A DNA stretch of 63,997 nucleotides, filler included, from Basidiobolus ranarum (Eukaryota), in the NCBI GenBank assembly GCA_040143965.1. It is 6 parts of 6 records of this genome, joined end to end, with 100 filler letters (N's around TTAATTAATTAA, not from the genome) between each part and the next. Parts side by side here need not be neighbours in the genome. Positions count along the whole stretch, not along the records: positions 1 to 10,848 come from JASJQH010000661.1; 5 more parts are not named here. One strand, written 5' to 3'. Positions 1 to 63,997 of the stretch are shown here, one piece after another. A program made the translations under genes and the position numbers. Below the pieces are notes generated by a model. The model saw nothing but the letters and a program-made list of their open reading frames with translations. It did no database searches and was not told the DNA's origin. Within the stretch, counting starts at the first letter, position 1, and the number at the start of each line of letters is the position of its first letter.

Positions 1-559
1 CTTTGCTCCATAACACAATATTTACATCCTCAGAACTTGATTAAATTGGTCATTAAGTTAAGTATGGGTATGATCCAACATTGTCACAATATCTTAAAAG
101 ATTGATGTCTTGATTGTCACTTTGTTTAGATTAGTATATAAGCTGAATAAAGTCCACAACATCTGGTGCTTTTCATCCCCCCTATAAGCTGACATGGTGC
201 TCTTTTGTCAAGTCATGGATATTGCCAGAATTCAACAGACATGTGTAAAATTTGTTTTTCAACATCAGGCTTTTGTTGGACAAGTTTGCAGACTTTTATC
301 TTTTCTGAATATCTCTGACAGTTATCAGATACAGCCAAGTCATTAATGGCAATTTTGATGAATGAAATGTTAACCAAACAAACATGAACTGTCCCAAACA
401 TAGTATATGGACAATTAGGTGCTCAAATCTCATTTCTTAGCAATACTACCAAATGTCTTCAAAATTGACCTGGAGGGACCCAACTTGGTTTTATATTTAT
501 TCCATGGAAAATATACAGGATTTTCTTGAACATGATAAAGTGGTCCCTAGTTATTGTAA

Positions 560-745
560 AGGTATTTTAGGAGCCTCTTGGAAGTGATTTGGAGAATTTG
601 AGAAATTGGTGGCTTTCACTTATGGATTAAATGAGTGAAAAGTTGACATATATAGTCTTACCAAAGGGTTAACAAATAAACATGTCAAATGCGGTCAGGA
701 AGGTCCCATATACATGTGTACCAAGCTTGGGGCCTCTAGGACAAG
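560..745 (-). mobile_element. Partial arm of the dispersed long-TIR (foldback/MITE-like) element
   Basis: Reverse complement aligns by eye with 48900-49088, e.g. gtattttaggagcc vs ggctcctaaatac, aaaagttgacat vs atgtcaacttt, ggaaggtccca vs tgggaccttcc. Confidence 0.7.
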
Positions 746-1207
746 TTTTAATATATATGTATGTATATATTTATATAAATATGTGCTATAAAATATTAGA
801 AACTCTCAGATATATACAGATATAATGGGAAACACGCTCGCAGCTACGCAGGCTGAAAATGAAGCGAAAATATTTAGGAGTACATTCTACATCCCATCTG
901 CACCCTCTCGACATCAGTTCTTTGCCACTGGCTATCCCTTGCTTGGATATATCTGATGTGCTAATATAGCCAACTGGTTGCCTCGAAGTGTAAGCTATAT
1001 CAGACGACTTCAAATACTTAGTTTAATCAGGGACGCTTCTGTACCGCAAAGTACTACCACCCCATTACGACATACTCATCGTTGATACTTTGGATAGGCA
1101 TTTTACTATTTATGATATTATAAGTATAAGCTAGACTGAGTAGGTTCAAAAAATACTACACATTTAACTATAATAATACAACTACTGGCTGGTTCTTCAA
1201 AGGCACT

Positions 1208-4200
1208 CTAGTCAGATTGACTACCTGACGATGACGTATCTTTGCCCTTCAGTGGAATGCAGATATGGTTATACCTGGAGCAGTGAATCACATTTTTATG
1301 CTGTGTACGGCATTTATATCCATACCAGCAATCCGGACGCGAGGTACACTCTACTGGAAGCTTTCCTAGACTTGACCTGATGTATTCAAATACAACCAAC
1401 GTCAGAAGTTTTTTAGAACAGTCGTTACATATCTTACTATCGCAAGATAGTGGTGTGGGAGGTTTCCAAGATCTCTCATAAGCTTTAGTGTCTACCACTA
1501 GATCTTTAACTCTCTCATGGAAGATCTGATCTAGCGATTTGCTCTCGTAGCGAAGCAATGAAGTCGCGAGGAGTTGATCAAAAGCATTCAGTCCTGTCAG
1601 TGAGTCTTCCGAAAATTCAAAAGCACTTAGAGACTTTGTTGTGCACTCCTTACTGCATAATGAGCAATAGTCATGGTCCTTAACTAGAACTATGTAGCGG
1701 ATCCGAACTTGGCTCACATCGTAGACGATGTACTCGTTATACTGAAGAACTAGCTCCACTTTTTTGTTGTTCGCGTCAACCTGAGCTGGGCGTTTGATCA
1801 CGGGTCCTTGGGGGACAATCAGCCCCTCTTGATTGGTATATACTGCTTTACTGAAATCAGGACCAAGTTTTCCCACTCCTTTAGTACTCTGGTAACCATC
1901 AACTGCCGTTTCCATATACTTCTCTTTCGTGGCTTCATACATGTTTCCCAAGGCTACTTCGCAAAGCAGCAGGCAAGAGTATCCCGTGGTCTGGTCATTA
2001 TAATCCGTTGAGTAAGCGACGGATTTATCAAACATATCGGCGAAATATACACCTTTTCCAAACATATATCCTGTAGCAGGAGCCTCTACTGGAGCAACAC
2101 GTAAACCTTGCGATAAGATTCCCAGATAGTTGGAGAATTTGGAGCCATGCCATAGAAGCATGCGATTACTATTATCTTTATGTGGCTGGAATCGTTCCGA
2201 CTCCCCTTCTTTGTCTAGACTCCAAAGATGAAGAAGCTCGTAATTACCCGTATTCTTCGACTGATGCATGTAGTTGTTGACCAATAAAAATTCCTCGCTG
2301 CTCTTATTGATCTCTCCCCAATTACAGCCAAGCGCCTTGTAACAATAATCTAATGGGCTAGAACTCTCTGCTCTCAATTGAGCAGCCAAGATAATATTAG
2401 CACCTCCATTAAGGTACCTTAGATTGTCAATGCGTCGCATCTCGTTCTGCAGCAACTCCTTAGTAGTGATTGATTGAATTCCTCCTAACTGAGCATTCTT
2501 GTACGGAATTTTCATGAAATAGCGATTGCTTAGGTTCGCAAGTCGATTATTTATCGCTTTGACAACATTAAAGTCATAAGTGGCACTGCATTGTGCTTCA
2601 TGTAATTCCAACACCGCATCTCTGATTTGGCACAGTAATTGAAAACCATCTTCCAGGGTGTTTCTGTCGAGATAGCCGAGGGGAATGTCAGCATTGGCAT
2701 CGAGCATTACCTCTCTCAGAGCAGCCACATTACAGAACATCTAGGGAGAAGTAAGCAACCAAGTAAAAAAAGAATATTGAACTTCAAGGCAATACATACC
2801 TTGATTGTAGCTTGAAGTGGAGTGGGCAGCGTACTCGGGGCACACTTCTTAAAATTAATGGGTTTCATCGTAATGCTATTATTGTAGACATTTCTTGTAA
2901 CTACGAATCGTCCTTCTTTTTCCACAAATTCTTCGGCTGAACGGTGTTCCCATAAATTTCCGGTTTTACTCTTGAATATCTTTCTAAACTCGATTTCGGA
3001 CTCTTCCTTACTGTTGAACGGAGTACGTTGATGCATTCCCTAAAACCAGAGATTTAGCAAGCCTCTTTGAGATCATGATGATGATATTTACCTGTTCACC
3101 AATCTGACCCCAACGGGTCCATACAAAATAAATGTCCTGCACAGTGTTGTGGATTATTTGCATCTTGTAAAACATATTTAACCCATAGTACCCACGTCGA
3201 ACATCCGTCTTATTCAACAATATATCATATGGCTGCTCATCCTCATCATAGTGCAACTTGCCAACTTGACTGAGGTGGGAAATTGGATCCACTTCCTCTT
3301 TCTTGTTCCAGTTTTCGGGCAGGACTCCACCATTTAGGCGTTTGGCCTCTTCTTCCTCCTTTGTTTTTGCTTCAAGCTCAAGTTTTTGTCTTTGCAATTC
3401 AGCGTCACCGTTAACATCTACAGTGAGCAAGCTGTCCACTGACATCTCCTCAACATCGTTTTCGACTTCCATGCAATTGTTATCTGGTGGCTGAGCGCCA
3501 TACTGCAAAAGCGCGCGGTAAAGTATTCCAGATTTTTGCCTCTGGGCATAATGAATGGGGCTCTTCTCGTGTATGTCACATAGATTAATCAAAGATCTCA
3601 ACCGATTACTATCCTTCAGGAATTGCTGCAACTTTTCCAGCATATCGGCATTATTATATGACACGCTACTGTATGGAGAAACAATGAAATGAATAATGGA
3701 CCGGCCTTCGTCGTCGACCTCCATAATGTTCATTTTAGCAGCGCCATTGGAATGTGTAAGTAATATCTCAAAAGCCCTGGTGTTATGCAGCATTATTGCA
3801 TGAAGTAATGCATTGACTGGTTTTTCAGATAGCTGATGAGTAGTCTTGAGGCAACTTTTAATGCTAGGATCAGCACCAAAGTCTAACAGCTAATGGTGGG
3901 GTAAGTAATCTAGTAACTGAATTTCAGCAATATGGATAACTTACCGAGGCGACAAGATCAGTGTTGTTTCTAATAGCATATTCTAGTGGGGTTTGACCGG
4001 TGATGGGATCTACCAAATTTAGATTGGGATGCTGCGTCCACAATAACTCGAGATGCTGTTTGATCAACCAGTTCTGTTCGAATAAGCATTTGTAGAAGAT
4101 GGTGCGACCCGTCTCAGGCTCCACATCGTTTAGAGAGACTTTGGACTCTAAAATCGGCAATACTGCTTCAGAGTAATGATTGATAGCCATAAGTAACGGC

Positions 4201-7200
4201 GATTGGTTGCTCATTGGATGCTTAACATCAAGCCGCACCCTTGCTTTGAGCAATGCCTAAACGAGAGACCATAACGAGTTAATGAATACACCATGGCCAA
4301 TATTGAAACTTTGATATGCTCCTACTTTCACTATTTCCATCTCTTGTTGCTCTAAAGCAACAACTATCGGATGAGTCACGAAGCTTTCATTCTTGGGGTT
4401 TTTTTTCGTGAACTTATAGAGACAAGGTCGGTTGACATCGCCACCGGCATCCACAATGATCTAGTTGATAATAAGGCGTTGAGTGCATGTTTTTCCACAT
4501 CTCTCCTTAACAATTAACTACCTTGAGCAAATGGAGACGAGACTTGACGGTATCCCCTTTCTTAAGTATACACCGCATCACTGCGTTTTGTTGCGTACTA
4601 TCGGTTTCAACACTGGCCAGAGCACCGTAATTAAGCAGCATCTTGGTGAAATAGTTTAAATCTACCGTCATTGACAAAATAAAGAGTGAATGAAATTACT
4701 TGTAGTAGTGGAATATCCCGATGCCAAGTAGCGATGGAGACGATGGACTCGAGATTCTTGACATCGTAGATGTCGGGCTTACCGCCATTCCTTAATATCA
4801 TCTAAAATGGCATAAGCATTTTTGTCAACATAGCCTGCGTGTAAAATTACCTACTTCAGCAATTTTTATATTCTTCTCTTGGACAGCGTGCCACAGAGCC
4901 GACTTTCCATCATAATCCACGATATCGGTATTCGCCTTTTGCTGTAGAAATAGTTTGACCAAAATATTATGGTTATTAGACGAGGCGATGAGCAGTGGGG
5001 TTCGACCATTCATGTCCTGAAGGTTAATATCAATACTGTGCACTTTGACCAGATCAAACATCTCCTCTGCGTAGTCTTCCCAGTCACTGAGTGGAGAATA
5101 AGTTAGCATGAAACGTGTACTGTACTTGAAGGATCAGTTTTACATACTTGGTGGTCGCAGGGAAATTGGCCATAACATGGAAGATGTTTTGCTTCTGTGC
5201 GTTTAATCCAAGCAACTGGATCGGTTGAGCTTTGCCCAGAATTATGGAAGCCAAATGGAATTGACCTGAAGAAAGCGTATTAATATGTAGTATATTTTAG
5301 TTCTCTGTACATCAACCCAGCTTACCAGCAGATAATGTGTCGTGCATTGCATCTAACAAGTCCATTCCCTTGTCCATGATCAGATACGCCAAAGGCATAA
5401 ATGATCTGTGCATGGCATAGTGAAAAGTCGATACATGGGGCTTATGTAAGTATGGTACATTCATCTCTCCAACACATTGGATACCATTATTTGCTAACAT
5501 GATACAATGTTCAACGTGTCCATAGATCAATCCAAGTTGGAATGCCGTTAACTCATCCTTATCTCTTGCCTCAACATCAACCTTCCGTTGTAACAAATAG
5601 GTAGAGCATGTAAAAGCACCTTGTATAGCTGCGTAATGGAATGGGGTTCTTCCAAATGAATCCTTTAGGTCCAATTCAATCCCCTTTTGATCAAGGAAAA
5701 ATCTAAGGATATCTATGGGATCATCTTTGGTACTAGTCAAGCTGTCTTTTTTCTCCCAATGCAATTGACGATACATCCCGTCGGTAAACCATGGATCTTC
5801 AAGACAAACATCCCAAGATTGTTTTCGACTTCCTGGAAGTTTCCTTTGTAATCCCTCGAAAAGCCATGATTCTAATGAGGAGTTATTCAACTTAAATTTG
5901 GTTACACTGGAGCGAAGTTCCCTTATGTTAGCTTCTTTTTTCTCTAACATGATTTTGTATTTCTCTGCTTTCTCTCGGGTAGAACTTGTAAATCTCATGA
6001 GTGGAATCAGGTGGGTTTCCACAAAGGCAATATGTAAGGGAGTTCTACCCTGGTAATCTTGAGCATTGATATCGGCACCGTAGCGTAGAAGTAACCCTTC
6101 GATTTTGAATGATTTGTTGGTTTGGCTTCGAGAATAATTACAGATGTAATGTAGTGGAGTCATATTGAATCGATCCACAACGGTGGCGACAGCTCCTGCT
6201 TCCAGCAGAGTTGTAACAATCTTGTGATTCTTGGTATTCACAGCGTGATGTAATATCGAGAGACCTTCGTTGTCTATGCAGTGTATGTCAGCCCCAGAAT
6301 TGATTAGTATTTGAACCAACTCCAAAATGTTTCTCTTAACCGCCTCGATTAAAGGTGTAGAGAAATTTGGATCGGATACATCCCTAGTGTGGATATTTGG
6401 ATTGGCGTTACAGTTCAACAGTAGTCGAGCCAACTTCAGATTTCCATTGATACATGCCAAATGTAGAGCTGTTTTGTTTTCTTTGTTCATATGATCGACT
6501 AGCATTAAATCGCCCACATTTCCGGAAGTGTTGGTATTCTTAACAGTCAACTCGGCATTTTCGATCAAAAATTTCACCATTTTAGTTTGGTTCAGAGCGC
6601 TGGCCGAAGTCAACAAAGTATCTTGCTCATTGGTGATTAAGGAAAAATCTACAAAAACTTCATTTGGGCGCTTACTAACGATGTAGTCAATCAGTATGTC
6701 ACTTTGACTGCGAAGTATCTGAATTAGCGTGGAGACTTTCTTGTTGTCTAGAACGTTTATGTCTGCTCCAGCATCAATCAATATCTAGTCAAAGAAGCCA
6801 ACCATTAATCTCCACAACCTTATTGTATCTAAAATACCTGATCCGAAATATTACTAACCTGAGCAGTTGTATAATGATTTTGAGCGATTGCCATCATGAG
6901 AGCAGTTTGATGGCTCTTGTAGGTGACCTTGTTGAGACACTCCTTCACTTTTGACGGCTCCCAGTTTACCTCCATATGTGACAACATCGCTTTCAACGCT
7001 GTTGTTTTGACTTGAATAGCAGCAATCATAATCGATGTCTCCCCCTCGCTGTTTTGAAACGACGGATCAGCTCCACCGGCTACGAGAATACTTACAGACT
7101 CCTCCCATAAAACCTTCTTAGATTTAAACACAATATTGTAGGCGCCTTTAACCTCATCAGTAAGTAGCTTTGCAGGGATATTGTCTTCGTCTAAATACGA

Positions 7201-10200
7201 TGCCAGCATCAGGGGAGTCTGGCAATGATTATGTCTATGAATTTGAATATTCTGGTTGCATCCATTAAGCAAAAAGAACTTCAAAGGTTCGGAGTATTGC
7301 AAGTTGGCAGCGAAATGCAAGAGTCCCCAACCAGTCCTGTGAGGTTCACTCTCCAGAGTGGCCTTAGGGTTTTTCAGATAAAAATCTTCGGGCAATTGTA
7401 ATTGACAATTCATATCAGGTTTCAGTACATGAATGAATTTCTGGGCCTCCTCTATCCAAAAATCCCACTGATACAGTAAGGATTCCAATTTCCCATCCTT
7501 ACTTTGTTTGTCAGATCGATACCGATACTCATAACCGTCTAGATATTTCACCATTCTGCTGGTTTTTTCCTCGAATTTTTCGTATTGAACATTGATTGCA
7601 TGTAGAAAACCCAACAGAATTGGGGTGTATCCATTTTTATCCACTTTATCAGCCAGATGTTTGACCTTAGAAGCTCTCTCCTCCCCTTCACCCTTTCTCC
7701 CTAACAATAATTCACCGATACTGGTGATACTCTCTCTTTCCCGGACAACATACTCATTCCATGTTTGAGGTATAGGATCCACCTCTAGCGATTGAGCTTC
7801 GGCGACTGCGCGCATGAAATAATGGAGTACATTGAGTCCCTGGCTATATAGAATATCCCAATAATTAGCCCCGTTTTCAATTAGAAAATGTATCATGGGC
7901 TTTTTGTCTTTCTCAAGAGCCACTTGAAGAGCTGTTTGCCCAAGATTATTCTTAACCTCGAGTTGAGCACCTTTGTCGAGCAACATCTGACCAATTTTCA
8001 CCTGAAGCTCAGCTGCTATTTGATCAGTAAACGACCGTTCGATTTCGTGCGAGTAATCGGAAGGATTCTTTTGAATCGTAATATGTACGTTGGATGCCAC
8101 TAGAATATGTAAAGGAGTGTCACCATTGATGTCTCTGATCGACAAGTCACAATTGGTGCTATCGAGCAAGGTTGCAATTGTTCTAATGAAACGTTCGGAC
8201 TCGTAACTCTTGTTATCACTGGTGAAGGAAATATTGCAGCAAGTGTGGAGCATAGTTCTTCCATTGGAGTCTTTAAAGTTGATGTTTACTTGAGGGTTAT
8301 TTATGAGGTAGTTCACCACTCTTATATGACCTTTTCTATGAGCAATTGACAGCGCAGATGTCTTCCAACTATTCACTGCATTTGGATCAGCATCGCCCAC
8401 CTCCATCAATAACTTTACCAATGTAAGCCATCCATAAGCAGCAGCATAATGAATTGGATAGTTTCCTGAAGCATCCCCGATGTTTACATCCACGCCACCG
8501 ACTTGGAGAAGATAAGCTGCAATATCATAATGGCCATTCTTGCAAGCGAGGTGGATAGGTTTTCTCTTGAATTTGTCATCTTTTTCTGGATCTGCTTGAC
8601 CCTTCTCCATTAGCATTACTACCGCCTCTAAATGGCCCATTTTCACAGCGTGAAACAAAGGTGTAGCCTTCGTCTCTCTATCAAGTACTTCAACATTAGC
8701 GCCGCCGTCAATCAGGGCGGCAATTGTCTCGGAATGACCATAATGAGCAGCAAAGTGCAACGCAGTCCATCCTTGAGTTAGTCGTGTTTCGTTTACCGAC
8801 TCATCGGGCAAATTGGCCAAAAGTAGTGGGATACAGTGGGCTTTACCATATTTGGCACAAAGCAACAACGGAGTAACTCGATGTAGGTCCATCTTGGTAA
8901 GGTCATGTTTCTTTTCAATAAGGAACTTCAACGGCTCAATCCCATCACAAACCACAGCGAAATGAGCCACCGTCCTACCGATACTATCTTCCTGGAGGAC
9001 TTCAGCCGAAGTTAAATTCTCGTAAAGTTCTTGAAGATATCTTACGTCGGGGTTCAATGCAGCAAGTTGTAAAGGATTGATAGAGTTATTCTCGGTGGCC
9101 ATTTTGAGGATCTGATTGCGTCGATAGTTTGATAAAGGTTGGTCATCTTTAAGGGCAAGAACCTCTTCATGTAAATGATTGAAACCATAATCGGAACCCA
9201 TCTCCTTGATTAAAGCAAGTGCAGCCTCTCGATTACCAGCTGCTGCTGCCTCGTAAACACCAATTAATTTCAGGCAGTAAGCAACATTTTCAGACGTGAC
9301 CATTAGAAATTTCACCATATCGCTGGTTAAATTAGAATTACGAAGAATATACACTATAGACGCATCACTGTCATCGTTATAAACTACTTTACGTTTGTTA
9401 TGGACCTCAAGGGTATCGAACGTGGTTTGCTGGTAAAACGCACTATCTCCCTCTCGATTTCCTCTAGCCTCCTTCACCATGCTAACGGCGTGGCCAAAGG
9501 TAAACCTGGAAACGTGTCCAGAAGATCTATAATTATTTGCACCTGAAGCAACGTCATCGGGAGAGATTCGAGTCTTGGAAGCATGAAGTAGATTTCGAAC
9601 AATTTGGAATTGGTTTCGTAATATTGCGTAAGTTAATGCCGTGTCATAAGGGACATCAGGTCGGCGACCATGGAGGTAATAGGTGATATTCTTCGTATCC
9701 AGGTAGATCTTATCAAAGAGTGGAATATTTGTGAGTAGATGATCAGCCTCCTGCTTCGAAGCATCTTCAGATTCATCCATTTGGTCAGTATCTCTGATTT
9801 TATCCTGTTCAACTTGAGCAAGTACTTGTACCAGTGGGCTGTTTGAACTTGACTCTGCAGTAAGAACAGCGCGCTTGAATTCACGCGCAGCACAAACCAT
9901 ACAACATGAGATGTCGGGTTGATCAGGGGAATTCATATCGTAGTCAAATCCGTCCCATACTGGAGGCACCCGCTTAAGGCGACTTTCGATTCGGTCATTG
10001 ACCTCCTGTTCATGTTGCATTTTCAAAAGTTCCGACTTTCTAGGAGTTTTAGGGGTTTTGGGAGTTTTTGGTGATTCTGACTTACCCTCACGCTTGACGC
10101 GTTTTCTTGGAGTATTGATGATCTCTTGGGATATTACGATATCTTGATCGTCATTTACTTGGGATACATCTCGGGTCTTGCGCTTACTCTTTGGTTTTTT

Positions 10201-10817
10201 CGAAGAGCCGGAGGTTTCTTTCCAATCAGGATCCGAGGAAGTATTTTTACGATGGGACCTCAGCTTGGCTTTTGCCCCAGTTTGAAGAGCTTCTTTCCAA
10301 CTATTGATTAAACTTACGTCCAAAATATTTTCCTCTGGCTCCCAAGAATCCTCATCTGACTCGTAGCCCTTCCACTTCACCCGATAATAGGTAACTCCCT
10401 GCTTCAACGGTCAGGACCAGTATAGAGACACATGAAGCAACCAATATTTGACTTACCTCATCTATTTTAGAGTCGACAATGGCTTCAGCGGTGTAGATAT
10501 CCTCATCCTCATCTTCATCTTCATCCTCGTCCGTAGCATCATCATCGTCATCGTTGGAGTGGTCTAACATTTTATCCAAGCCTGAGTTGGTGAATTCAAA
10601 CGACTCTAGAAATGGAACTAGGTTAATAGTAGAACTTATTTGAGAGCGGCCTAGGAAAAGGAATATAGTTCCTAGTTAAATTAAGTATTCAAATATCACT
10701 ACCATTATCCTCCAGAATACCACTGGTAGTCTTGATAAGTGCGGGCGTGGTGATGGCTAACTTCCTCGTCTGGCTCCGTGGAGGATATGACTTTGTTGGA
10801 GTGATTTCATGGCCCAT
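1208..10817 (-). CDS. Giant multi-exon PARP (~2,950 aa): chromodomain - ankyrin repeats - WGR - PARP regulatory - PARP catalytic - CHFR-like Cys-rich/PBZ domain (PME-5/tankyrase-like)
   Basis: Consecutive minus-strand ORFs join in frame through ~12 GT-AG introns. Approximate exons: 10817-10703, 10605-10457, 10398-6859, 6784-5326, 5265-5147, 5086-4852, 4801-4700, 4642-4522, 4460-4326, 4256-3945, 3889-3092, 3039-2800, 2740-1208. Chromodomain YTAEAIVDSKIDE/GVTYYRVKWKGYESDEDSWEPEENI; many G.T(P/A)LH.A ankyrin motifs; WGR FYKMQII...VWTRWGQIGEQG; PARP LLWHGS, GYMFGKGVYFAD, LQYNEYIVYD; C-terminal RPDCWYGYKCRTQHKNVIHCSRYNHIC. The first exon is the least certain. Confidence 0.9.
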
Positions 10818-10848
10818 GATTGTGATGTTAGAAGACGCAGCCACTCAT

Positions 10849-10948
10849 NNNNNNNNNNNNNNNNNNNNNNNNNNNNNNNNNNNNNNNNNNNNTTAATTAA
10901 TTAANNNNNNNNNNNNNNNNNNNNNNNNNNNNNNNNNNNNNNNNNNNN
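10849..10948. other. Artificial contig-joining spacer N44-TTAATTAATTAA-N44
   Basis: Identical 100-bp structure recurs five times; TTAATTAATTAA gives stops in all six frames. Confidence 0.98.
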
Positions 10949-11029
10949 TGGGGCGTATTTGAGTATCACAAAGTCCAGAGTTAGGGTCTAACATTGATTG
11001 ATTGAGATGCACAATATTATTTCGAGTGA

Positions 11030-11140
11030 ATCTATTCTTGTCTATTTCAATACATTCTTTTCTATTTCAATGTACTCTTGTCTACTTCAATCTATTCTTG
11101 TCTATCTCAATGTGAGGGGGTGGTTAGGGTTAGGGTTAGG
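11030..11140 (+). repeat. ~20-bp tandem repeat (about 4 copies) followed by a short TTAGGG tract
   Basis: Units resembling tctattcttgtctatttcaa, then ggttagggttagggttagg at ~11122-11140. Confidence 0.75.
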
Positions 11141-11244
11141 CTGAGTGATTTTTGTTGATATTATCTTTATTGAAATGGATTCTTGTACAGCGCCATATTT
11201 AGGTTACTTATTTTGATGGGGATGTACATTTTTGGAGATGATAC

Positions 11245-12801
11245 TTAATTTTCCATATTGACCTTGGCAACATTTTCATGTCGAGGAACAAACTTAGCCT
11301 CATATGGGAGTGGACTGAAACTCTTAGTGAAGCGAACTGTATCTACATCGATGATATGACCAGGCTTATGGGGTTCGATATGGAAGGCCCAAAGCAGTCT
11401 AGAAATAACACAGAATAATTCTCGTTCGGCCAAGAAAATACCTGGGCATCCGCGACGACCAATGCCAAAGGCAAAATGATCCCGCTTATGAATATCTCCG
11501 ATGTGAGCAAGATTGGCTGCTGACTCTTCAACACCCAAGTAACGATCAGGGTTGAATTTCTTAGGATCCTTATGACGTTTGGGATCAAAGTCAATGGTAT
11601 AAGAGTTCAATAACATGATTGTCTTTTTGGGAATGAAGTAACCCTTGTAGACATCATCCTCGGAGGTAGCATGAGCGATTCCAAGGAAAGATTTGGGGCG
11701 ATAGCGCATGGTCTCTTTAATAACGGCACGAAGGTAAGGCATTTTACTCTCATCCTCGGGAAGTGGGACTCGATCACGTCCGACAACACGATCCATCTCT
11801 TCATGAATCTTCTCTTGAACATCAGGGTTATTAGCCATCAAAGCAGTGAACCACATAAGCATGATAGATGGTCCATCAGAACCAGCAATCATCATAGCTG
11901 CACATAAATTAACGATATCAAGCTCCTCCAAGTCATACTCCGATTGATTCTCTAGAATATGCTTTGCAAAGCAAGGAATAGCCACCCCTTGTTTAATTTC
12001 CTCTTTCAATTGGCTCAAAAACTTCAAAGCAAGTCCTTCACGACGATCACGTAAGGCTACGGCCTTCGCACGCAAACGGGTAGGTAACCACCTTAGGATT
12101 GGGAATAGATCAAGCATTCTAGATGCTTTATCAACCGAGGTTATCCCGAACATCTCATCATTGACGTATTTCAACTCCTCAATCACGGGGTCATTTACAT
12201 CTTTAACTCGGTATCCAAAGGACATGGTCAAAATTGTATTGAAGGAGAACCGTACCAAATCAGTGGCAGGGTCAAACGACCTAGCGCCTTCTTTTCCTTG
12301 TTCAAGTAAACTCTGGACCAAATCACGGGACTCCTTGTCGATAATCGGTTGATATGACTCAACGGCAAAAGGATGAAGGGTACTATGGACTAACTTACGG
12401 AGAAGACGCCAATAGTCACCATAAGGAGCCATAGTAATTGAACGACCTCCACGTGCGATGATCTCTGTAGCAAGATATCCTTGACTACGAGAGTTATAAT
12501 TACGGCCACGAACGATAAACAGATCTCTAGCGATTTCGATATCATTTACAATGACCATCAATTGGGAACCAACACGGACCGAGATTAAAGGGCCATACTT
12601 CTTGCTCCATTCCGTGAACGTCTCGTATGGCAAATTGCCAATATCCCGAAGACTCCCAATGATAGGCCAACCACGGGGGCCTGGCGGAAGAGGACCAGGA
12701 TAGCGGCGACTATTGTAGACTCCAAGGCCAATTAGAAACAGGCCAAGTAATACAACGGCAGTGTTATACTCCATGCTGTGTTGATGATTTAGGTATGGCA
12801 T
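11245..12801 (-). CDS. Cytochrome P450, intronless, with N-terminal membrane anchor
   Basis: TM anchor, PPGPRGWPIIG hinge, ETMR (ExxR), FNPDRY (PERF-like) and heme motif FGIGRRGCPG. The I-helix reads AGSDGPS. Confidence 0.95.
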   Translation of the reverse strand: MPYLNHQHSMEYNTAVVLLGLFLIGLGVYNSRRYPGPLPPGPRGWPIIGSLRDIGNLPYETFTEWSKKYGPLISVRVGSQLMVIVNDIEIARDLFIVRGRNYNSRSQGYLATEIIARGGRSITMAPYGDYWRLLRKLVHSTLHPFAVESYQPIIDKESRDLVQSLLEQGKEGARSFDPATDLVRFSFNTILTMSFGYRVKDVNDPVIEELKYVNDEMFGITSVDKASRMLDLFPILRWLPTRLRAKAVALRDRREGLALKFLSQLKEEIKQGVAIPCFAKHILENQSEYDLEELDIVNLCAAMMIAGSDGPSIMLMWFTALMANNPDVQEKIHEEMDRVVGRDRVPLPEDESKMPYLRAVIKETMRYRPKSFLGIAHATSEDDVYKGYFIPKKTIMLLNSYTIDFDPKRHKDPKKFNPDRYLGVEESAANLAHIGDIHKRDHFAFGIGRRGCPGIFLAERELFCVISRLLWAFHIEPHKPGHIIDVDTVRFTKSFSPLPYEAKFVPRHENVAKVNMEN

Positions 12802-13630
12802 TACTGCCGCTTTATATAATAAGCCGTTCAGGTACTTGTGTTGAAGCGAGTCCCTTCAACTAAGAGTTACACCACCTTTTATTTTCTGTCAGACAACCAT
12901 GAGAATAGAACGAATTCTCACTGGTGATAAAATATTACTGGAGTGGCAGACTGTTACCAGATTATTTCATCTACTTTCCACTAGTCAGGTTCAAGTAATA
13001 TGAAACTTCAAAAGCACATACTATTAGGCAAGTGCTGAGGATTAAACACCAAAAATAGTAATGATTGCTCATGCCGCATTCAAATGGAGAACTTACCCAA
13101 CCGGTATATAACGCTGCCATCGCTTAGGTAAATAACGCGATAAAATACCGTTGGGTATTAATGAGAATGGGATGGGAATTACCAAAATAAGTGCCGGCTA
13201 AATTAGTTACTCAAACTATTTCTCTTTATGTCATTTACCACCACACATGTATCAACGAACAAAAGGGTAGATAGTTATGTAGAAGATCTTCACTAGTTTT
13301 AGTCGAAAGATTCTCAGAACAGAAAGCAGTTAAATGGTTTCCCGTTTTGTTAAGGGTTACATGCGGTAGCACCACACACAATCATATATTCACAAAACTG
13401 TTGTATTTTCTGTTGCAATTATATTGTATTTCGGGGACAAAGTGTATTTGTGTTAACCTATTACATTACGGGTGTCGGATATTTGAGGATAGTTGCCTTG
13501 TTTTCATCAAGATGTTCTCATGCAAGATGGAGAGTAAACAACATAAAAGGCTCGCCTGGAGCATCTGGCAGAAGCAAGCCTTCCAATATAGCTGAATTCT
13601 CTGGAGCCTTACTTCTAGCTACACATCAAG

Positions 13631-16612
13631 ATGACTGTATCCTATCCCGAAGAATCCTCTTTCTATGGCCGTAGAAGCATCAAGAAAGTCACTGTAACTG
13701 AATGTCCGTTTCTTTGGTCTACTTTCAGTATTCACCACAGCACATGAACTAATCCGAGTATATTAACTTTACCTAGACACTTCGGCTGAGAAAGCAAACC
13801 GTATTGAAAACAGTAACTTGGTTCGTCTTGTAGAGGCATACCGTACCTTCGGTCATAAATGTGCTAAAATCGATCCTTTGGGAATGTGGGTCAGAGAGTA
13901 CGTATTACCTGGCAAAAATCGAACTGACAAGAGGATTTACTAAGCTATACTCTATTATAGGCGTAATGCAAACTTGGATCCCGAATTGTACGGATTAACC
14001 AACATGAAGGCGGTGTACAATGTTGAAGGTATGAATATAGAATCTGGGTTGGAACACTTCCAGAAAATACTCAACCTTATTTCTAGGAATTCTTCAACTC
14101 AACGGACTCAAGAAGGCAACGCTTTCTCAGATTATCGATCACTTGGAGAAGACATATTGTGGTCATCTGGCATTTGAATTCATGCACATTGCGGTAAGAG
14201 AAAACATATCTACTGAGAATAGTTAAGAGGACTAAGCATTCCATTTAGGACGATAACCTACGCAGATGGTTCGCCGATAAAGCTGAATCCTATCTTAGCA
14301 CCAGCTTCACTCAACAGGAGAAAAATCAATTCCTCGAGCTTATGACCAAATCGGAGACATTTGATCACTTTATGTTACGCGAGTGTGGTCGTCTGAAGCA
14401 ATTTAGCATAGAAGGTACCGAGAGCGCCCTGATCGCTCTCCAACAGGTATTGGAGCACGCTAGTAAATGTGGAGTATTGGAAGTGGTGATGTGTCTAACT
14501 CATCGTTGCCGTATGCAAGTAATGATGGAGATATTGGGTGTTCCACAAGATTATTTATTCAGAAAATTCCAGGGACTCTCAGAATTCCCTGATGATATTC
14601 CTTCTCATATCATTGGAGATCTTGTATACAATGCCCAGACATCTATTGATCTGAATCTGGGTGGAATTAATCCATTGCACGTCTCAGTGGTTCCCAACCC
14701 ATGCCATCTCGAACTTGTCAACCCGGTTGCTCTAGGTAAAGTTCGTGCTAAGCAAACGGATTATCTCCCTCGTGAAACTGAGGATTACAAAGTGGAGGAT
14801 ATGGTAATGAGCGTCCAGATGCACGGTGATGGAGCTTTTACTGGACAAGGTGTCGTAACTGAAACCCTTGGCCTTACCAACCTACCACACTTCACCACTG
14901 GTGGTACTGTCCACATTGTCTTGAACAATCAAATTGGTGTCTCCACCGATCCTATTAATGGACGCTCCACCATGTACTCGTCTGACATCGGCAAGATGGT
15001 TGAAACTCCCGCCATCCATGTTAATGGCGATTACCCTGAACTGGCTGCCATTGCTGGCCGAATTGCCGTAGACTATCGTAAGACATTTGGAAAAGATATC
15101 ATCATCGACATGGTCACTTATCGTCGTCGCGGTCATAACGAAACCGAGGACCCTTACTATACTCAGCCATTGATGTACAAGGAGATTGAAACTCATAACG
15201 GTGTACCAGATCTCTACTCGAAGCAACTCCTTAACGAAAAAGTTATCGAATCCACTGACTTAGTCCAAACCATCAAGGAATCCCATAACAGCTACTTACA
15301 AGAGTGCTTCAAAAATGCACCCAAATTTAAGGTTGAACCATCCCATTTACTTGGAAAATGGTCATCTATGGTCATTCCAGATGAAACTGTTAGTAAGATG
15401 GATACTGGTGTTGACCTTGAAATCCTTCGTAAAGTTGGGTTACAATCGGTTACCGTTCCTGAGACTGTTGAGGTTAACGCAAAGGTAATGGAGCTGAATA
15501 TTCAGCCTCGCTTAAAGCAGGTAAATGAAGAGAAGGGTATTGGTTATCCTGGCGCAGAAGCCATGGCCCTCGGCTCATTGTTATTGGAAGGTTATGATAC
15601 TCGTATTTGTGGACAGGATGTCTCTCGTGGTGTCTGCATTCCCCGACACACCATGATCACATGCCAACAGACCAATACCAAGCATACTCCATTGAATAAG
15701 CTATCTGACAATCAAGGCAGATTAGAGCTAGTGGACAGCCCTCTTGGAGAATTGGCTGTAATGAGCTTTGAATACGGTGTGTCCCTGGAGACTCCCAATC
15801 GTTTGTGCATATGGGAAGCTCAACTTGGTGACTTTTATAATGGAGCTCAAGAAGTTATTGATGGGTTCATCTCTGGTGGTGAAGAGAAATGGCTTAGACA
15901 ATCTGGTCTTGTCCTGGTTTTACCTCACGGATACGATGGTGCAGGCCCTGAACATACATCCTGCCGTATAGAGCGCTTCCTTCAAATGTCTAGTGATCGA
16001 TTTGATGTGACTAATCCAGAAATCTATAACAATGTCAACTGGCACGTGGTTAATTGCTCAACACCCGCTCAATACTTCCACGTCTTACGTCGTCAAATGA
16101 AGCGCAATTTCCGCAAACCTCTCATTGTGGCTGGACCCAAGAAATTGATTCGCCTTCCTAACGCTGTCTCTAGCTTGGAAGATATGGGCCCCGGCACCTC
16201 GTTCCAGCCTGTAATTTCTGATGAAGATGCCGAAATCCCCTCAGTTAAGAGAGTCATTTTCGTCTCCGGAAAGCTGTACTACGAATTGCTTGAACAGCGA
16301 GAGAAGAGGGGATTGATCCATCAAATTGCTCTAGTCAGAGTGGAAGAATTTTCACCATTCCCTAAGGTTGATTTAGAGGTGGAGATTCGTAAATATGTCA
16401 ACGCTACCGAATTCGTTTGGTGTCAAGAAGAAACACAGAATGGTGGCGCTTGGTTCCATATGGAGCCAAGATTCAACCAAATCTTACCTGAAGGACAAAG
16501 AATCAAGTATATTGGTAGAGCTACTTGTGCTGCACCTGCTAACGGTATTTACATGATGCATATTCGCGAACAAAACCAAATTCATGATGATGCTTTCACT
16601 ATTTCACAATAA
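13631..16612 (+). CDS. Divergent ThDP-dependent 2-oxoacid dehydrogenase E1 paralogue (OGDH/DHTKD1 family), with several short 5' exons
   Basis: 5' exons encode MTVSYPEESSFYGRR.../...NSNLVRLVEAYRTFGHKCAKIDPLG. The main ORF 14342-16612 has PNPCHLELVNPV, HGDGAFTGQG...NNQIG (ThDP motif), GHNE, WEAQLGDF, LPHGYDGAGPEH and QEETQNGGAW. The start at 13631 is inferred from an upstream in-frame TAG. Confidence 0.88.
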
Positions 16613-17094
16613 TCATTCGCTAAACTTTGTTCAATCCTTGTTACGGTTAATTCCCTTCTCTTTACTTATCTGTTCAATAAACGTAATTATCCCACTTAAT
16701 CTTCACCGTCTTGGTTTATTGGAATATCTTTAGTGTGATCGTTCTATCAAATTTCTAAATATTTATTTGCACCAACATGTACTTGAGGAGGCAGTAAAGG
16801 AAGAGGAAAGAGAGAGAAATCAATAACCTTTTAACACAATATATTTACTATTAATTGTGTTAGAATATGAAGAAGGCCCGAGCAGTATGTCACATAGCTT
16901 CTAATTCATTTGAGTAATTTTATATGAAGCAGTTTTTTTGTAAAGAAATTGAGAAGTTCTTATGACAAAATATGGCAAAAATACACGAAGGAAGGGAAGT
17001 CTATTTATACCTCTATTTAACCAGGAATGGTTCGACAGAATCTGAATTTATCAACAACTGTATTTAATATTACGAGGTTCGGTATTTATTCTAG

Positions 17095-17862
17095 CTACAG
17101 TTTACGCCTTTTACGTTGTTGGTTTTCCTCAGCAGTTTGATGATTATTTGGTATACGCTTTAATGAACTATCTGAAGTAGGCGTAACAAACCAGCTCCGT
17201 AGCCTTCGAACTAGAGAAGTCTTTTTCCGACCATTGGTATCTTTCTCACAAGAACCAGCAGCATATAAAAAGTCGAAGCAGTGAGTTTTTGTTTGTTCAA
17301 CGCTATTTACATTCTCTTCGGCAATGGTGGTATTTCTGGTTTTTTCTCGAGAGGTGAGTCCACTCTCCCACGTCTCAGGAATTTGAGAAGGTGCACACTT
17401 TGTAGAATCTCGAGAGGTTCTACGAGTAACGATTTTATGTTGTAGAGGTTTAGTGATAATAGCTGGGGCGATAGATTCGTTTTCATTGAAGTTGGGTAAG
17501 AATACGGAATTGTTGTGATATGGAAAACATTTTGGTGGTGGAGGGGCTTTACAATACCAGACGAAGTCAACTTCCTCTTTTTTACTTTTTCCTTTTGTAT
17601 ATCGCTTTGTTTCAGAAATATGACTGAGTTCACTTTCAAGTACCGGCGAGAAAGTCGTTGTCGAAGGTGGGAATAACGTGTCAACACGGTTAAGTTTATT
17701 TGAAGAGGTCCCACAAATCTCTTCTGCATGATCAGTCGACTTTTTAGAAGTAGTATTATAACTCCAAGAAGAGTGACAAGAGAAAGTGTCACTGACTGAA
17801 CGATATTTACGGGAGGAAAGGGTCGAGTATCCGGAGTCGGAGAGGGTAGAATCCTCGTTCAT
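17095..17862 (-). CDS. Hypothetical Ser/Thr-rich, probably disordered protein with basic C-terminus (RKRRKL, NLS-like)
   Basis: 255-aa ATG-initiated ORF in AT-rich DNA; no recognisable domain. Confidence 0.55.
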   Translation of the reverse strand: MNEDSTLSDSGYSTLSSRKYRSVSDTFSCHSSWSYNTTSKKSTDHAEEICGTSSNKLNRVDTLFPPSTTTFSPVLESELSHISETKRYTKGKSKKEEVDFVWYCKAPPPPKCFPYHNNSVFLPNFNENESIAPAIITKPLQHKIVTRRTSRDSTKCAPSQIPETWESGLTSREKTRNTTIAEENVNSVEQTKTHCFDFLYAAGSCEKDTNGRKKTSLVRRLRSWFVTPTSDSSLKRIPNNHQTAEENQQRKRRKL

Positions 17863-18902
17863 GCTTTTATAAGAGAATCGATATTCAAGTAGAAAAATTC
17901 CTTTATATCGGAAAGAAGTTTATATCTGTCCAGTTGTATTCAGGTGAGGTGGTTTTGTTTAACCTTTCAAAGTAGAAGATAAAAGTTGGCTTTAAAAAGG
18001 TTGAGAACCGAATGAACTCGCAAAGAAAAGTCGGTTTAGTTTAAGAAGAACATGAGCTCAAGTCTCGAAAAAGTACTAGACTTTTCTTTGGAAGCTTCAA
18101 ACGGTTTAAAATCAAATAAGTTTCTAACGTTGGTCTCAAAAGTAATAATTCCAAGCCAAAGACCTAGAAATATGTAAGGAAAAGAGTTGACCACTAAATA
18201 AAATGTAGCAGAATTTTTTTCAAATTAACTCGAATTCAAACCCGAAGCAAAGGAAGGCAAAACATGCACCAAACGGTGTCACTAGGTTATCAAAATACTC
18301 GGGGTGGGGTGCATCATTTTCTTAATTACAAATGTTGTATAAAAATGGGCATACAATTATGAAGCCATTGAGATATCTTCCGATCAATCATTCAACTCGA
18401 ACCAACTAGGTCAAAGGTAGATCATCCAATATAAAAGTAAACAAACGAGTCAATGTTTGATCATTAAAGCGCATTTAGGCTTCCTCAGTATTATATCCCA
18501 AGCCGAGTTTGTTGCGGTAATATGTTTATCAGAGCAAAGATGAGACGTATTAAGCATATTGTGAGTAGCCAACACCAAACTCAAGATGCGCTTAGGGTTA
18601 GTGCTTGCTTAAGGTTAGTGCTTACTCATGTACCATATACTGAAATTGTTGGAGATTTACCGACATGCACTTGTGTTAATTCCTACCAACAGTGCACCAG
18701 CCTATTCATGTTTCATTGGCTATTTACCAAGATGTAAAGATGGTGTAGCGAATAACGCGAAAAGTATTAGATTTAAATTGGATTACAATTCAATCCCTCA
18801 ATGAGAGTTGGGCCAATTATATTGAATTAGTTTACAATGAAAATCAAATAATACAATATTACACTTGTCACATAGTAGCGAAGGGACGCAACTAATACAA
18901 GT

Positions 18903-21303
18903 ATGGAGGTGTTAAGAGGGACTTTAGATAGTCAACTGCCACTAATCGAAAAGGCTATCGAGGAAGCTAGCTTTATTTCCTTCGACGCCGAATTTTCAGG
19001 TACGTAAATTACCTGTACAAACACCTAGCTTCATGTAATTCAAAGCAATAGATTTCATTAAATACCTTGAACAGTGCCAGCTTCCACATAGATTTACACG
19101 TACTAATACATTATAGAAATTGTTTGATCTTTAGGCTTACATAGTAATTCCTCATTACGTAGTCATCCTTTGGATGATCTTCAAACACGTTATGAAAAAT
19201 ATCGTAAGAATGCCCAAGAATTCTTGGTCGTGCAGTTTGGCTTGACTTGCTTCAAATGGAACGGCTTAGAAGATGAAGAATCTTTCCAGGCCAAACCGTT
19301 CAATTTTTACGTTTTCCCAACTACAACTACTGGTAGAGCGCAGCTTGATCGCGTTTTTGTATCTCAGAGTTCGGGCTTAGATTTCCTTGCAAAACACGGC
19401 TTCGATTTCAACAAGTGGGTGTACCAAGGTGACTGGAAAAACCTTAGCAGAGATATTCATTTCCTTTAAAAGCCATATATATATGCTAAGTCATGTTCTG
19501 TCTAGGTATACCCTACATGACTGTCCAAGAAGAAAAGGTATATGTTGAGAAAAAGATGCGTGAACTCAATGGAAACATGCCTGATGTACAAGTGGATGAA
19601 AATTGTCAAGCATTTGTAAACGAGCTTTGGTAAAGCGAACTTTATTATGTTGTTCTAATTGACAAAGGTTTAATATTTCTTTGAATTGACTCTTATCTAG
19701 TCAAAACGTTGATGAGTGGCTGACTTCAGGACAGGACAATTATCTTAATATCGATGTCAGCAATGGTTACAGACGTCGTTTGGTTTATCAGGAGGTTCGA
19801 AACCGGTAGCGCATTATTTGCTCTCTTGCTTCACAAATGGCCTCCGATTAACCTTCATCTGATCTTTTAGTTATGGCCCTGAATTAGTCGCTGAAGGCCG
19901 CCAAGGGTTCATCAAGATCAGCAAAACTTCAAACGAAAGTCGGACCAAGCTTAAAGAAGAGAAAGTCAAACTATTTGAGGTACGCTTTACTTGCATCAGC
20001 CACATGTGATGCTCTGTCTAAGTTTTTGACTTTCTAGCATGATGTTCAAAGGGCAATTGGATTTCGTAAAATTATCGATTTGATCTGTAAATCCAAGAAG
20101 CCTATTGTGGGCCATAACATGTTTTTGGACTTATGTATGATATATGAGCAATTCTTTGAGCCATTACCTGAGCGATTTGAAGACTTCCAGAAGAAAATTC
20201 ACGAAGTGTTCCCCAGGTAATTTCCACCAAATTACCCAACGAAATAATCGGAAATATGTGAATCTTATATCTTTATATTTAGTTTGTACGATACCAAGCA
20301 CTTAGCATCACGTATCCTTGGGTTGGAAGTAGGCTTCATTTCATTCGTTTCCAACCTGACCTGTTTGAATAACCACTTCCGTTTGTAGACTTCTTTTGGG
20401 GATTCCAGTCTTAGTGAGCTTATTTCGCGTGTTAAAGGGCCTGCCTTTACTTCACCCAATATTCGTAAGTTGATTTCAACTTCGAAAAATATACGAACAT
20501 GCCTAATTGCTTAATCGTAGAGATACATTATGAGCACCCGCGCTATTGGTCCGATTCTTATTTCCATGAAGCTGGCTATGATGCATATTGTACCGGCTTC
20601 GTATTTCTCAAATTGTGCGGGTATCTTGGTTAGTTATTGAGTTGTTTGACTCATATTGTATATGCTTTACTTAATAACCACACTATATATAGTAAGCAAA
20701 AACCCAAACTATGCATCAAAGATAGAAGAAAAAAAGTCAAAATTAGAGTCTAATGCGGAACACGTTTATGACTACGAAGATCTCCCACCTGTAGATGATA
20801 GAAACTGGGATTATGCCGCTGGTTGTAACATAGCACCTGGCAAATGCTCTTCTCCCCCTTTCGAAATCTTCCAGATTCCAGATATAGTCAAAGAAGAGAA
20901 TAGACTCCACCTAGTCAAATCAGACATTGATTCCTTTAGCTTAGAAGAACCTAACCGTAAGATACTCTTCTGAATGGAATATTTACAGTCCAACCAAATG
21001 ACCTAGATTGACCTTATCTCTTTTGTGAATATAGCCATGTGCCTTGAAAAACCCCACGTGTTCTATGTGAAAATAGCGAAACCTATTCCTGACAACTTTT
21101 CGCCTAAACTTCTCACACAGCAATTGTACAAGCCATACGGAAATGTTTTCGTTTATTCACTCCAAGAAAACCAGTACTTTCTAACATTCAAGAATGTGGT
21201 TGGCCTGGAGGAAGTTCAAAAGATACTCAATGATACATCTGGTCTGAAAGTAGAAATGTTAAGCTACAGAAACTATGTAGAAAATAAAGCTGACCTACTT
21301 TAA
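18903..21303 (+). CDS. PARN: Poly(A)-specific ribonuclease PARN-like (CAF1/DEDD family with R3H-like region), multi-exon
   Basis: Exon 1 MEVLRGTLDSQLPLIEKAIEEASFISFDAEFSG; VQFGLTCF; FNFYVFP; LDFLAKHGFDFNKWVYQG; KPIVGHNMFLD; LYDTK; HEAGYDAYCTG. Exons are separated by short GT-AG introns. Confidence 0.88.
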
Positions 21304-21664
21304 AAAGAAATTTTGAATTGTGTTGCTCACCTGATCGCTTACTTCCTTATCACTCGATAATATTAGGAGTTGATGATATCTGAGTAATACAATGCAACAT
21401 TGTTGTACGATCTTGGTGTGTGCATTAGAGTCATAGCTAATTTAACCTCAGTTGGGATTTTCCCTGTTGTGCGCATCCTCTAGTGCCATTAAATTCTAAA
21501 TCTTACTCAACAATATAACGTGAAATATTTTTCTCCTGGGATGAGAAATTTAAACATCTCGAACCTATCATATTTAATTCTAAGGAACTTGTAAAAGCTA
21601 CGAGATATATCGTTGATTTTTATTATAAGGTTATTCTATTTAAAGAATCAGATTAAAGGTTAAT

Positions 21665-21788
21665 TTACAAGTTGTTGACGTTACCGAGGGATTCACAAGC
21701 TTGTTGGACACGCTTGATCATAGTCTTCTCGGCTTCACGAATGAAGACACGTGGGTCGTAGTACTTCTTGTTGGGCTTGTCGGCACCC
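21665..21788 (-). CDS. FBA1: Class II fructose-bisphosphate aldolase, 3' end only (truncated by contig edge)
   Basis: Translates GADKPNKKYYDPRVFIREAEKTMIKRVQQACESLGNVNNL*, the typical FBA class II C-terminus; too short for the ORF track. Confidence 0.9.
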
Positions 21789-21888
21789 NNNNNNNNNNNN
21801 NNNNNNNNNNNNNNNNNNNNNNNNNNNNNNNNTTAATTAATTAANNNNNNNNNNNNNNNNNNNNNNNNNNNNNNNNNNNNNNNNNNNN
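21789..21888. other. Artificial contig-joining spacer
   Basis: N44-TTAATTAATTAA-N44. Confidence 0.98.
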
Positions 21889-22239
21889 ATATTCCTATTT
21901 AGAATATAGGGGCTATAGATACGTTGCTTTCTGTTTCTGATATATGTATCATAACTAAAGTTAACTATGATGTTGAATAAAGATTAATTATCCAACAGTC
22001 TGTGAAATATATATTTTAAGAACAGATTTTCAGTTCTTGGTTCTAGAGCCATTACTTGCCTCAGAAACATGTGTGGCAGGCTACTCAGAATTGTAACTAT
22101 GATATCTGATCAGTAATAGGTACTTCAATGCATTCCATTTCATCTATTAAAATAATGACTCTATTAATTAATGATTTAATATCTTCTCCAGGCTTCATCT
22201 TTCTGTTCAAGAATTGTCTTCTTGGGAACATCTTGTTGG

Positions 22240-22797
22240 TGTTGAAACTAGCATTGCTAAGACACCTATATAGTCATATATAGCTTAGTACTTAGTTATC
22301 TTATATTTCACTCAGATATTCCCCATTATTTTCAGTTGGATTTTATTCAGAATATTTTTACCAACTTAGAAGTTCTCAGATATACAGATTTTTTAAACTT
22401 GTGCTAGAAGTCTGACACATTGCACACATGTTTCTGGGACCTTTGTTAGCACATTCTACACATTAGCTTGCTTACATCTTGACAAAACTATAAAGGTCAA
22501 CTTTCTACTCAATAAATCAATGAGTGTAAATCACCAATTTCTCTTATTCTCCAAACCACTTCCTACAAACTAGCAATTGTAATGTGTTTATCACGTTTCC
22601 AGAAACATATGTGCAAATTTTGGGACTTTAAGTACAAGTTTGAAAAATCTATATATATTTGAGAACTTCTAAGTTAGTGTCAATGTTTTAAGTAAGTTCT
22701 GATATTAAATAATGGGTAATATCTTAGTGTATATAAGATGACTAAGTACTAAGCTATATATGACTATATAGGTGCTTAGGCAATGCTAATTTCAACA
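22240..22797. mobile_element. Non-autonomous foldback/MITE-like element with ~200-bp terminal inverted repeats
   Basis: Left end tgttgaaactagcattgctaagacacctatatagtcatatatagcttagtacttag; right end ctaagtactaagctatatatgactatataggtgcttaggcaatgctaatttcaaca. No ORF; arms recur on three other contigs. Confidence 0.85.
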
Positions 22798-23453
22798 ATT
22801 CTCAGTGGCAAGACCAGTACAAGTGAGTCCATCCATAGTACTCATGGGGTGCTGATTTGAAGTCAAATGTTTATACATATGTTGATGAAGGTGGAAATAA
22901 CAATATGCACATGTTGCTATACCTTTTGGAAGATATGGTGTAAATAAAAAACAGAGCATTGGCAATCTATAATATTCTTTATGTAGTAGCTATAGCAGGA
23001 ATGTGCGATTGGATGAGTATAATGACTGGATTATATTATTAGTAATCAATCATGTATGATTGCAAGAAATTACTAGTTCATGGTGATTGTCTGTGCAACA
23101 ATATAATGTTTGTCATGCCTTGTCATCGGATATCAGTTGTTGAACATCATCTGTCATAAATAACAAATTCGTTAGGCAAAAGTGTTACGAGGTCTGATTC
23201 TACGGTATAACATTTATGGTATTGTGTTCAATGACTCAAGTTATGGTTGTACTAAAAGTTTAAAGTGTATTTTTTTCCCTTCTCTCGGAGCCATAGCTAA
23301 ATATAGTTTCAATAGATTTAAATCAGGTTTTTTGCCCAAGTAACAAACAGGCGAAGATAGGCTAATTTGTGACTGTAACCTCTTCTGCTTCAGAACTCTC
23401 TTTCCCTCCTCTCTTAGTTTACTCACTAAAAAGTAGTATTTCATTCCTTCATA

Positions 23454-24396
23454 ATGGTAACCTTTTTTGATGAGATCAATAAGGGCTATGCTGACTGGAT
23501 TGAAAAGCAAAAGGTCTATTATGTGGCCTCGGCTCCATTAGATCCCAAAGGTCATGTGAATGTGTCACCCAAGGTAAAGTCAAGTATTTTATTTGTCAGA
23601 ATGCTCTTACGTTACTTCATTTTAGCTACGACATTATCTCTCTATTTATACTAACAATTGAACTTTCTCTGTCTTCTTTTTTCTTAGGGCTACGATAGCT
23701 TCCGTATTCTGAACCCTAATAAAGTTGCATACTTGGAGTTGTCAGGTAAAAATTACCCTAACTACATTATAATAGTATTACTATAACTTTCACAATCTGA
23801 CTTGCTATTGGAGTTCTCCTTTCACTCATTCTTTTCAAAATATTTCGTAAAAAGTACTCTAATGTGTAATTTTTTTCACTTTGTTAGGTTCTGGCATTGA
23901 AACCCAGAGTCATGTTAAAGAGAACGGAAGACTCACTATTATGTTTGCAGCCATGGAAGGTGCACCACGCATTCTCCGTCTATGGTCTTTTGCGAAAGTT
24001 TACCAAGTTGGTACACCTGAATACGAGGAAATACTCCAAGAACATTTCGCTGGTTCTGAATTACTGGGTAATCCTGGTCTTCGTTCTATTATTGTCGCTG
24101 ACGTGTACAAGGTTGGTTCAAGTTGTGGCTTTGGTGTACCCTTCTTTGAGTATAAGGAACCTCGTAACACCCTCGTAACCTATTATGGAAAGAAAACAAT
24201 GGATCAAGTTAAGGAAAGCTGGAAGAAGAATCGCAGTAGTCTCGATGGTCTGCCAGGTATGAACATCGATGATGAGCCATCTTCTCAAAAGAAAAATTCG
24301 CAACTTAAACTCCCCAAGAACAGTATCAGTCTCGCAGCAGCATTTGGAGCAGGAGTTGCTGCTACAATGATCGCTGTCAAGTACTTTAATCTTTAA
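23454..24396 (+). CDS. Pyridoxamine 5'-phosphate oxidase-like FMN-binding (split-barrel) protein with C-terminal hydrophobic anchor, 3 exons
   Basis: Exons ~23454-23573, 23688-23745, 23888-24396. Motifs: YYVASAPLDPKGHVNVSPK/GYDSFRILNPNKVAYLELSG/SGIETQSHVKENGRLTIMFAAMEGAPRILRLW and SSCGFGVPFF. Confidence 0.85.
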
Positions 24397-25341
24397 TAAA
24401 GGATGATGTAATATAGGAGCAATCCTTTGTATGAATTGATTTTCGAAATTGTAAACAAATCTTCATTTTCTTTACATGTTACTGGAGACCCATGGTATCA
24501 GTCATTGTTAGATTCATGCCCAGTCAACGGCACTAATGGTGATAAACAGATTGCATTGTTGCTTCGGTTGATACTCTGCCCATCTCTGCTGTGCAATTTT
24601 ATATCCGAACCCCCACTGATGATGTTCCAGTTGGGATAGCTTGACATGTAGATTCGGCTTAATGCACAGAGTATCCCATTGAACACATATGGAGTGTTGT
24701 GATTTTTGCAATTTGAAAATGTTTAATCATTGAACTAGCTATTAGGTGAGCATTGCTGCAATATTGTAAGATAAGCAATAATATAACTGATATAAATACC
24801 ACTCACTACATTCATATCTTGTGTAAAAAAGAAATGGAATCTGCACTGGTAAAATTGCTTTTCTGCTGTATTTTGAAGCAATTGAATTAAGTTAATTCGA
24901 GAGTTTTTGTGTTTGGTGTTGTAAATATAGTCAGGTTATTTTGATGACTATTTCTAATTAATGCAAGACATAAATGGTGAGTGAAATCTACGAAGTAGCT
25001 ATTTCAAGTAATTGCATAACTTTATATGTCACTAAAATACAACATGGAACTTGAAGTAACTACATTAGACAATGGGTCACTTGCTGCTTCTCACGGGAAT
25101 ATGGCAATCACGTTGATCAGAGAAGTTCTAGTTAATCGCCGGAGATTACATTAGACAATACAAAGCTAATTCCGTAGTCCGGAAGCATAAGTATGCATTC
25201 TCAGAGCTCTATATAACCAGAAACAGAACCAAAAATAAATAGTATTGTCCTTCAACTAAATTGGGAGTAAAATCACATACTTTTATCAACCAGCCCATAC
25301 TTCAGCCCATACTTCCCGCTCTATCGAAATCCAAGTGAAAA

Positions 25342-26529
25342 ATGTACTTCTCCGCAATCAAGTTGCTCTTTATTCTTTCATCTGCTTCGGTTATCTCTGG
25401 AGCCAGTGTTGCTGAGAGAGATTACTCTCCTTCTCATCACAGTAATCAGTATGAAGTAAGTAAGGATTGGGACAACAGAGAGCATCCAGGATGGAGGAAC
25501 GACGAAGATGAATATGACAGTCGCCATAGTGACTATCACAATGGAAACGATAAGGATTATGAAAAACACTATGATATTGAGCATGATGACTACGAACGGG
25601 GCGGTAACAGATACGAAGATCGTCATGATAGATACAGAAATGGATCTCATCATGATAAAGAGGATTGGGACTATGATAATGAAGATAGTAGAAATGGTCG
25701 AGACCATTATATTGATGATAATATCCCCTCTGGAGATGATATTAGTGAAGGTAACGGGTCATCAAACTCTGGCTCGCCGTCTGGTGGTGATGGTGATGCA
25801 CCAAACGGTCAAGAAAATGTTGATCCAGCAGCTGGAAACAAAGATATTACAAAGCCAGGAGGTTCACCTGCTGGAGATAAGACGAACATCCGTGATGGGA
25901 ATGAGTGCCACGGGAATCTTATCGATGGACATATAGGTGTACTGGATATCAAAGCAAATGTTTGCCTTGGTTTGGATTTGACTGGCAATATTATCAACAA
26001 TGACCAAAGTACATCATCTCCCGGAGTTCCTAGTGGCATCACTGAGGGTATAACAAGTGGTGTTCCTGCAGGTAAATCAAATGGCTTACCTGGGGGTTCC
26101 GGTGGTGATACTATCCCTAATGGTCCTAACACTCCTAAATCACCTGGGGCACCTGCTGGAGATGCCGAACGTTTGCAAAATGGTACGCCTGGAGCTCCTA
26201 GTTCCCTTGGTAACCTCAATAATCCAGCCAATCAAGGTGGGGATTCATCCAGCACAAACTCTGGTCGCTGCGAAGATATTGCTGTCAAGGTTCGTCAATT
26301 GTTGGGAATCAATGCCGATGCTGTTGTGTGCCTTGACGGACTGATTAGAGTTGATACTCGCGATCGCTCTAACACTGGTCTGGGTGGTCTTTTACCAGGA
26401 GTATTGAATAGTGGTGACGACGGAAAACGTCGACGTGAGATCTGTGAGACAATTAAAGTACATGCTAACATACTTGGAATCACAGTGGATGCAGTCATAT
26501 GCTTGCCTGAGATTATGATAAGAGTGTAG
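25342..26529 (+). CDS. Secreted low-complexity protein with three Cys-bracketed hydrophobic repeats
   Basis: Signal peptide MYFSAIKLLFILSSASVISG, D/H/R/Y-rich tract, G/P/S/N-rich linkers, three C...VCL/ICL repeats. Confidence 0.85.
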   Translation: MYFSAIKLLFILSSASVISGASVAERDYSPSHHSNQYEVSKDWDNREHPGWRNDEDEYDSRHSDYHNGNDKDYEKHYDIEHDDYERGGNRYEDRHDRYRNGSHHDKEDWDYDNEDSRNGRDHYIDDNIPSGDDISEGNGSSNSGSPSGGDGDAPNGQENVDPAAGNKDITKPGGSPAGDKTNIRDGNECHGNLIDGHIGVLDIKANVCLGLDLTGNIINNDQSTSSPGVPSGITEGITSGVPAGKSNGLPGGSGGDTIPNGPNTPKSPGAPAGDAERLQNGTPGAPSSLGNLNNPANQGGDSSSTNSGRCEDIAVKVRQLLGINADAVVCLDGLIRVDTRDRSNTGLGGLLPGVLNSGDDGKRRREICETIKVHANILGITVDAVICLPEIMIRV

Positions 26530-27397
26530 TTCACATATTTCTCAACAAGATTCCTTAATACCCTCAAATAATGTAGCCTAAATAATCTTCATTATATTCC
26601 ATTTTATCGGCCTTAAATAGATTGTTCAGTCTATCCCAAGTCATGGTCGAATATTTTTAATAAAATCACTGCTGGCCTCTAACCCACTCAGAAGTTCAAG
26701 TAATTACTTTTTAATGCGACAATCATGGCTTTATTTTACACTTTCAATGGCAAGTTAGCGTAACCGAAATAGAATGTTAGATAAGCCTTTATGCCAATTG
26801 AGAATAATACCAGTAATGACTACTTTTTGTTGAAATTAGATAAATCTGAGGCATTCAGAATTTTGTATAACATGTAATCAAAAACTTACTAATGAATGGT
26901 TTGATAATGATACTTCGGTTTAGAATAGAATAATATACATCATTAGGGGTAACTGGTTTACTAAGGCATCAATTCACCACTTGCTAGCCAAAACGATCTA
27001 CTAAATTGATTAATCGGAAACGAGATCAATTCATCTAAACTATAGCATTTGAGAAGGAAACCATTCTCATCAATTAGAGAAAAAAACGCTGAACCTTTTT
27101 TTTCACGAAATTCCGAATTTTATTAGATATGAAAGAAATACCAATCCTAATATACTAACAAGAACACAATATAATCATGCATTTTATACCATAATTTAAT
27201 CAAATCTCCAATCAACTAACCTCACCAACCAAACAAAAATCTTTAGAGTAAAAAAGGGAACTGTTACGGAGAGATGAAATAAGAAAAGAAAAAAAAATCC
27301 ATTCCATTGACAAAACCAAAGTTCATTTTTTCTACCAGAATTTTAAGTTTTCTTCGTTCAAAGAAAAATCATTTAGACCGTTTAGAAGACTTCCAAT

Positions 27398-28419
27398 ATG
27401 GTATGAGAAAAGGATATTATATATACTTTAATTCCCCCCCCCACAGTCCATCTATTTTATCCTATATGTCTTCTAGAATTATTCTCACTTGACTTCTCAA
27501 TGCTTCGTAGTAATGGTGATACTAACTGTAATTTACTCATTCAATAGCCTCAAAACGAACACATAGAAGAGTCCATCAAGCGACATGGACGTCGTATGGA
27601 TCATGAAGAGCGCAAGTATGTTTTACTTTTATTTCTTCTTACGACCCTTTTTCTTTTTCAAACAATCGGAAATCCAGTCGTTAACAAATTATCAATAATC
27701 TTAATAGACGTAAGAAGGAGGCTCGTGAAGTTCACAAGAATGCCGCTTATGCTCAAAAGATTCACGGCTTGAAGGCTAAAATGTACAATAAGAAACGTCA
27801 TTCGGAGAAGATCCAAATGAAGAAGGCTATCAAGCAACACGAAGAGAAATCAGCCAAACAAAAGAGTGACGATGCTGTACCTACTGGAGCCGTACCAGCA
27901 TATCTTTTGGATCGTGACGGTGAGAAACGTGCTAAGGTCCTTTCAAATATGGTGAAACAAAAGAGAAAGGAAAAGGCTGGTAAATGGAACGTACCTTTAC
28001 CTAAAGTACGTGGTATTGCTGAAGATGAGATGTTTAAAGTTATCAAAACTGGTAAGAGCAAGGGCAAACAGTGGAAGAGAATGGTCACAAAGGCTACCTT
28101 CGTTGGTGACGGTTTCACCCGTAAACCTCCCAAGTATGAACGCTTCATTAGACCTATGGCTCTCCGTTACAAGAAAGCTCACGTTACTCATCCGGAACTT
28201 GGTGCCACATTCCATCTGCCCATTATCGGTGTGAAGAAGAACCCACAAAGTCCATTCTTCACTCAACTTGGTGTTCTTACTAAGGGTACAGTGATCGAAG
28301 TCAACGTCAGTGAACTGGGTCTCGTAACAACTGGTGGTAAGGTGGTATGGGGTAAATATGCCCAGATCACCAATAACCCCGAAAATGATGGATGTATCAA
28401 TGCGGTCCTTCTTGTATAA
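27398..28419 (+). CDS. NSA2: Ribosome biogenesis protein NSA2 (3 coding exons; the first is only the ATG)
   Basis: ATG|gtatga intron, then [23 protein letters not shown], second intron, ...[15 protein letters not shown]...[16 protein letters not shown]. Confidence 0.96.
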
Positions 28420-28637
28420 CTTTATTTATCTATTCTCATTTGCCTTTTTGTCCTCTTTTCAAATTGTGTAATTAAATAAACAACAATTCTTGGTTCTCTT
28501 TTTTTTATTAACTGATGTTGATGCTAAACAACGCTAAGCCATTTACCACCTCCCCCCCTAATGTATTCAGTCTAGAAAGCTCAATAAACTCTTCATTTAT
28601 AATAATCTTTTTTTGATTTCTCGTATACGTCTAGTTT

Positions 28638-29636
28638 TCAATATACATATGGAATGATGATTTTTCGATTTTTGGGATACTTGTCGGGGAATCTCGAATG
28701 GTACCAACCATGCGTTTCTCTAGCTATAATGCTTAGATTGATAAACACCCAAAAGAAGCCCAATCCCATGGTGATGTTAGAAAGGCCGACCAACAACCAA
28801 AGGGAGAAATAAATCATGATTTCGCCAAAGTAATGTCCACCAGTGACATATTCGAACAAGTCACCTCTAGGTAGAAAGTATTTTGGTGGTCCAGGCTTAA
28901 CTTCGGAAGAACCAGCTCGTAAATTGGATAAAATTACATGACAACGATATTGTCGATACGAAAAATATCCAAATATCATGGTACTTAGTAACATAATCAT
29001 CACTTCAATAAACGAAGGATTCCAAGAGAGTTGAGGGACAGCTATAAATATATTAGGTTAATAAAATTCTCGTTTTACTTCAGGTGGTTTTTTCTACTTA
29101 CACGTACTATACACTCCCAAATTCCCGGCTGCTTCTAACCATACTGATAGACTTATTGCTAAATAAAAACATAGCCCTACAAGATAATGACCAAGATGCA
29201 TGGTTGCAGTGGAGGGTTTTTCAACGAACAAAACTTCATAAGATCTACGAGTTAATTGTACTTGAGTTAAGAGTAAAGCGTATAATGCTCTCTCTGGTGA
29301 ACCACTAAATTCAACTTCAACTGGAGTATCCAATTTGGGTAAAATGTTCAACAAGAACCACTTTTTAGAGAACGATAACCAGCTAATAAACTCCAATATT
29401 AACCACAAGTTCCAAATAAACCCAAAGATGTAGAAGTGTTGAAACCATCGTTTGGGTACTTGAATACTACGTAAAGTGTCAATCCAAGTGCCCTCATACT
29501 TCCTTGAAACGTTTTTACCCTCATTAAGTTTACCATAATCTAATATGGAATGACGCAGTTGTGGAAATATCGAAGCACATATGGCCGAAGTGGTGATAAG
29601 CACGTAACCAAAACGAACCAAGTAGAGGAGATACAT
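28638..29636 (-). CDS. DFG10: Polyprenol reductase (DFG10/SRD5A3-like, steroid 5-alpha-reductase family), 2 exons
   Basis: DYGKL, VPKRWFQHFY, MHLGHYLVGLCFY, QYRCHVILSNLR, HYFGEIMIY, ARETHGWY, RKIIIPYVY; intron ~29042-29101. Confidence 0.88.
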
Positions 29637-30016
29637 AGCTTAGTAAGGTGGTGATTTGAATTAATGAACCTTTACAAATATGAATCTTCACAACCGATGA
29701 AGCTACCCTAAATTAGGAATTTTCTTGGTTAATTATATTGTATTACTTCTTACCAATCCTAATCCTAACTCATAAAGCCACCGCCACCGCTTATTTTCGT
29801 GTTTGACAATAATAAATGAATAACAATGACTATCTCTGACCAGTAGTCATCGATGGTCATCATCCACGCATTCAGATTTCTTGGACTGGCTAGTGCCAAA
29901 ATTCCCTCCGATATCACCACCCCCGCAGTAAAAATAGTTGAACCGTGGGTAAATGTGTGGGTATATAATCAGAATGAAAGAGAAACAGAAAGATACAGAA
30001 TCAATCCTATACAAAC

Positions 30017-30796
30017 ATGTCTACAAACCAAGATTTTACTCCCACCTCTTCTCGTTCGATCAACAAGATCAAGAGGATGCCTGAACGTGCAAATTACGAC
30101 AAACCCACCATCTATAGTATACTTGATGAAGGTTTAATCGCTCACGTTGGTTTCTCATTACCTTACTCCATTGAAGACCCACCACAAGAACCGGAAGATT
30201 GGCCTTTGGTAATGCCCATGGCGTATTCCCGTATTGATGATACTGTCTATCTGCATGGCTATGTCAGTGGAAGAATGATAAAGGCGTTGGGCCCTCGTGA
30301 TCCAAACGCCCCTAAACCTAAAGTTACCATAACCGTCACTCATTTAGACGGCATCGTGTATGCTATTAATCCTTTCCATAATTCTTTCAATTATCGCTCA
30401 GCTTGTGTCTTTGGGTATGGCAGATTAGTGACTGATCCAGAAGAAAAGACACTGGTTTTAAAAGCCATTACGAATCAAGCCTCTGGCTGCTTCCTCCCAA
30501 AACATCTTAACCTAGATGCAGGTGAGACCGCTGATAGATGGAGTGATAGTAAGCAACCAGGTAAAATCGATATGCAAAGTACTGGAGTGATCGCCGTACA
30601 GATTGAGTCTGGTAGTGCGAAAATTCGATCTGGGGGCCCTAAAGACGATGCAAAGGACGTTGTGAGTGAAGAGCTTACTCAACAAATATGGTCTGGAGTT
30701 TTACCAATCCGTTCAGTATATGGGCCTGCTGAATCTGCGGAATATACTAAGGCCCCCGTACCAGAATTCATCGAAACATTAACCAAGCATAAATAA
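30017..30796 (+). CDS. Flavin-nucleotide-binding split-barrel protein (PNPOx-like/NimA-related family), intronless
   Basis: KRMPERANYD, ILDEGLIAHVGF, VYLHG, VTITVTHLDGIV, FHNSFNYRSACVFG, SAKIRSGGPKDD, WSGVLP. Confidence 0.88.
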   Translation: MSTNQDFTPTSSRSINKIKRMPERANYDKPTIYSILDEGLIAHVGFSLPYSIEDPPQEPEDWPLVMPMAYSRIDDTVYLHGYVSGRMIKALGPRDPNAPKPKVTITVTHLDGIVYAINPFHNSFNYRSACVFGYGRLVTDPEEKTLVLKAITNQASGCFLPKHLNLDAGETADRWSDSKQPGKIDMQSTGVIAVQIESGSAKIRSGGPKDDAKDVVSEELTQQIWSGVLPIRSVYGPAESAEYTKAPVPEFIETLTKHK

Positions 30797-31663
30797 GGAA
30801 TATATTATTGGAGTGTAAATTGAACTAACTAAGAATTGGCGATCTTTTATTTGTGCGATTGTGATTAAACATGAGAATGTAATATAGCAATAAATGGTTT
30901 AATATGTGATTTCAAGAACCCTACGATTTGGCCATATTTTCACATTAGTAACAAATGCTCCAAGTCTGGGTTATCGCTCTACACTTTACTGATTGACATG
31001 GTAAACTTGTATAGCATTAGCTACAGTATTTAGTCTGAAAAGTACAATTGAAGTAGTGATATATACCTATGACCAGAGTTCCTGAATGTCTAAATAAGAT
31101 AAATATATATTTTAAGCTGAACTACTCAAGGATTTAGATTGCAATGGAGTAGCTAATTTAGCTATTCTAGAAGTAATAGTTATATATTATCAATCTAAGC
31201 CAAGAGTGTTATATTCAACTAGAATATCTGGATCATTGATAATTGGAAGAATTTATTTAGAATAGAAGAATCATTCCCTATAAAAGAATGATCTCCCTTA
31301 AGGTTGGATGATACACAATTGCAAATAATGTTATCTTGAGGAATTCGAGCGTCTGAAAATCATCCTGTGCCACCTGTGCCAGAATAACTTGATGTACTTA
31401 CCATCTGCACTCATGTCATATAATTTTGCTCTTATTGCCAATCAAAGATATACAATATATTCCCTCAGATTATGTCGTATCGTAATTGGTGCAGTATCGG
31501 CCAGTATAAGCTAACCGAAGGATCGTCTCATTTATCATTGAAAAAATGCCTTGATTTAAAATCACACTGACCGATTCCTATCTAACTTGATCTGGTTAGG
31601 ATTAGATCAAGTGGCACACCTACCTATCAATTATCGTGACATGCTCATTTCTCTCCCTCAAAT

Positions 31664-32056
31664 TTAACCTACCACTCTTGCCACCAACTTAGGGTAAGCA
31701 TGTAGTGAACTCTGCGGTGAACCATCATATTCAACTGCAACTGGAGTATCCAATTTTAGTAAAATGTTCAACAAGAGCCACTTTTTAGAGAACGATAACC
31801 AGTTAGTAAATTCCAATATTAACCATAAGTTCCAAATAAGCCCCAAGATGTAGAAATGTTGAAACCATTGTTTGGGTACTTGAATGATACGTAAAGTGTC
31901 AATCCAAGTATCCTCGTACTTCTTTAATAAATCTCTACGCTCATTAAGTTTACCATAATCTAAGATGGACTGACGCAGTTGTGGAAATATCGAAATACAT
32001 ATGCTCGAAGTAATAATAAGCACGTAGCCAAAACGAGCCAAGTAGAGGAGATACAT
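31664..32056 (-). pseudogene. 3'-truncated duplicate of DFG10
   Basis: First ~113 codons closely parallel 29636-29296 (MYLLYLARFGYVLI...VPKQWFQHFY), then similarity stops abruptly; the catalytic C-terminal half is absent. Confidence 0.85.
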
Positions 32057-32439
32057 AGCTTAGTAAGGTGGTGATTTGAATTAATGAACCTCTACAAATA
32101 CGAATCTCCATAACCGATGAAGCTGCTCCTAAATCTGGATTATTCTTGGTTAATTGCATTTGTATTACTTCTTACTAGTCCCAATCCTCATCCTAACCTT
32201 CTTCCTAACCCATAAAGCCACCGCCACCGCTTATTTTCGTATTTGACGGCAATAAACGAATAACAATGACTGCCTTTGAGCCGTAGTCATCGATGGTCAT
32301 CACTCCTCATGCTTCCAGATTCCTTGGATAGGCGTCAAAAACTCCCTCCGAACACTTCACCCCCGTAGTAAAAAAGTTGAACCGTGGGTAAATATGTGAG
32401 TATAAAATCAGAATGAAAGAGAAACAGACTCATACAACA

Positions 32440-32714
32440 ATGTCTACAAACCAAGATTTCACTCCCACCTCTTCTCGTTCGATCAACAAGATCAAGAGGG
32501 TGACTCAACAAGCAAATTATGACAAACCCACCATCTATAGCATACTTGATGAAGGACTGATCGCTCACGTTGGTTTCTCGTTACCTTACTCCATTGAAGA
32601 CCCACCACAGGAGCTGGAAGATTGGCCTTTGGTGATGCCCATGGCTTATTCCCGTATTGATGATACTGTCTACTTGCATGGCTATGTCAGTGGAAGAATG
32701 ATAAAGGCGTTGGG
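32440..32714 (+). CDS. Second copy of the flavin-binding protein gene, truncated by contig edge
   Basis: MSTNQDFTPTSSRSINKIKRVTQQANYDKPTIYSILDEGLIAHVGF..., near-identical to 30017-30292. Confidence 0.85.
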
Positions 32715-32814
32715 NNNNNNNNNNNNNNNNNNNNNNNNNNNNNNNNNNNNNNNNNNNNTTAATTAATTAANNNNNNNNNNNNNNNNNNNNNNNNNNNNNN
32801 NNNNNNNNNNNNNN
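32715..32814. other. Artificial contig-joining spacer
   Basis: N44-TTAATTAATTAA-N44. Confidence 0.98.
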
Positions 32815-33197
32815 CACTGATCTGTTACATCCTAGTATACCAACTCCTGAATATGTCAAACAATAGATTTACTTCTCTACTGTATAAGTGACCATATTCT
32901 CTTGAGAATAAAGTAACTAAAAACACTATCAAAAGTTGCCTCCAATATAAAAGTCTATCCCCATTATGTCAAGATCCTCCAGCAACTTCAATAAAGATAA
33001 CATCCTGATCAGCAGTAGGTACTTCAATGTGGTTTATTTCATCCACTAAAATAGGTATTAAGTTAATGAATTATCTTCTTAGAGACATTGTGTTGGCAGC
33101 ATATCATATTTGGTAGAAGTCTCCCAAGGCTTTCCATACTTTCTTGGCGGTTTCGCTCATAAGCATTGAATTAGTAACTATCAGAGAACTAGAGATA

Positions 33198-33474
33198 TTG
33201 TTGATTTCACTTATTGAGCAGAAAGTTGACATTTATAGTTTTGTCAAGATGTAGATAATCAAACATGTAGAATGTGCTAAGGAAGGTCCTAGAAATATGT
33301 GTGCAAAGTTTGGTGCTTCTTTGAAAAATCTATATATCTGAGAGCTTCTAAGTAGGAATATTCTAAGTAAATTCCAATTGAGGACAATGGGTAATATCTT
33401 AGTGAAATATAGGATCACTAAATACTAAGATATATATGACTATACAGGTGTTTAGGCAATGCTAATTTCAACAG
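33198..33474 (-). mobile_element. Solo arm of the foldback/MITE family
   Basis: Ends ...ggtgtttaggcaatgctaatttcaacag followed by TA; matches the right arm of 22240-22797. Confidence 0.8.
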
Positions 33475-34101
33475 TATCCACATCAAATATGAATTTCGAA
33501 TATTTCTCCCATGACACCCACGCAAGGTCTATATTTGGGTTTGGACTGTATATTTGATTACTACACAGTTTGGAACTAGGATGGGGTTACAAAATCAGAT
33601 ATCAGCAGGCCCCATATAAGCAACGATTAAGAAGTATTCGCTACTCAAGTCTTAAAAGCAACCTATCTCATGGGTTGCACACTGGAGATATTACGGCTAA
33701 TCTCAAGTCTTTCATGATAAGGCAAATCAGTTTATCAGTATTGATGTATGCAAATGGTTGCAAGTGGTTATCTAACTAAATACTCTCTGTAAGATGGAAA
33801 TCAAGGACAACGATGCTTGCACACTCAAGAAATCAAATATCTCACACTTTATTGAGGCAACAATATAAAACTATAGGACAAATTTAAGAGTATTATAAAT
33901 CTAGACATATTAGTGACTTTCCATAGATCTCGCCAATATACTGAAGATTTACATATATTAAACGGTTGAATATTTATCTGAACTCACCTTTCAACGAAAT
34001 TAAAGTCTTCAACTAACAGTGGCAAGGACAATTCCTAAGGGTCCGTTTGATAGTTTATTATGTGTGGTAAAGTAACTGCTAAAATGAAAAAGTAAGCCAA
34101 T

Positions 34102-34725
34102 TCAGACTTCCGCTTTCATCTTGTGCTCCTCAAATTCTTGAGCATCAAAGTCCAACTGTGGCACTCCATCTCTCATCGACAAAATCCTGCGCCTGGCGTT
34201 AACAAACCAATCGTTCACTTTCTTTACCGCAAGTCCAGTCTTCTGGCATAGTGCCAGCTTCTCTGCTTGAGTTGGATACGGATTATCCGCATGTTCAAGC
34301 AGCCATTGCATAAGAATCTCTCGGATCTCTGGCGAATGGTTTGATCTCCTCTTTCCTTTCTTCTCTGGTTGTGGGTTATCGTCAGTACTCCGTTCTCCTA
34401 TAGCACGTGAGACCTCGTGGCTAACAGTCTGCAATGTAGTGGTGATTGTACTCTCCGTTATCAAGAAGCAGTTCGAAAGCTCCAGAATATGATACGTCAA
34501 GGTAGTTAGTAAGTTCAGCAAGTATTGAGTATTCGGGTCCAGCGGAGACATCTTGTGAAAGTAATGGATAGGCGGAATAAGGCTATCTAGTGATTCATTC
34601 ATAATTGCCTCTGCCGTATCCAAATCTCTGGCTGTACTAAGTTGAGAACGCCAAAACGCAGCCTTTAGGACAAGTGAAAACAGTGGGTGCATTTCCAACT
34701 CACCTCGGATTTGAGTCAAGTTCAT
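34102..34725 (-). CDS. TALE-class (Homeobox_KN) homeodomain transcription factor
   Basis: KKGKRRSNHSPEIREILMQWLLEHADNPYPTQAEKLALCQKTGLAVKKVNDWFVNARRR, with the PYP loop and WF.NARRR helix 3. Confidence 0.9.
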   Translation of the reverse strand: MNLTQIRGELEMHPLFSLVLKAAFWRSQLSTARDLDTAEAIMNESLDSLIPPIHYFHKMSPLDPNTQYLLNLLTTLTYHILELSNCFLITESTITTTLQTVSHEVSRAIGERSTDDNPQPEKKGKRRSNHSPEIREILMQWLLEHADNPYPTQAEKLALCQKTGLAVKKVNDWFVNARRRILSMRDGVPQLDFDAQEFEEHKMKAEV

Positions 34726-37093
34726 GATGTGTCTGACGAAATGATTTGATGTTTGTTGAAGGTGTATCGATACTGGACGGGATCCTTGATTATAAACGTT
34801 CTTCCTGGCTCAGTTGCTTTATTTACTCTGGGGGAGGGGAGTCATTTATTGTTTGATGAATTTGCCATTTTTCATGTACAATTCTTTATATCAATTATAA
34901 GTGGAGCAGGCGCCTCGAACGACGACCAGAACAAGAGATACAGAATCTTTCAAACCATCATTCCATTTACGAAATGATGAAAATGTGACATGCACTGCTG
35001 CTCAAAGAGATCTGTTCATTTCATGAAATGAAGCTCTTTCTTGAACGTCACTAAAGAGATACGAAGTGCCTAATCAAACGTATCAGCTGAATCCTGACTA
35101 TTCAACCTTTGTTGTTAATGGAGAGATGTGCCGAGTAGCATGCAAGCATCTTCTTGGAATCAAACTTCATCCAGGACTACCACATTCTGAGAACCCCAGT
35201 CACATTTGGTGACCAATACATTTCGGTACCACAAGTAATATGAGTGTATTTCAGTGGTCACTAAGCATCACCTATGCTCCTTGATGGTCGACAATTACTC
35301 TCTTGTAGCTAAGACAACCGGTAATTTAACAATATGCTAGCATTTGCTCTCCAATGATAGCCACTTGAACAGCCAAAAGTCGATTGATTTACTCCGGCAA
35401 TACCAGAACTATATGTTACTAAACCTGCCGATTTCACTCTCAAAGGATATTTTCATACATTTGTCTGGTCTCGCTGGAGTAACAGCTAATCATTCATATT
35501 CTTTAAACTAGTCTTATCGCGAACTAATGTCCTCTTCTTCACAGAGGCTTAAGAACTGGCTACAGTAAATATTTGAGTCAAGACACCATTGTTACAGAAT
35601 CTTAATACTCATGCGAATAAAACCAAACCGAGCAAGCCATTCATTTTCACATTTCGCATTCCAGATCACTCATATATACCATGACTTACTGCTAGTGTAT
35701 ATGATGACTTAATCATGGTAATGATATAACATCCATTGTTTCGTTCAACCATGGCGGTAAGAATGTTGATCTTCAGCTACCTAGGTATGTGGCACTTGGC
35801 GGGGAACGTCATGTGAAGTCATTGCGTTATCTATCACTTGTAGCTAGAACGTTTGGCTTTTATGATGGAACATTTGAGAGTGGTCACCGTTTGTAGGCTA
35901 TGACCAAATAGAATCGCTAATATGAAGCAACCTTCAATATGCAACACTGTTTCCTTTATTCTTTCACATAAGCAAGATTATCTTCGAATATCATTCTCTC
36001 ACTGAAGCCTTCACTAGGATGTAGAATGTAGCTCTTAAAGTAGCATCTTGAAAACGATATACTCTACCTTAAGAACTTAAAAGCTACGTCTTCCACTTAG
36101 AACTTCAGAAAATAATTTGAAGTCACCCAATAAGGAGTAAAACGGATGCTTGAATGTCGCAGGTCGATTTTTCTCTGTTCACTAAAAGTTAGCTATTATT
36201 TGACAACATATATACTTTCATAACCAACCGAAAAAGTAATGTCCGATCCAAGCAGGAGTATACCCAACAAGAAGACACGCAAATAAGTATTTTGGATCTC
36301 CCTTTATGATGGCCGCTAATGCAACCAATATGACCAATCCCGTTCCTGGAGTCAAGATTCGTGAGCAATATTTCCTCTAAACAATATACCGCGCATACAT
36401 ACCAGTGATGTGAAGGCGCCTGCAAACTATGTTCGAGTGTTCGCCCAAGTAGAAAGGATAGAACCGGTCAAAGCTAGTGTATGGAGCACTATATGGCTGT
36501 GGTGTGTACGTTGAATTGACTACTAATTTCATGGTCGACAATAATGTTTGGCCAACCCAATTTATTTATCGTGTCATGAGCAGCCTCTATGAATGATGGA
36601 AGCTATTAATCTCTCATAATCCAAATTCTATCACTGTTGGATATAGTGGTCAATAATGATGTGGGGCTTTCGACCCCTACTGGCTATATTTTGTGGAGAT
36701 GATTCACTGCCAGTTAGCCAATAAGGCGGTTTGATTTTCATCAATCTTGGTGTGTGTATGGGAATATAATCCTCAATGAATTAATGTATCTAGCGTGTAC
36801 AGAATGGCCCAAAACCCTTGAATTTTAGCGTGTGAGGGTAGCGTTTATTCATCATTAGTAAAGAAATGAAGATATATGGTCTAAGACTAGAAAAAGTAGA
36901 TATTACGCGTTCAAAGAGGCTTGGGAATAACAGATTATGTAAGTCAAAAATAAAGTGTAGAAATGAAAACAAATTAGCAAAAGGTGAACAAAATAAGGTT
37001 ACACTCAAAATGAAATTTCCACAATCGAATAGAAGTCTCCTATCAGAATAGGATGGTGTTACTAAGGAGATGTTTATCCACAGATAAATTGCC

Positions 37094-40000
37094 TCAAGAT
37101 TGATCGCCTTCGTTGGTTACTTCAGAGTTGGCTGTGTCAACTGAAGTAACCGGAGGCGTTTCAAATATTCTATATTCCAAAGCTTGAGTCTTGACATTCT
37201 CTCTTATTATAGTCAAATCTTTGATGTCCAATGATTTTCCTGTAAACCACTGCTCACATTTCTTCTCCAGTTCCTCTTTAGCTTTACCACGCGACCATCC
37301 AAGGTCACCGTCTAACCATTTTCTCCATTTCTGATGCTTTTGTCGCTTCGTGTTTTCAAGACTACTCTCAGAAATGAGCTTACCCTTGCGTTTGAAATAG
37401 TCTTCCGTATTAGCAACAAAGTAGGTTTTCAGTGTATTAACGCATATTTTCAATTCCAACCCACTGTTCATGACCGCATCCTGAGGTGATTCATTTGATA
37501 GATTCGTTGGCCGATTTCTCGACAAGAAAGGCTTATTTTCAGGCTGTGGAACATCTTTTGTGGGGGTTAGGAGAACATAGCTGTCAATATACATGGACCA
37601 TTTTTCCTCCAACGATACAGCCGAATCTAAGGCGGAGTCCTCTCTACTAAGCAGCTGAATCATTACCGTTTTTTTACTATGTGCATACTCAATTCTATAC
37701 AGACACTCTTCGTTCTCTATCACATTTTCCGCCTTAGAGCGATACATCATTTGTTGTCTGAAACTAGTGGTTTCTTGATGATTTTCTTTAGTAAACAGAT
37801 CGATCAAATCCTTGCACTTGGGCTCCAGTACAATGGTTTGAATTTGGCGGAGAATAGCCATTACAAGCTTATCTATAGTAAATACTACGTATGCATGGAT
37901 TCCAAAAAGGTATCGCATTCCCTCTTCGTACCCTTGTTGATCTATTTCTCCTTCGAAGAGACGATCAACTAGGTTAAGGAACTCTTGATAATAGTCTGCA
38001 TTGGTATAATCCATATCTCCCAAGACATCCACTTTGTGTCTGAGCAATAAAGATCCAGCCACTGACTTGGTCTCGGTGTGAGGAACCTTTCTAGGAACTT
38101 GACTAGCCTTGGTCTTGATAGATTCAACGCGCGAATAAAGCAACTGATACAGTCGGAAGAACACATAAAACACGTTACTACCATAAAAATTGAACGATGT
38201 CTTGTGCTTAGCCTCCACTTTCGGTGTTTTAATTTGAATCCAGGTGGCTGATTGGGTTGAAGTGCCTTTCCCTCTACCGAATAACTTGGTTTTTGGATTG
38301 ATCGAATCAACCTCCATGACTTCGGACTTTCCACCCTCCACGCTACTCTCGTCAAAAGACTTCGACTTGGGTGAAGAGGCGGCCGAGGTTACTGACTCTT
38401 CGTTATCAGCGTGAGCAGCATCAGAGTCGGTATCTATGTTATCTACGGGGATAGGGTCTTCAACACCATTTACTGAATGCACCTTTTCTTTTGATTCGCA
38501 GTTAGAATTTGTAGAACCTTCGTCTTCAGAAATCTGGGATTCATTATCGGTGTCATCGGTATGAACACTACTGGCATCATCCTCTTCAAGGTACTCGTGT
38601 TCAATCTTTTCCAAGCCAAAAAATTCTTTAATGAAGTCCTTGATGAAACTCTCGATGCTGGTTTTATCCGATCCAGAAAAGCCACCTTGCTTTCCTAACG
38701 AAGAAAACAGAATTCTGGTAATATCACGAAATACCTCCGGGTCATTAAATAGATACTCGAACTGAAAATTATGTTTGAGGTCAGGGGGGTAACGATCCCG
38801 CTGCTCTCGTCGAATGTTCTCAATCTCGGTGGTGAGATATTTAGGAGTGATGAGTTTTCTATCATTCGATTTAAAGCCCACATTTTGATAATCCAACCCT
38901 TTGTAAAAGTTTTTGATATCGACCTCGCGCCAGATTCGATTCCATTCTCTTCTAGCACGTCTCCACTCTTCATCTTTTTGCTTCAATCTTTTCAAGACAA
39001 CAGGAACGGCGATGGTTGGATTATTATGGATAGCGTCGATGACCGCAACCCCCTGCTCCTTTCCATAAACTTTGTTGATCATGCGCTTATAAATACACAG
39101 CGATGGTCCTCCTAATCCTGGTGGAAGTTTGAATTTGGCCTTCTCTTCAGAAGTCATATTTTGAATTTTTCTAACAATAGGCTCTAATAATGCGATAGTA
39201 CTAAGATTGGCTTCTATATTGAGATCATAATCATATCTTTCCTCCTCACATTTATGCAACTTCTCCTCATACTGATTCTTTTTGTGAGCTACGAATCCGG
39301 ATTCTTCACTCGCCCAAGTGGGATGTGAAACCCATTCATTATTCAATACCTCATCACACAAGAGATCTCTTCCGGAACACTTAACTTTGGAGTCCTAGAG
39401 TCATTCAATTAAATATAGAACATGTGCAATCAACCATTCATAAATATTCCTTACTGCTTTAGGCAATAGTCGATAACTGGGTCCGTATCCTTTGCATCGT
39501 AAAAGATCTACTCTTGGTCTTGGAGCAGGTAAATTTTCCACCACCTGTTCATTACTAGGCACATATCCCACAAATGATTTGAACCATTCAAAGAGCTCCT
39601 TATTTCCACCGATATAAGATTCGACTCTTTGTACAAGTACAGTCTGATCCAATATTTCTTGACTAAAAAGATTCAAAACTTTCAGGAACTCATTGTATGA
39701 TTGCTTATTTGACAAATGCTTCTTAACCCGATCAAAGAAACTTAATTCTTCGGTGGAAGCGGGAAGTTTGGGAGATTGTGGAGATAACCCGGTGGATGCT
39801 GAAGTAGTATTTATTCCAACTGGTCCTGGTGATACCTCATTCATCATCTTTTGCGTACCATGTTTGGCACGCTTCGATTTGACAGTTCCGCTAGCAGTAA
39901 TAGCTTTTTCTCCAGTTACGTTGGCCCCTTTCCTTTTTTTATTGGGTATAGGAACTGTAGTGTGAGTTGGGCTTGCAGTCGAAGATGGAGGTTGTGCAGC

Positions 40001-42045
40001 AACTGGTATGGTAGGGTTACTCGAAGGAGGTGGAGACATAGGAGGCACAGTAGGCTGCTGAAGAAAAGTCTCGGAAGATGGAGGAATTGGGTTGGATGAT
40101 CCATAGTTTCCAACCGAAGGTAAACGTGGTCCAGGTCCTATTGCTGTAGGTAAAAAATTAGTTTTGTAAAAAACCATGACACACTTTCCGCCAAACCAAA
40201 TACCTGGAATAGACGGGGGCATTATGGGCATCATTCGTTGAGATTGTTGAGGAATTGGTTGTTGCTGTTGCTGTTGATGTTGATGTTGATGAGGAGATAT
40301 GGGTGGAATGTTCTGGCCCGCTAAAATGGATGGATTTCCAAGCATGGGAAGAATTGGAGCAGAGGAAGAACCGCCTTGTGAATTAGAACTATTATCGGGA
40401 AGAAACTGTTTAAATTCCGCTAAGAGGTCCGTAGCATTACGGAAAAGGACTTGAACTTGAGCATAAACCTACGAATTAAAAAGTTTAATCCATCTTTTCC
40501 TCGTGAAATCTTTTAACGCAAGATTACCTCTTGAATAGGCTTTTGTTCTTTTTGGTAAGTTTGTAGAATCTCCAAAAATTGCTTGTATGTTTCCGGATCA
40601 GAGGAGAAACGGTTCTAGGTGATGAAAATACTCAATGACAATTCGGTGCGATCAATAAATGACTCAGTACTCACTTTAATTTTGTTAACGTAATTAATAG
40701 CATGGTTGAATTCAACTGGGGGCCTACGAGCACCTGCAGCTGACAATCCTTGCAGGCCAATATTAGGCCCTGGACCATTAGATAAGGGCGGGACAACTGG
40801 AGGACCTTGTCCGGGAGACGCACCGGGACCATGCGACAGATGAGTAGACATGGGACGCACGTGGTATCCACCAACAGACGGCTGAGGAGGAGGAAGTTGC
40901 CCTCCTGTTAGTGGGTGAGAACTTGGAGTCATAGAGTGTGGAAGAGGCGGACCACCATGACCAAATGTAGGTGGCTGATAGTAATGAGGGCCATTTGTCA
41001 GCGGCATACTAGAGTTGGTATTTGGATTCACATTATGCAATTGGGAATGTTGGCTAGGCTCAGGTAGACCCGATGAATTAATTGTGCCATTCGGTGTTGT
41101 TACTCGCACATTGTGAGGATCGTATGCGTTCGGAGAAATCTCAATCCTATATCCAGGAGGTAAAAAAGTGTTGAAGCCAGAAATAAGAGTAGGGTGCCCT
41201 CGGAAAAGGTTGGACACTCTGTCGATTACCCCTGGAGTATCGATTCTGCAAATATTTAGAGGTTAGCATTAACACATATAAATGCTTTTCTACGAAACAA
41301 CTTACGCTTGAGTTTTAAAATCCTTCATTATGTCCAAAAACCGGTTATAGACATCAGGTTGATCATGAAATTGAATCTTAACTTGGTCTAGATATGACAA
41401 TGCGTCTCTAACGTTTAAAGGGCGATACTCTACAGAGCCAGGCTGATTCGGTGGTTGGACTGAAGGAGGTCTTGATCTAATTGTACTCTGTGGAGGACTT
41501 TGAGCTGGAGGAGGTCGCTGATGCTCTATATGATTCGAAGCTAAATTGCTATTCATCGTACCACCGTGATTTATGTGGGACATAGGAATTGTAGGAGGCG
41601 CTATCGACTGGGGTGGGGCCATCATAGAGACAGACATTGGGGATGGTTGCTGAGAATGTGAAGAATTAGGAGGCGGAAGATAGTGAGGAAGTCCACCTGG
41701 TTGATTAGATTGTTGCTGCACAGAATGTGGGGTTGATCTATAATAAACATAATTGAGTTAAACATGGAAGTACTTCAAACCATACCAAGACAAAAATAGA
41801 ATTTGGGATGCCTCTCATGCATATTGGTTTGTATCGCGAACAAAACGCGTTTGAGATAATACTAATTCAATTTGGCTACATCATTAACATTTACAACAAG
41901 TGGTTTGTACGAATAGGAATAATGGCAAGCAAGAATGGGCTTTGCTTAGCAGAGTAGAAATATAATATACATACGAAAAGGGAGGCAGCTGGTTATTTCC
42001 AGAAACATTCCATTGGGGCTTTTCGTCTTTGGAAGAGCCTGACAT
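37094..42045 (-). CDS. SIN3: Transcriptional corepressor SIN3 (PAH1-3, HDAC-interaction domain, C-terminal domain), multi-exon
   Basis: PAH1 [38 protein letters not shown]2 [18 protein letters not shown]3 [37 protein letters not shown]...KNQYEE; FTIDKL. The first exon (MSGSSKDEK...) is tentative. Confidence 0.95.
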
Positions 42046-43496
42046 TATGAAAGAAGTGTATGCTGGCCTTAGCGACTTATTCTGTGTGAATACTAATTTG
42101 GCTAGAAAGAATGGTGAGCAAGGTAAACAACAAGTGACAACTGTGCTAGAAAGAGAAAAAAAAGACCTACAGGTGATTTTCAGGCAGTCTGGATATATTT
42201 GCCAGAGCTCGATTAATTTCAAGGAGTTTGGTTGGCTGGTCTATTACGTTAATACTTGGAATATGATCATTTTATCTAAGCAAGAACTTGTCACAATTTA
42301 AATCAGGATAATTACTCTAATTATCTTCGAGAGCACATCAATACATATATATGGACTAAGAGTGAATCTCAAAAGGGAAAGATAGTGAGAGGTTGCGTAT
42401 GTATTATGTGCGGAGATCTTAAATGAGTGGGACGGCTCATCTTATCCTACGGTAACCCAGTCAGCCCTGGTGTTACCCCCATATGCACGAATGATTGTCT
42501 CTTCGGGCCAATCAGACGGCTAATTGTGAATCCGACGATTGCATTTAATTTTGCTACCCTTATTCAGTATCATTTTAGATAGTGAAGTCACCCAAGCAAT
42601 GACCAACGAAAACTTTGAAACCCGCCAATAGTAGTGGCATATGAACCGAACGGTGAGAGTTTGGGACATTTCCTGAAACAAGAAGTAATCGAAATTACTT
42701 AAGAGAGCAGTTACTTGCTTATTCTTAAACTCTGCTCTAGTCGAGGTAAGCTCAGTCTCAGTATTGATCACTCGCATAGAGTGAATGAGCACAATCGATG
42801 GTTTTAAAGTTATAACTAGATTTGTTACGTGGCTTTGTGGGGAGAGAAGGGGCTAATGAAAAAGGAGCGGAGATATTCAGCTCACTCCGTAAATTCCAGT
42901 CTGCTTGTTTGTGGAGTGCGGCGGTGCATATTACAACTCATTTCTAATGGCACCATATTAGAGTGCTTGTGGAAGTACATCCAAGAAACGATAGAGTTAT
43001 AGAGTATCTGTTACGCCAACATACCATCTGCTATACATAAACTTCCGCGAGGATACGAAAAGTACTCCATACAAATAGACCGAAGAACTATACACATTTC
43101 TCGATACTGCAGACAGGGACCAGTTGATCTTAAGCAATCATGTAAGTGAATAAAAACCCCTTTCTTGGAATACTGATGTATTTGATTGGTTGGTGAGGTT
43201 ATTGTTTTATGTTAGAATGGACCAATGTAGAGACTACCAAGTAGCATCAATAAGGTCTAAACCAATATCGTTTTCTAAAAGAAAAGCCTGGCTATGTACC
43301 AACTCGGCTGGTATTTGTAATGAGAAGTAGCTACAGTAGCTTTCATATCACCTATTGGACAAAACCAATCACATCGATCCCAGTCTAGAAATCTAGTTTT
43401 GACAATGATTGATAATCAGATTGCCATTCTTTGTGATCAATGTGTCAGCTTAACATGCCTCCACAACTGCTGTTCACAAACATCCACTTCAGAGAT

Positions 43497-43622
43497 GAAT
43501 TCAATTGCAGAACGGGTTGCACATACTAAACACATCATACTGGTCCTCTCCAGAAAAGGTGATGTGGGGAAAATTTTCGTTACTACACAATTTGCTCTAA
43601 CGTTAATGAACAAGGATAGTGG
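43497..43622 (+). pseudogene. Degenerate fragment of a Cfd1/Nbp35 (Mrp/NBP35 family) P-loop NTPase, cut by contig edge
   Basis: KHIILVLSRKGDVGKIFVTTQFALTL versus family consensus KHIILVLSGKGGVGKS...QLA; Walker A is corrupted. Confidence 0.6.
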
Positions 43623-43634
43623 TTAGTGTTCAGA

Positions 43635-43734
43635 NNNNNNNNNNNNNNNNNNNNNNNNNNNNNNNNNNNNNNNNNNNNTTAATTAATTAANNNNNNNNNN
43701 NNNNNNNNNNNNNNNNNNNNNNNNNNNNNNNNNN
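43635..43734. other. Artificial contig-joining spacer
   Basis: N44-TTAATTAATTAA-N44. Confidence 0.98.
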
Positions 43735-46040
43735 CAACATCTCAACTGTGCATCGAGTGTTTCGCTTTGTAGCCATTTCCGTTGCCAAACAGTAAAGTCT
43801 GCATACTGAATGGTTGGATCAGGAAATGGAGATGCAAGACCAAGTGAATTGGACAAGTACAAAGCAGCCAACTTCTTTTGCAGAATGGTGATGGACCACC
43901 CATCTGATATAATCAGATGAAGTACAACTATAAGGACGGGCACATCAGGTTTCACTTAGGGTTGACGCTTAACGTCGACGATTAATTGCTTCAAGCCATC
44001 TACGTTCAGCTTATTCGTAAAATTCAATACAACAGGTATTTGTAAAATGAGCTATTCGGAATTAATTCGTTCAAAAACCAAAGTCGTTCTTGTGCAAAAG
44101 ATGATGATAAATTATTTCGGTTAGTCCTTTTTTCAATTCTGGAATCAAGCCAGTTCCATTGAGAATATTCTTACTGGATTCCAGCTTGTCGCTAAGGGGC
44201 GCTGCCGTAATAAATATTTCAGCGGTACATCTTGATTAAGTGCAGTTCGAATACGAGATATGACTTTGATCAATGAGTGACCACCGCGATCAAAGAAGTC
44301 TTCTAGAATGCAAACCCCCTCAAGTCCTAGTACCTCCGTAAAAATGTCGCACAGAGTCTGTTCGAGTGTTTTCTTAGCCGACACGGAATTCTTGTGATCA
44401 TCTACACGCGAGGTATTAGCCGGTAGTGCTCTACTATTACTTTTATCGTTTGGCATAGGAGGCAGAGAATCCAATCTAACAATAGTGTTAGGAGCTATAA
44501 ACTTTGGTAGCACAGTATGTAAATAATCGCTTAGGTAAGGTGAGAGCTGTTGGTTCGCTGCTTCGTTCATGGGGTTGGTACCATAAGATATTCAATCCTA
44601 ATGACTAAAACTTGGCTCCTTGAAGCGATATTTTTTCATGTTAGAAAGCTGCCTAATGTATATTACATTGCAGCATCCATCGTTTTCATGGAAGTTCAAC
44701 TAACACTGACATCATAGCCAGAATGTTGACTTATATCAAATAATTTGTCAACTGCAACCCCTGTAGGGGCAACATCGACTATTAGCTTCCTTATATTTGA
44801 GACTAGCAATTCTTGAGCATGTTCAATAATTTGACGAGAGCTATCTCGTTAAATAGTCTCAGACTGAGAACATTTTCAATAGTATAGTAGTCAACATCTC
44901 CTTAAAGAAGATTGCTCTTGATTTCATCCACAGTGATTCTTGATAGTCAACTCAATCTTCAATAATTTCACTCTCATCATTTGTACCGACTTGAATGACA
45001 ACTAGGTGATGATATTGGGTGAGTTCATTGATGCTACCCCCAGTCTTTGTCAAGATGTTTCCCGCGGGAGATCTCAGGAACTTCTTCTTTGAGTGCAAAA
45101 AAGCAAGCTGGATTAACAAGCAATTCCCTCTCACTTAGCTGTTGGCTACAGGTGGCTCCAATTCTTAGGGTGAGGTAATTGTGAGCCTTATTCAACCCTA
45201 TGGCTGTGTGGGAGTGTTTCAACAGGACAAGACTATGAATATCGCCGAGGAAGATATAATCTCTTGCTCGTAAAATTTTAACAGCGCTTACAGCTACCGC
45301 CTTCAGATAGTCAATATCTAGGAAATACTGAGTTGCTTATCACAGTGTCAAAGCTACCTTCTTCAATATCACCCAGCTAATCCCCACTACGCTTTGCTAG
45401 CCTGCCCTTAGCGCGAAGAGAATATGTATCGGATACTTGCTGACATAGGACAAAGCAGAGGTGGATATCTTAGTGCCAACATAGTGATCGAAATGAGGGG
45501 CAATTTTGAAGAGTAACATACAGGTTCTCCAACCATTCTCGAGAATATCATTACCTCCAAGTTGTTTGATTCCAATAATGCTGTCATTTAGCCATTCTCT
45601 CATCTCATGCGCGGGGATATCCTCACCATTAAGAGCACATTTCTAGCCGACGATGTTGAATAATGGCTCAGATAAGTCTTCATTTATGTCATCATACACA
45701 TGTTGGTCAAATCAACTCCTTTTGGTTGAATCCTGTTGTAAGAGAGTGTTTTCTATTTCTCTCAATTTTCTCGAATTTTCACTTGATCATCCATGCGCCC
45801 ACCAAATTCAATATTGCCATCACTTGTGAAGCCACCCAGACCTCCAATACGATATATTATCTCCTCACTGCACTCAGCATTAGGCTCGACTACGAACTTC
45901 TGAGCAATTAGTTTGGGTTGATTTAGATAACCTCTAGCAAGGCCATCACCAGCGACACAAATCTCCTCCACGAAACCGATTGGAACTGGGTTGAGATGGT
46001 TATCAAGAATGTGAACGGGATAGCGGTTTTCCAATAAGAA
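43735..46040 (-). pseudogene. Fragmented NRPS module: A(C-terminal) - N-methyltransferase - A(end) - T - C
   Basis: PVPIGFVEEICVAGDGLARGYLNQP...YRIGGLG...GRMDDQVKIR; MT-like EMREWLND...LLFKIAPHFDHYVGT; LDSLPPMPNDK; T domain FFDRGGHSL; C domain LHLIISDGWS...QYADFTVWQRKWL. Many stops, frameshifts and deletions. Confidence 0.9.
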
Positions 46041-46864
46041 TATTGTTCAATAGGGCTTCGTAACTCTCTGAAACTCAAAGCGGCTAGATTGATCACCAAA
46101 AAATGCCACCAAGAGTAGCTATGACATATTCTATATTGAGTAGGAATCAGGGAACTTTCAGCAATCTAGTGAGTAAACTTTCTAGGCAACTACGTGCAAA
46201 TATCCCCTTTTTGCATATTCACTATGATATATGCACTAAAGATGTAGGTCTAGTACAATTATCCATCTATCCTCGGTACTAAAGTGCGCCATATTCTTTC
46301 AGGTTGCTTAATCAATTGCTCCTTATGCCGATTCCTAAATGACCATTCAATTTTACCAGGGCCCGATATCGGCTAATAGCATGCAAAAGAGCCGAGTTAT
46401 GTATTCCAGATTATGGTAACTTTCTCAAAGACAATATCCAAATACGAAGAAGATCACCAATAGAAATACCATATATGTCTACATTAGTATCGGAGTATGT
46501 TCCACCAAAACATTACCTGAATTAACACTGGTTGTAGTTAATAATAACCTTACAGATGGTATGCACACTCGTAACGCAGAGATGATTAATAAATTCCCAT
46601 CACTAACTCTAACCAGCACATAGTGTAGCATCGGATCCGTTACTTTGTGTCTAGGTGTTCTGTTAACAAGAAATAAGTCTTCTATATTGGCCGCTAAAAT
46701 GTGAAAGAAAAGTGGCACCAACTTACGCAATATGATTCTCCGGTAACTATGTGCCATTCATTCCGTACGTTCTGTCGTACCAAGGTCTAGTCTAACATAA
46801 CCTTTTGACATAAAAGAGCATTAAACGTTTCTAAAATTCTACAACAAACCATCTCTCTGCCAAT

Positions 46865-47110
46865 ATGTTTACCAGAACTGTTATCCTTGCTCTCGCTTTC
46901 TGTGGACTGACTCTCGGTGCTACCCAATTCTCCATTCAGTGTGGATCCGCTGCTCAGAAGTGCTCAAGCTCTATTTCTCTCGGTACCAGAAGCTGCTATG
47001 TTTCCGGAACTACCGTTCAGTGCACCGACCAGAATGTGAAGTGCCAAGCCCAGGGCTGGATGAACTACACCAACTGCAAATCATGCTCCCTTATTCAATG
47101 CCGCGATTAG
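46865..47110 (+). CDS. Small secreted cysteine-rich protein (81 aa, 8 Cys in mature part)
   Basis: Signal peptide MFTRTVILALAFCGLTLG(A); GC-richer, C-ending codons against an AT-rich background; AATAAA ~100 bp downstream. Confidence 0.85.
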   Translation: MFTRTVILALAFCGLTLGATQFSIQCGSAAQKCSSSISLGTRSCYVSGTTVQCTDQNVKCQAQGWMNYTNCKSCSLIQCRD

Positions 47111-48753
47111 GGTTAGTTAGCTAAGCGCTTTGAAGCAATTCATTAGGTTGATAAAATGATAGTTTAGAAAAGATTTTTGCTATATTCTTATGCTCCAAGC
47201 TGTCAAATAAATCGCTGTTTATTATCGGCCAATAGTGAATATTACTGCGTAGTGTACACATCATTACTGGTATTTCTAGCCATGCAACAAATAATAACAA
47301 AAGCCATTTTCCAAAATTCAGATCCGCTCAAAGATCCGCTCAATACCTAAATTCTCAAGGATCGCTTGAAATCTACTAAAAAATGGACACACCTTGTAGA
47401 TTAAAAAAACTATGTATTTGAATACATCTGTAGTACAATTAGTAGTACAATTCGATGATGTATTATTACTTCTTTAAGTTGGTATGTGTAAATGGGGATA
47501 TTTTAAGATAGAAGATACACTAGCAACATCCGCAATCATCAAACTTATCCTATCTCAGTTTGGCTTAGTGTAATGAAGGAAAACTGCTAGCTATTTTGGG
47601 TTTGCTACTGATATTCATTAAATAGGTGCCTCTATAGGATACTTATTTATGTATAACCGCACAACTTTACAGTACGACACATCCTATCCTGCCCAATTAC
47701 GAAAACCTAGAACATAAGACCCATCCAATCGTGAGAAATCATGTTGGTGAAGCCTTTTTGTTCTTCTCTCATGGTCTTGCTCTACTGGTTTAACTATAGT
47801 TTTGTTTTGCACAGCTTCACTGGTCGAATCAGTATGAGAATACTTATTCATTCGTAGGGTAACCTACATGTCTTAATCATTTATAGGGAAACCTACATGT
47901 GCAATCACTTGTCTTTCAATCCCAATTAATCGGTGCTCAAAGCCTGTGAGTCTAGCATGGTTTTCCACTATTGCTAACTCTAAATCTTCCCGGGTAGTTT
48001 GATAGTTGAAACAAGTAGAATTTCATCAATTACGCATACGGAAATATTAGAGCTAAATATTGATATATCATGTTTGCTGCTTTTATTGAATATTTTGTCA
48101 CTCAAAGTTACAAGATCTATGTCTGATATCAATAAAAATTTCAGAAACCAGCCCCAAGATTCTTTGCCAATTAGTTTCACACTAACACACTACAATCATT
48201 CCAATTTTTTCTTTATAAGAAACATATGTAAATGTCTATTTTACTTCTATATAAAACCAACTTTGGTGAGATGGCAAACACCAAGTGGTGAGAACTTCTC
48301 TTGATAGTGAATTTGTAGAAGGCGTAAATATTGTGCACCAACATTCAAGCTTGCATAACCCATGTGGTTACAACTCAACTAGCATGAGTATTCATTTATC
48401 TTAAATTGTTGGGGCATATATCATGTGACTTGATCACGTGGTTTCTTATTTGTAATATATCACATCCATCCATCAATTACTCATGTATGCCACTCAATCC
48501 TCTTTCTATCTATCTATCTCACTCTGGTTTTGCATTGTCCAACCATATGTCATTTCCTACCCACTATATCAATCAATGAGGAAGTTGCTTTAATTATTCC
48601 AATACTTTTGCATTATTATTAGCAAGATATTAATTATTCAATGACTGACCAAAATTCGACCTGCACCTAATCTTCATCAGTCCCTTATTCAATTAGTCAT
48701 TTATTCACTTGCTAATTGTGAATTCACATCTGTATATATAGTGATAGTACTTA

Positions 48754-49088
48754 CTGTTGAAATTAGCATTGCATAAATACCTATATAGCCCTATATAGTT
48801 CAGTATTTGGTTATCTTATATTTCACTAAGATATTACCAATTATTCTCATAAGGAATTTACTTAGAATATTGACACCAGTTTAGAAGTTCTCAGATGTAT
48901 AGATGTTTCAAAGAGGCCCCAAACTTTGCATGCATAATCCTGGGACCTTCCCTAACATATTCTACATGTTGGTTTGTTTACATCTTGACAAAGCTATAAA
49001 TGTCAACTTTCTACTCAATAAATCAATAAGTGAAAACCACCAAATTCTTTAATTTTCCAAACCACTTCCAACCGGCTCCTAAATACTT
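48754..49088 (+). mobile_element. Solo arm (~330 bp) of the foldback/MITE family
   Basis: Begins TA|ctgttgaaattagcattgcataaatacctatatag and is collinear with 22240-22570. Confidence 0.8.
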
Positions 49089-49635
49089 TAACACTTACAA
49101 CTTATCTTTTTGGTTTTGCATTTTTCCAAGTAAGATCAATAATCTCTTTGTATTTTCCTTCAAGGCTAGTCATTATAACATATGTAGAACACCAGACCTA
49201 GCTCCCTAGTAAGTTATCTGTTTACCACAACAAAGCAAATCTGCTGAGCTAATATCTCTACCCACAACAACTCCAAGACACTGTGTTTAAAACTGTCCAT
49301 AGTTAGGTACAGTTCAAGGGTTCCGATCAGCTTTGTCTTAGTCATCAAAGGTACACTGTATTGGGATGTGTAACTGCAAGTAGCTTGTACACAACATGTT
49401 TGGCCAACAGAGTTAAAGTTGTTGATTTAGCATCCCATTTATTTCAGTATAGATGCAAGAGGAGGCCATTACGTGTTGAATCTAGGGGGATGAAAGTCAC
49501 CAGTTGGTGTGAACTTTATTCAGGGTCAAGTTTTATCAACTTTTGTATATGCACTAATATTAAGATAATGCAGGAAGGTGTGAAGTGATCAATAAAGAAG
49601 TACAAAGGTAATAATAAAGCTACCACTTACGCTGT

Positions 49636-49835
49636 GCTGCTCTTTTGGTAAGAGTGCAGAATCTATTGGTTTGTTTGGCCAAAATGGGTTAGAGTAATGA
49701 TGATTCTGGTTAGGGTGCATTTTTCTACTACCACTTATGCCAGACTGCTCTCTCAGTAAGAGTGCAGAATCTTGGCAATTTGGTTGGTCAAGTTGGGTTA
49801 GGGTTAGAGTCATTCTAGTAAGAGCGCACTTTTCT
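49636..49835 (+). repeat. Two tandem copies of a ~95-bp dispersed repeat with GTAAGAGTGCA motifs and TTAGGG core
   Basis: gctgctct..ggtaagagtgcagaatc...ttggtcaa..gggttagggtt...gtaagagcgcacttttc; further copies at 51728 and 53206. Confidence 0.75.
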
Positions 49836-50211
49836 AATAAATGGAAGATTGACATAATCGCATTGCAAGTATCCCCTCTATAGACACTATAAACAAGTTC
49901 CGAACAAGTAGGTGTAGAATAAGCTACATCTTTGTTATCAGCTATAGGCCTCGGTGAACTGTTGGAGGGAGAGCCATTCTCGTTCTCATTCTCGTCGTCA
50001 ATAGGATTAAATTATTGAGAATTCTGAATTGTTCAGTATATTAAGTTGTTCCGTATATAATTTTCCAAATTGAATAGTAATAAAAGTATATTCTGTACCC
50101 AGTAAATGGCCTTGTTACGAATTCATATTTATATATATTAGGACATGTGGAAAAAATCAACACTTAGGGCAACACTCTAGCCTTATTTGGTATTGGTTGG
50201 ACTCTTAGTAT

Positions 50212-51453
50212 TTATTCAAAAACGATGACAGCACGGAATCTTGGTTTTCCGCTCATCATATCTTCGTAAGCCTGCTTCGCTTGATCAAGTGTATATGTTT
50301 GAATCAATGGCTTTGTATCAGTTAATGCTGAGAACTTGAGTGCATCTTCGGCATCCTAAGCAATTGAAACATTAATTAGTTATTATTGTGATTCCGCAGT
50401 TACGAAATTGAAACAACATACTGCTTGAGTACCACTAGGCCATCCACGAATCTGAGCTCTTTTAAGGATGAGATTAATCGATTCAATCTTCAAAGGCTCG
50501 GGGAGCATCGCAACAACGAGTAAAGTTCCATCAAAAGCCAAACCCTCAACCAATTTGGATACGTCACCTCCAGGAGCTGTAACCACGATTAATTTGGCTC
50601 CTCCCAATTTTTGAAGCTCCTCTACGGCGTCTTGACTAGACTGATCAATATATACGTGAGCACCCAAGTCACTTGCGAGTTCTTTCTTGTTTGAGGAGCT
50701 TGAGAGAGCAACAGTGCGATAACCAAACTTATTGGCATATTGAATGGCCAGATGACCGAGGCCACCAATTCCCACAACAGCGCACACATCTCCAGGGCTA
50801 AGATTGTTCATATTTCTCATGGAGTTATAGACAGTAATTCCTGCACAAAGTAGGGGAGCAGCTTCTGCTGAGCTAAGCTCTTCGGGAATTCTACAACAAG
50901 CGCTTTGTCTTGCAACCATGTATTGTGCGTAACCTCCATCTTGGTATACTCCAGTAATCCAGTGTTTATCACAATCAATGAAAGATCCACGACGGCAGGC
51001 TTCACAATTCCCACAATAACCGCCACTCCATCCCACACCAATACGCATACCTTCCTTATAGAGTGAACAGACCTACACATTTGAAACAATGTAAATCCCA
51101 GTTCAAAATTGACGCCAACGTCCCCTAAACTACTTACGTTTTCACCTAGTTGCTGAATTCTACCAACAACTTCATGGCCAGGGACTCTAGGATAGCTCAG
51201 TCCAGGCATAAGACTGTGCTTCAAAATGCAATCACTAAAAGTACAATTTGTAAGCAACCATCAAAAGAAGTAGCAAAGAATGGATGGCAGCATACCTATG
51301 ACAGACTCCACATGCTTCCACTTTGATCAAGACTTCATCTGGCCCCGGTTGAGGAATGGGTCTCTCTACCACTTCCAAGTCACTTTCGGGTTGATTAAAA
51401 ACTGCACACTTCATAGACATACTGCGAGAAAAAGATGATGGAATTTTTAGCAT
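50212..51453 (-). CDS. Zinc-dependent alcohol dehydrogenase (MDR family), 4 exons
   Basis: CGVCH, PGHEVVG, CGNCEACRRG...C (structural Zn), APLLCAGITVYN, GIGGLGH, C-terminal MMSGKPRFRAVIVFE*. Confidence 0.93.
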
Positions 51454-51727
51454 AAGTGTTTACCTTATATGCAAGTGAGAAAAATACCGCAGCCGTCACT
51501 ACTTCAGTTTGCTTAGTGATAAGCCTTTGGAAAGATAATTTCTAGGTGGCGCTTGACCTGACAAAGTAGCCCGAGAAAGCAATAACTGCGGAAGCTCAGC
51601 AACCAATCACTACGTCCCAGTTTATTAGTTCTTTTTCCATCTTATCTGGCAAATCCGGGATTTCGGTTTCTTTACTATTCTGATCGGCTATGTATTCATG
51701 CTGATTAAACTAACTGGGCTATGCCGG

Positions 51728-51819
51728 GCTGCTCTTTCGGTAAGAGTGCAGACTCTTAGCGATATGATTGGTCAAAGTGGGTTAGGGTTTAGACCATTCC
51801 GGCAAGAGTGCACTTTTCC
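51728..51819 (+). repeat. Copy of the ~95-bp GTAAGAGTGCA/TTAGGG repeat
   Basis: gctgctctttcggtaagagtgcagactc...gggttagggttt...gcaagagtgcacttttcc. Confidence 0.75.
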
Positions 51820-52129
51820 TTTGACGAATCACACCAGTCCAATGGGACTACTCTTGATTCTCGTAAGTCTACCGAGACTTGAGATATCATAAACACTACG
51901 TTGGCTCATGACTCCCTCAAATCCACTGATGATCAGAAGTATGAAAATAAGTCCAGCCTGTTTGAGCAGAAGATTCTCTAGTTTTACACTTATATCCTCA
52001 CGAGAAATGTCCCCGATATTGTTATTTTACTTATTGTTAAAGCAGTTAGAGAGAGCAAATCAGTTCCAATTTCTGATCGACTTGGTTATGCGCAGAGGTA
52101 CTTCTAGAACCAAGGAACGTAGTGATGAG

Positions 52130-52663
52130 AAGTCAGTATATATTGTGCACCAGGTACCAAGATATAATTGTTAGCCTTTTGAGAGTGCTCATTGACAGAG
52201 CCCATCTCATCCTTTCAACCAATCTTCCTTCTTTCCAGCTAAAGGTATGACGTAAAATATATGGTGTAAAACACTGATAATTGCTCCACATTGCCACTGG
52301 GTTCATAATTACGACTACACTTGAGTAGAGACTCAGCAATGTCTACCCATTTTACAAGTTGAATCTGATCAGTCTCCAACTCCTTGATTCTATCAGGGGA
52401 TGCCTTTGACAGGACATAATTGATATGTAAAGTATGAAGATTGGCTTCTTCTTTAGTGATAAGGTTTAGGAAGTAGGATAAATTCAAGAATCCTTCAGTC
52501 CATCTTAGTACATATGAGACGGAATGTTCACTAGCCCGACAAAAGCTACTCGTTGATTCTGAGCTTCTAATCGTTTAGCAATCTCATATGCTACCACTCC
52601 CCCATAAGAATATTCAGATGCAGCGTAGGGTCCTTCCAGTTGAGTTTTACGAAGAAAGGTGAT
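52130..52663 (-). pseudogene. Relic thioesterase domain of an A-T-TE quinone synthetase (atromentin-synthetase-type NRPS-like enzyme)
   Basis: Across frameshifts and stops: RKTQLEGPYAASEYSYGGVVAYEIAKRLEAQNQRVAFVGLVNIPSH / WTEGFLNLSYFLNLITKEEA...SPDRIKELE...KWVDIAESLLKCSRNYEPSGNVEQLSVFY / IPLAGKKEDWL / VPGAQYT. Confidence 0.8.
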
Positions 52664-53052
52664 AGGATTCTAAGCAAAGGCTAGAACTAGGCCCAAATAT
52701 CTAAATAAAAGCACATACTTCAAATATAGATATCAACTAGTTATTAAATTGGGAGTGCTTGCAAGTTATGAACCATATTTCTCGCTGACCATCATCACTG
52801 TTTCCAAGGTTAATTCGCTTATTGTGACAAAGTTATAACAGTATAACTAGGCACAACCATAAGTTCACAGTAGAATTGGACTTCCATTCAAATAGACATA
52901 CGAAAAAGCAAACTATACGTATTAAGAACATTCTTACACTAAACTGGATTCAAATGTGATTGATTTAGATAAGGTTTTGGCTCAGCTTTTCTGTATATAC
53001 CTAATCAGCAACGCTGAGTGGCCCAGAATTCAATAGCTATCCTAAGGTTTTG

Positions 53053-53160
53053 TAGGTTACTTGATATAGGTTACTCAATATGGTTTATTCGATATAGGAT
53101 ACTCGATATAGGTTACTCAATATAGCTTATTCGATATAGGTTACTCCATATAGGTTACTT
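53053..53160 (+). repeat. 14-bp minisatellite (about 7-8 copies, consensus taggttactcgata)
   Basis: taggttacttgata taggttactcaata tggtttattcgata taggatactcgata taggttactcaata tagcttattcgata taggttactccata taggttact. Confidence 0.9.
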
Positions 53161-53205
53161 GGGAATGTATTGGCATTATATATTATATTGTACCACTTTT
53201 GCCAT

Positions 53206-53395
53206 GCTGCTCTTTCGGTAAGAGTGCAGAATCATAGCGACTTGATTGGTCAAAATCGATTTAGGGTTATGGTCTTTCCAGTAAGGTGCAATTTTCCTAC
53301 TGCTTATACTGGGGTACTTTTCCGGTAAGAGTGCATACGGTAAGTGTGGACTTATCCTACCTATTTGCCCATGCTACTCATTCAGTAAGAGTGTA
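53206..53395 (+). repeat. Copy plus partial copies of the ~95-bp GTAAGAGTGCA/TTAGGG repeat
   Basis: gctgctctttcggtaagagtgcagaatc...ttagggtta...; extra ggtaagagtgca and gtaagagtgta motifs follow. Confidence 0.7.
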
Positions 53396-53410
53396 AAATT
53401 GGTCCATTTG

Positions 53411-54215
53411 ATTGGAAATGGAGGAGACAATCGTAATGGAGATGGTGGCATCGGAGCTGGTGCATATGATGCTGGTAAGGTTAGTAATGGAAGCTGCTGC
53501 GGTAACAGTGGGAAAGGTAATTTAGGAGATAATTGCTACGGTAAGAGCAATAATGGAGCTGGCACTTCTGATTCTGGAAAGAGTAGTAGTGAAAACGGTG
53601 CTAGAAATGGTTGTTCCGGCAACAGAGGAGATAATAGCAATCACAATGGTGGTGAAGGAGCTGGCCATCACGGTGATTCAAATAGTTAAGACAATGGAGC
53701 TGGTACTTACAATACTGGAACGGGTGGAAATGGAAATGGTGATGGTAACAGTGGCTCTGGTGATACAGGGGATAATGGGATTTAAGCTGGTACTCATGAT
53801 GCTAGACAGTGTGGAGATGGTAATGGTGATAGTGGTCCTGGCAGTGGAGGAGACAGTGGCAATAGAGCTGGCTCTTATGATACTGTAAAGGGTGTTCCTG
53901 GCAATAGAGCTGGGAACGGTGGTGCTGGAAATGGAGGAGACAATGGCAACGGCGGTAATGAAGCCAGCATTTATGATACTGGAAAGGGTGGTAATGGCAA
54001 TGGAGATGGAAAAGATGGTGCGAGAAATAGAGGAGACAACAGAAATGGCAATAGTGGCAATAGACATGGATCTTGCAATTTTCGAAAATATAGTGATGTA
54101 AATTATCACGGTAACAGTGATGCTGGCAATGGAGCTGGCACCTATGATACTGAGAAGGGTGCCAATGGCAATGAAGATGGTAACGGTGGTGCTGGAAATG
54201 GAGACAATGGCAATA
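53411..54215 (+). pseudogene. Decayed Gly/Asn-rich tandem-repeat coding sequence
   Basis: One frame reads GN/GD-rich repeats with recurring GAG(T/S)YD(T/A)GKG, interrupted by two in-frame TAA stops (~53687, ~53782); no ATG or signal peptide. Confidence 0.65.
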
Positions 54216-54219
54216 GGGT

Positions 54220-54420
54220 TAGGGGGAAACAGGCACCAACAGGTGAACTCTTTATTTCATACAAAACAATGAAGCCATAACTACTATTGTAATTTCTCAA
54301 TTAAAGCAGGGGGGATGAAAAGCACCAGAAGGTAGGGGGGAGACAGTCACCAAAAGGTGAAATCTTTATTTTAAAACAAAACAAAGAAGCAATAACTACT
54401 TTTGTAGTTTCTTAACTAAT
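54220..54420 (+). repeat. Imperfect ~115-bp direct duplication containing a dispersed GGGGGATGAAAAGCACCAG motif
   Basis: ggcaccaacaggtgaactctttatttcatacaaaacaatgaagccataactact vs gtcaccaaaaggtgaaatctttattttaaaacaaaacaaagaagcaataactact; the motif also occurs at 49483 (+) and 162-183 (-). Confidence 0.65.
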
Positions 54421-54542
54421 ATAAGGAGATCTGGGGTATTTGTATGAATGTTGCAAAGCAGAAAAGTTAAGTCAGTAGAATCTAAGACACTGTTAAGTGG
54501 AGTTGGAGGGAGTAACAAAGGTAAAAATGGTTTGTCAACATT

Positions 54543-54642
54543 NNNNNNNNNNNNNNNNNNNNNNNNNNNNNNNNNNNNNNNNNNNNTTAATTAATTAANN
54601 NNNNNNNNNNNNNNNNNNNNNNNNNNNNNNNNNNNNNNNNNN
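54543..54642. other. Artificial contig-joining spacer
   Basis: N44-TTAATTAATTAA-N44. Confidence 0.98.
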
Positions 54643-54864
54643 AGGTCTCTTGCGGTTACCACGACGAACACGGATACGGTAGATAACGTAACCTTGCTTG
54701 GCCTTGTAACCCAAACGACGAGCCTTGTCGGGACGGGAAGGACGAGAAGCACGATGAATGACATTCAATTGTCTGTATTCCCAACAACGGACACGAAGTA
54801 AGAAGCCCATGACATCGGACTGCTTCTTCTTATACAACTCTTCGATATACTTGTAGGCACCCAT
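54643..54864 (-). CDS. RPL15: 60S ribosomal protein L15 (eL15), 5' part; probable 5'-UTR intron 54884-55056
   Basis: [33 protein letters not shown]...[15 protein letters not shown]; truncated by spacer. Confidence 0.97.
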
Positions 54865-56963
54865 GTTTGGCGTTGGCTACCGACTAAATTGATAGAAAAG
54901 ATGACTTAGTAGACGTAATATAAAATGGTTGTTAATCTTGCATGGTTGTAAGCGTATATCTGAACTACTCGAACAGATTTATTTATCTGTATTTGCCAAG
55001 TAAAATATTCAACGGATGCATGCCTAAGATTCAATGGATGAATATTTGAAACTCACCTTGAAATTTGAACAGTAAAAAGGCAAAGAGGGGGAGAGATATG
55101 CTCACTAATCACGCTTTTATTGAGGCTTTTTCTTCGTAATGAATTTTTCAAAATCTTAGTTGTATTTCCACCATAACAAACATCGAGTTTAACTTAATTA
55201 TCCAATTGTTGTGATTAAAATCAAATGTCGATTGATCTTGGATATGCAGATTATCGCGGATATAACATTGGATTAAGTTGAGGTAGATTCATGTCAGTTT
55301 ATTCGAGATGTTCATTTTTGGTGGTTTTCTGTACAAGCTTCAGTCTTAACCTGGAAGCCAGTTTTGCGGTGAGTAGTACTCCTTAGCTAAGGTATTATTA
55401 CAGCTACGACTTCAATTGAATACAAAGAAACGGTCAAAGTCATTAAATATTTTGCTTAAACCATAATTATTACCTGGAATTATCTTGATAAGCTATATAC
55501 TGAACAACCAAAGAGGTCAATTGTAACATGAAATATTTCTGAAGCGACGTGATTGTGGCTGATCTCTTGCTACTTTTACCTCTCATTCCTAATATACAAT
55601 AAAGCTCTCGTTGTGTATATCTGATAGGCGTAGGATTACTTTAGCTGGTGAAAATTGAGAGCTAAGTTTTGTTTGTTACAACAGAAAAAATAGTTTTTAC
55701 TTTGTTGTTGGCATTGTAACGTTGAGGGACTTCACCGAAGTTTTAGCAAGTGCTCTCGAAATGTACTAAATGTACTTGGATGACGAATAATATACATATT
55801 GTTAATGTTGCTGAAGTATTAACGAACTAACAACTCCCGACGGAAGATGTCACGAATCAACGTTGGATGAGTACACTGAATACCAATAGAGTCGGGAAGA
55901 AATAATTGTATATCCATAATATACCTACACAGCTACCTTCAAATTCTTATATATAACAAACAGTGGTAGCTAGTTATAAGCAGAGCCGAACATCAAGCTT
56001 TCTAGATATATCTCAACCACTGTACATTGTTTGTAAAGACGTTGGGCCGTTTGATATGCTTACTCTGTTGCATTCCTCGGCTTTTTCAAGCTCCACATTA
56101 TTGTTCAAATCAAAACACCCGACCCCAGCTTTAGTGAAACAACTTTTCAATAAGATAGCGTGACTATCTTCGGAGTAGATGCTCTCTCACCAATGAGTCA
56201 GTTTTCTCTAAATCCTATTTATTTCAATGGCTCTTCTATCAACTGGGTCCGTTGGTTGCAGTCAGATGAACGTAGTATGTTTCTTATTTCTACACATTTT
56301 ACTTTGACCCATCAAGCGTCTCTGTTTGAGCCTCTATAAAACATCCCATTGGCACGATCATGTGTATTAAATATGGGAGATGAGGGCACTGGTGTTCATT
56401 CTTGCCGACCAGAGCGGCCTAATGAATCATATCTAGCTACGGCATAAACCAATCATACTTTAGAAGGTGTTAGCATCCATTAAACAAGAGCTTGCATGTT
56501 GGACCATTCATCAGACCATATCCAGTAAAGCCTCCGTATTAAGTATGTACGGTAATTAATGGCTTAGGTAACGATCTCTATATTTTCGATTCTCATAAAT
56601 TCGGAACATTTTGAACATGTTTTCTAACACACCTCCCACTCAATAGACGTGATGGATAACCATATATGGAATACCATCAACAGCCTTGGATCAGTCCTTA
56701 GCTGAATATGCTTTTAGAATACAGCATTTATTGATCATTTAGGTAAGTATGTCAAGTTCACGTGGAGCTAAATATATCCTTTATCTCACCACATTTTCAC
56801 TCTATGACTGTTAATTCTCTTCTCTTTAACATTTCTGAATTTTACCTTTGTACAGTCAAGTTAAACTCCTTAATACTTGTAGAAGTTTTGAACTCTTAAC
56901 CTCCACTCTGCTGATTAGTTCTTACCTCTTCCTAACCAAATCCCAACGAACCAAACCATAAGC

Positions 56964-57966
56964 ATGGAGGGAAAATTACCAATCAAGTTAAACGCACTTG
57001 CGGATAATACCTTAATGCTAATTCACGAACGTAATAGAAGCCAAAGTCTTGGATTGAACTATCAACAGCAGGAGAAAACCATTAAAAAGAATATGGAACG
57101 TATTCAGGAAGGCATACAACAACTAGAGAAGGAGTTATCCAAGGATGAGGAGACTGGAGTAAGGTATAGTGTCAATTTTCTCTCTTGCCAAGACGAGATA
57201 TTTTCCTTGGGAAATTACTGATATCTTTTTTTCAACCCACACTCTTTATCAAGTTCGTTGTTATTGAGACAGAAAGAAGACCAAGTTATAAAGTTATCTG
57301 AGCAATACGAGAGGTTAGAAACTTTGTTGAGTGGAGATAAAAGTGAAAACGCTCGGTAAGTATTCATAAAAAATGAATGGACAATTTGAAAGTTCTGAGC
57401 CTGAAAAACATCCATATGCAGTGAACTTCTTTTAGGGAATATCTCACCGAAGAGTAGAAAATGGGAAACCACTATACATGTTGATGATGACCTTGAGAAT
57501 GGTCAAGTTCTTCAACTACAAGAAAGAATCATGGACGGTAAGTTTTTTCTTTCCATATAATAGCAATTCATTATTCGAGATACCTAAGCAATTCTTGTTC
57601 TTTTCTAACACTGTTCACTTGACTTTGTGTCTACCAGAACAAGACCGAAGCTTGGATCAACTAAGCGAAGCTGTTGGAAGGCAAAGAGAATTGGGATTAC
57701 TGATTACAGATGAACTGGATCGTCATATCGAATTACTCGATGAGACGGATGAAGCGATTGATTCTACTCAACGAAGACTGACTAGTGCTCGTAAAAGATT
57801 GGACTATGTTAGAAGGAAAACTAAGGAAGCTGGTAAGATTTGTAACTACGATTATCAAGGTCTTGACTGATAGCAAATACACTCTCATATAGGATCCACG
57901 TGCGTCATCCTGGTTCTGCTTTTACTTCTGCTAATAGTTATCTTGATTGCAAAAATGTTCCGGTGA
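56964..57966 (+). CDS. Qc-SNARE, syntaxin-8/SYN8-like, multi-exon with C-terminal TM
   Basis: SNARE motif EQDRSLDQLSEAVGRQRELGLLITDELDRHIELLDE...RLTSARKRL; last exon GSTCVILVLLLLLLIVILIAKMFR*. Confidence 0.85.
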
Positions 57967-58978
57967 TATATATAGCATCGGTAAGATATGGGTTACCCAT
58001 ACTATCCTTGTATTTTGGTTTAGAAATAAAGAAGGAATATTTTGTTTCATGGCTGAAATCACCAGATGCGTCTATCGGCAGTGCGCAGTTAGTTCATTCT
58101 AAATGAAGTACTAACACCCAAAGCCAAATCTGCTCAAACAAAGGATGTTACCTACGGTTAGCAGAGTGTTTCTATACAGCAAGAATCAGCAACCGAGTCG
58201 TAGACATGCAACGATCTTGCCTACATCGAACAAATAGCAAAAACCAGATGCCAAGACTTGTAGATCTCGACAATTCCAACGAAAGAGCAAGCTTGAAGTT
58301 CGATATAGCTGTTACAGTATTTTAATTCAAAATGAGACGAATTAAAGAAAGCAATTAGACAATTCATAAAATAAATGGGACGATCGTAAAAAATTGGAGA
58401 TAAGTGAAGACACAACGTAAAAGAAAAAGTGTTCAAAGACTTACTCTGTATCAAAAGTTTAGTGTTGCGATAGCTACACAGGATGGTTTGCTTTTTTCGT
58501 TGGTCGACTGCTGCTAGCTGACGAGATACCCTTTTTTTATAGCCAGTGGAGAGAGGCTCCTTCAATCTGCAAAGACGTTCTGGTCTTTCCCCATTTGAGC
58601 GCAAGTTAAAAAGGATATGTCTAAAGTTCAAAGTAACAGCCATGTCACCATTCTTTCACTAAAATGTTTACATTTTGTCAATCTATATTCAAGTCAATGC
58701 AAACAAGGTTCACAAGATTTCATGACACAGAAATGTGGTATCTATATTCAGTGGATCATTTATCCAGTCCTACATGTCGGTGTTTACTATATATTCAAGC
58801 CTCAAATAACATTCAGATGAGCCTCTATATGCAAGCTGACTGAAAAGTTCAGATCAACCCCCCATTCCGGGTAAAAATCCACAACTTTTTTTCTTGAAAT
58901 ACGATAATACGGTGATGTTTGCGTAAACAGTAATCATAATTTTTCTTGTCTTTGTGGCTAGTTTCCTCAATACGTACA

Positions 58979-59522
58979 ATGGAACAGCCAAGTTCTCTAG
59001 TGTTAATCAACAATTCCATTCAGCAGCTTCACTTGTTGATTTCTCAAGTAGCTACTATATATCAGAAATTGAGCGAATATAAAGTCATCCAAACCGATAA
59101 TGGACAGATTGAAGACGAAACTGAAAAAGAGGTAGAGAAGCTAAAGGAAGAGTATACTCTCGTATCAAAGAGATTAAGGGAGTGTTTGGAAGCATTGAAC
59201 ACGAATCTCTCCCAAGAAGTAAGTTGACTTCCAATTTGTGGCGAGTGATTGAGTCAGTCAATAGTAATGTTTTTTTTGTGTATTTCATGAAAATAGAAAG
59301 TTGAAAAAGATGTGAACTTATTGCGTGATACCAGAGACAAGTTAAGAGAAGTTGGTGTTCCCTTCTATGCTTTGATGCAGATTGAGTTTGTTTCTTATGC
59401 AATCCATCCACCTTTCACAGGAAGCTTTGGAGAAATCTGCAAAGGTTAAATTGATTCTTGACCGATGCTACCAGCTACGATTTATTAGTAGCAGTATATT
59501 AGCTGCCTCCGAGACTAAGTGA
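58979..59522 (+). CDS. Small coiled-coil protein (131 aa, 3 exons), possibly Mediator MED30-like
   Basis: Exons 58979-59218, 59297-59350, 59421-59522 join at phase 0 with GT-AG. C-terminus LLRDTRDKLREEALEKSAKVKLILDRCYQLRFISSSIL. Gene model fairly confident; family weak. Confidence 0.6.
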
Positions 59523-60356
59523 CATAGACGAGTATAGAGCTAGTTTATAATTTTGAACTTGTAAGGGCGGTCACCCTTGCTTTTGACGTTGTTTTCCACT
59601 CTGGAGAGAGTAGTGATTTCAAAGGGTACCTACAAGGATAAGAGCCACAACATCAATTGTTTGTCACCAAGCAGACGTGTATCCCCTCCTATGTTTGTAA
59701 TTCTGACACGATTCAAGAATAAATGGATACTTGCAAAGTCAATCCAACGTTCGATCATCCCTGAATCCGATGCATTATGACATGATGAGCACAGCATGAT
59801 TCTTGAGCCAACATTGATATTAAATAGCTAACCAGTATTCAATTTCGGCTCAACCCTACAGCATGACGTCTGGTTGTTGAGCAACCTTACTCTTGGGAGT
59901 GCTGCCTTCAATATGGATACTTGCATCCTAATGAAGATGCGAAGACACCCCAAATCCTGTTTTTAGATCCAAATTATAATTATTGATAAGCATAACCTGG
60001 TTCGGCTCCAGGTACCATTCGTTTCATTCTGGTCGTAGTCAGAATCTGTTTAGGAAGATGACGCCATGACGATGGGTGATTTTGCCACTCATCACACCCT
60101 TTCGGTCATGAATTAAGCCATCAAGATGCTAGCATTACCTATTCGATCTCGTCATACGGGTCTTGTGGTTCTAAGTTGACGTACGTAAACTCTAACCAAT
60201 CAAGTGTTCGGAAGGTGTTTAGAGTGGCACGAACTTGACTCCGACCATGTATTTATAGCCAGGCGAAATTTCCACTTGACCACATTTTTCTCTTACCATA
60301 GCTGTTGTCTGGTTGTTATTTTTTAATTCGTCTCATTTTAGATTAAAACACTGTGG

Positions 60357-60884
60357 ATGTGGAAGCTTACAACCTTTATCTTGGCGCTGTTAGTGTGCCT
60401 TTCATTCGCCAGAGCTGACTTGAATCTGCAGGAAGAGGAACTCCAGGACGATGGAGATTATCTTGATCAACAAACCTACGACAATCCTTTAGGGAAACCA
60501 CTGGGCGATTCTCTTTTCGATTGTGGCAGTCCCTCCGACCTCCTTAAAATTTCATCCGTCACACTCTCTCCCGACCCTCCAAGTAAAGGACAAAAGTTAC
60601 GCATCCAAGGGTCGGGTGTCTTCACCGATGTAGTTGGAGAAGGTAGTTATGCTGTGGTTTCTGTCAAGTATGGACGCATTAGGATTCTTCAAATGAAGTT
60701 TGATACCTGCAAGGAGATCAAGCAAATCGATAAAGAATGCCCTCTTGGACCTGGTCCTCAAAGCATAGATGCCGAAGTTGATCTTCCAAAAGAAATTCCA
60801 CCTGGCAAGTATACTGCTCACGCACAGGTTTATACCAAGGATGGTCGTCAAGTTGCATGCGTCAATGGCCTCATCCAATTTTAA
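60357..60884 (+). CDS. NPC2: ML-domain lipid transfer protein (NPC2 / PG-PI transfer protein)
   Basis: Signal peptide; DCGSPSDLLKISSVTLSPDPPSKG, VKYGRI, DTC...ECPL, LPKEIPPGKY, VACV. Confidence 0.92.
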   Translation: MWKLTTFILALLVCLSFARADLNLQEEELQDDGDYLDQQTYDNPLGKPLGDSLFDCGSPSDLLKISSVTLSPDPPSKGQKLRIQGSGVFTDVVGEGSYAVVSVKYGRIRILQMKFDTCKEIKQIDKECPLGPGPQSIDAEVDLPKEIPPGKYTAHAQVYTKDGRQVACVNGLIQF

Positions 60885-61971
60885 TTACCCTTTACCATCC
60901 TCGTTCTGTTGGTTACATTCAATACACACAGCCCCGATTCTTTGGAATTTCATTTGAATTTAGAGACCCTTAGCCTCACTATTGATCACGTTCATCATGG
61001 GATTCGTAATATGTTAAATTAAAAACTTTTTAATAACGATATGCTATGTTGCTGGTTGCTGTGGCATATATATATATATCCAGAAAGTATCTCTTGATCT
61101 GATGGCTGGAATTCGTTTGTTGCATCTGTGAGCATGAGGGATGTGGTGGCGCCTCGCAGAGCGGATTGTTTCCTTATTCTTAGCTTCATTGGTATCGAGT
61201 AAGGTTTAAGTGATTCTTGCTGGCCACAAAGTAAAACGAGCAAACAAAAAAGCAAGATTCGATTTCCCCAATGGGGTAGATTTGGACCCGGGGGTGCGAC
61301 CCTCTTGGACACAAGTATTCAATTTGCCTGAGCGTTCGAAGAAAAGCCGCTTACGCATGATATAACATGGTTATTTGGTGGACGAGATGGCGGGTCTTGT
61401 TTGAGAACACTTCTTTTCTAAAGATTAAAAAATAATGAAACTCTATCCAAATCCAAACTATCCCGGTGTTAGCTCTGGTCATGTGCGGGACAGAGGACAT
61501 TTGTGCGTTGATCCAATCCTTAAACCATCGATACTAATATAAACCGCTTTTCTATTGCAAGTCTTGTGATTCGATACAGCAAAGTTTCTTATCCATGCCC
61601 TCTGATCTGATAAGTTGGTGTTGGGTCACTTGTCTTCATGGCTTACCAATCAAAACTTCAATCACTCGGTGAGCGAGTCATTTAGCATTGTGGTGCTGGC
61701 ATGATCACGGAAGATAAGTGAGACCCAGAAAATTCAATGAGTACTTATCTAAAACCTGAGTCCAAACTTCCCCAAAACTTTTACTGGTTTTCTTTTTTGA
61801 TCGAGTTGGATAACCGCAATACTAGGGAAATGGTGATGAGATGAGATGTAATATATTAAATTCTACCATCTTATATAATGAATTCGCAAATATGAGATGA
61901 TGCCGCGGTTAAAGTTTCTATTGGATTCTTCAGCCTTAGTCGTGTAGTTTCTTGAAGTTTTCCTTACCAAA

Positions 61972-62834
61972 ATGTCATTTTTACGTGCACTAAAGCCAAC
62001 GCTAAGACTTTCTCCTAGCATCCTTGGCCTTCCTAAATCAAGTTTGAGACTTATTCATCTCGGAACACCCACAAACGCCTTCAGACTATCACCCAGGGTC
62101 AACATGGTTAGAAAGCAACCAGCCATTATGAGTCAAGGTAAATAGGCGGAGTTTGACTTTTGAAGTGACTTTTTTCTTAAACTTTTATCTTAACTACAGT
62201 ACGTACGATGTTTATCAAAACCGAAGAAACACCAAACCAAGATTCGTTAAAATTCCTACCTGGAATTCCGGTTATGAAACAAGGAGGAACAGCAGAATTT
62301 TTAAATCCTAAAGAAGCTGCTACATCGAATCTAGCCAAGGCCTTATTCAAGGTGGAGGGTATTCAAAGTGTTTTCTATGGTCCAGATTTTATTACCGTAA
62401 CCAAGAATTCGGCCACTGCTTGGCATGAAGTTAAACCTGATATATATTCGGAAATTATGAACTTCTTTACCACAAACCAGCCAATCTTTAATGATACAAC
62501 GGTTAGTGACTCTTCCGATACTACCATTAACCCAGAGGATTCGGAGGTCGTAGCTATGATCAAGGAGTTGCTTGATACTCGTATTAGGCCATCCATACAA
62601 GAAGATGGTGGTGATATTGAGTACAAAGGGTTTACCGAGGATGGTATAGTCCAGTTGAAGTTAATGGGTGCTTGTAGAACATGCGATTCCAGCGTCATAA
62701 CCTTGAAGAATGGTATTGAGAATATGTTAATGCATTACATACCTGAAGTATCCGGAGTAGAACAAGCGACCGACGAAGAGGAGGAAGTGAAGATCGACCT
62801 AGAGAAACTTACTAATAGAGTGTTTAATCAGTAA
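61972..62834 (+). CDS. NFU1: Mitochondrial Fe-S scaffold NFU1 (2 exons, N-terminal presequence)
   Basis: Exon 1 is R/S/L-rich (61972-62137). Exon 2: [57 protein letters not shown] (CxxC). Confidence 0.95.
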
Positions 62835-63607
62835 CCACTATGGTGGAACTTTTTTACTTGGTTCATTCTTTGCCTTTACAAGCAAGACCATGTCATTTAT
62901 TTAAAACAATCCATATTCGCATCAATTAAACCTCGTATTTTAAGTTGGCTTATTTTACAAGAGCAAAGATATTTAGTTCATATATGACTTTCATGCATGT
63001 TTTCATGATAATAGAGATAGAGGTCATGCACCACGTTAATCCTTGGAATTACGTGCTTCTGAACTGGTGGGCTCAACAGGGAGACGATGTCCACACAGTC
63101 CAATGGTATGAAGCTACCCATGAAAAGGAGCTTGATAGATTAGGGCGTGTGTAAATGTAGATTAACCGTTGTTTATATTTCTTTGGTTGGAACAGTTTAT
63201 GATTTTTCATACAATGCTCGCTTAGAGTAGGGAATCAAGCCGACGTCATAAAGAACAGGGAGTGTGATAATCTCAGGTTTTCACAAATCAAATATACTTG
63301 AGAATTGGAATCGAATGGTTATGAAGAACTGTATTGTCATTGCTACTCCGATACATGTTGTACACCGAATACAGGACGAACTATGATACCATGTTGTCAG
63401 CCGCTAAGGTTTAATATATGCGATACAAATGGCGAGAATGTGAGTTATTCAAGTCACCCTTCGACTTGTCCTAACTCAGATGTATATGTATATATGGATA
63501 GCTATTTAGATACCGAATGGGTTGAAGACCAAGCTACAGATGATGGAATAACGTTCATTTGGTTGAGTAAAAATGTATTGATCTACTTGTAATTAAATTT
63601 CAAAAGC

Positions 63608-63997
63608 CTAATTCTTTCCAACTTTAGTGGTCATGGGATTAACTGCACACATCCAGATGCGGGTTTTGTATATCTTGAATAGATCCCTGACCAATTCTCT
63701 AAAATCAATTCTACGCTCCGCAACAAAATAGAACGTGAGTTTGCGACGGTCCCAATGGTACTCGGCATCTACAACCTCCATGGGAAGTTTCTTTTGTCTT
63801 ACTTTGGTTTGGCATATTAGCATTGCCTTGGCCTCGTCTTGGTCTTTGGTGGCTAGTAGCGCAATCTCAATAGGCTGAGCAAGGCGATATATCATCTTTG
63901 GTTGAACTTCTTTTCCAGATCTCACTTCACCATTATTCGCATCAGAACTTTGCTGTTGCGCGTGTATCAATTGGACCTGCTCAGGTGTAATGGTATC
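63608..63997 (-). CDS. PSP1 C-terminal domain protein, 3' part (extends beyond window)
   Basis: LPMEVVDAEYHWDRRKLTFYFVAERRIDFRELVRDLFKIYKTRIWM. Confidence 0.9.
   Translation of the reverse strand, partial: DTITPEQVQLIHAQQQSSDANNGEVRSGKEVQPKMIYRLAQPIEIALLATKDQDEAKAMLICQTKVRQKKLPMEVVDAEYHWDRRKLTFYFVAERRIDFRELVRDLFKIYKTRIWMCAVNPMTTKVGKN

Follow-up and report, generated by a model that had tools for sequence, protein, structure and literature searches.

The locus is, with high confidence, one intact protein-coding gene of a Basidiobolus-related fungus and encodes a member of PARP Clade 1A of about 2,900 aa, from a fungal branch that has gained an HP1/Polycomb-type chromodomain and a CHFR-type tail ending in a PBZ finger. 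The window, i.e., the whole stretch of DNA analysed (63,997 nt), consists of six pieces joined by N44-TTAATTAATTAA-N44 linkers; the gene is located on the first piece, a separate contig (1..10848). The order of domains given in the preliminary description, namely, chromodomain, ankyrin repeats, WGR, PARP regulatory domain, PARP catalytic domain and PBZ, was borne out by Pfam, phmmer and the predicted fold.

The minimal model of the whole gene (1208..10570, minus strand) comprises 12 exons encoding 2,900 aa and ends with the stop codon TAG at 1210-1208. Exons 1-6 are located at 10570-10457, 10398-6859, 6784-5326, 5265-5148, 5086-4855 and 4801-4700, and exons 7-12 at 4641-4522, 4460-4326, 4256-3945, 3889-3092, 3039-2800 and 2740-1208, all on the minus strand; the exon joins rest on splice signals and on homology to other gene predictions. 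The spliced coding sequence of 8,703 nt is in frame, with a single stop at its end. All 11 introns are 52-74 nt long and of the GT-AG type, one of them with an AAG acceptor, and in the family alignment none of the 11 exon junctions coincides with a gap. At a G+C content of 41%, open frames of 1,193 and 510 codons far exceed chance expectation. Non-coding gaps inside the gene are all 74 nt or shorter, therefore a second promoter would not fit. Exon 2 (1,180 codons) holds the chromodomain together with the first ankyrin clusters, and exon 10 runs from the last ankyrins into the first half of WGR. The preliminary description, which joined about ten minus-strand ORFs, was right as to the single gene but not as to the number of exons, which is 12; its junctions 10457/10398 and 6859/6784 are exactly those of the splice model.

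A candidate additional 5' exon (10721..10817, minus strand), starting with ATG at 10817, would join position 10650 via a 70-nt intron (10720-10651) and give a protein of 2,959 aa, which agrees with the length of ~2,950 aa and the start at 10817 proposed earlier. This exon is in frame and rich in S, T, K, R and P, similar to the N-termini of orthologues. The acceptor of the intron, with its polypyrimidine tract, is strong, and the donor, GTATTC, is weak. The frame is open up to the contig end at 10848; accordingly, the coding sequence may in fact begin beyond it.

The protein aligns end to end with proteins of ~2,930-3,210 aa of Endogone, Powellomyces, Rhizophlyctis and Phascolomyces, in four single blastp HSPs. 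In the case of Endogone P0121, one HSP covers residues 123-2924 against residues 26-2884 of the model (37% over 2,957 columns). The closest relative is protein P0001 of Basidiobolus meristosporus, in line with the early-diverging fungal origin proposed previously. It is annotated with 934 aa, begins within an ankyrin repeat and is without the N-terminal two thirds; most likely it is a truncated gene model, a shorter product being formally compatible. Among 15 fungal homologues scanned, WGR was found in all 15, PARP in 14, zf-CRD in eight, PBZ in five and Chromo in four. Thirteen further long proteins matched by the tail alone contain ankyrin-WGR-PARP (11), zf-CRD (9), PBZ (5) and Chromo (3); all seven of these 13 that were looked up are 'hypothetical proteins' of chytrids or Mucorales.

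The chromodomain (aa 24-78; 10279..10501, minus strand), identified by Pfam and PDB matches, is split by intron 1 (10456-10399). The exon-2 part alone matches Pfam Chromo with E 1.2e-10 and 41.5 bits against a cut-off of 25.1. Among 51 PDB chromodomain matches at E<=0.01, the best are the methyl-lysine-binding chromodomains of Polycomb, CBX2/8, MPP8, CDYL, SUV39H1 and HP1, with E from 4e-7. All three residues of the aromatic cage are present in the alignment columns: Y26 (10495-10493), W47 (10374-10372) and Y50 (10365-10363), minus strand; the columns are those that form the cage in HP1/Polycomb structures. These positions are common to the model and to its closest PDB matches, the HP1/Polycomb/CBX/MPP8 chromodomains (E 4e-7 to 1e-4), whereas the partner of the chromodomain differs, being a chromoshadow domain or a PRC1 module in the HP1/Polycomb class and a PARP in the Basidiobolus protein. 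The Y/W/Y positions are kept in the orthologues of Endogone, Powellomyces and Rhizophlyctis. Mucorales, where the chromodomain fusion was reported, have a degenerate cage. Since Chromo was found in only four of the 15 and three of the 13 relatives, and the cage of Mucorales is degenerate, methyl-lysine reading is not family-wide. The chromodomain is followed by a basic linker rich in S/T, P and K (aa ~80-165; 10018..10275, minus strand), delimited by translation and regex scan; its NLS-like clusters (KKPK.., RKRVKR), which occur together with TPK/TPRK repeats, may serve for nuclear targeting.

The ankyrin region (aa ~290-2180; 3482..9645, minus strand) extends over exons 2-10 and contains ~25-29 recognisable repeats in several clusters. 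Pfam Ank families match it with E down to 2e-64, and a repeat HMM made ad hoc from its own sequence gave 29 matches; the first ~230 aa of the region are degenerate. Atlas look-alikes of aa 150-520 (score 0.90, taken only as a lead) were ankyrin clusters without exception. The PDB matches are generic, namely, DARPins and ankyrin-1/2; tankyrase-1 does not stand out.

The WGR domain (aa 2265-2345; 2935..3229, minus strand), with W2304 at 3112-3110, is split by intron 10 (3091-3040); Pfam WGR matches exon 10 with profile positions 1-42 (33.4 bits, E 4.9e-8) and exon 11 with profile positions 43-77 (20.7 bits, E 4.4e-4). The motif reads W-G-Q; in the family alignment, W and G are kept, while the R position is variable within the fungal clade, so that activation by DNA breaks as in PARP1 is not to be assumed. 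The PARP regulatory (helical) domain (aa ~2379-2524; 2339..2835, minus strand) is split by intron 11 (2799-2741). Its exon-12 part matches Pfam PARP_reg at profile positions 14-135 of 135 (E 1.2e-13, 51.7 bits), and its first helix, encoded by exon 11, aligns across the family. The catalytic domain (aa 2538-2744; 1679..2299, minus strand) covers positions 1-198 of the 199 of Pfam PARP (E 5.3e-59, 199.5 bits). The H-Y-E triad noted in the preliminary description was recovered by alignment to PARP1 (164 bits), in which the motifs LLWHGS, GKGVYFAD and YNEYIVY align with their counterparts: H2588 (2149-2147), Y2622 (2047-2045) and E2726 (1735-1733), minus strand, presumably equivalent to human H862, Y896 and E988. 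The best PDB matches of the catalytic domain are PARP1 (E 2e-47), PARP2 (2e-43), PARP3 (2e-23) and PARP4 (2e-13).

The C-terminal tail is a CHFR-type cysteine-rich domain with PBZ, as judged from phmmer and the predicted fold, which rescue a PBZ call below the Pfam threshold. The domain (aa ~2739-2900, ~160 aa; 1211..1696, minus strand) carries a CxxC...CxxC pair kept across the family. The PBZ finger (aa 2858-2882; 1339-1265, minus strand) has the form C-x5-C-x8-H-x5-H, with a preceding R and an aromatic-G motif. Pfam zf-CCHH (PBZ) falls just short (21.0 bits against a cut-off of 22.7) and reaches E 4.1e-7 and 1.6e-6 in orthologues; zf-CRD matches weakly (E 0.0085) and only at profile positions 69-155 of 158, therefore the PARP tail lacks the first Cys clusters of CHFR. 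In a phmmer search of the PDB with the tail, the CRD of CHFR (2xoc/2xp0) was matched with E 1e-8 and APLF with 0.6. The AlphaFold2 model of the tail (pLDDT 86.4, pTM 0.79) was compared with the PDB by Foldseek: only four matches reached E<=0.001, each a CHFR CRD chain in complex with ADP-ribose ligands (E 3.5e-7, with TMq 0.67 over 159 columns), and the next match has E 1.6. The CHFR CRD (PDB 2XOC, 2XOY, 2XP0) is thus the sole solved structure resembling the tail.

The published PBZ consensus is [K/R]xxCx[F/Y]GxxC...Hxxx[F/Y]xH with C2H2 ligands (PMC4030884); a regex match to it was found at aa 2858-2882, from which only the loop length departs. Human CHFR and the tail are alike in the Cys/His ligands of PBZ, the preceding Arg and the aromatic-Gly motif, but the loop from the second Cys to the first His is 8 residues long in the PARP tail and 7 in CHFR. 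CHFR itself is an FHA-RING E3 ligase, unlike the PARP-fused tail; among 40 mid-size proteins found with the tail, zf-CRD is present in 39, RING in 37 and FHA in 32.

Phylogenetic placement was based on a quick maximum-likelihood tree of the region from WGR to PARP, unrooted and without tankyrase and PME-5 rows, which comprises 34 rows after removal of 5 of 39 with aberrant spans. The model and Basidiobolus form a pair (support 100) within a fungal clade of 15 rows (support 99), which also includes orthologues of Mucorales and Umbelopsis and is nested in the ankyrin-PARP group. A branch with support of 100 separates all 25 ankyrin-PARP rows from the PARP1 and SAP types.

All features of Clade 1A were found in the protein: ankyrins N-terminal to the cassette, a catalytic domain immediately preceded by WGR and the regulatory domain, the H-Y-E triad and the grouping with other ankyrin-WGR PARPs in the tree. 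The arrangement ANK-WGR-PRD-PARP, according to the available text of Citarelli 2010 (PMC2964712), defines Clade 1A and has been recorded in fungi since 2010; the order of ankyrins, WGR, regulatory domain and H-Y-E is identical to that of Clade 1A, or 'Clade 1-ank', in the available parts of that paper and of Perina 2014 (PMC4245714). Clade 1A members of Dictyostelium (Q54E42/ADPRT3), Acytostelium, Paramecium, Naegleria and Saccoglossus group with the model and are split from PARP1 with support of 100. The non-fungal members sampled end 0-7 residues past the catalytic domain and are thus tail-less; none of them has Chromo, zf-CRD or PBZ among its precomputed Pfam families (0 of the 120 listed). 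PME-5 (TANK-1) of C. elegans, compared by description only, has ankyrins and a PARP1-like C-terminal cassette as in the model, and neither a chromodomain nor PBZ is mentioned in the corresponding passages of PMC2964712 and PMC4245714. In these passages it is cited as nuclear, chromosome-associated and DNA-damage-inducible; Citarelli 2010 (PMC2964712), in the same part, was unable to assign it to a clade with certainty.

The protein had been regarded as part of an undescribed system, which is not supported: besides the Clade 1A backbone, known since 2010, a preprint of July 2026 (10.64898/2026.07.25.740670), in its available text, describes ankyrin-WGR-PARP proteins of 2,648-2,995 aa from four species of Mucoromycota. 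Two of the four have CHROMO, and a link of CHROMO-ankyrin-WGR-PARP to heterochromatin is already put forward there as speculation. These proteins are of the same family as the protein studied here, with the same backbone, an N-terminal chromodomain and a near size (2,900-2,959 aa here). Full-length orthologues with Chromo, PARP, zf-CRD and PBZ are deposited publicly as 'hypothetical protein', and the gene is one more orthologue of deposited proteins and no new enzyme class. Unlike the Mucoromycota-only set in the available text of the preprint, which lists Zoopagomycota with plain WGR-PARP only, the present set includes a Basidiobolus-like lineage and chytrid orthologues with an intact-cage chromodomain, and its PBZ/CRD tail is conserved.

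The best explanation for the whole, with a probability of roughly 0.6, is a Clade 1A gene acting as a chromatin-tethered PAR writer with reader-writer-reader coupling. The protein would be nuclear and bound to chromatin, where the chromodomain with its intact Y/W/Y cage would dock on methylated lysine of the H3K9me/H3K27me 'ARKS' type, and the long ankyrin solenoid would serve as a platform to which substrates or partners bind. The cassette of WGR, helical and catalytic domains, with its H-Y-E triad, is predicted to make poly(ADP-ribose), and its helical domain would probably hold it autoinhibited until WGR senses a ligand. PBZ/CRD would bind the polymer, whether attached to the enzyme or to its neighbours, and may thereby retain or concentrate the enzyme where PAR is made, coupling reader, writer and reader in cis. 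As domain logic read from the sequence, methyl-histone docking, nucleic-acid activation and PAR rebinding are plausible, whereas nothing was found that speaks for the link to genome defence suggested in the preliminary description; for nuclear chromatin binding, methyl-lysine docking, the ankyrin platform, PAR synthesis and PBZ rebinding jointly, the chances appear about even. If true, the coupling provides a one-protein model of cross-talk between histone methylation and PARylation. Speculative and unlikely is an ancestral self-reinforcing 'PAR on heterochromatin' circuit of early-diverging fungi, in which one polypeptide would read H3K9me/H3K27me with its chromodomain, write PAR on local chromatin or ankyrin-bound clients and re-read it with the CHFR-type PBZ, so that PARylation would spread or persist on silent or transposon-rich chromatin; Dikarya would have lost the module, and outside fungi it would never have come together.

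The same domains may belong to a DNA-damage-response PARP of the PME-5/ADPRT kind, in which lesions drive activity via WGR, the ankyrins are a scaffold, and the chromodomain and PBZ are accessory or partly vestigial, PBZ, e.g., recruiting the protein to breaks at which other PARPs have made PAR, in the manner of CHFR and APLF. The Clade 1 placement, the PARP1/2-like catalytic domain and the full regulatory domain are consistent with this role, as are the many relatives with a missing or degenerate chromodomain; the available text of Perina 2014 (PMC4245714) cites a proposed DNA-damage role of the ankyrin Clade 1 protein PME-5 and places PBZ mainly in DNA-damage-response proteins. However, three other lineages, belonging to two phyla, share the fully intact cage with this protein, a sign of selection for the binding of methyl-lysine. 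Moreover, the WGR motif has not kept its arginine, and neither DNA-binding zinc fingers nor a BRCT domain were found by Pfam in this gene and 15 fungal homologues. Such a role is considered possible, though rather unlikely.

Quite improbable is an analogue of tankyrase, with ankyrin clusters capturing specific clients, whose PARylation would serve their turnover or a function at telomeres or the spindle. The large ankyrin array N-terminal to a PAR-forming H-Y-E domain is shared with tankyrase 1/2 (Clade 4), and tankyrase-1 ARCs are among the ankyrin PDB matches (E 3.4e-28), although DARPins and ankyrin-1/2 are matched far more strongly; the preprint 10.64898/2026.07.25.740670 remarks on the resemblance to TNKS1/2 and speculates on a telomere link in its available text. 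Tankyrase, however, has SAM and is devoid of WGR and the regulatory domain, and the model is reversed on all three: SAM was not found at E<=0.01 in 9 of the 12 ORF pieces, the other three being short ankyrin exons, or in 28 relatives. The catalytic domain is PARP1/2-like, with PARP1 at 2e-47 and no tankyrase match in the PDB at E<=1e-5, so the preliminary description rightly set the protein apart from true tankyrases; Clade 1 ankyrin PARPs are probably without tankyrase functions, as argued in the available part of Citarelli 2010 (PMC2964712). An artefact, i.e., two or more genes (chromodomain/ankyrin and ankyrin/PARP) or a decaying unexpressed pseudogene, is very improbable. It would agree with the AAG acceptor, with exon joins drawn from splice signals and homology and with the 934-aa annotation of the Basidiobolus relative, from which the N-terminal two thirds are missing, but not with an uninterrupted 8.7-kb frame with introns all 52-74 nt and GT-AG, four orthologues collinear over the full length, and catalytic, cage and zinc-ligand residues that are all intact. 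In addition, introns interrupt ankyrin repeats, WGR and the regulatory domain alike, therefore the adjoining exons cannot stand alone.

In the fungal branch of Clade 1A, a conserved module of the CHFR type, predicted to bind PAR, is fused to the writer. Such a CHFR-like PBZ tail on fungal PARPs is apparently new in print. It contradicts the available text of Perina 2014 (PMC4245714), where the PBZ motif was not findable in Fungi, and that of the preprint 10.64898/2026.07.25.740670, where canonical PAR reader domains are stated to be absent from fungal PARPs and writer-reader coupling may have a later origin. The term PBZ does not occur in the available text of the preprint. The spread of the family to chytrids and to a Basidiobolus-like lineage looks unreported. 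The chromodomain fusion extends beyond Mucoromycota, its intact-cage form being present in chytrids, Endogone and the Basidiobolus-like lineage, and is therefore probably ancestral to the fungal clade.

The PARP domains and those fused to them are carried by minus-strand stop-to-stop ORFs between positions 1208 and 10675. They were assembled into a model of one spliced product (10570–1208, minus strand) with 12 exons and 11 GT-AG introns of 52–74 nt each, every junction of which was inspected on the sequence, including 10457/10398 and 6859/6784, proposed in the preliminary description and correct. The translation is 2,900 aa long with a single, terminal stop. The intron 4699–4642 has an AAG acceptor, chosen because a perfect ankyrin consensus is restored there, and the family alignment is free of gaps at this junction. 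A longer product of 2,959 aa, evidently the version of the preliminary description, would result from a possible additional 5′ exon, 10817–10721, followed by a 70-nt intron whose GTATTC donor is weak. The reading frame on the 5′ side stays open up to the contig end; accordingly, the 5′ end of the gene may lie beyond the contig.

The exon structure itself joins the domains: a 1,180-codon exon holds the second half of the chromodomain together with the first ankyrin clusters, the final ankyrins share exon 10 with the first WGR half, one intron interrupts WGR and another the regulatory domain. The largest non-coding gap in the locus does not exceed 74 nt. In blastp, orthologues aligned to the spliced product end to end in one HSP each: Endogone P0121 (residues 123–2924 against model residues 26–2884; 37% identity over 2,957 columns), Powellomyces P0124 (residues 125–2908), Rhizophlyctis P0126 (residues 238–3187) and Phascolomyces P0123 (residues 83–2929). 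The locus is collinear in tblastn, and all 11 junctions are free of gaps relative to the orthologues. The sole counter-indication to a single gene is the nearest relative, P0001 of Basidiobolus meristosporus (63% identity over 921 aa, against model residues 1968–2884), which is annotated with only 934 aa, begins within an ankyrin repeat and is missing the N-terminal two thirds. This gene model is probably truncated; a search over the length range of 656–2,088 aa found no separate Basidiobolus protein for the N-terminal part. Truncation of this kind may also affect the models from Entomophthora (2,679 aa) and Umbelopsis (2,464 aa). The PARP gene is real and intact, and the preliminary observation of a single gene with a chromodomain, ankyrin repeats, WGR, PARP and a PBZ finger is confirmed.

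The WGR, regulatory and catalytic domains are all complete according to Pfam. Among PDB structures, the catalytic part ranks PARP1 first (E = 1.7e-53), followed by PARP2, PARP3 and PARP4, and no tankyrase was among its matches at E ≤ 1e-10 or E ≤ 1e-5, in agreement with the earlier statement that the protein is not a tankyrase. The motifs around the catalytic residues H2588, Y2622 and E2726 are identical or nearly identical to those of PARP1. The WGR motif reads W-G-Q (3112–3104, minus strand; residues 2304–2306), and its third position is occupied by Q, G, S, A or P across the fungal clade; since the arginine is replaced and variable, PARP1-style interdomain signalling through it may, judging from the sequence, not apply.

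Family placement was analyzed with a quick maximum-likelihood tree of the region from WGR to the catalytic domain, unrooted, comprising 34 rows and no tankyrase or PME-5 rows; 5 of the 39 assembled rows had been dropped for an aberrant extracted span. The model is paired with the Basidiobolus protein (support 100) inside a fungal clade of 15 rows (support 99). This clade lies within the ankyrin-PARP group, which is split from PARP1/SAP-type proteins with support 100. A domain scan of the fungal homologues found WGR in 15 of 15, PARP in 14, zf-CRD in eight, PBZ in five and Chromo in four.

Behind the catalytic domain, the protein continues for about 160 residues (~2739–2900) in a tail whose CxxC...CxxC pair and PBZ-like finger are conserved in the family. 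The Pfam PBZ match on the model is slightly under threshold. By regular expression, the finger fits the published PBZ consensus as given in PMC4030884. In phmmer, the tail matches the cysteine-rich domain (CRD) of CHFR with E = 1e-8, versus 0.6 for APLF. The AlphaFold2 model of the tail (98-row alignment) has a pLDDT of 86.4 and a pTM of 0.79, and all four Foldseek matches in the PDB at E ≤ 0.001 are CHFR CRD chains from crystals containing ADP-ribose ligands, at E = 3.5e-7 and TMq 0.67; the next match has E = 1.6. Compared with the CHFR finger, the Cys-to-His loop of the model is one residue longer. A search with the tail among 1.84 billion representative proteins gave 332 matches at E ≤ 0.001, from which a set of long (n = 13) and a set of mid-size (n = 40) proteins were sampled. 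Among the long proteins, 11 of 13 have the ankyrin-WGR-PARP arrangement, with zf-CRD in nine, PBZ in five and Chromo in three; the seven looked up by name are all 'hypothetical proteins' of chytrids or Mucorales. The mid-size proteins contain zf-CRD (39/40), RING (37/40) and FHA (32/40) and are thus CHFR-like E3 ligases. The sampled ankyrin PARPs from outside the fungi lack such a tail: their sequence stops at the catalytic domain.

At the other end of the protein, the exon-2 part of the chromodomain alone scores 41.5 bits with Pfam Chromo, and the structures in the PDB that match the domain best are those of Polycomb, CBX2/8, MPP8, CDYL, SUV39H1 and HP1. The aromatic cage (Y26, W47 and Y50) is preserved in the model, Endogone, Powellomyces and Rhizophlyctis; in Phascolomyces, Rhizopus and Mycotypha it is degenerate. 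In the Mucorales proteins P0123, P0127 and P0128 the aromatic cage residues are replaced, but they are kept in the chytrid, Endogone and window proteins. The Mucorales with the replaced cage are the same group in which the CHROMO fusion was reported. The July 2026 preprint discussed below hints that the chromodomain came from a retroelement; for the PARP gene this was rejected, since the 1,180-codon exon is shared with the ankyrins, the matches are of the HP1/Polycomb class, and a Pfam search of 9 of the 12 ORF pieces gave no match to integrase or reverse-transcriptase families.

Directly after the chromodomain, a regular-expression scan identified a basic linker rich in S/T-P-K (10018–10275, minus strand; residues ~80–165), which contains the clusters KKPK.. 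and RKRVKR and TPK/TPRK repeats. These are reminiscent of nuclear localization signals and of SPKK-type minor-groove or CDK-site motifs. Ankyrin-like repeats extend over residues ~290–2180, where about 25–29 were counted with an ad hoc HMM. Residues 150–520 have no Pfam match; Atlas look-alikes point weakly to degenerate ankyrin (score 0.90), and no distinct domain was established there. A specific likeness of the ankyrins to tankyrase ARCs was also considered and dropped, the PDB matches being generic. No tandem repeats were found within the gene in a scan of 1–12000.

The architecture put forward in the preliminary description is thus borne out by Pfam, the orthologue alignments and the fold of the tail, but its view that proteins of this kind were undescribed is wrong. 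In Citarelli 2010 (PMC2964712), Clade 1A is defined by ankyrin, WGR, PRD and PARP in Dictyostelium, fungi and Paramecium, and its members are argued not to be tankyrases. Perina 2014 (PMC4245714), which describes 'Clade 1-ank', records proteins that fuse PBZ to PARP from Entamoeba, Dictyostelium, Capsaspora and lancelet; in Fungi, according to that paper, PBZ 'could not be found'. A preprint of July 2026 (10.64898/2026.07.25.740670) reports ankyrin-WGR-PARP proteins of 2,648–2,995 aa from four Mucoromycota species, two of which have CHROMO, speculates on heterochromatin and telomere roles and assigns only plain WGR-PARP to Zoopagomycota. According to it, fungal PARPs show no canonical PAR reader domain, and neither 'PBZ' nor 'CHFR' occurs in its text; its supplementary tables might list such matches. 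Full-text search of the literature for PBZ together with Mucoromycota, Chytridiomycota or Rhizopus turned up no paper that connects them apart from Perina 2014. Apparently, the conserved CHFR-type PAR-reader tail on a fungal Clade 1A writer is new in print, as is, apparently, a chromodomain with intact cage in fungi other than Mucoromycota. The mechanism proposed for a chromodomain-PARP-PBZ protein is a prediction from domain logic.

The window of 63,997 bases is not one genomic stretch: six pieces of about 10.9 kb each are joined end to end by identical linkers, N44-TTAATTAATTAA-N44, at 10849–10948, 21789–21888, 32715–32814, 43635–43734 and 54543–54642, so features on different pieces are not genomic neighbours. 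The PARP gene as modelled is confined to piece 1 (1–10848), and the other pieces provide no genomic context for it. No second gene was recognized on piece 1; 3′ of the stop codon (1–1207), ORFs are all short (≤78 aa) and G+C is lower, at 0.35–0.38. A telomere context was rejected: the sole TTAGGG run, of three units, sits on the adjoining, unlinked piece and is therefore irrelevant to the PARP gene. That piece opens with a 20-nt tandem repeat of 4.2 copies (11029–11111), followed by the run of about three TTAGGG units (11124–11141); the region 11029–11141 may be subtelomeric or interstitial. Genes outside piece 1 are of ordinary eukaryotic types, represented in Pfam by cytochrome P450 (11245–12855, minus strand), 2-oxoglutarate dehydrogenase E1 (14249–16612, plus), ribosomal protein S8e (27685–28419, plus), a Sin3 co-repressor with PAH, Sin3_corepress and Sin3a_C (37094–40468, minus), zinc alcohol dehydrogenase (50383–51072, minus) and an Nfu/NifU scaffold protein (62181–62834, plus).
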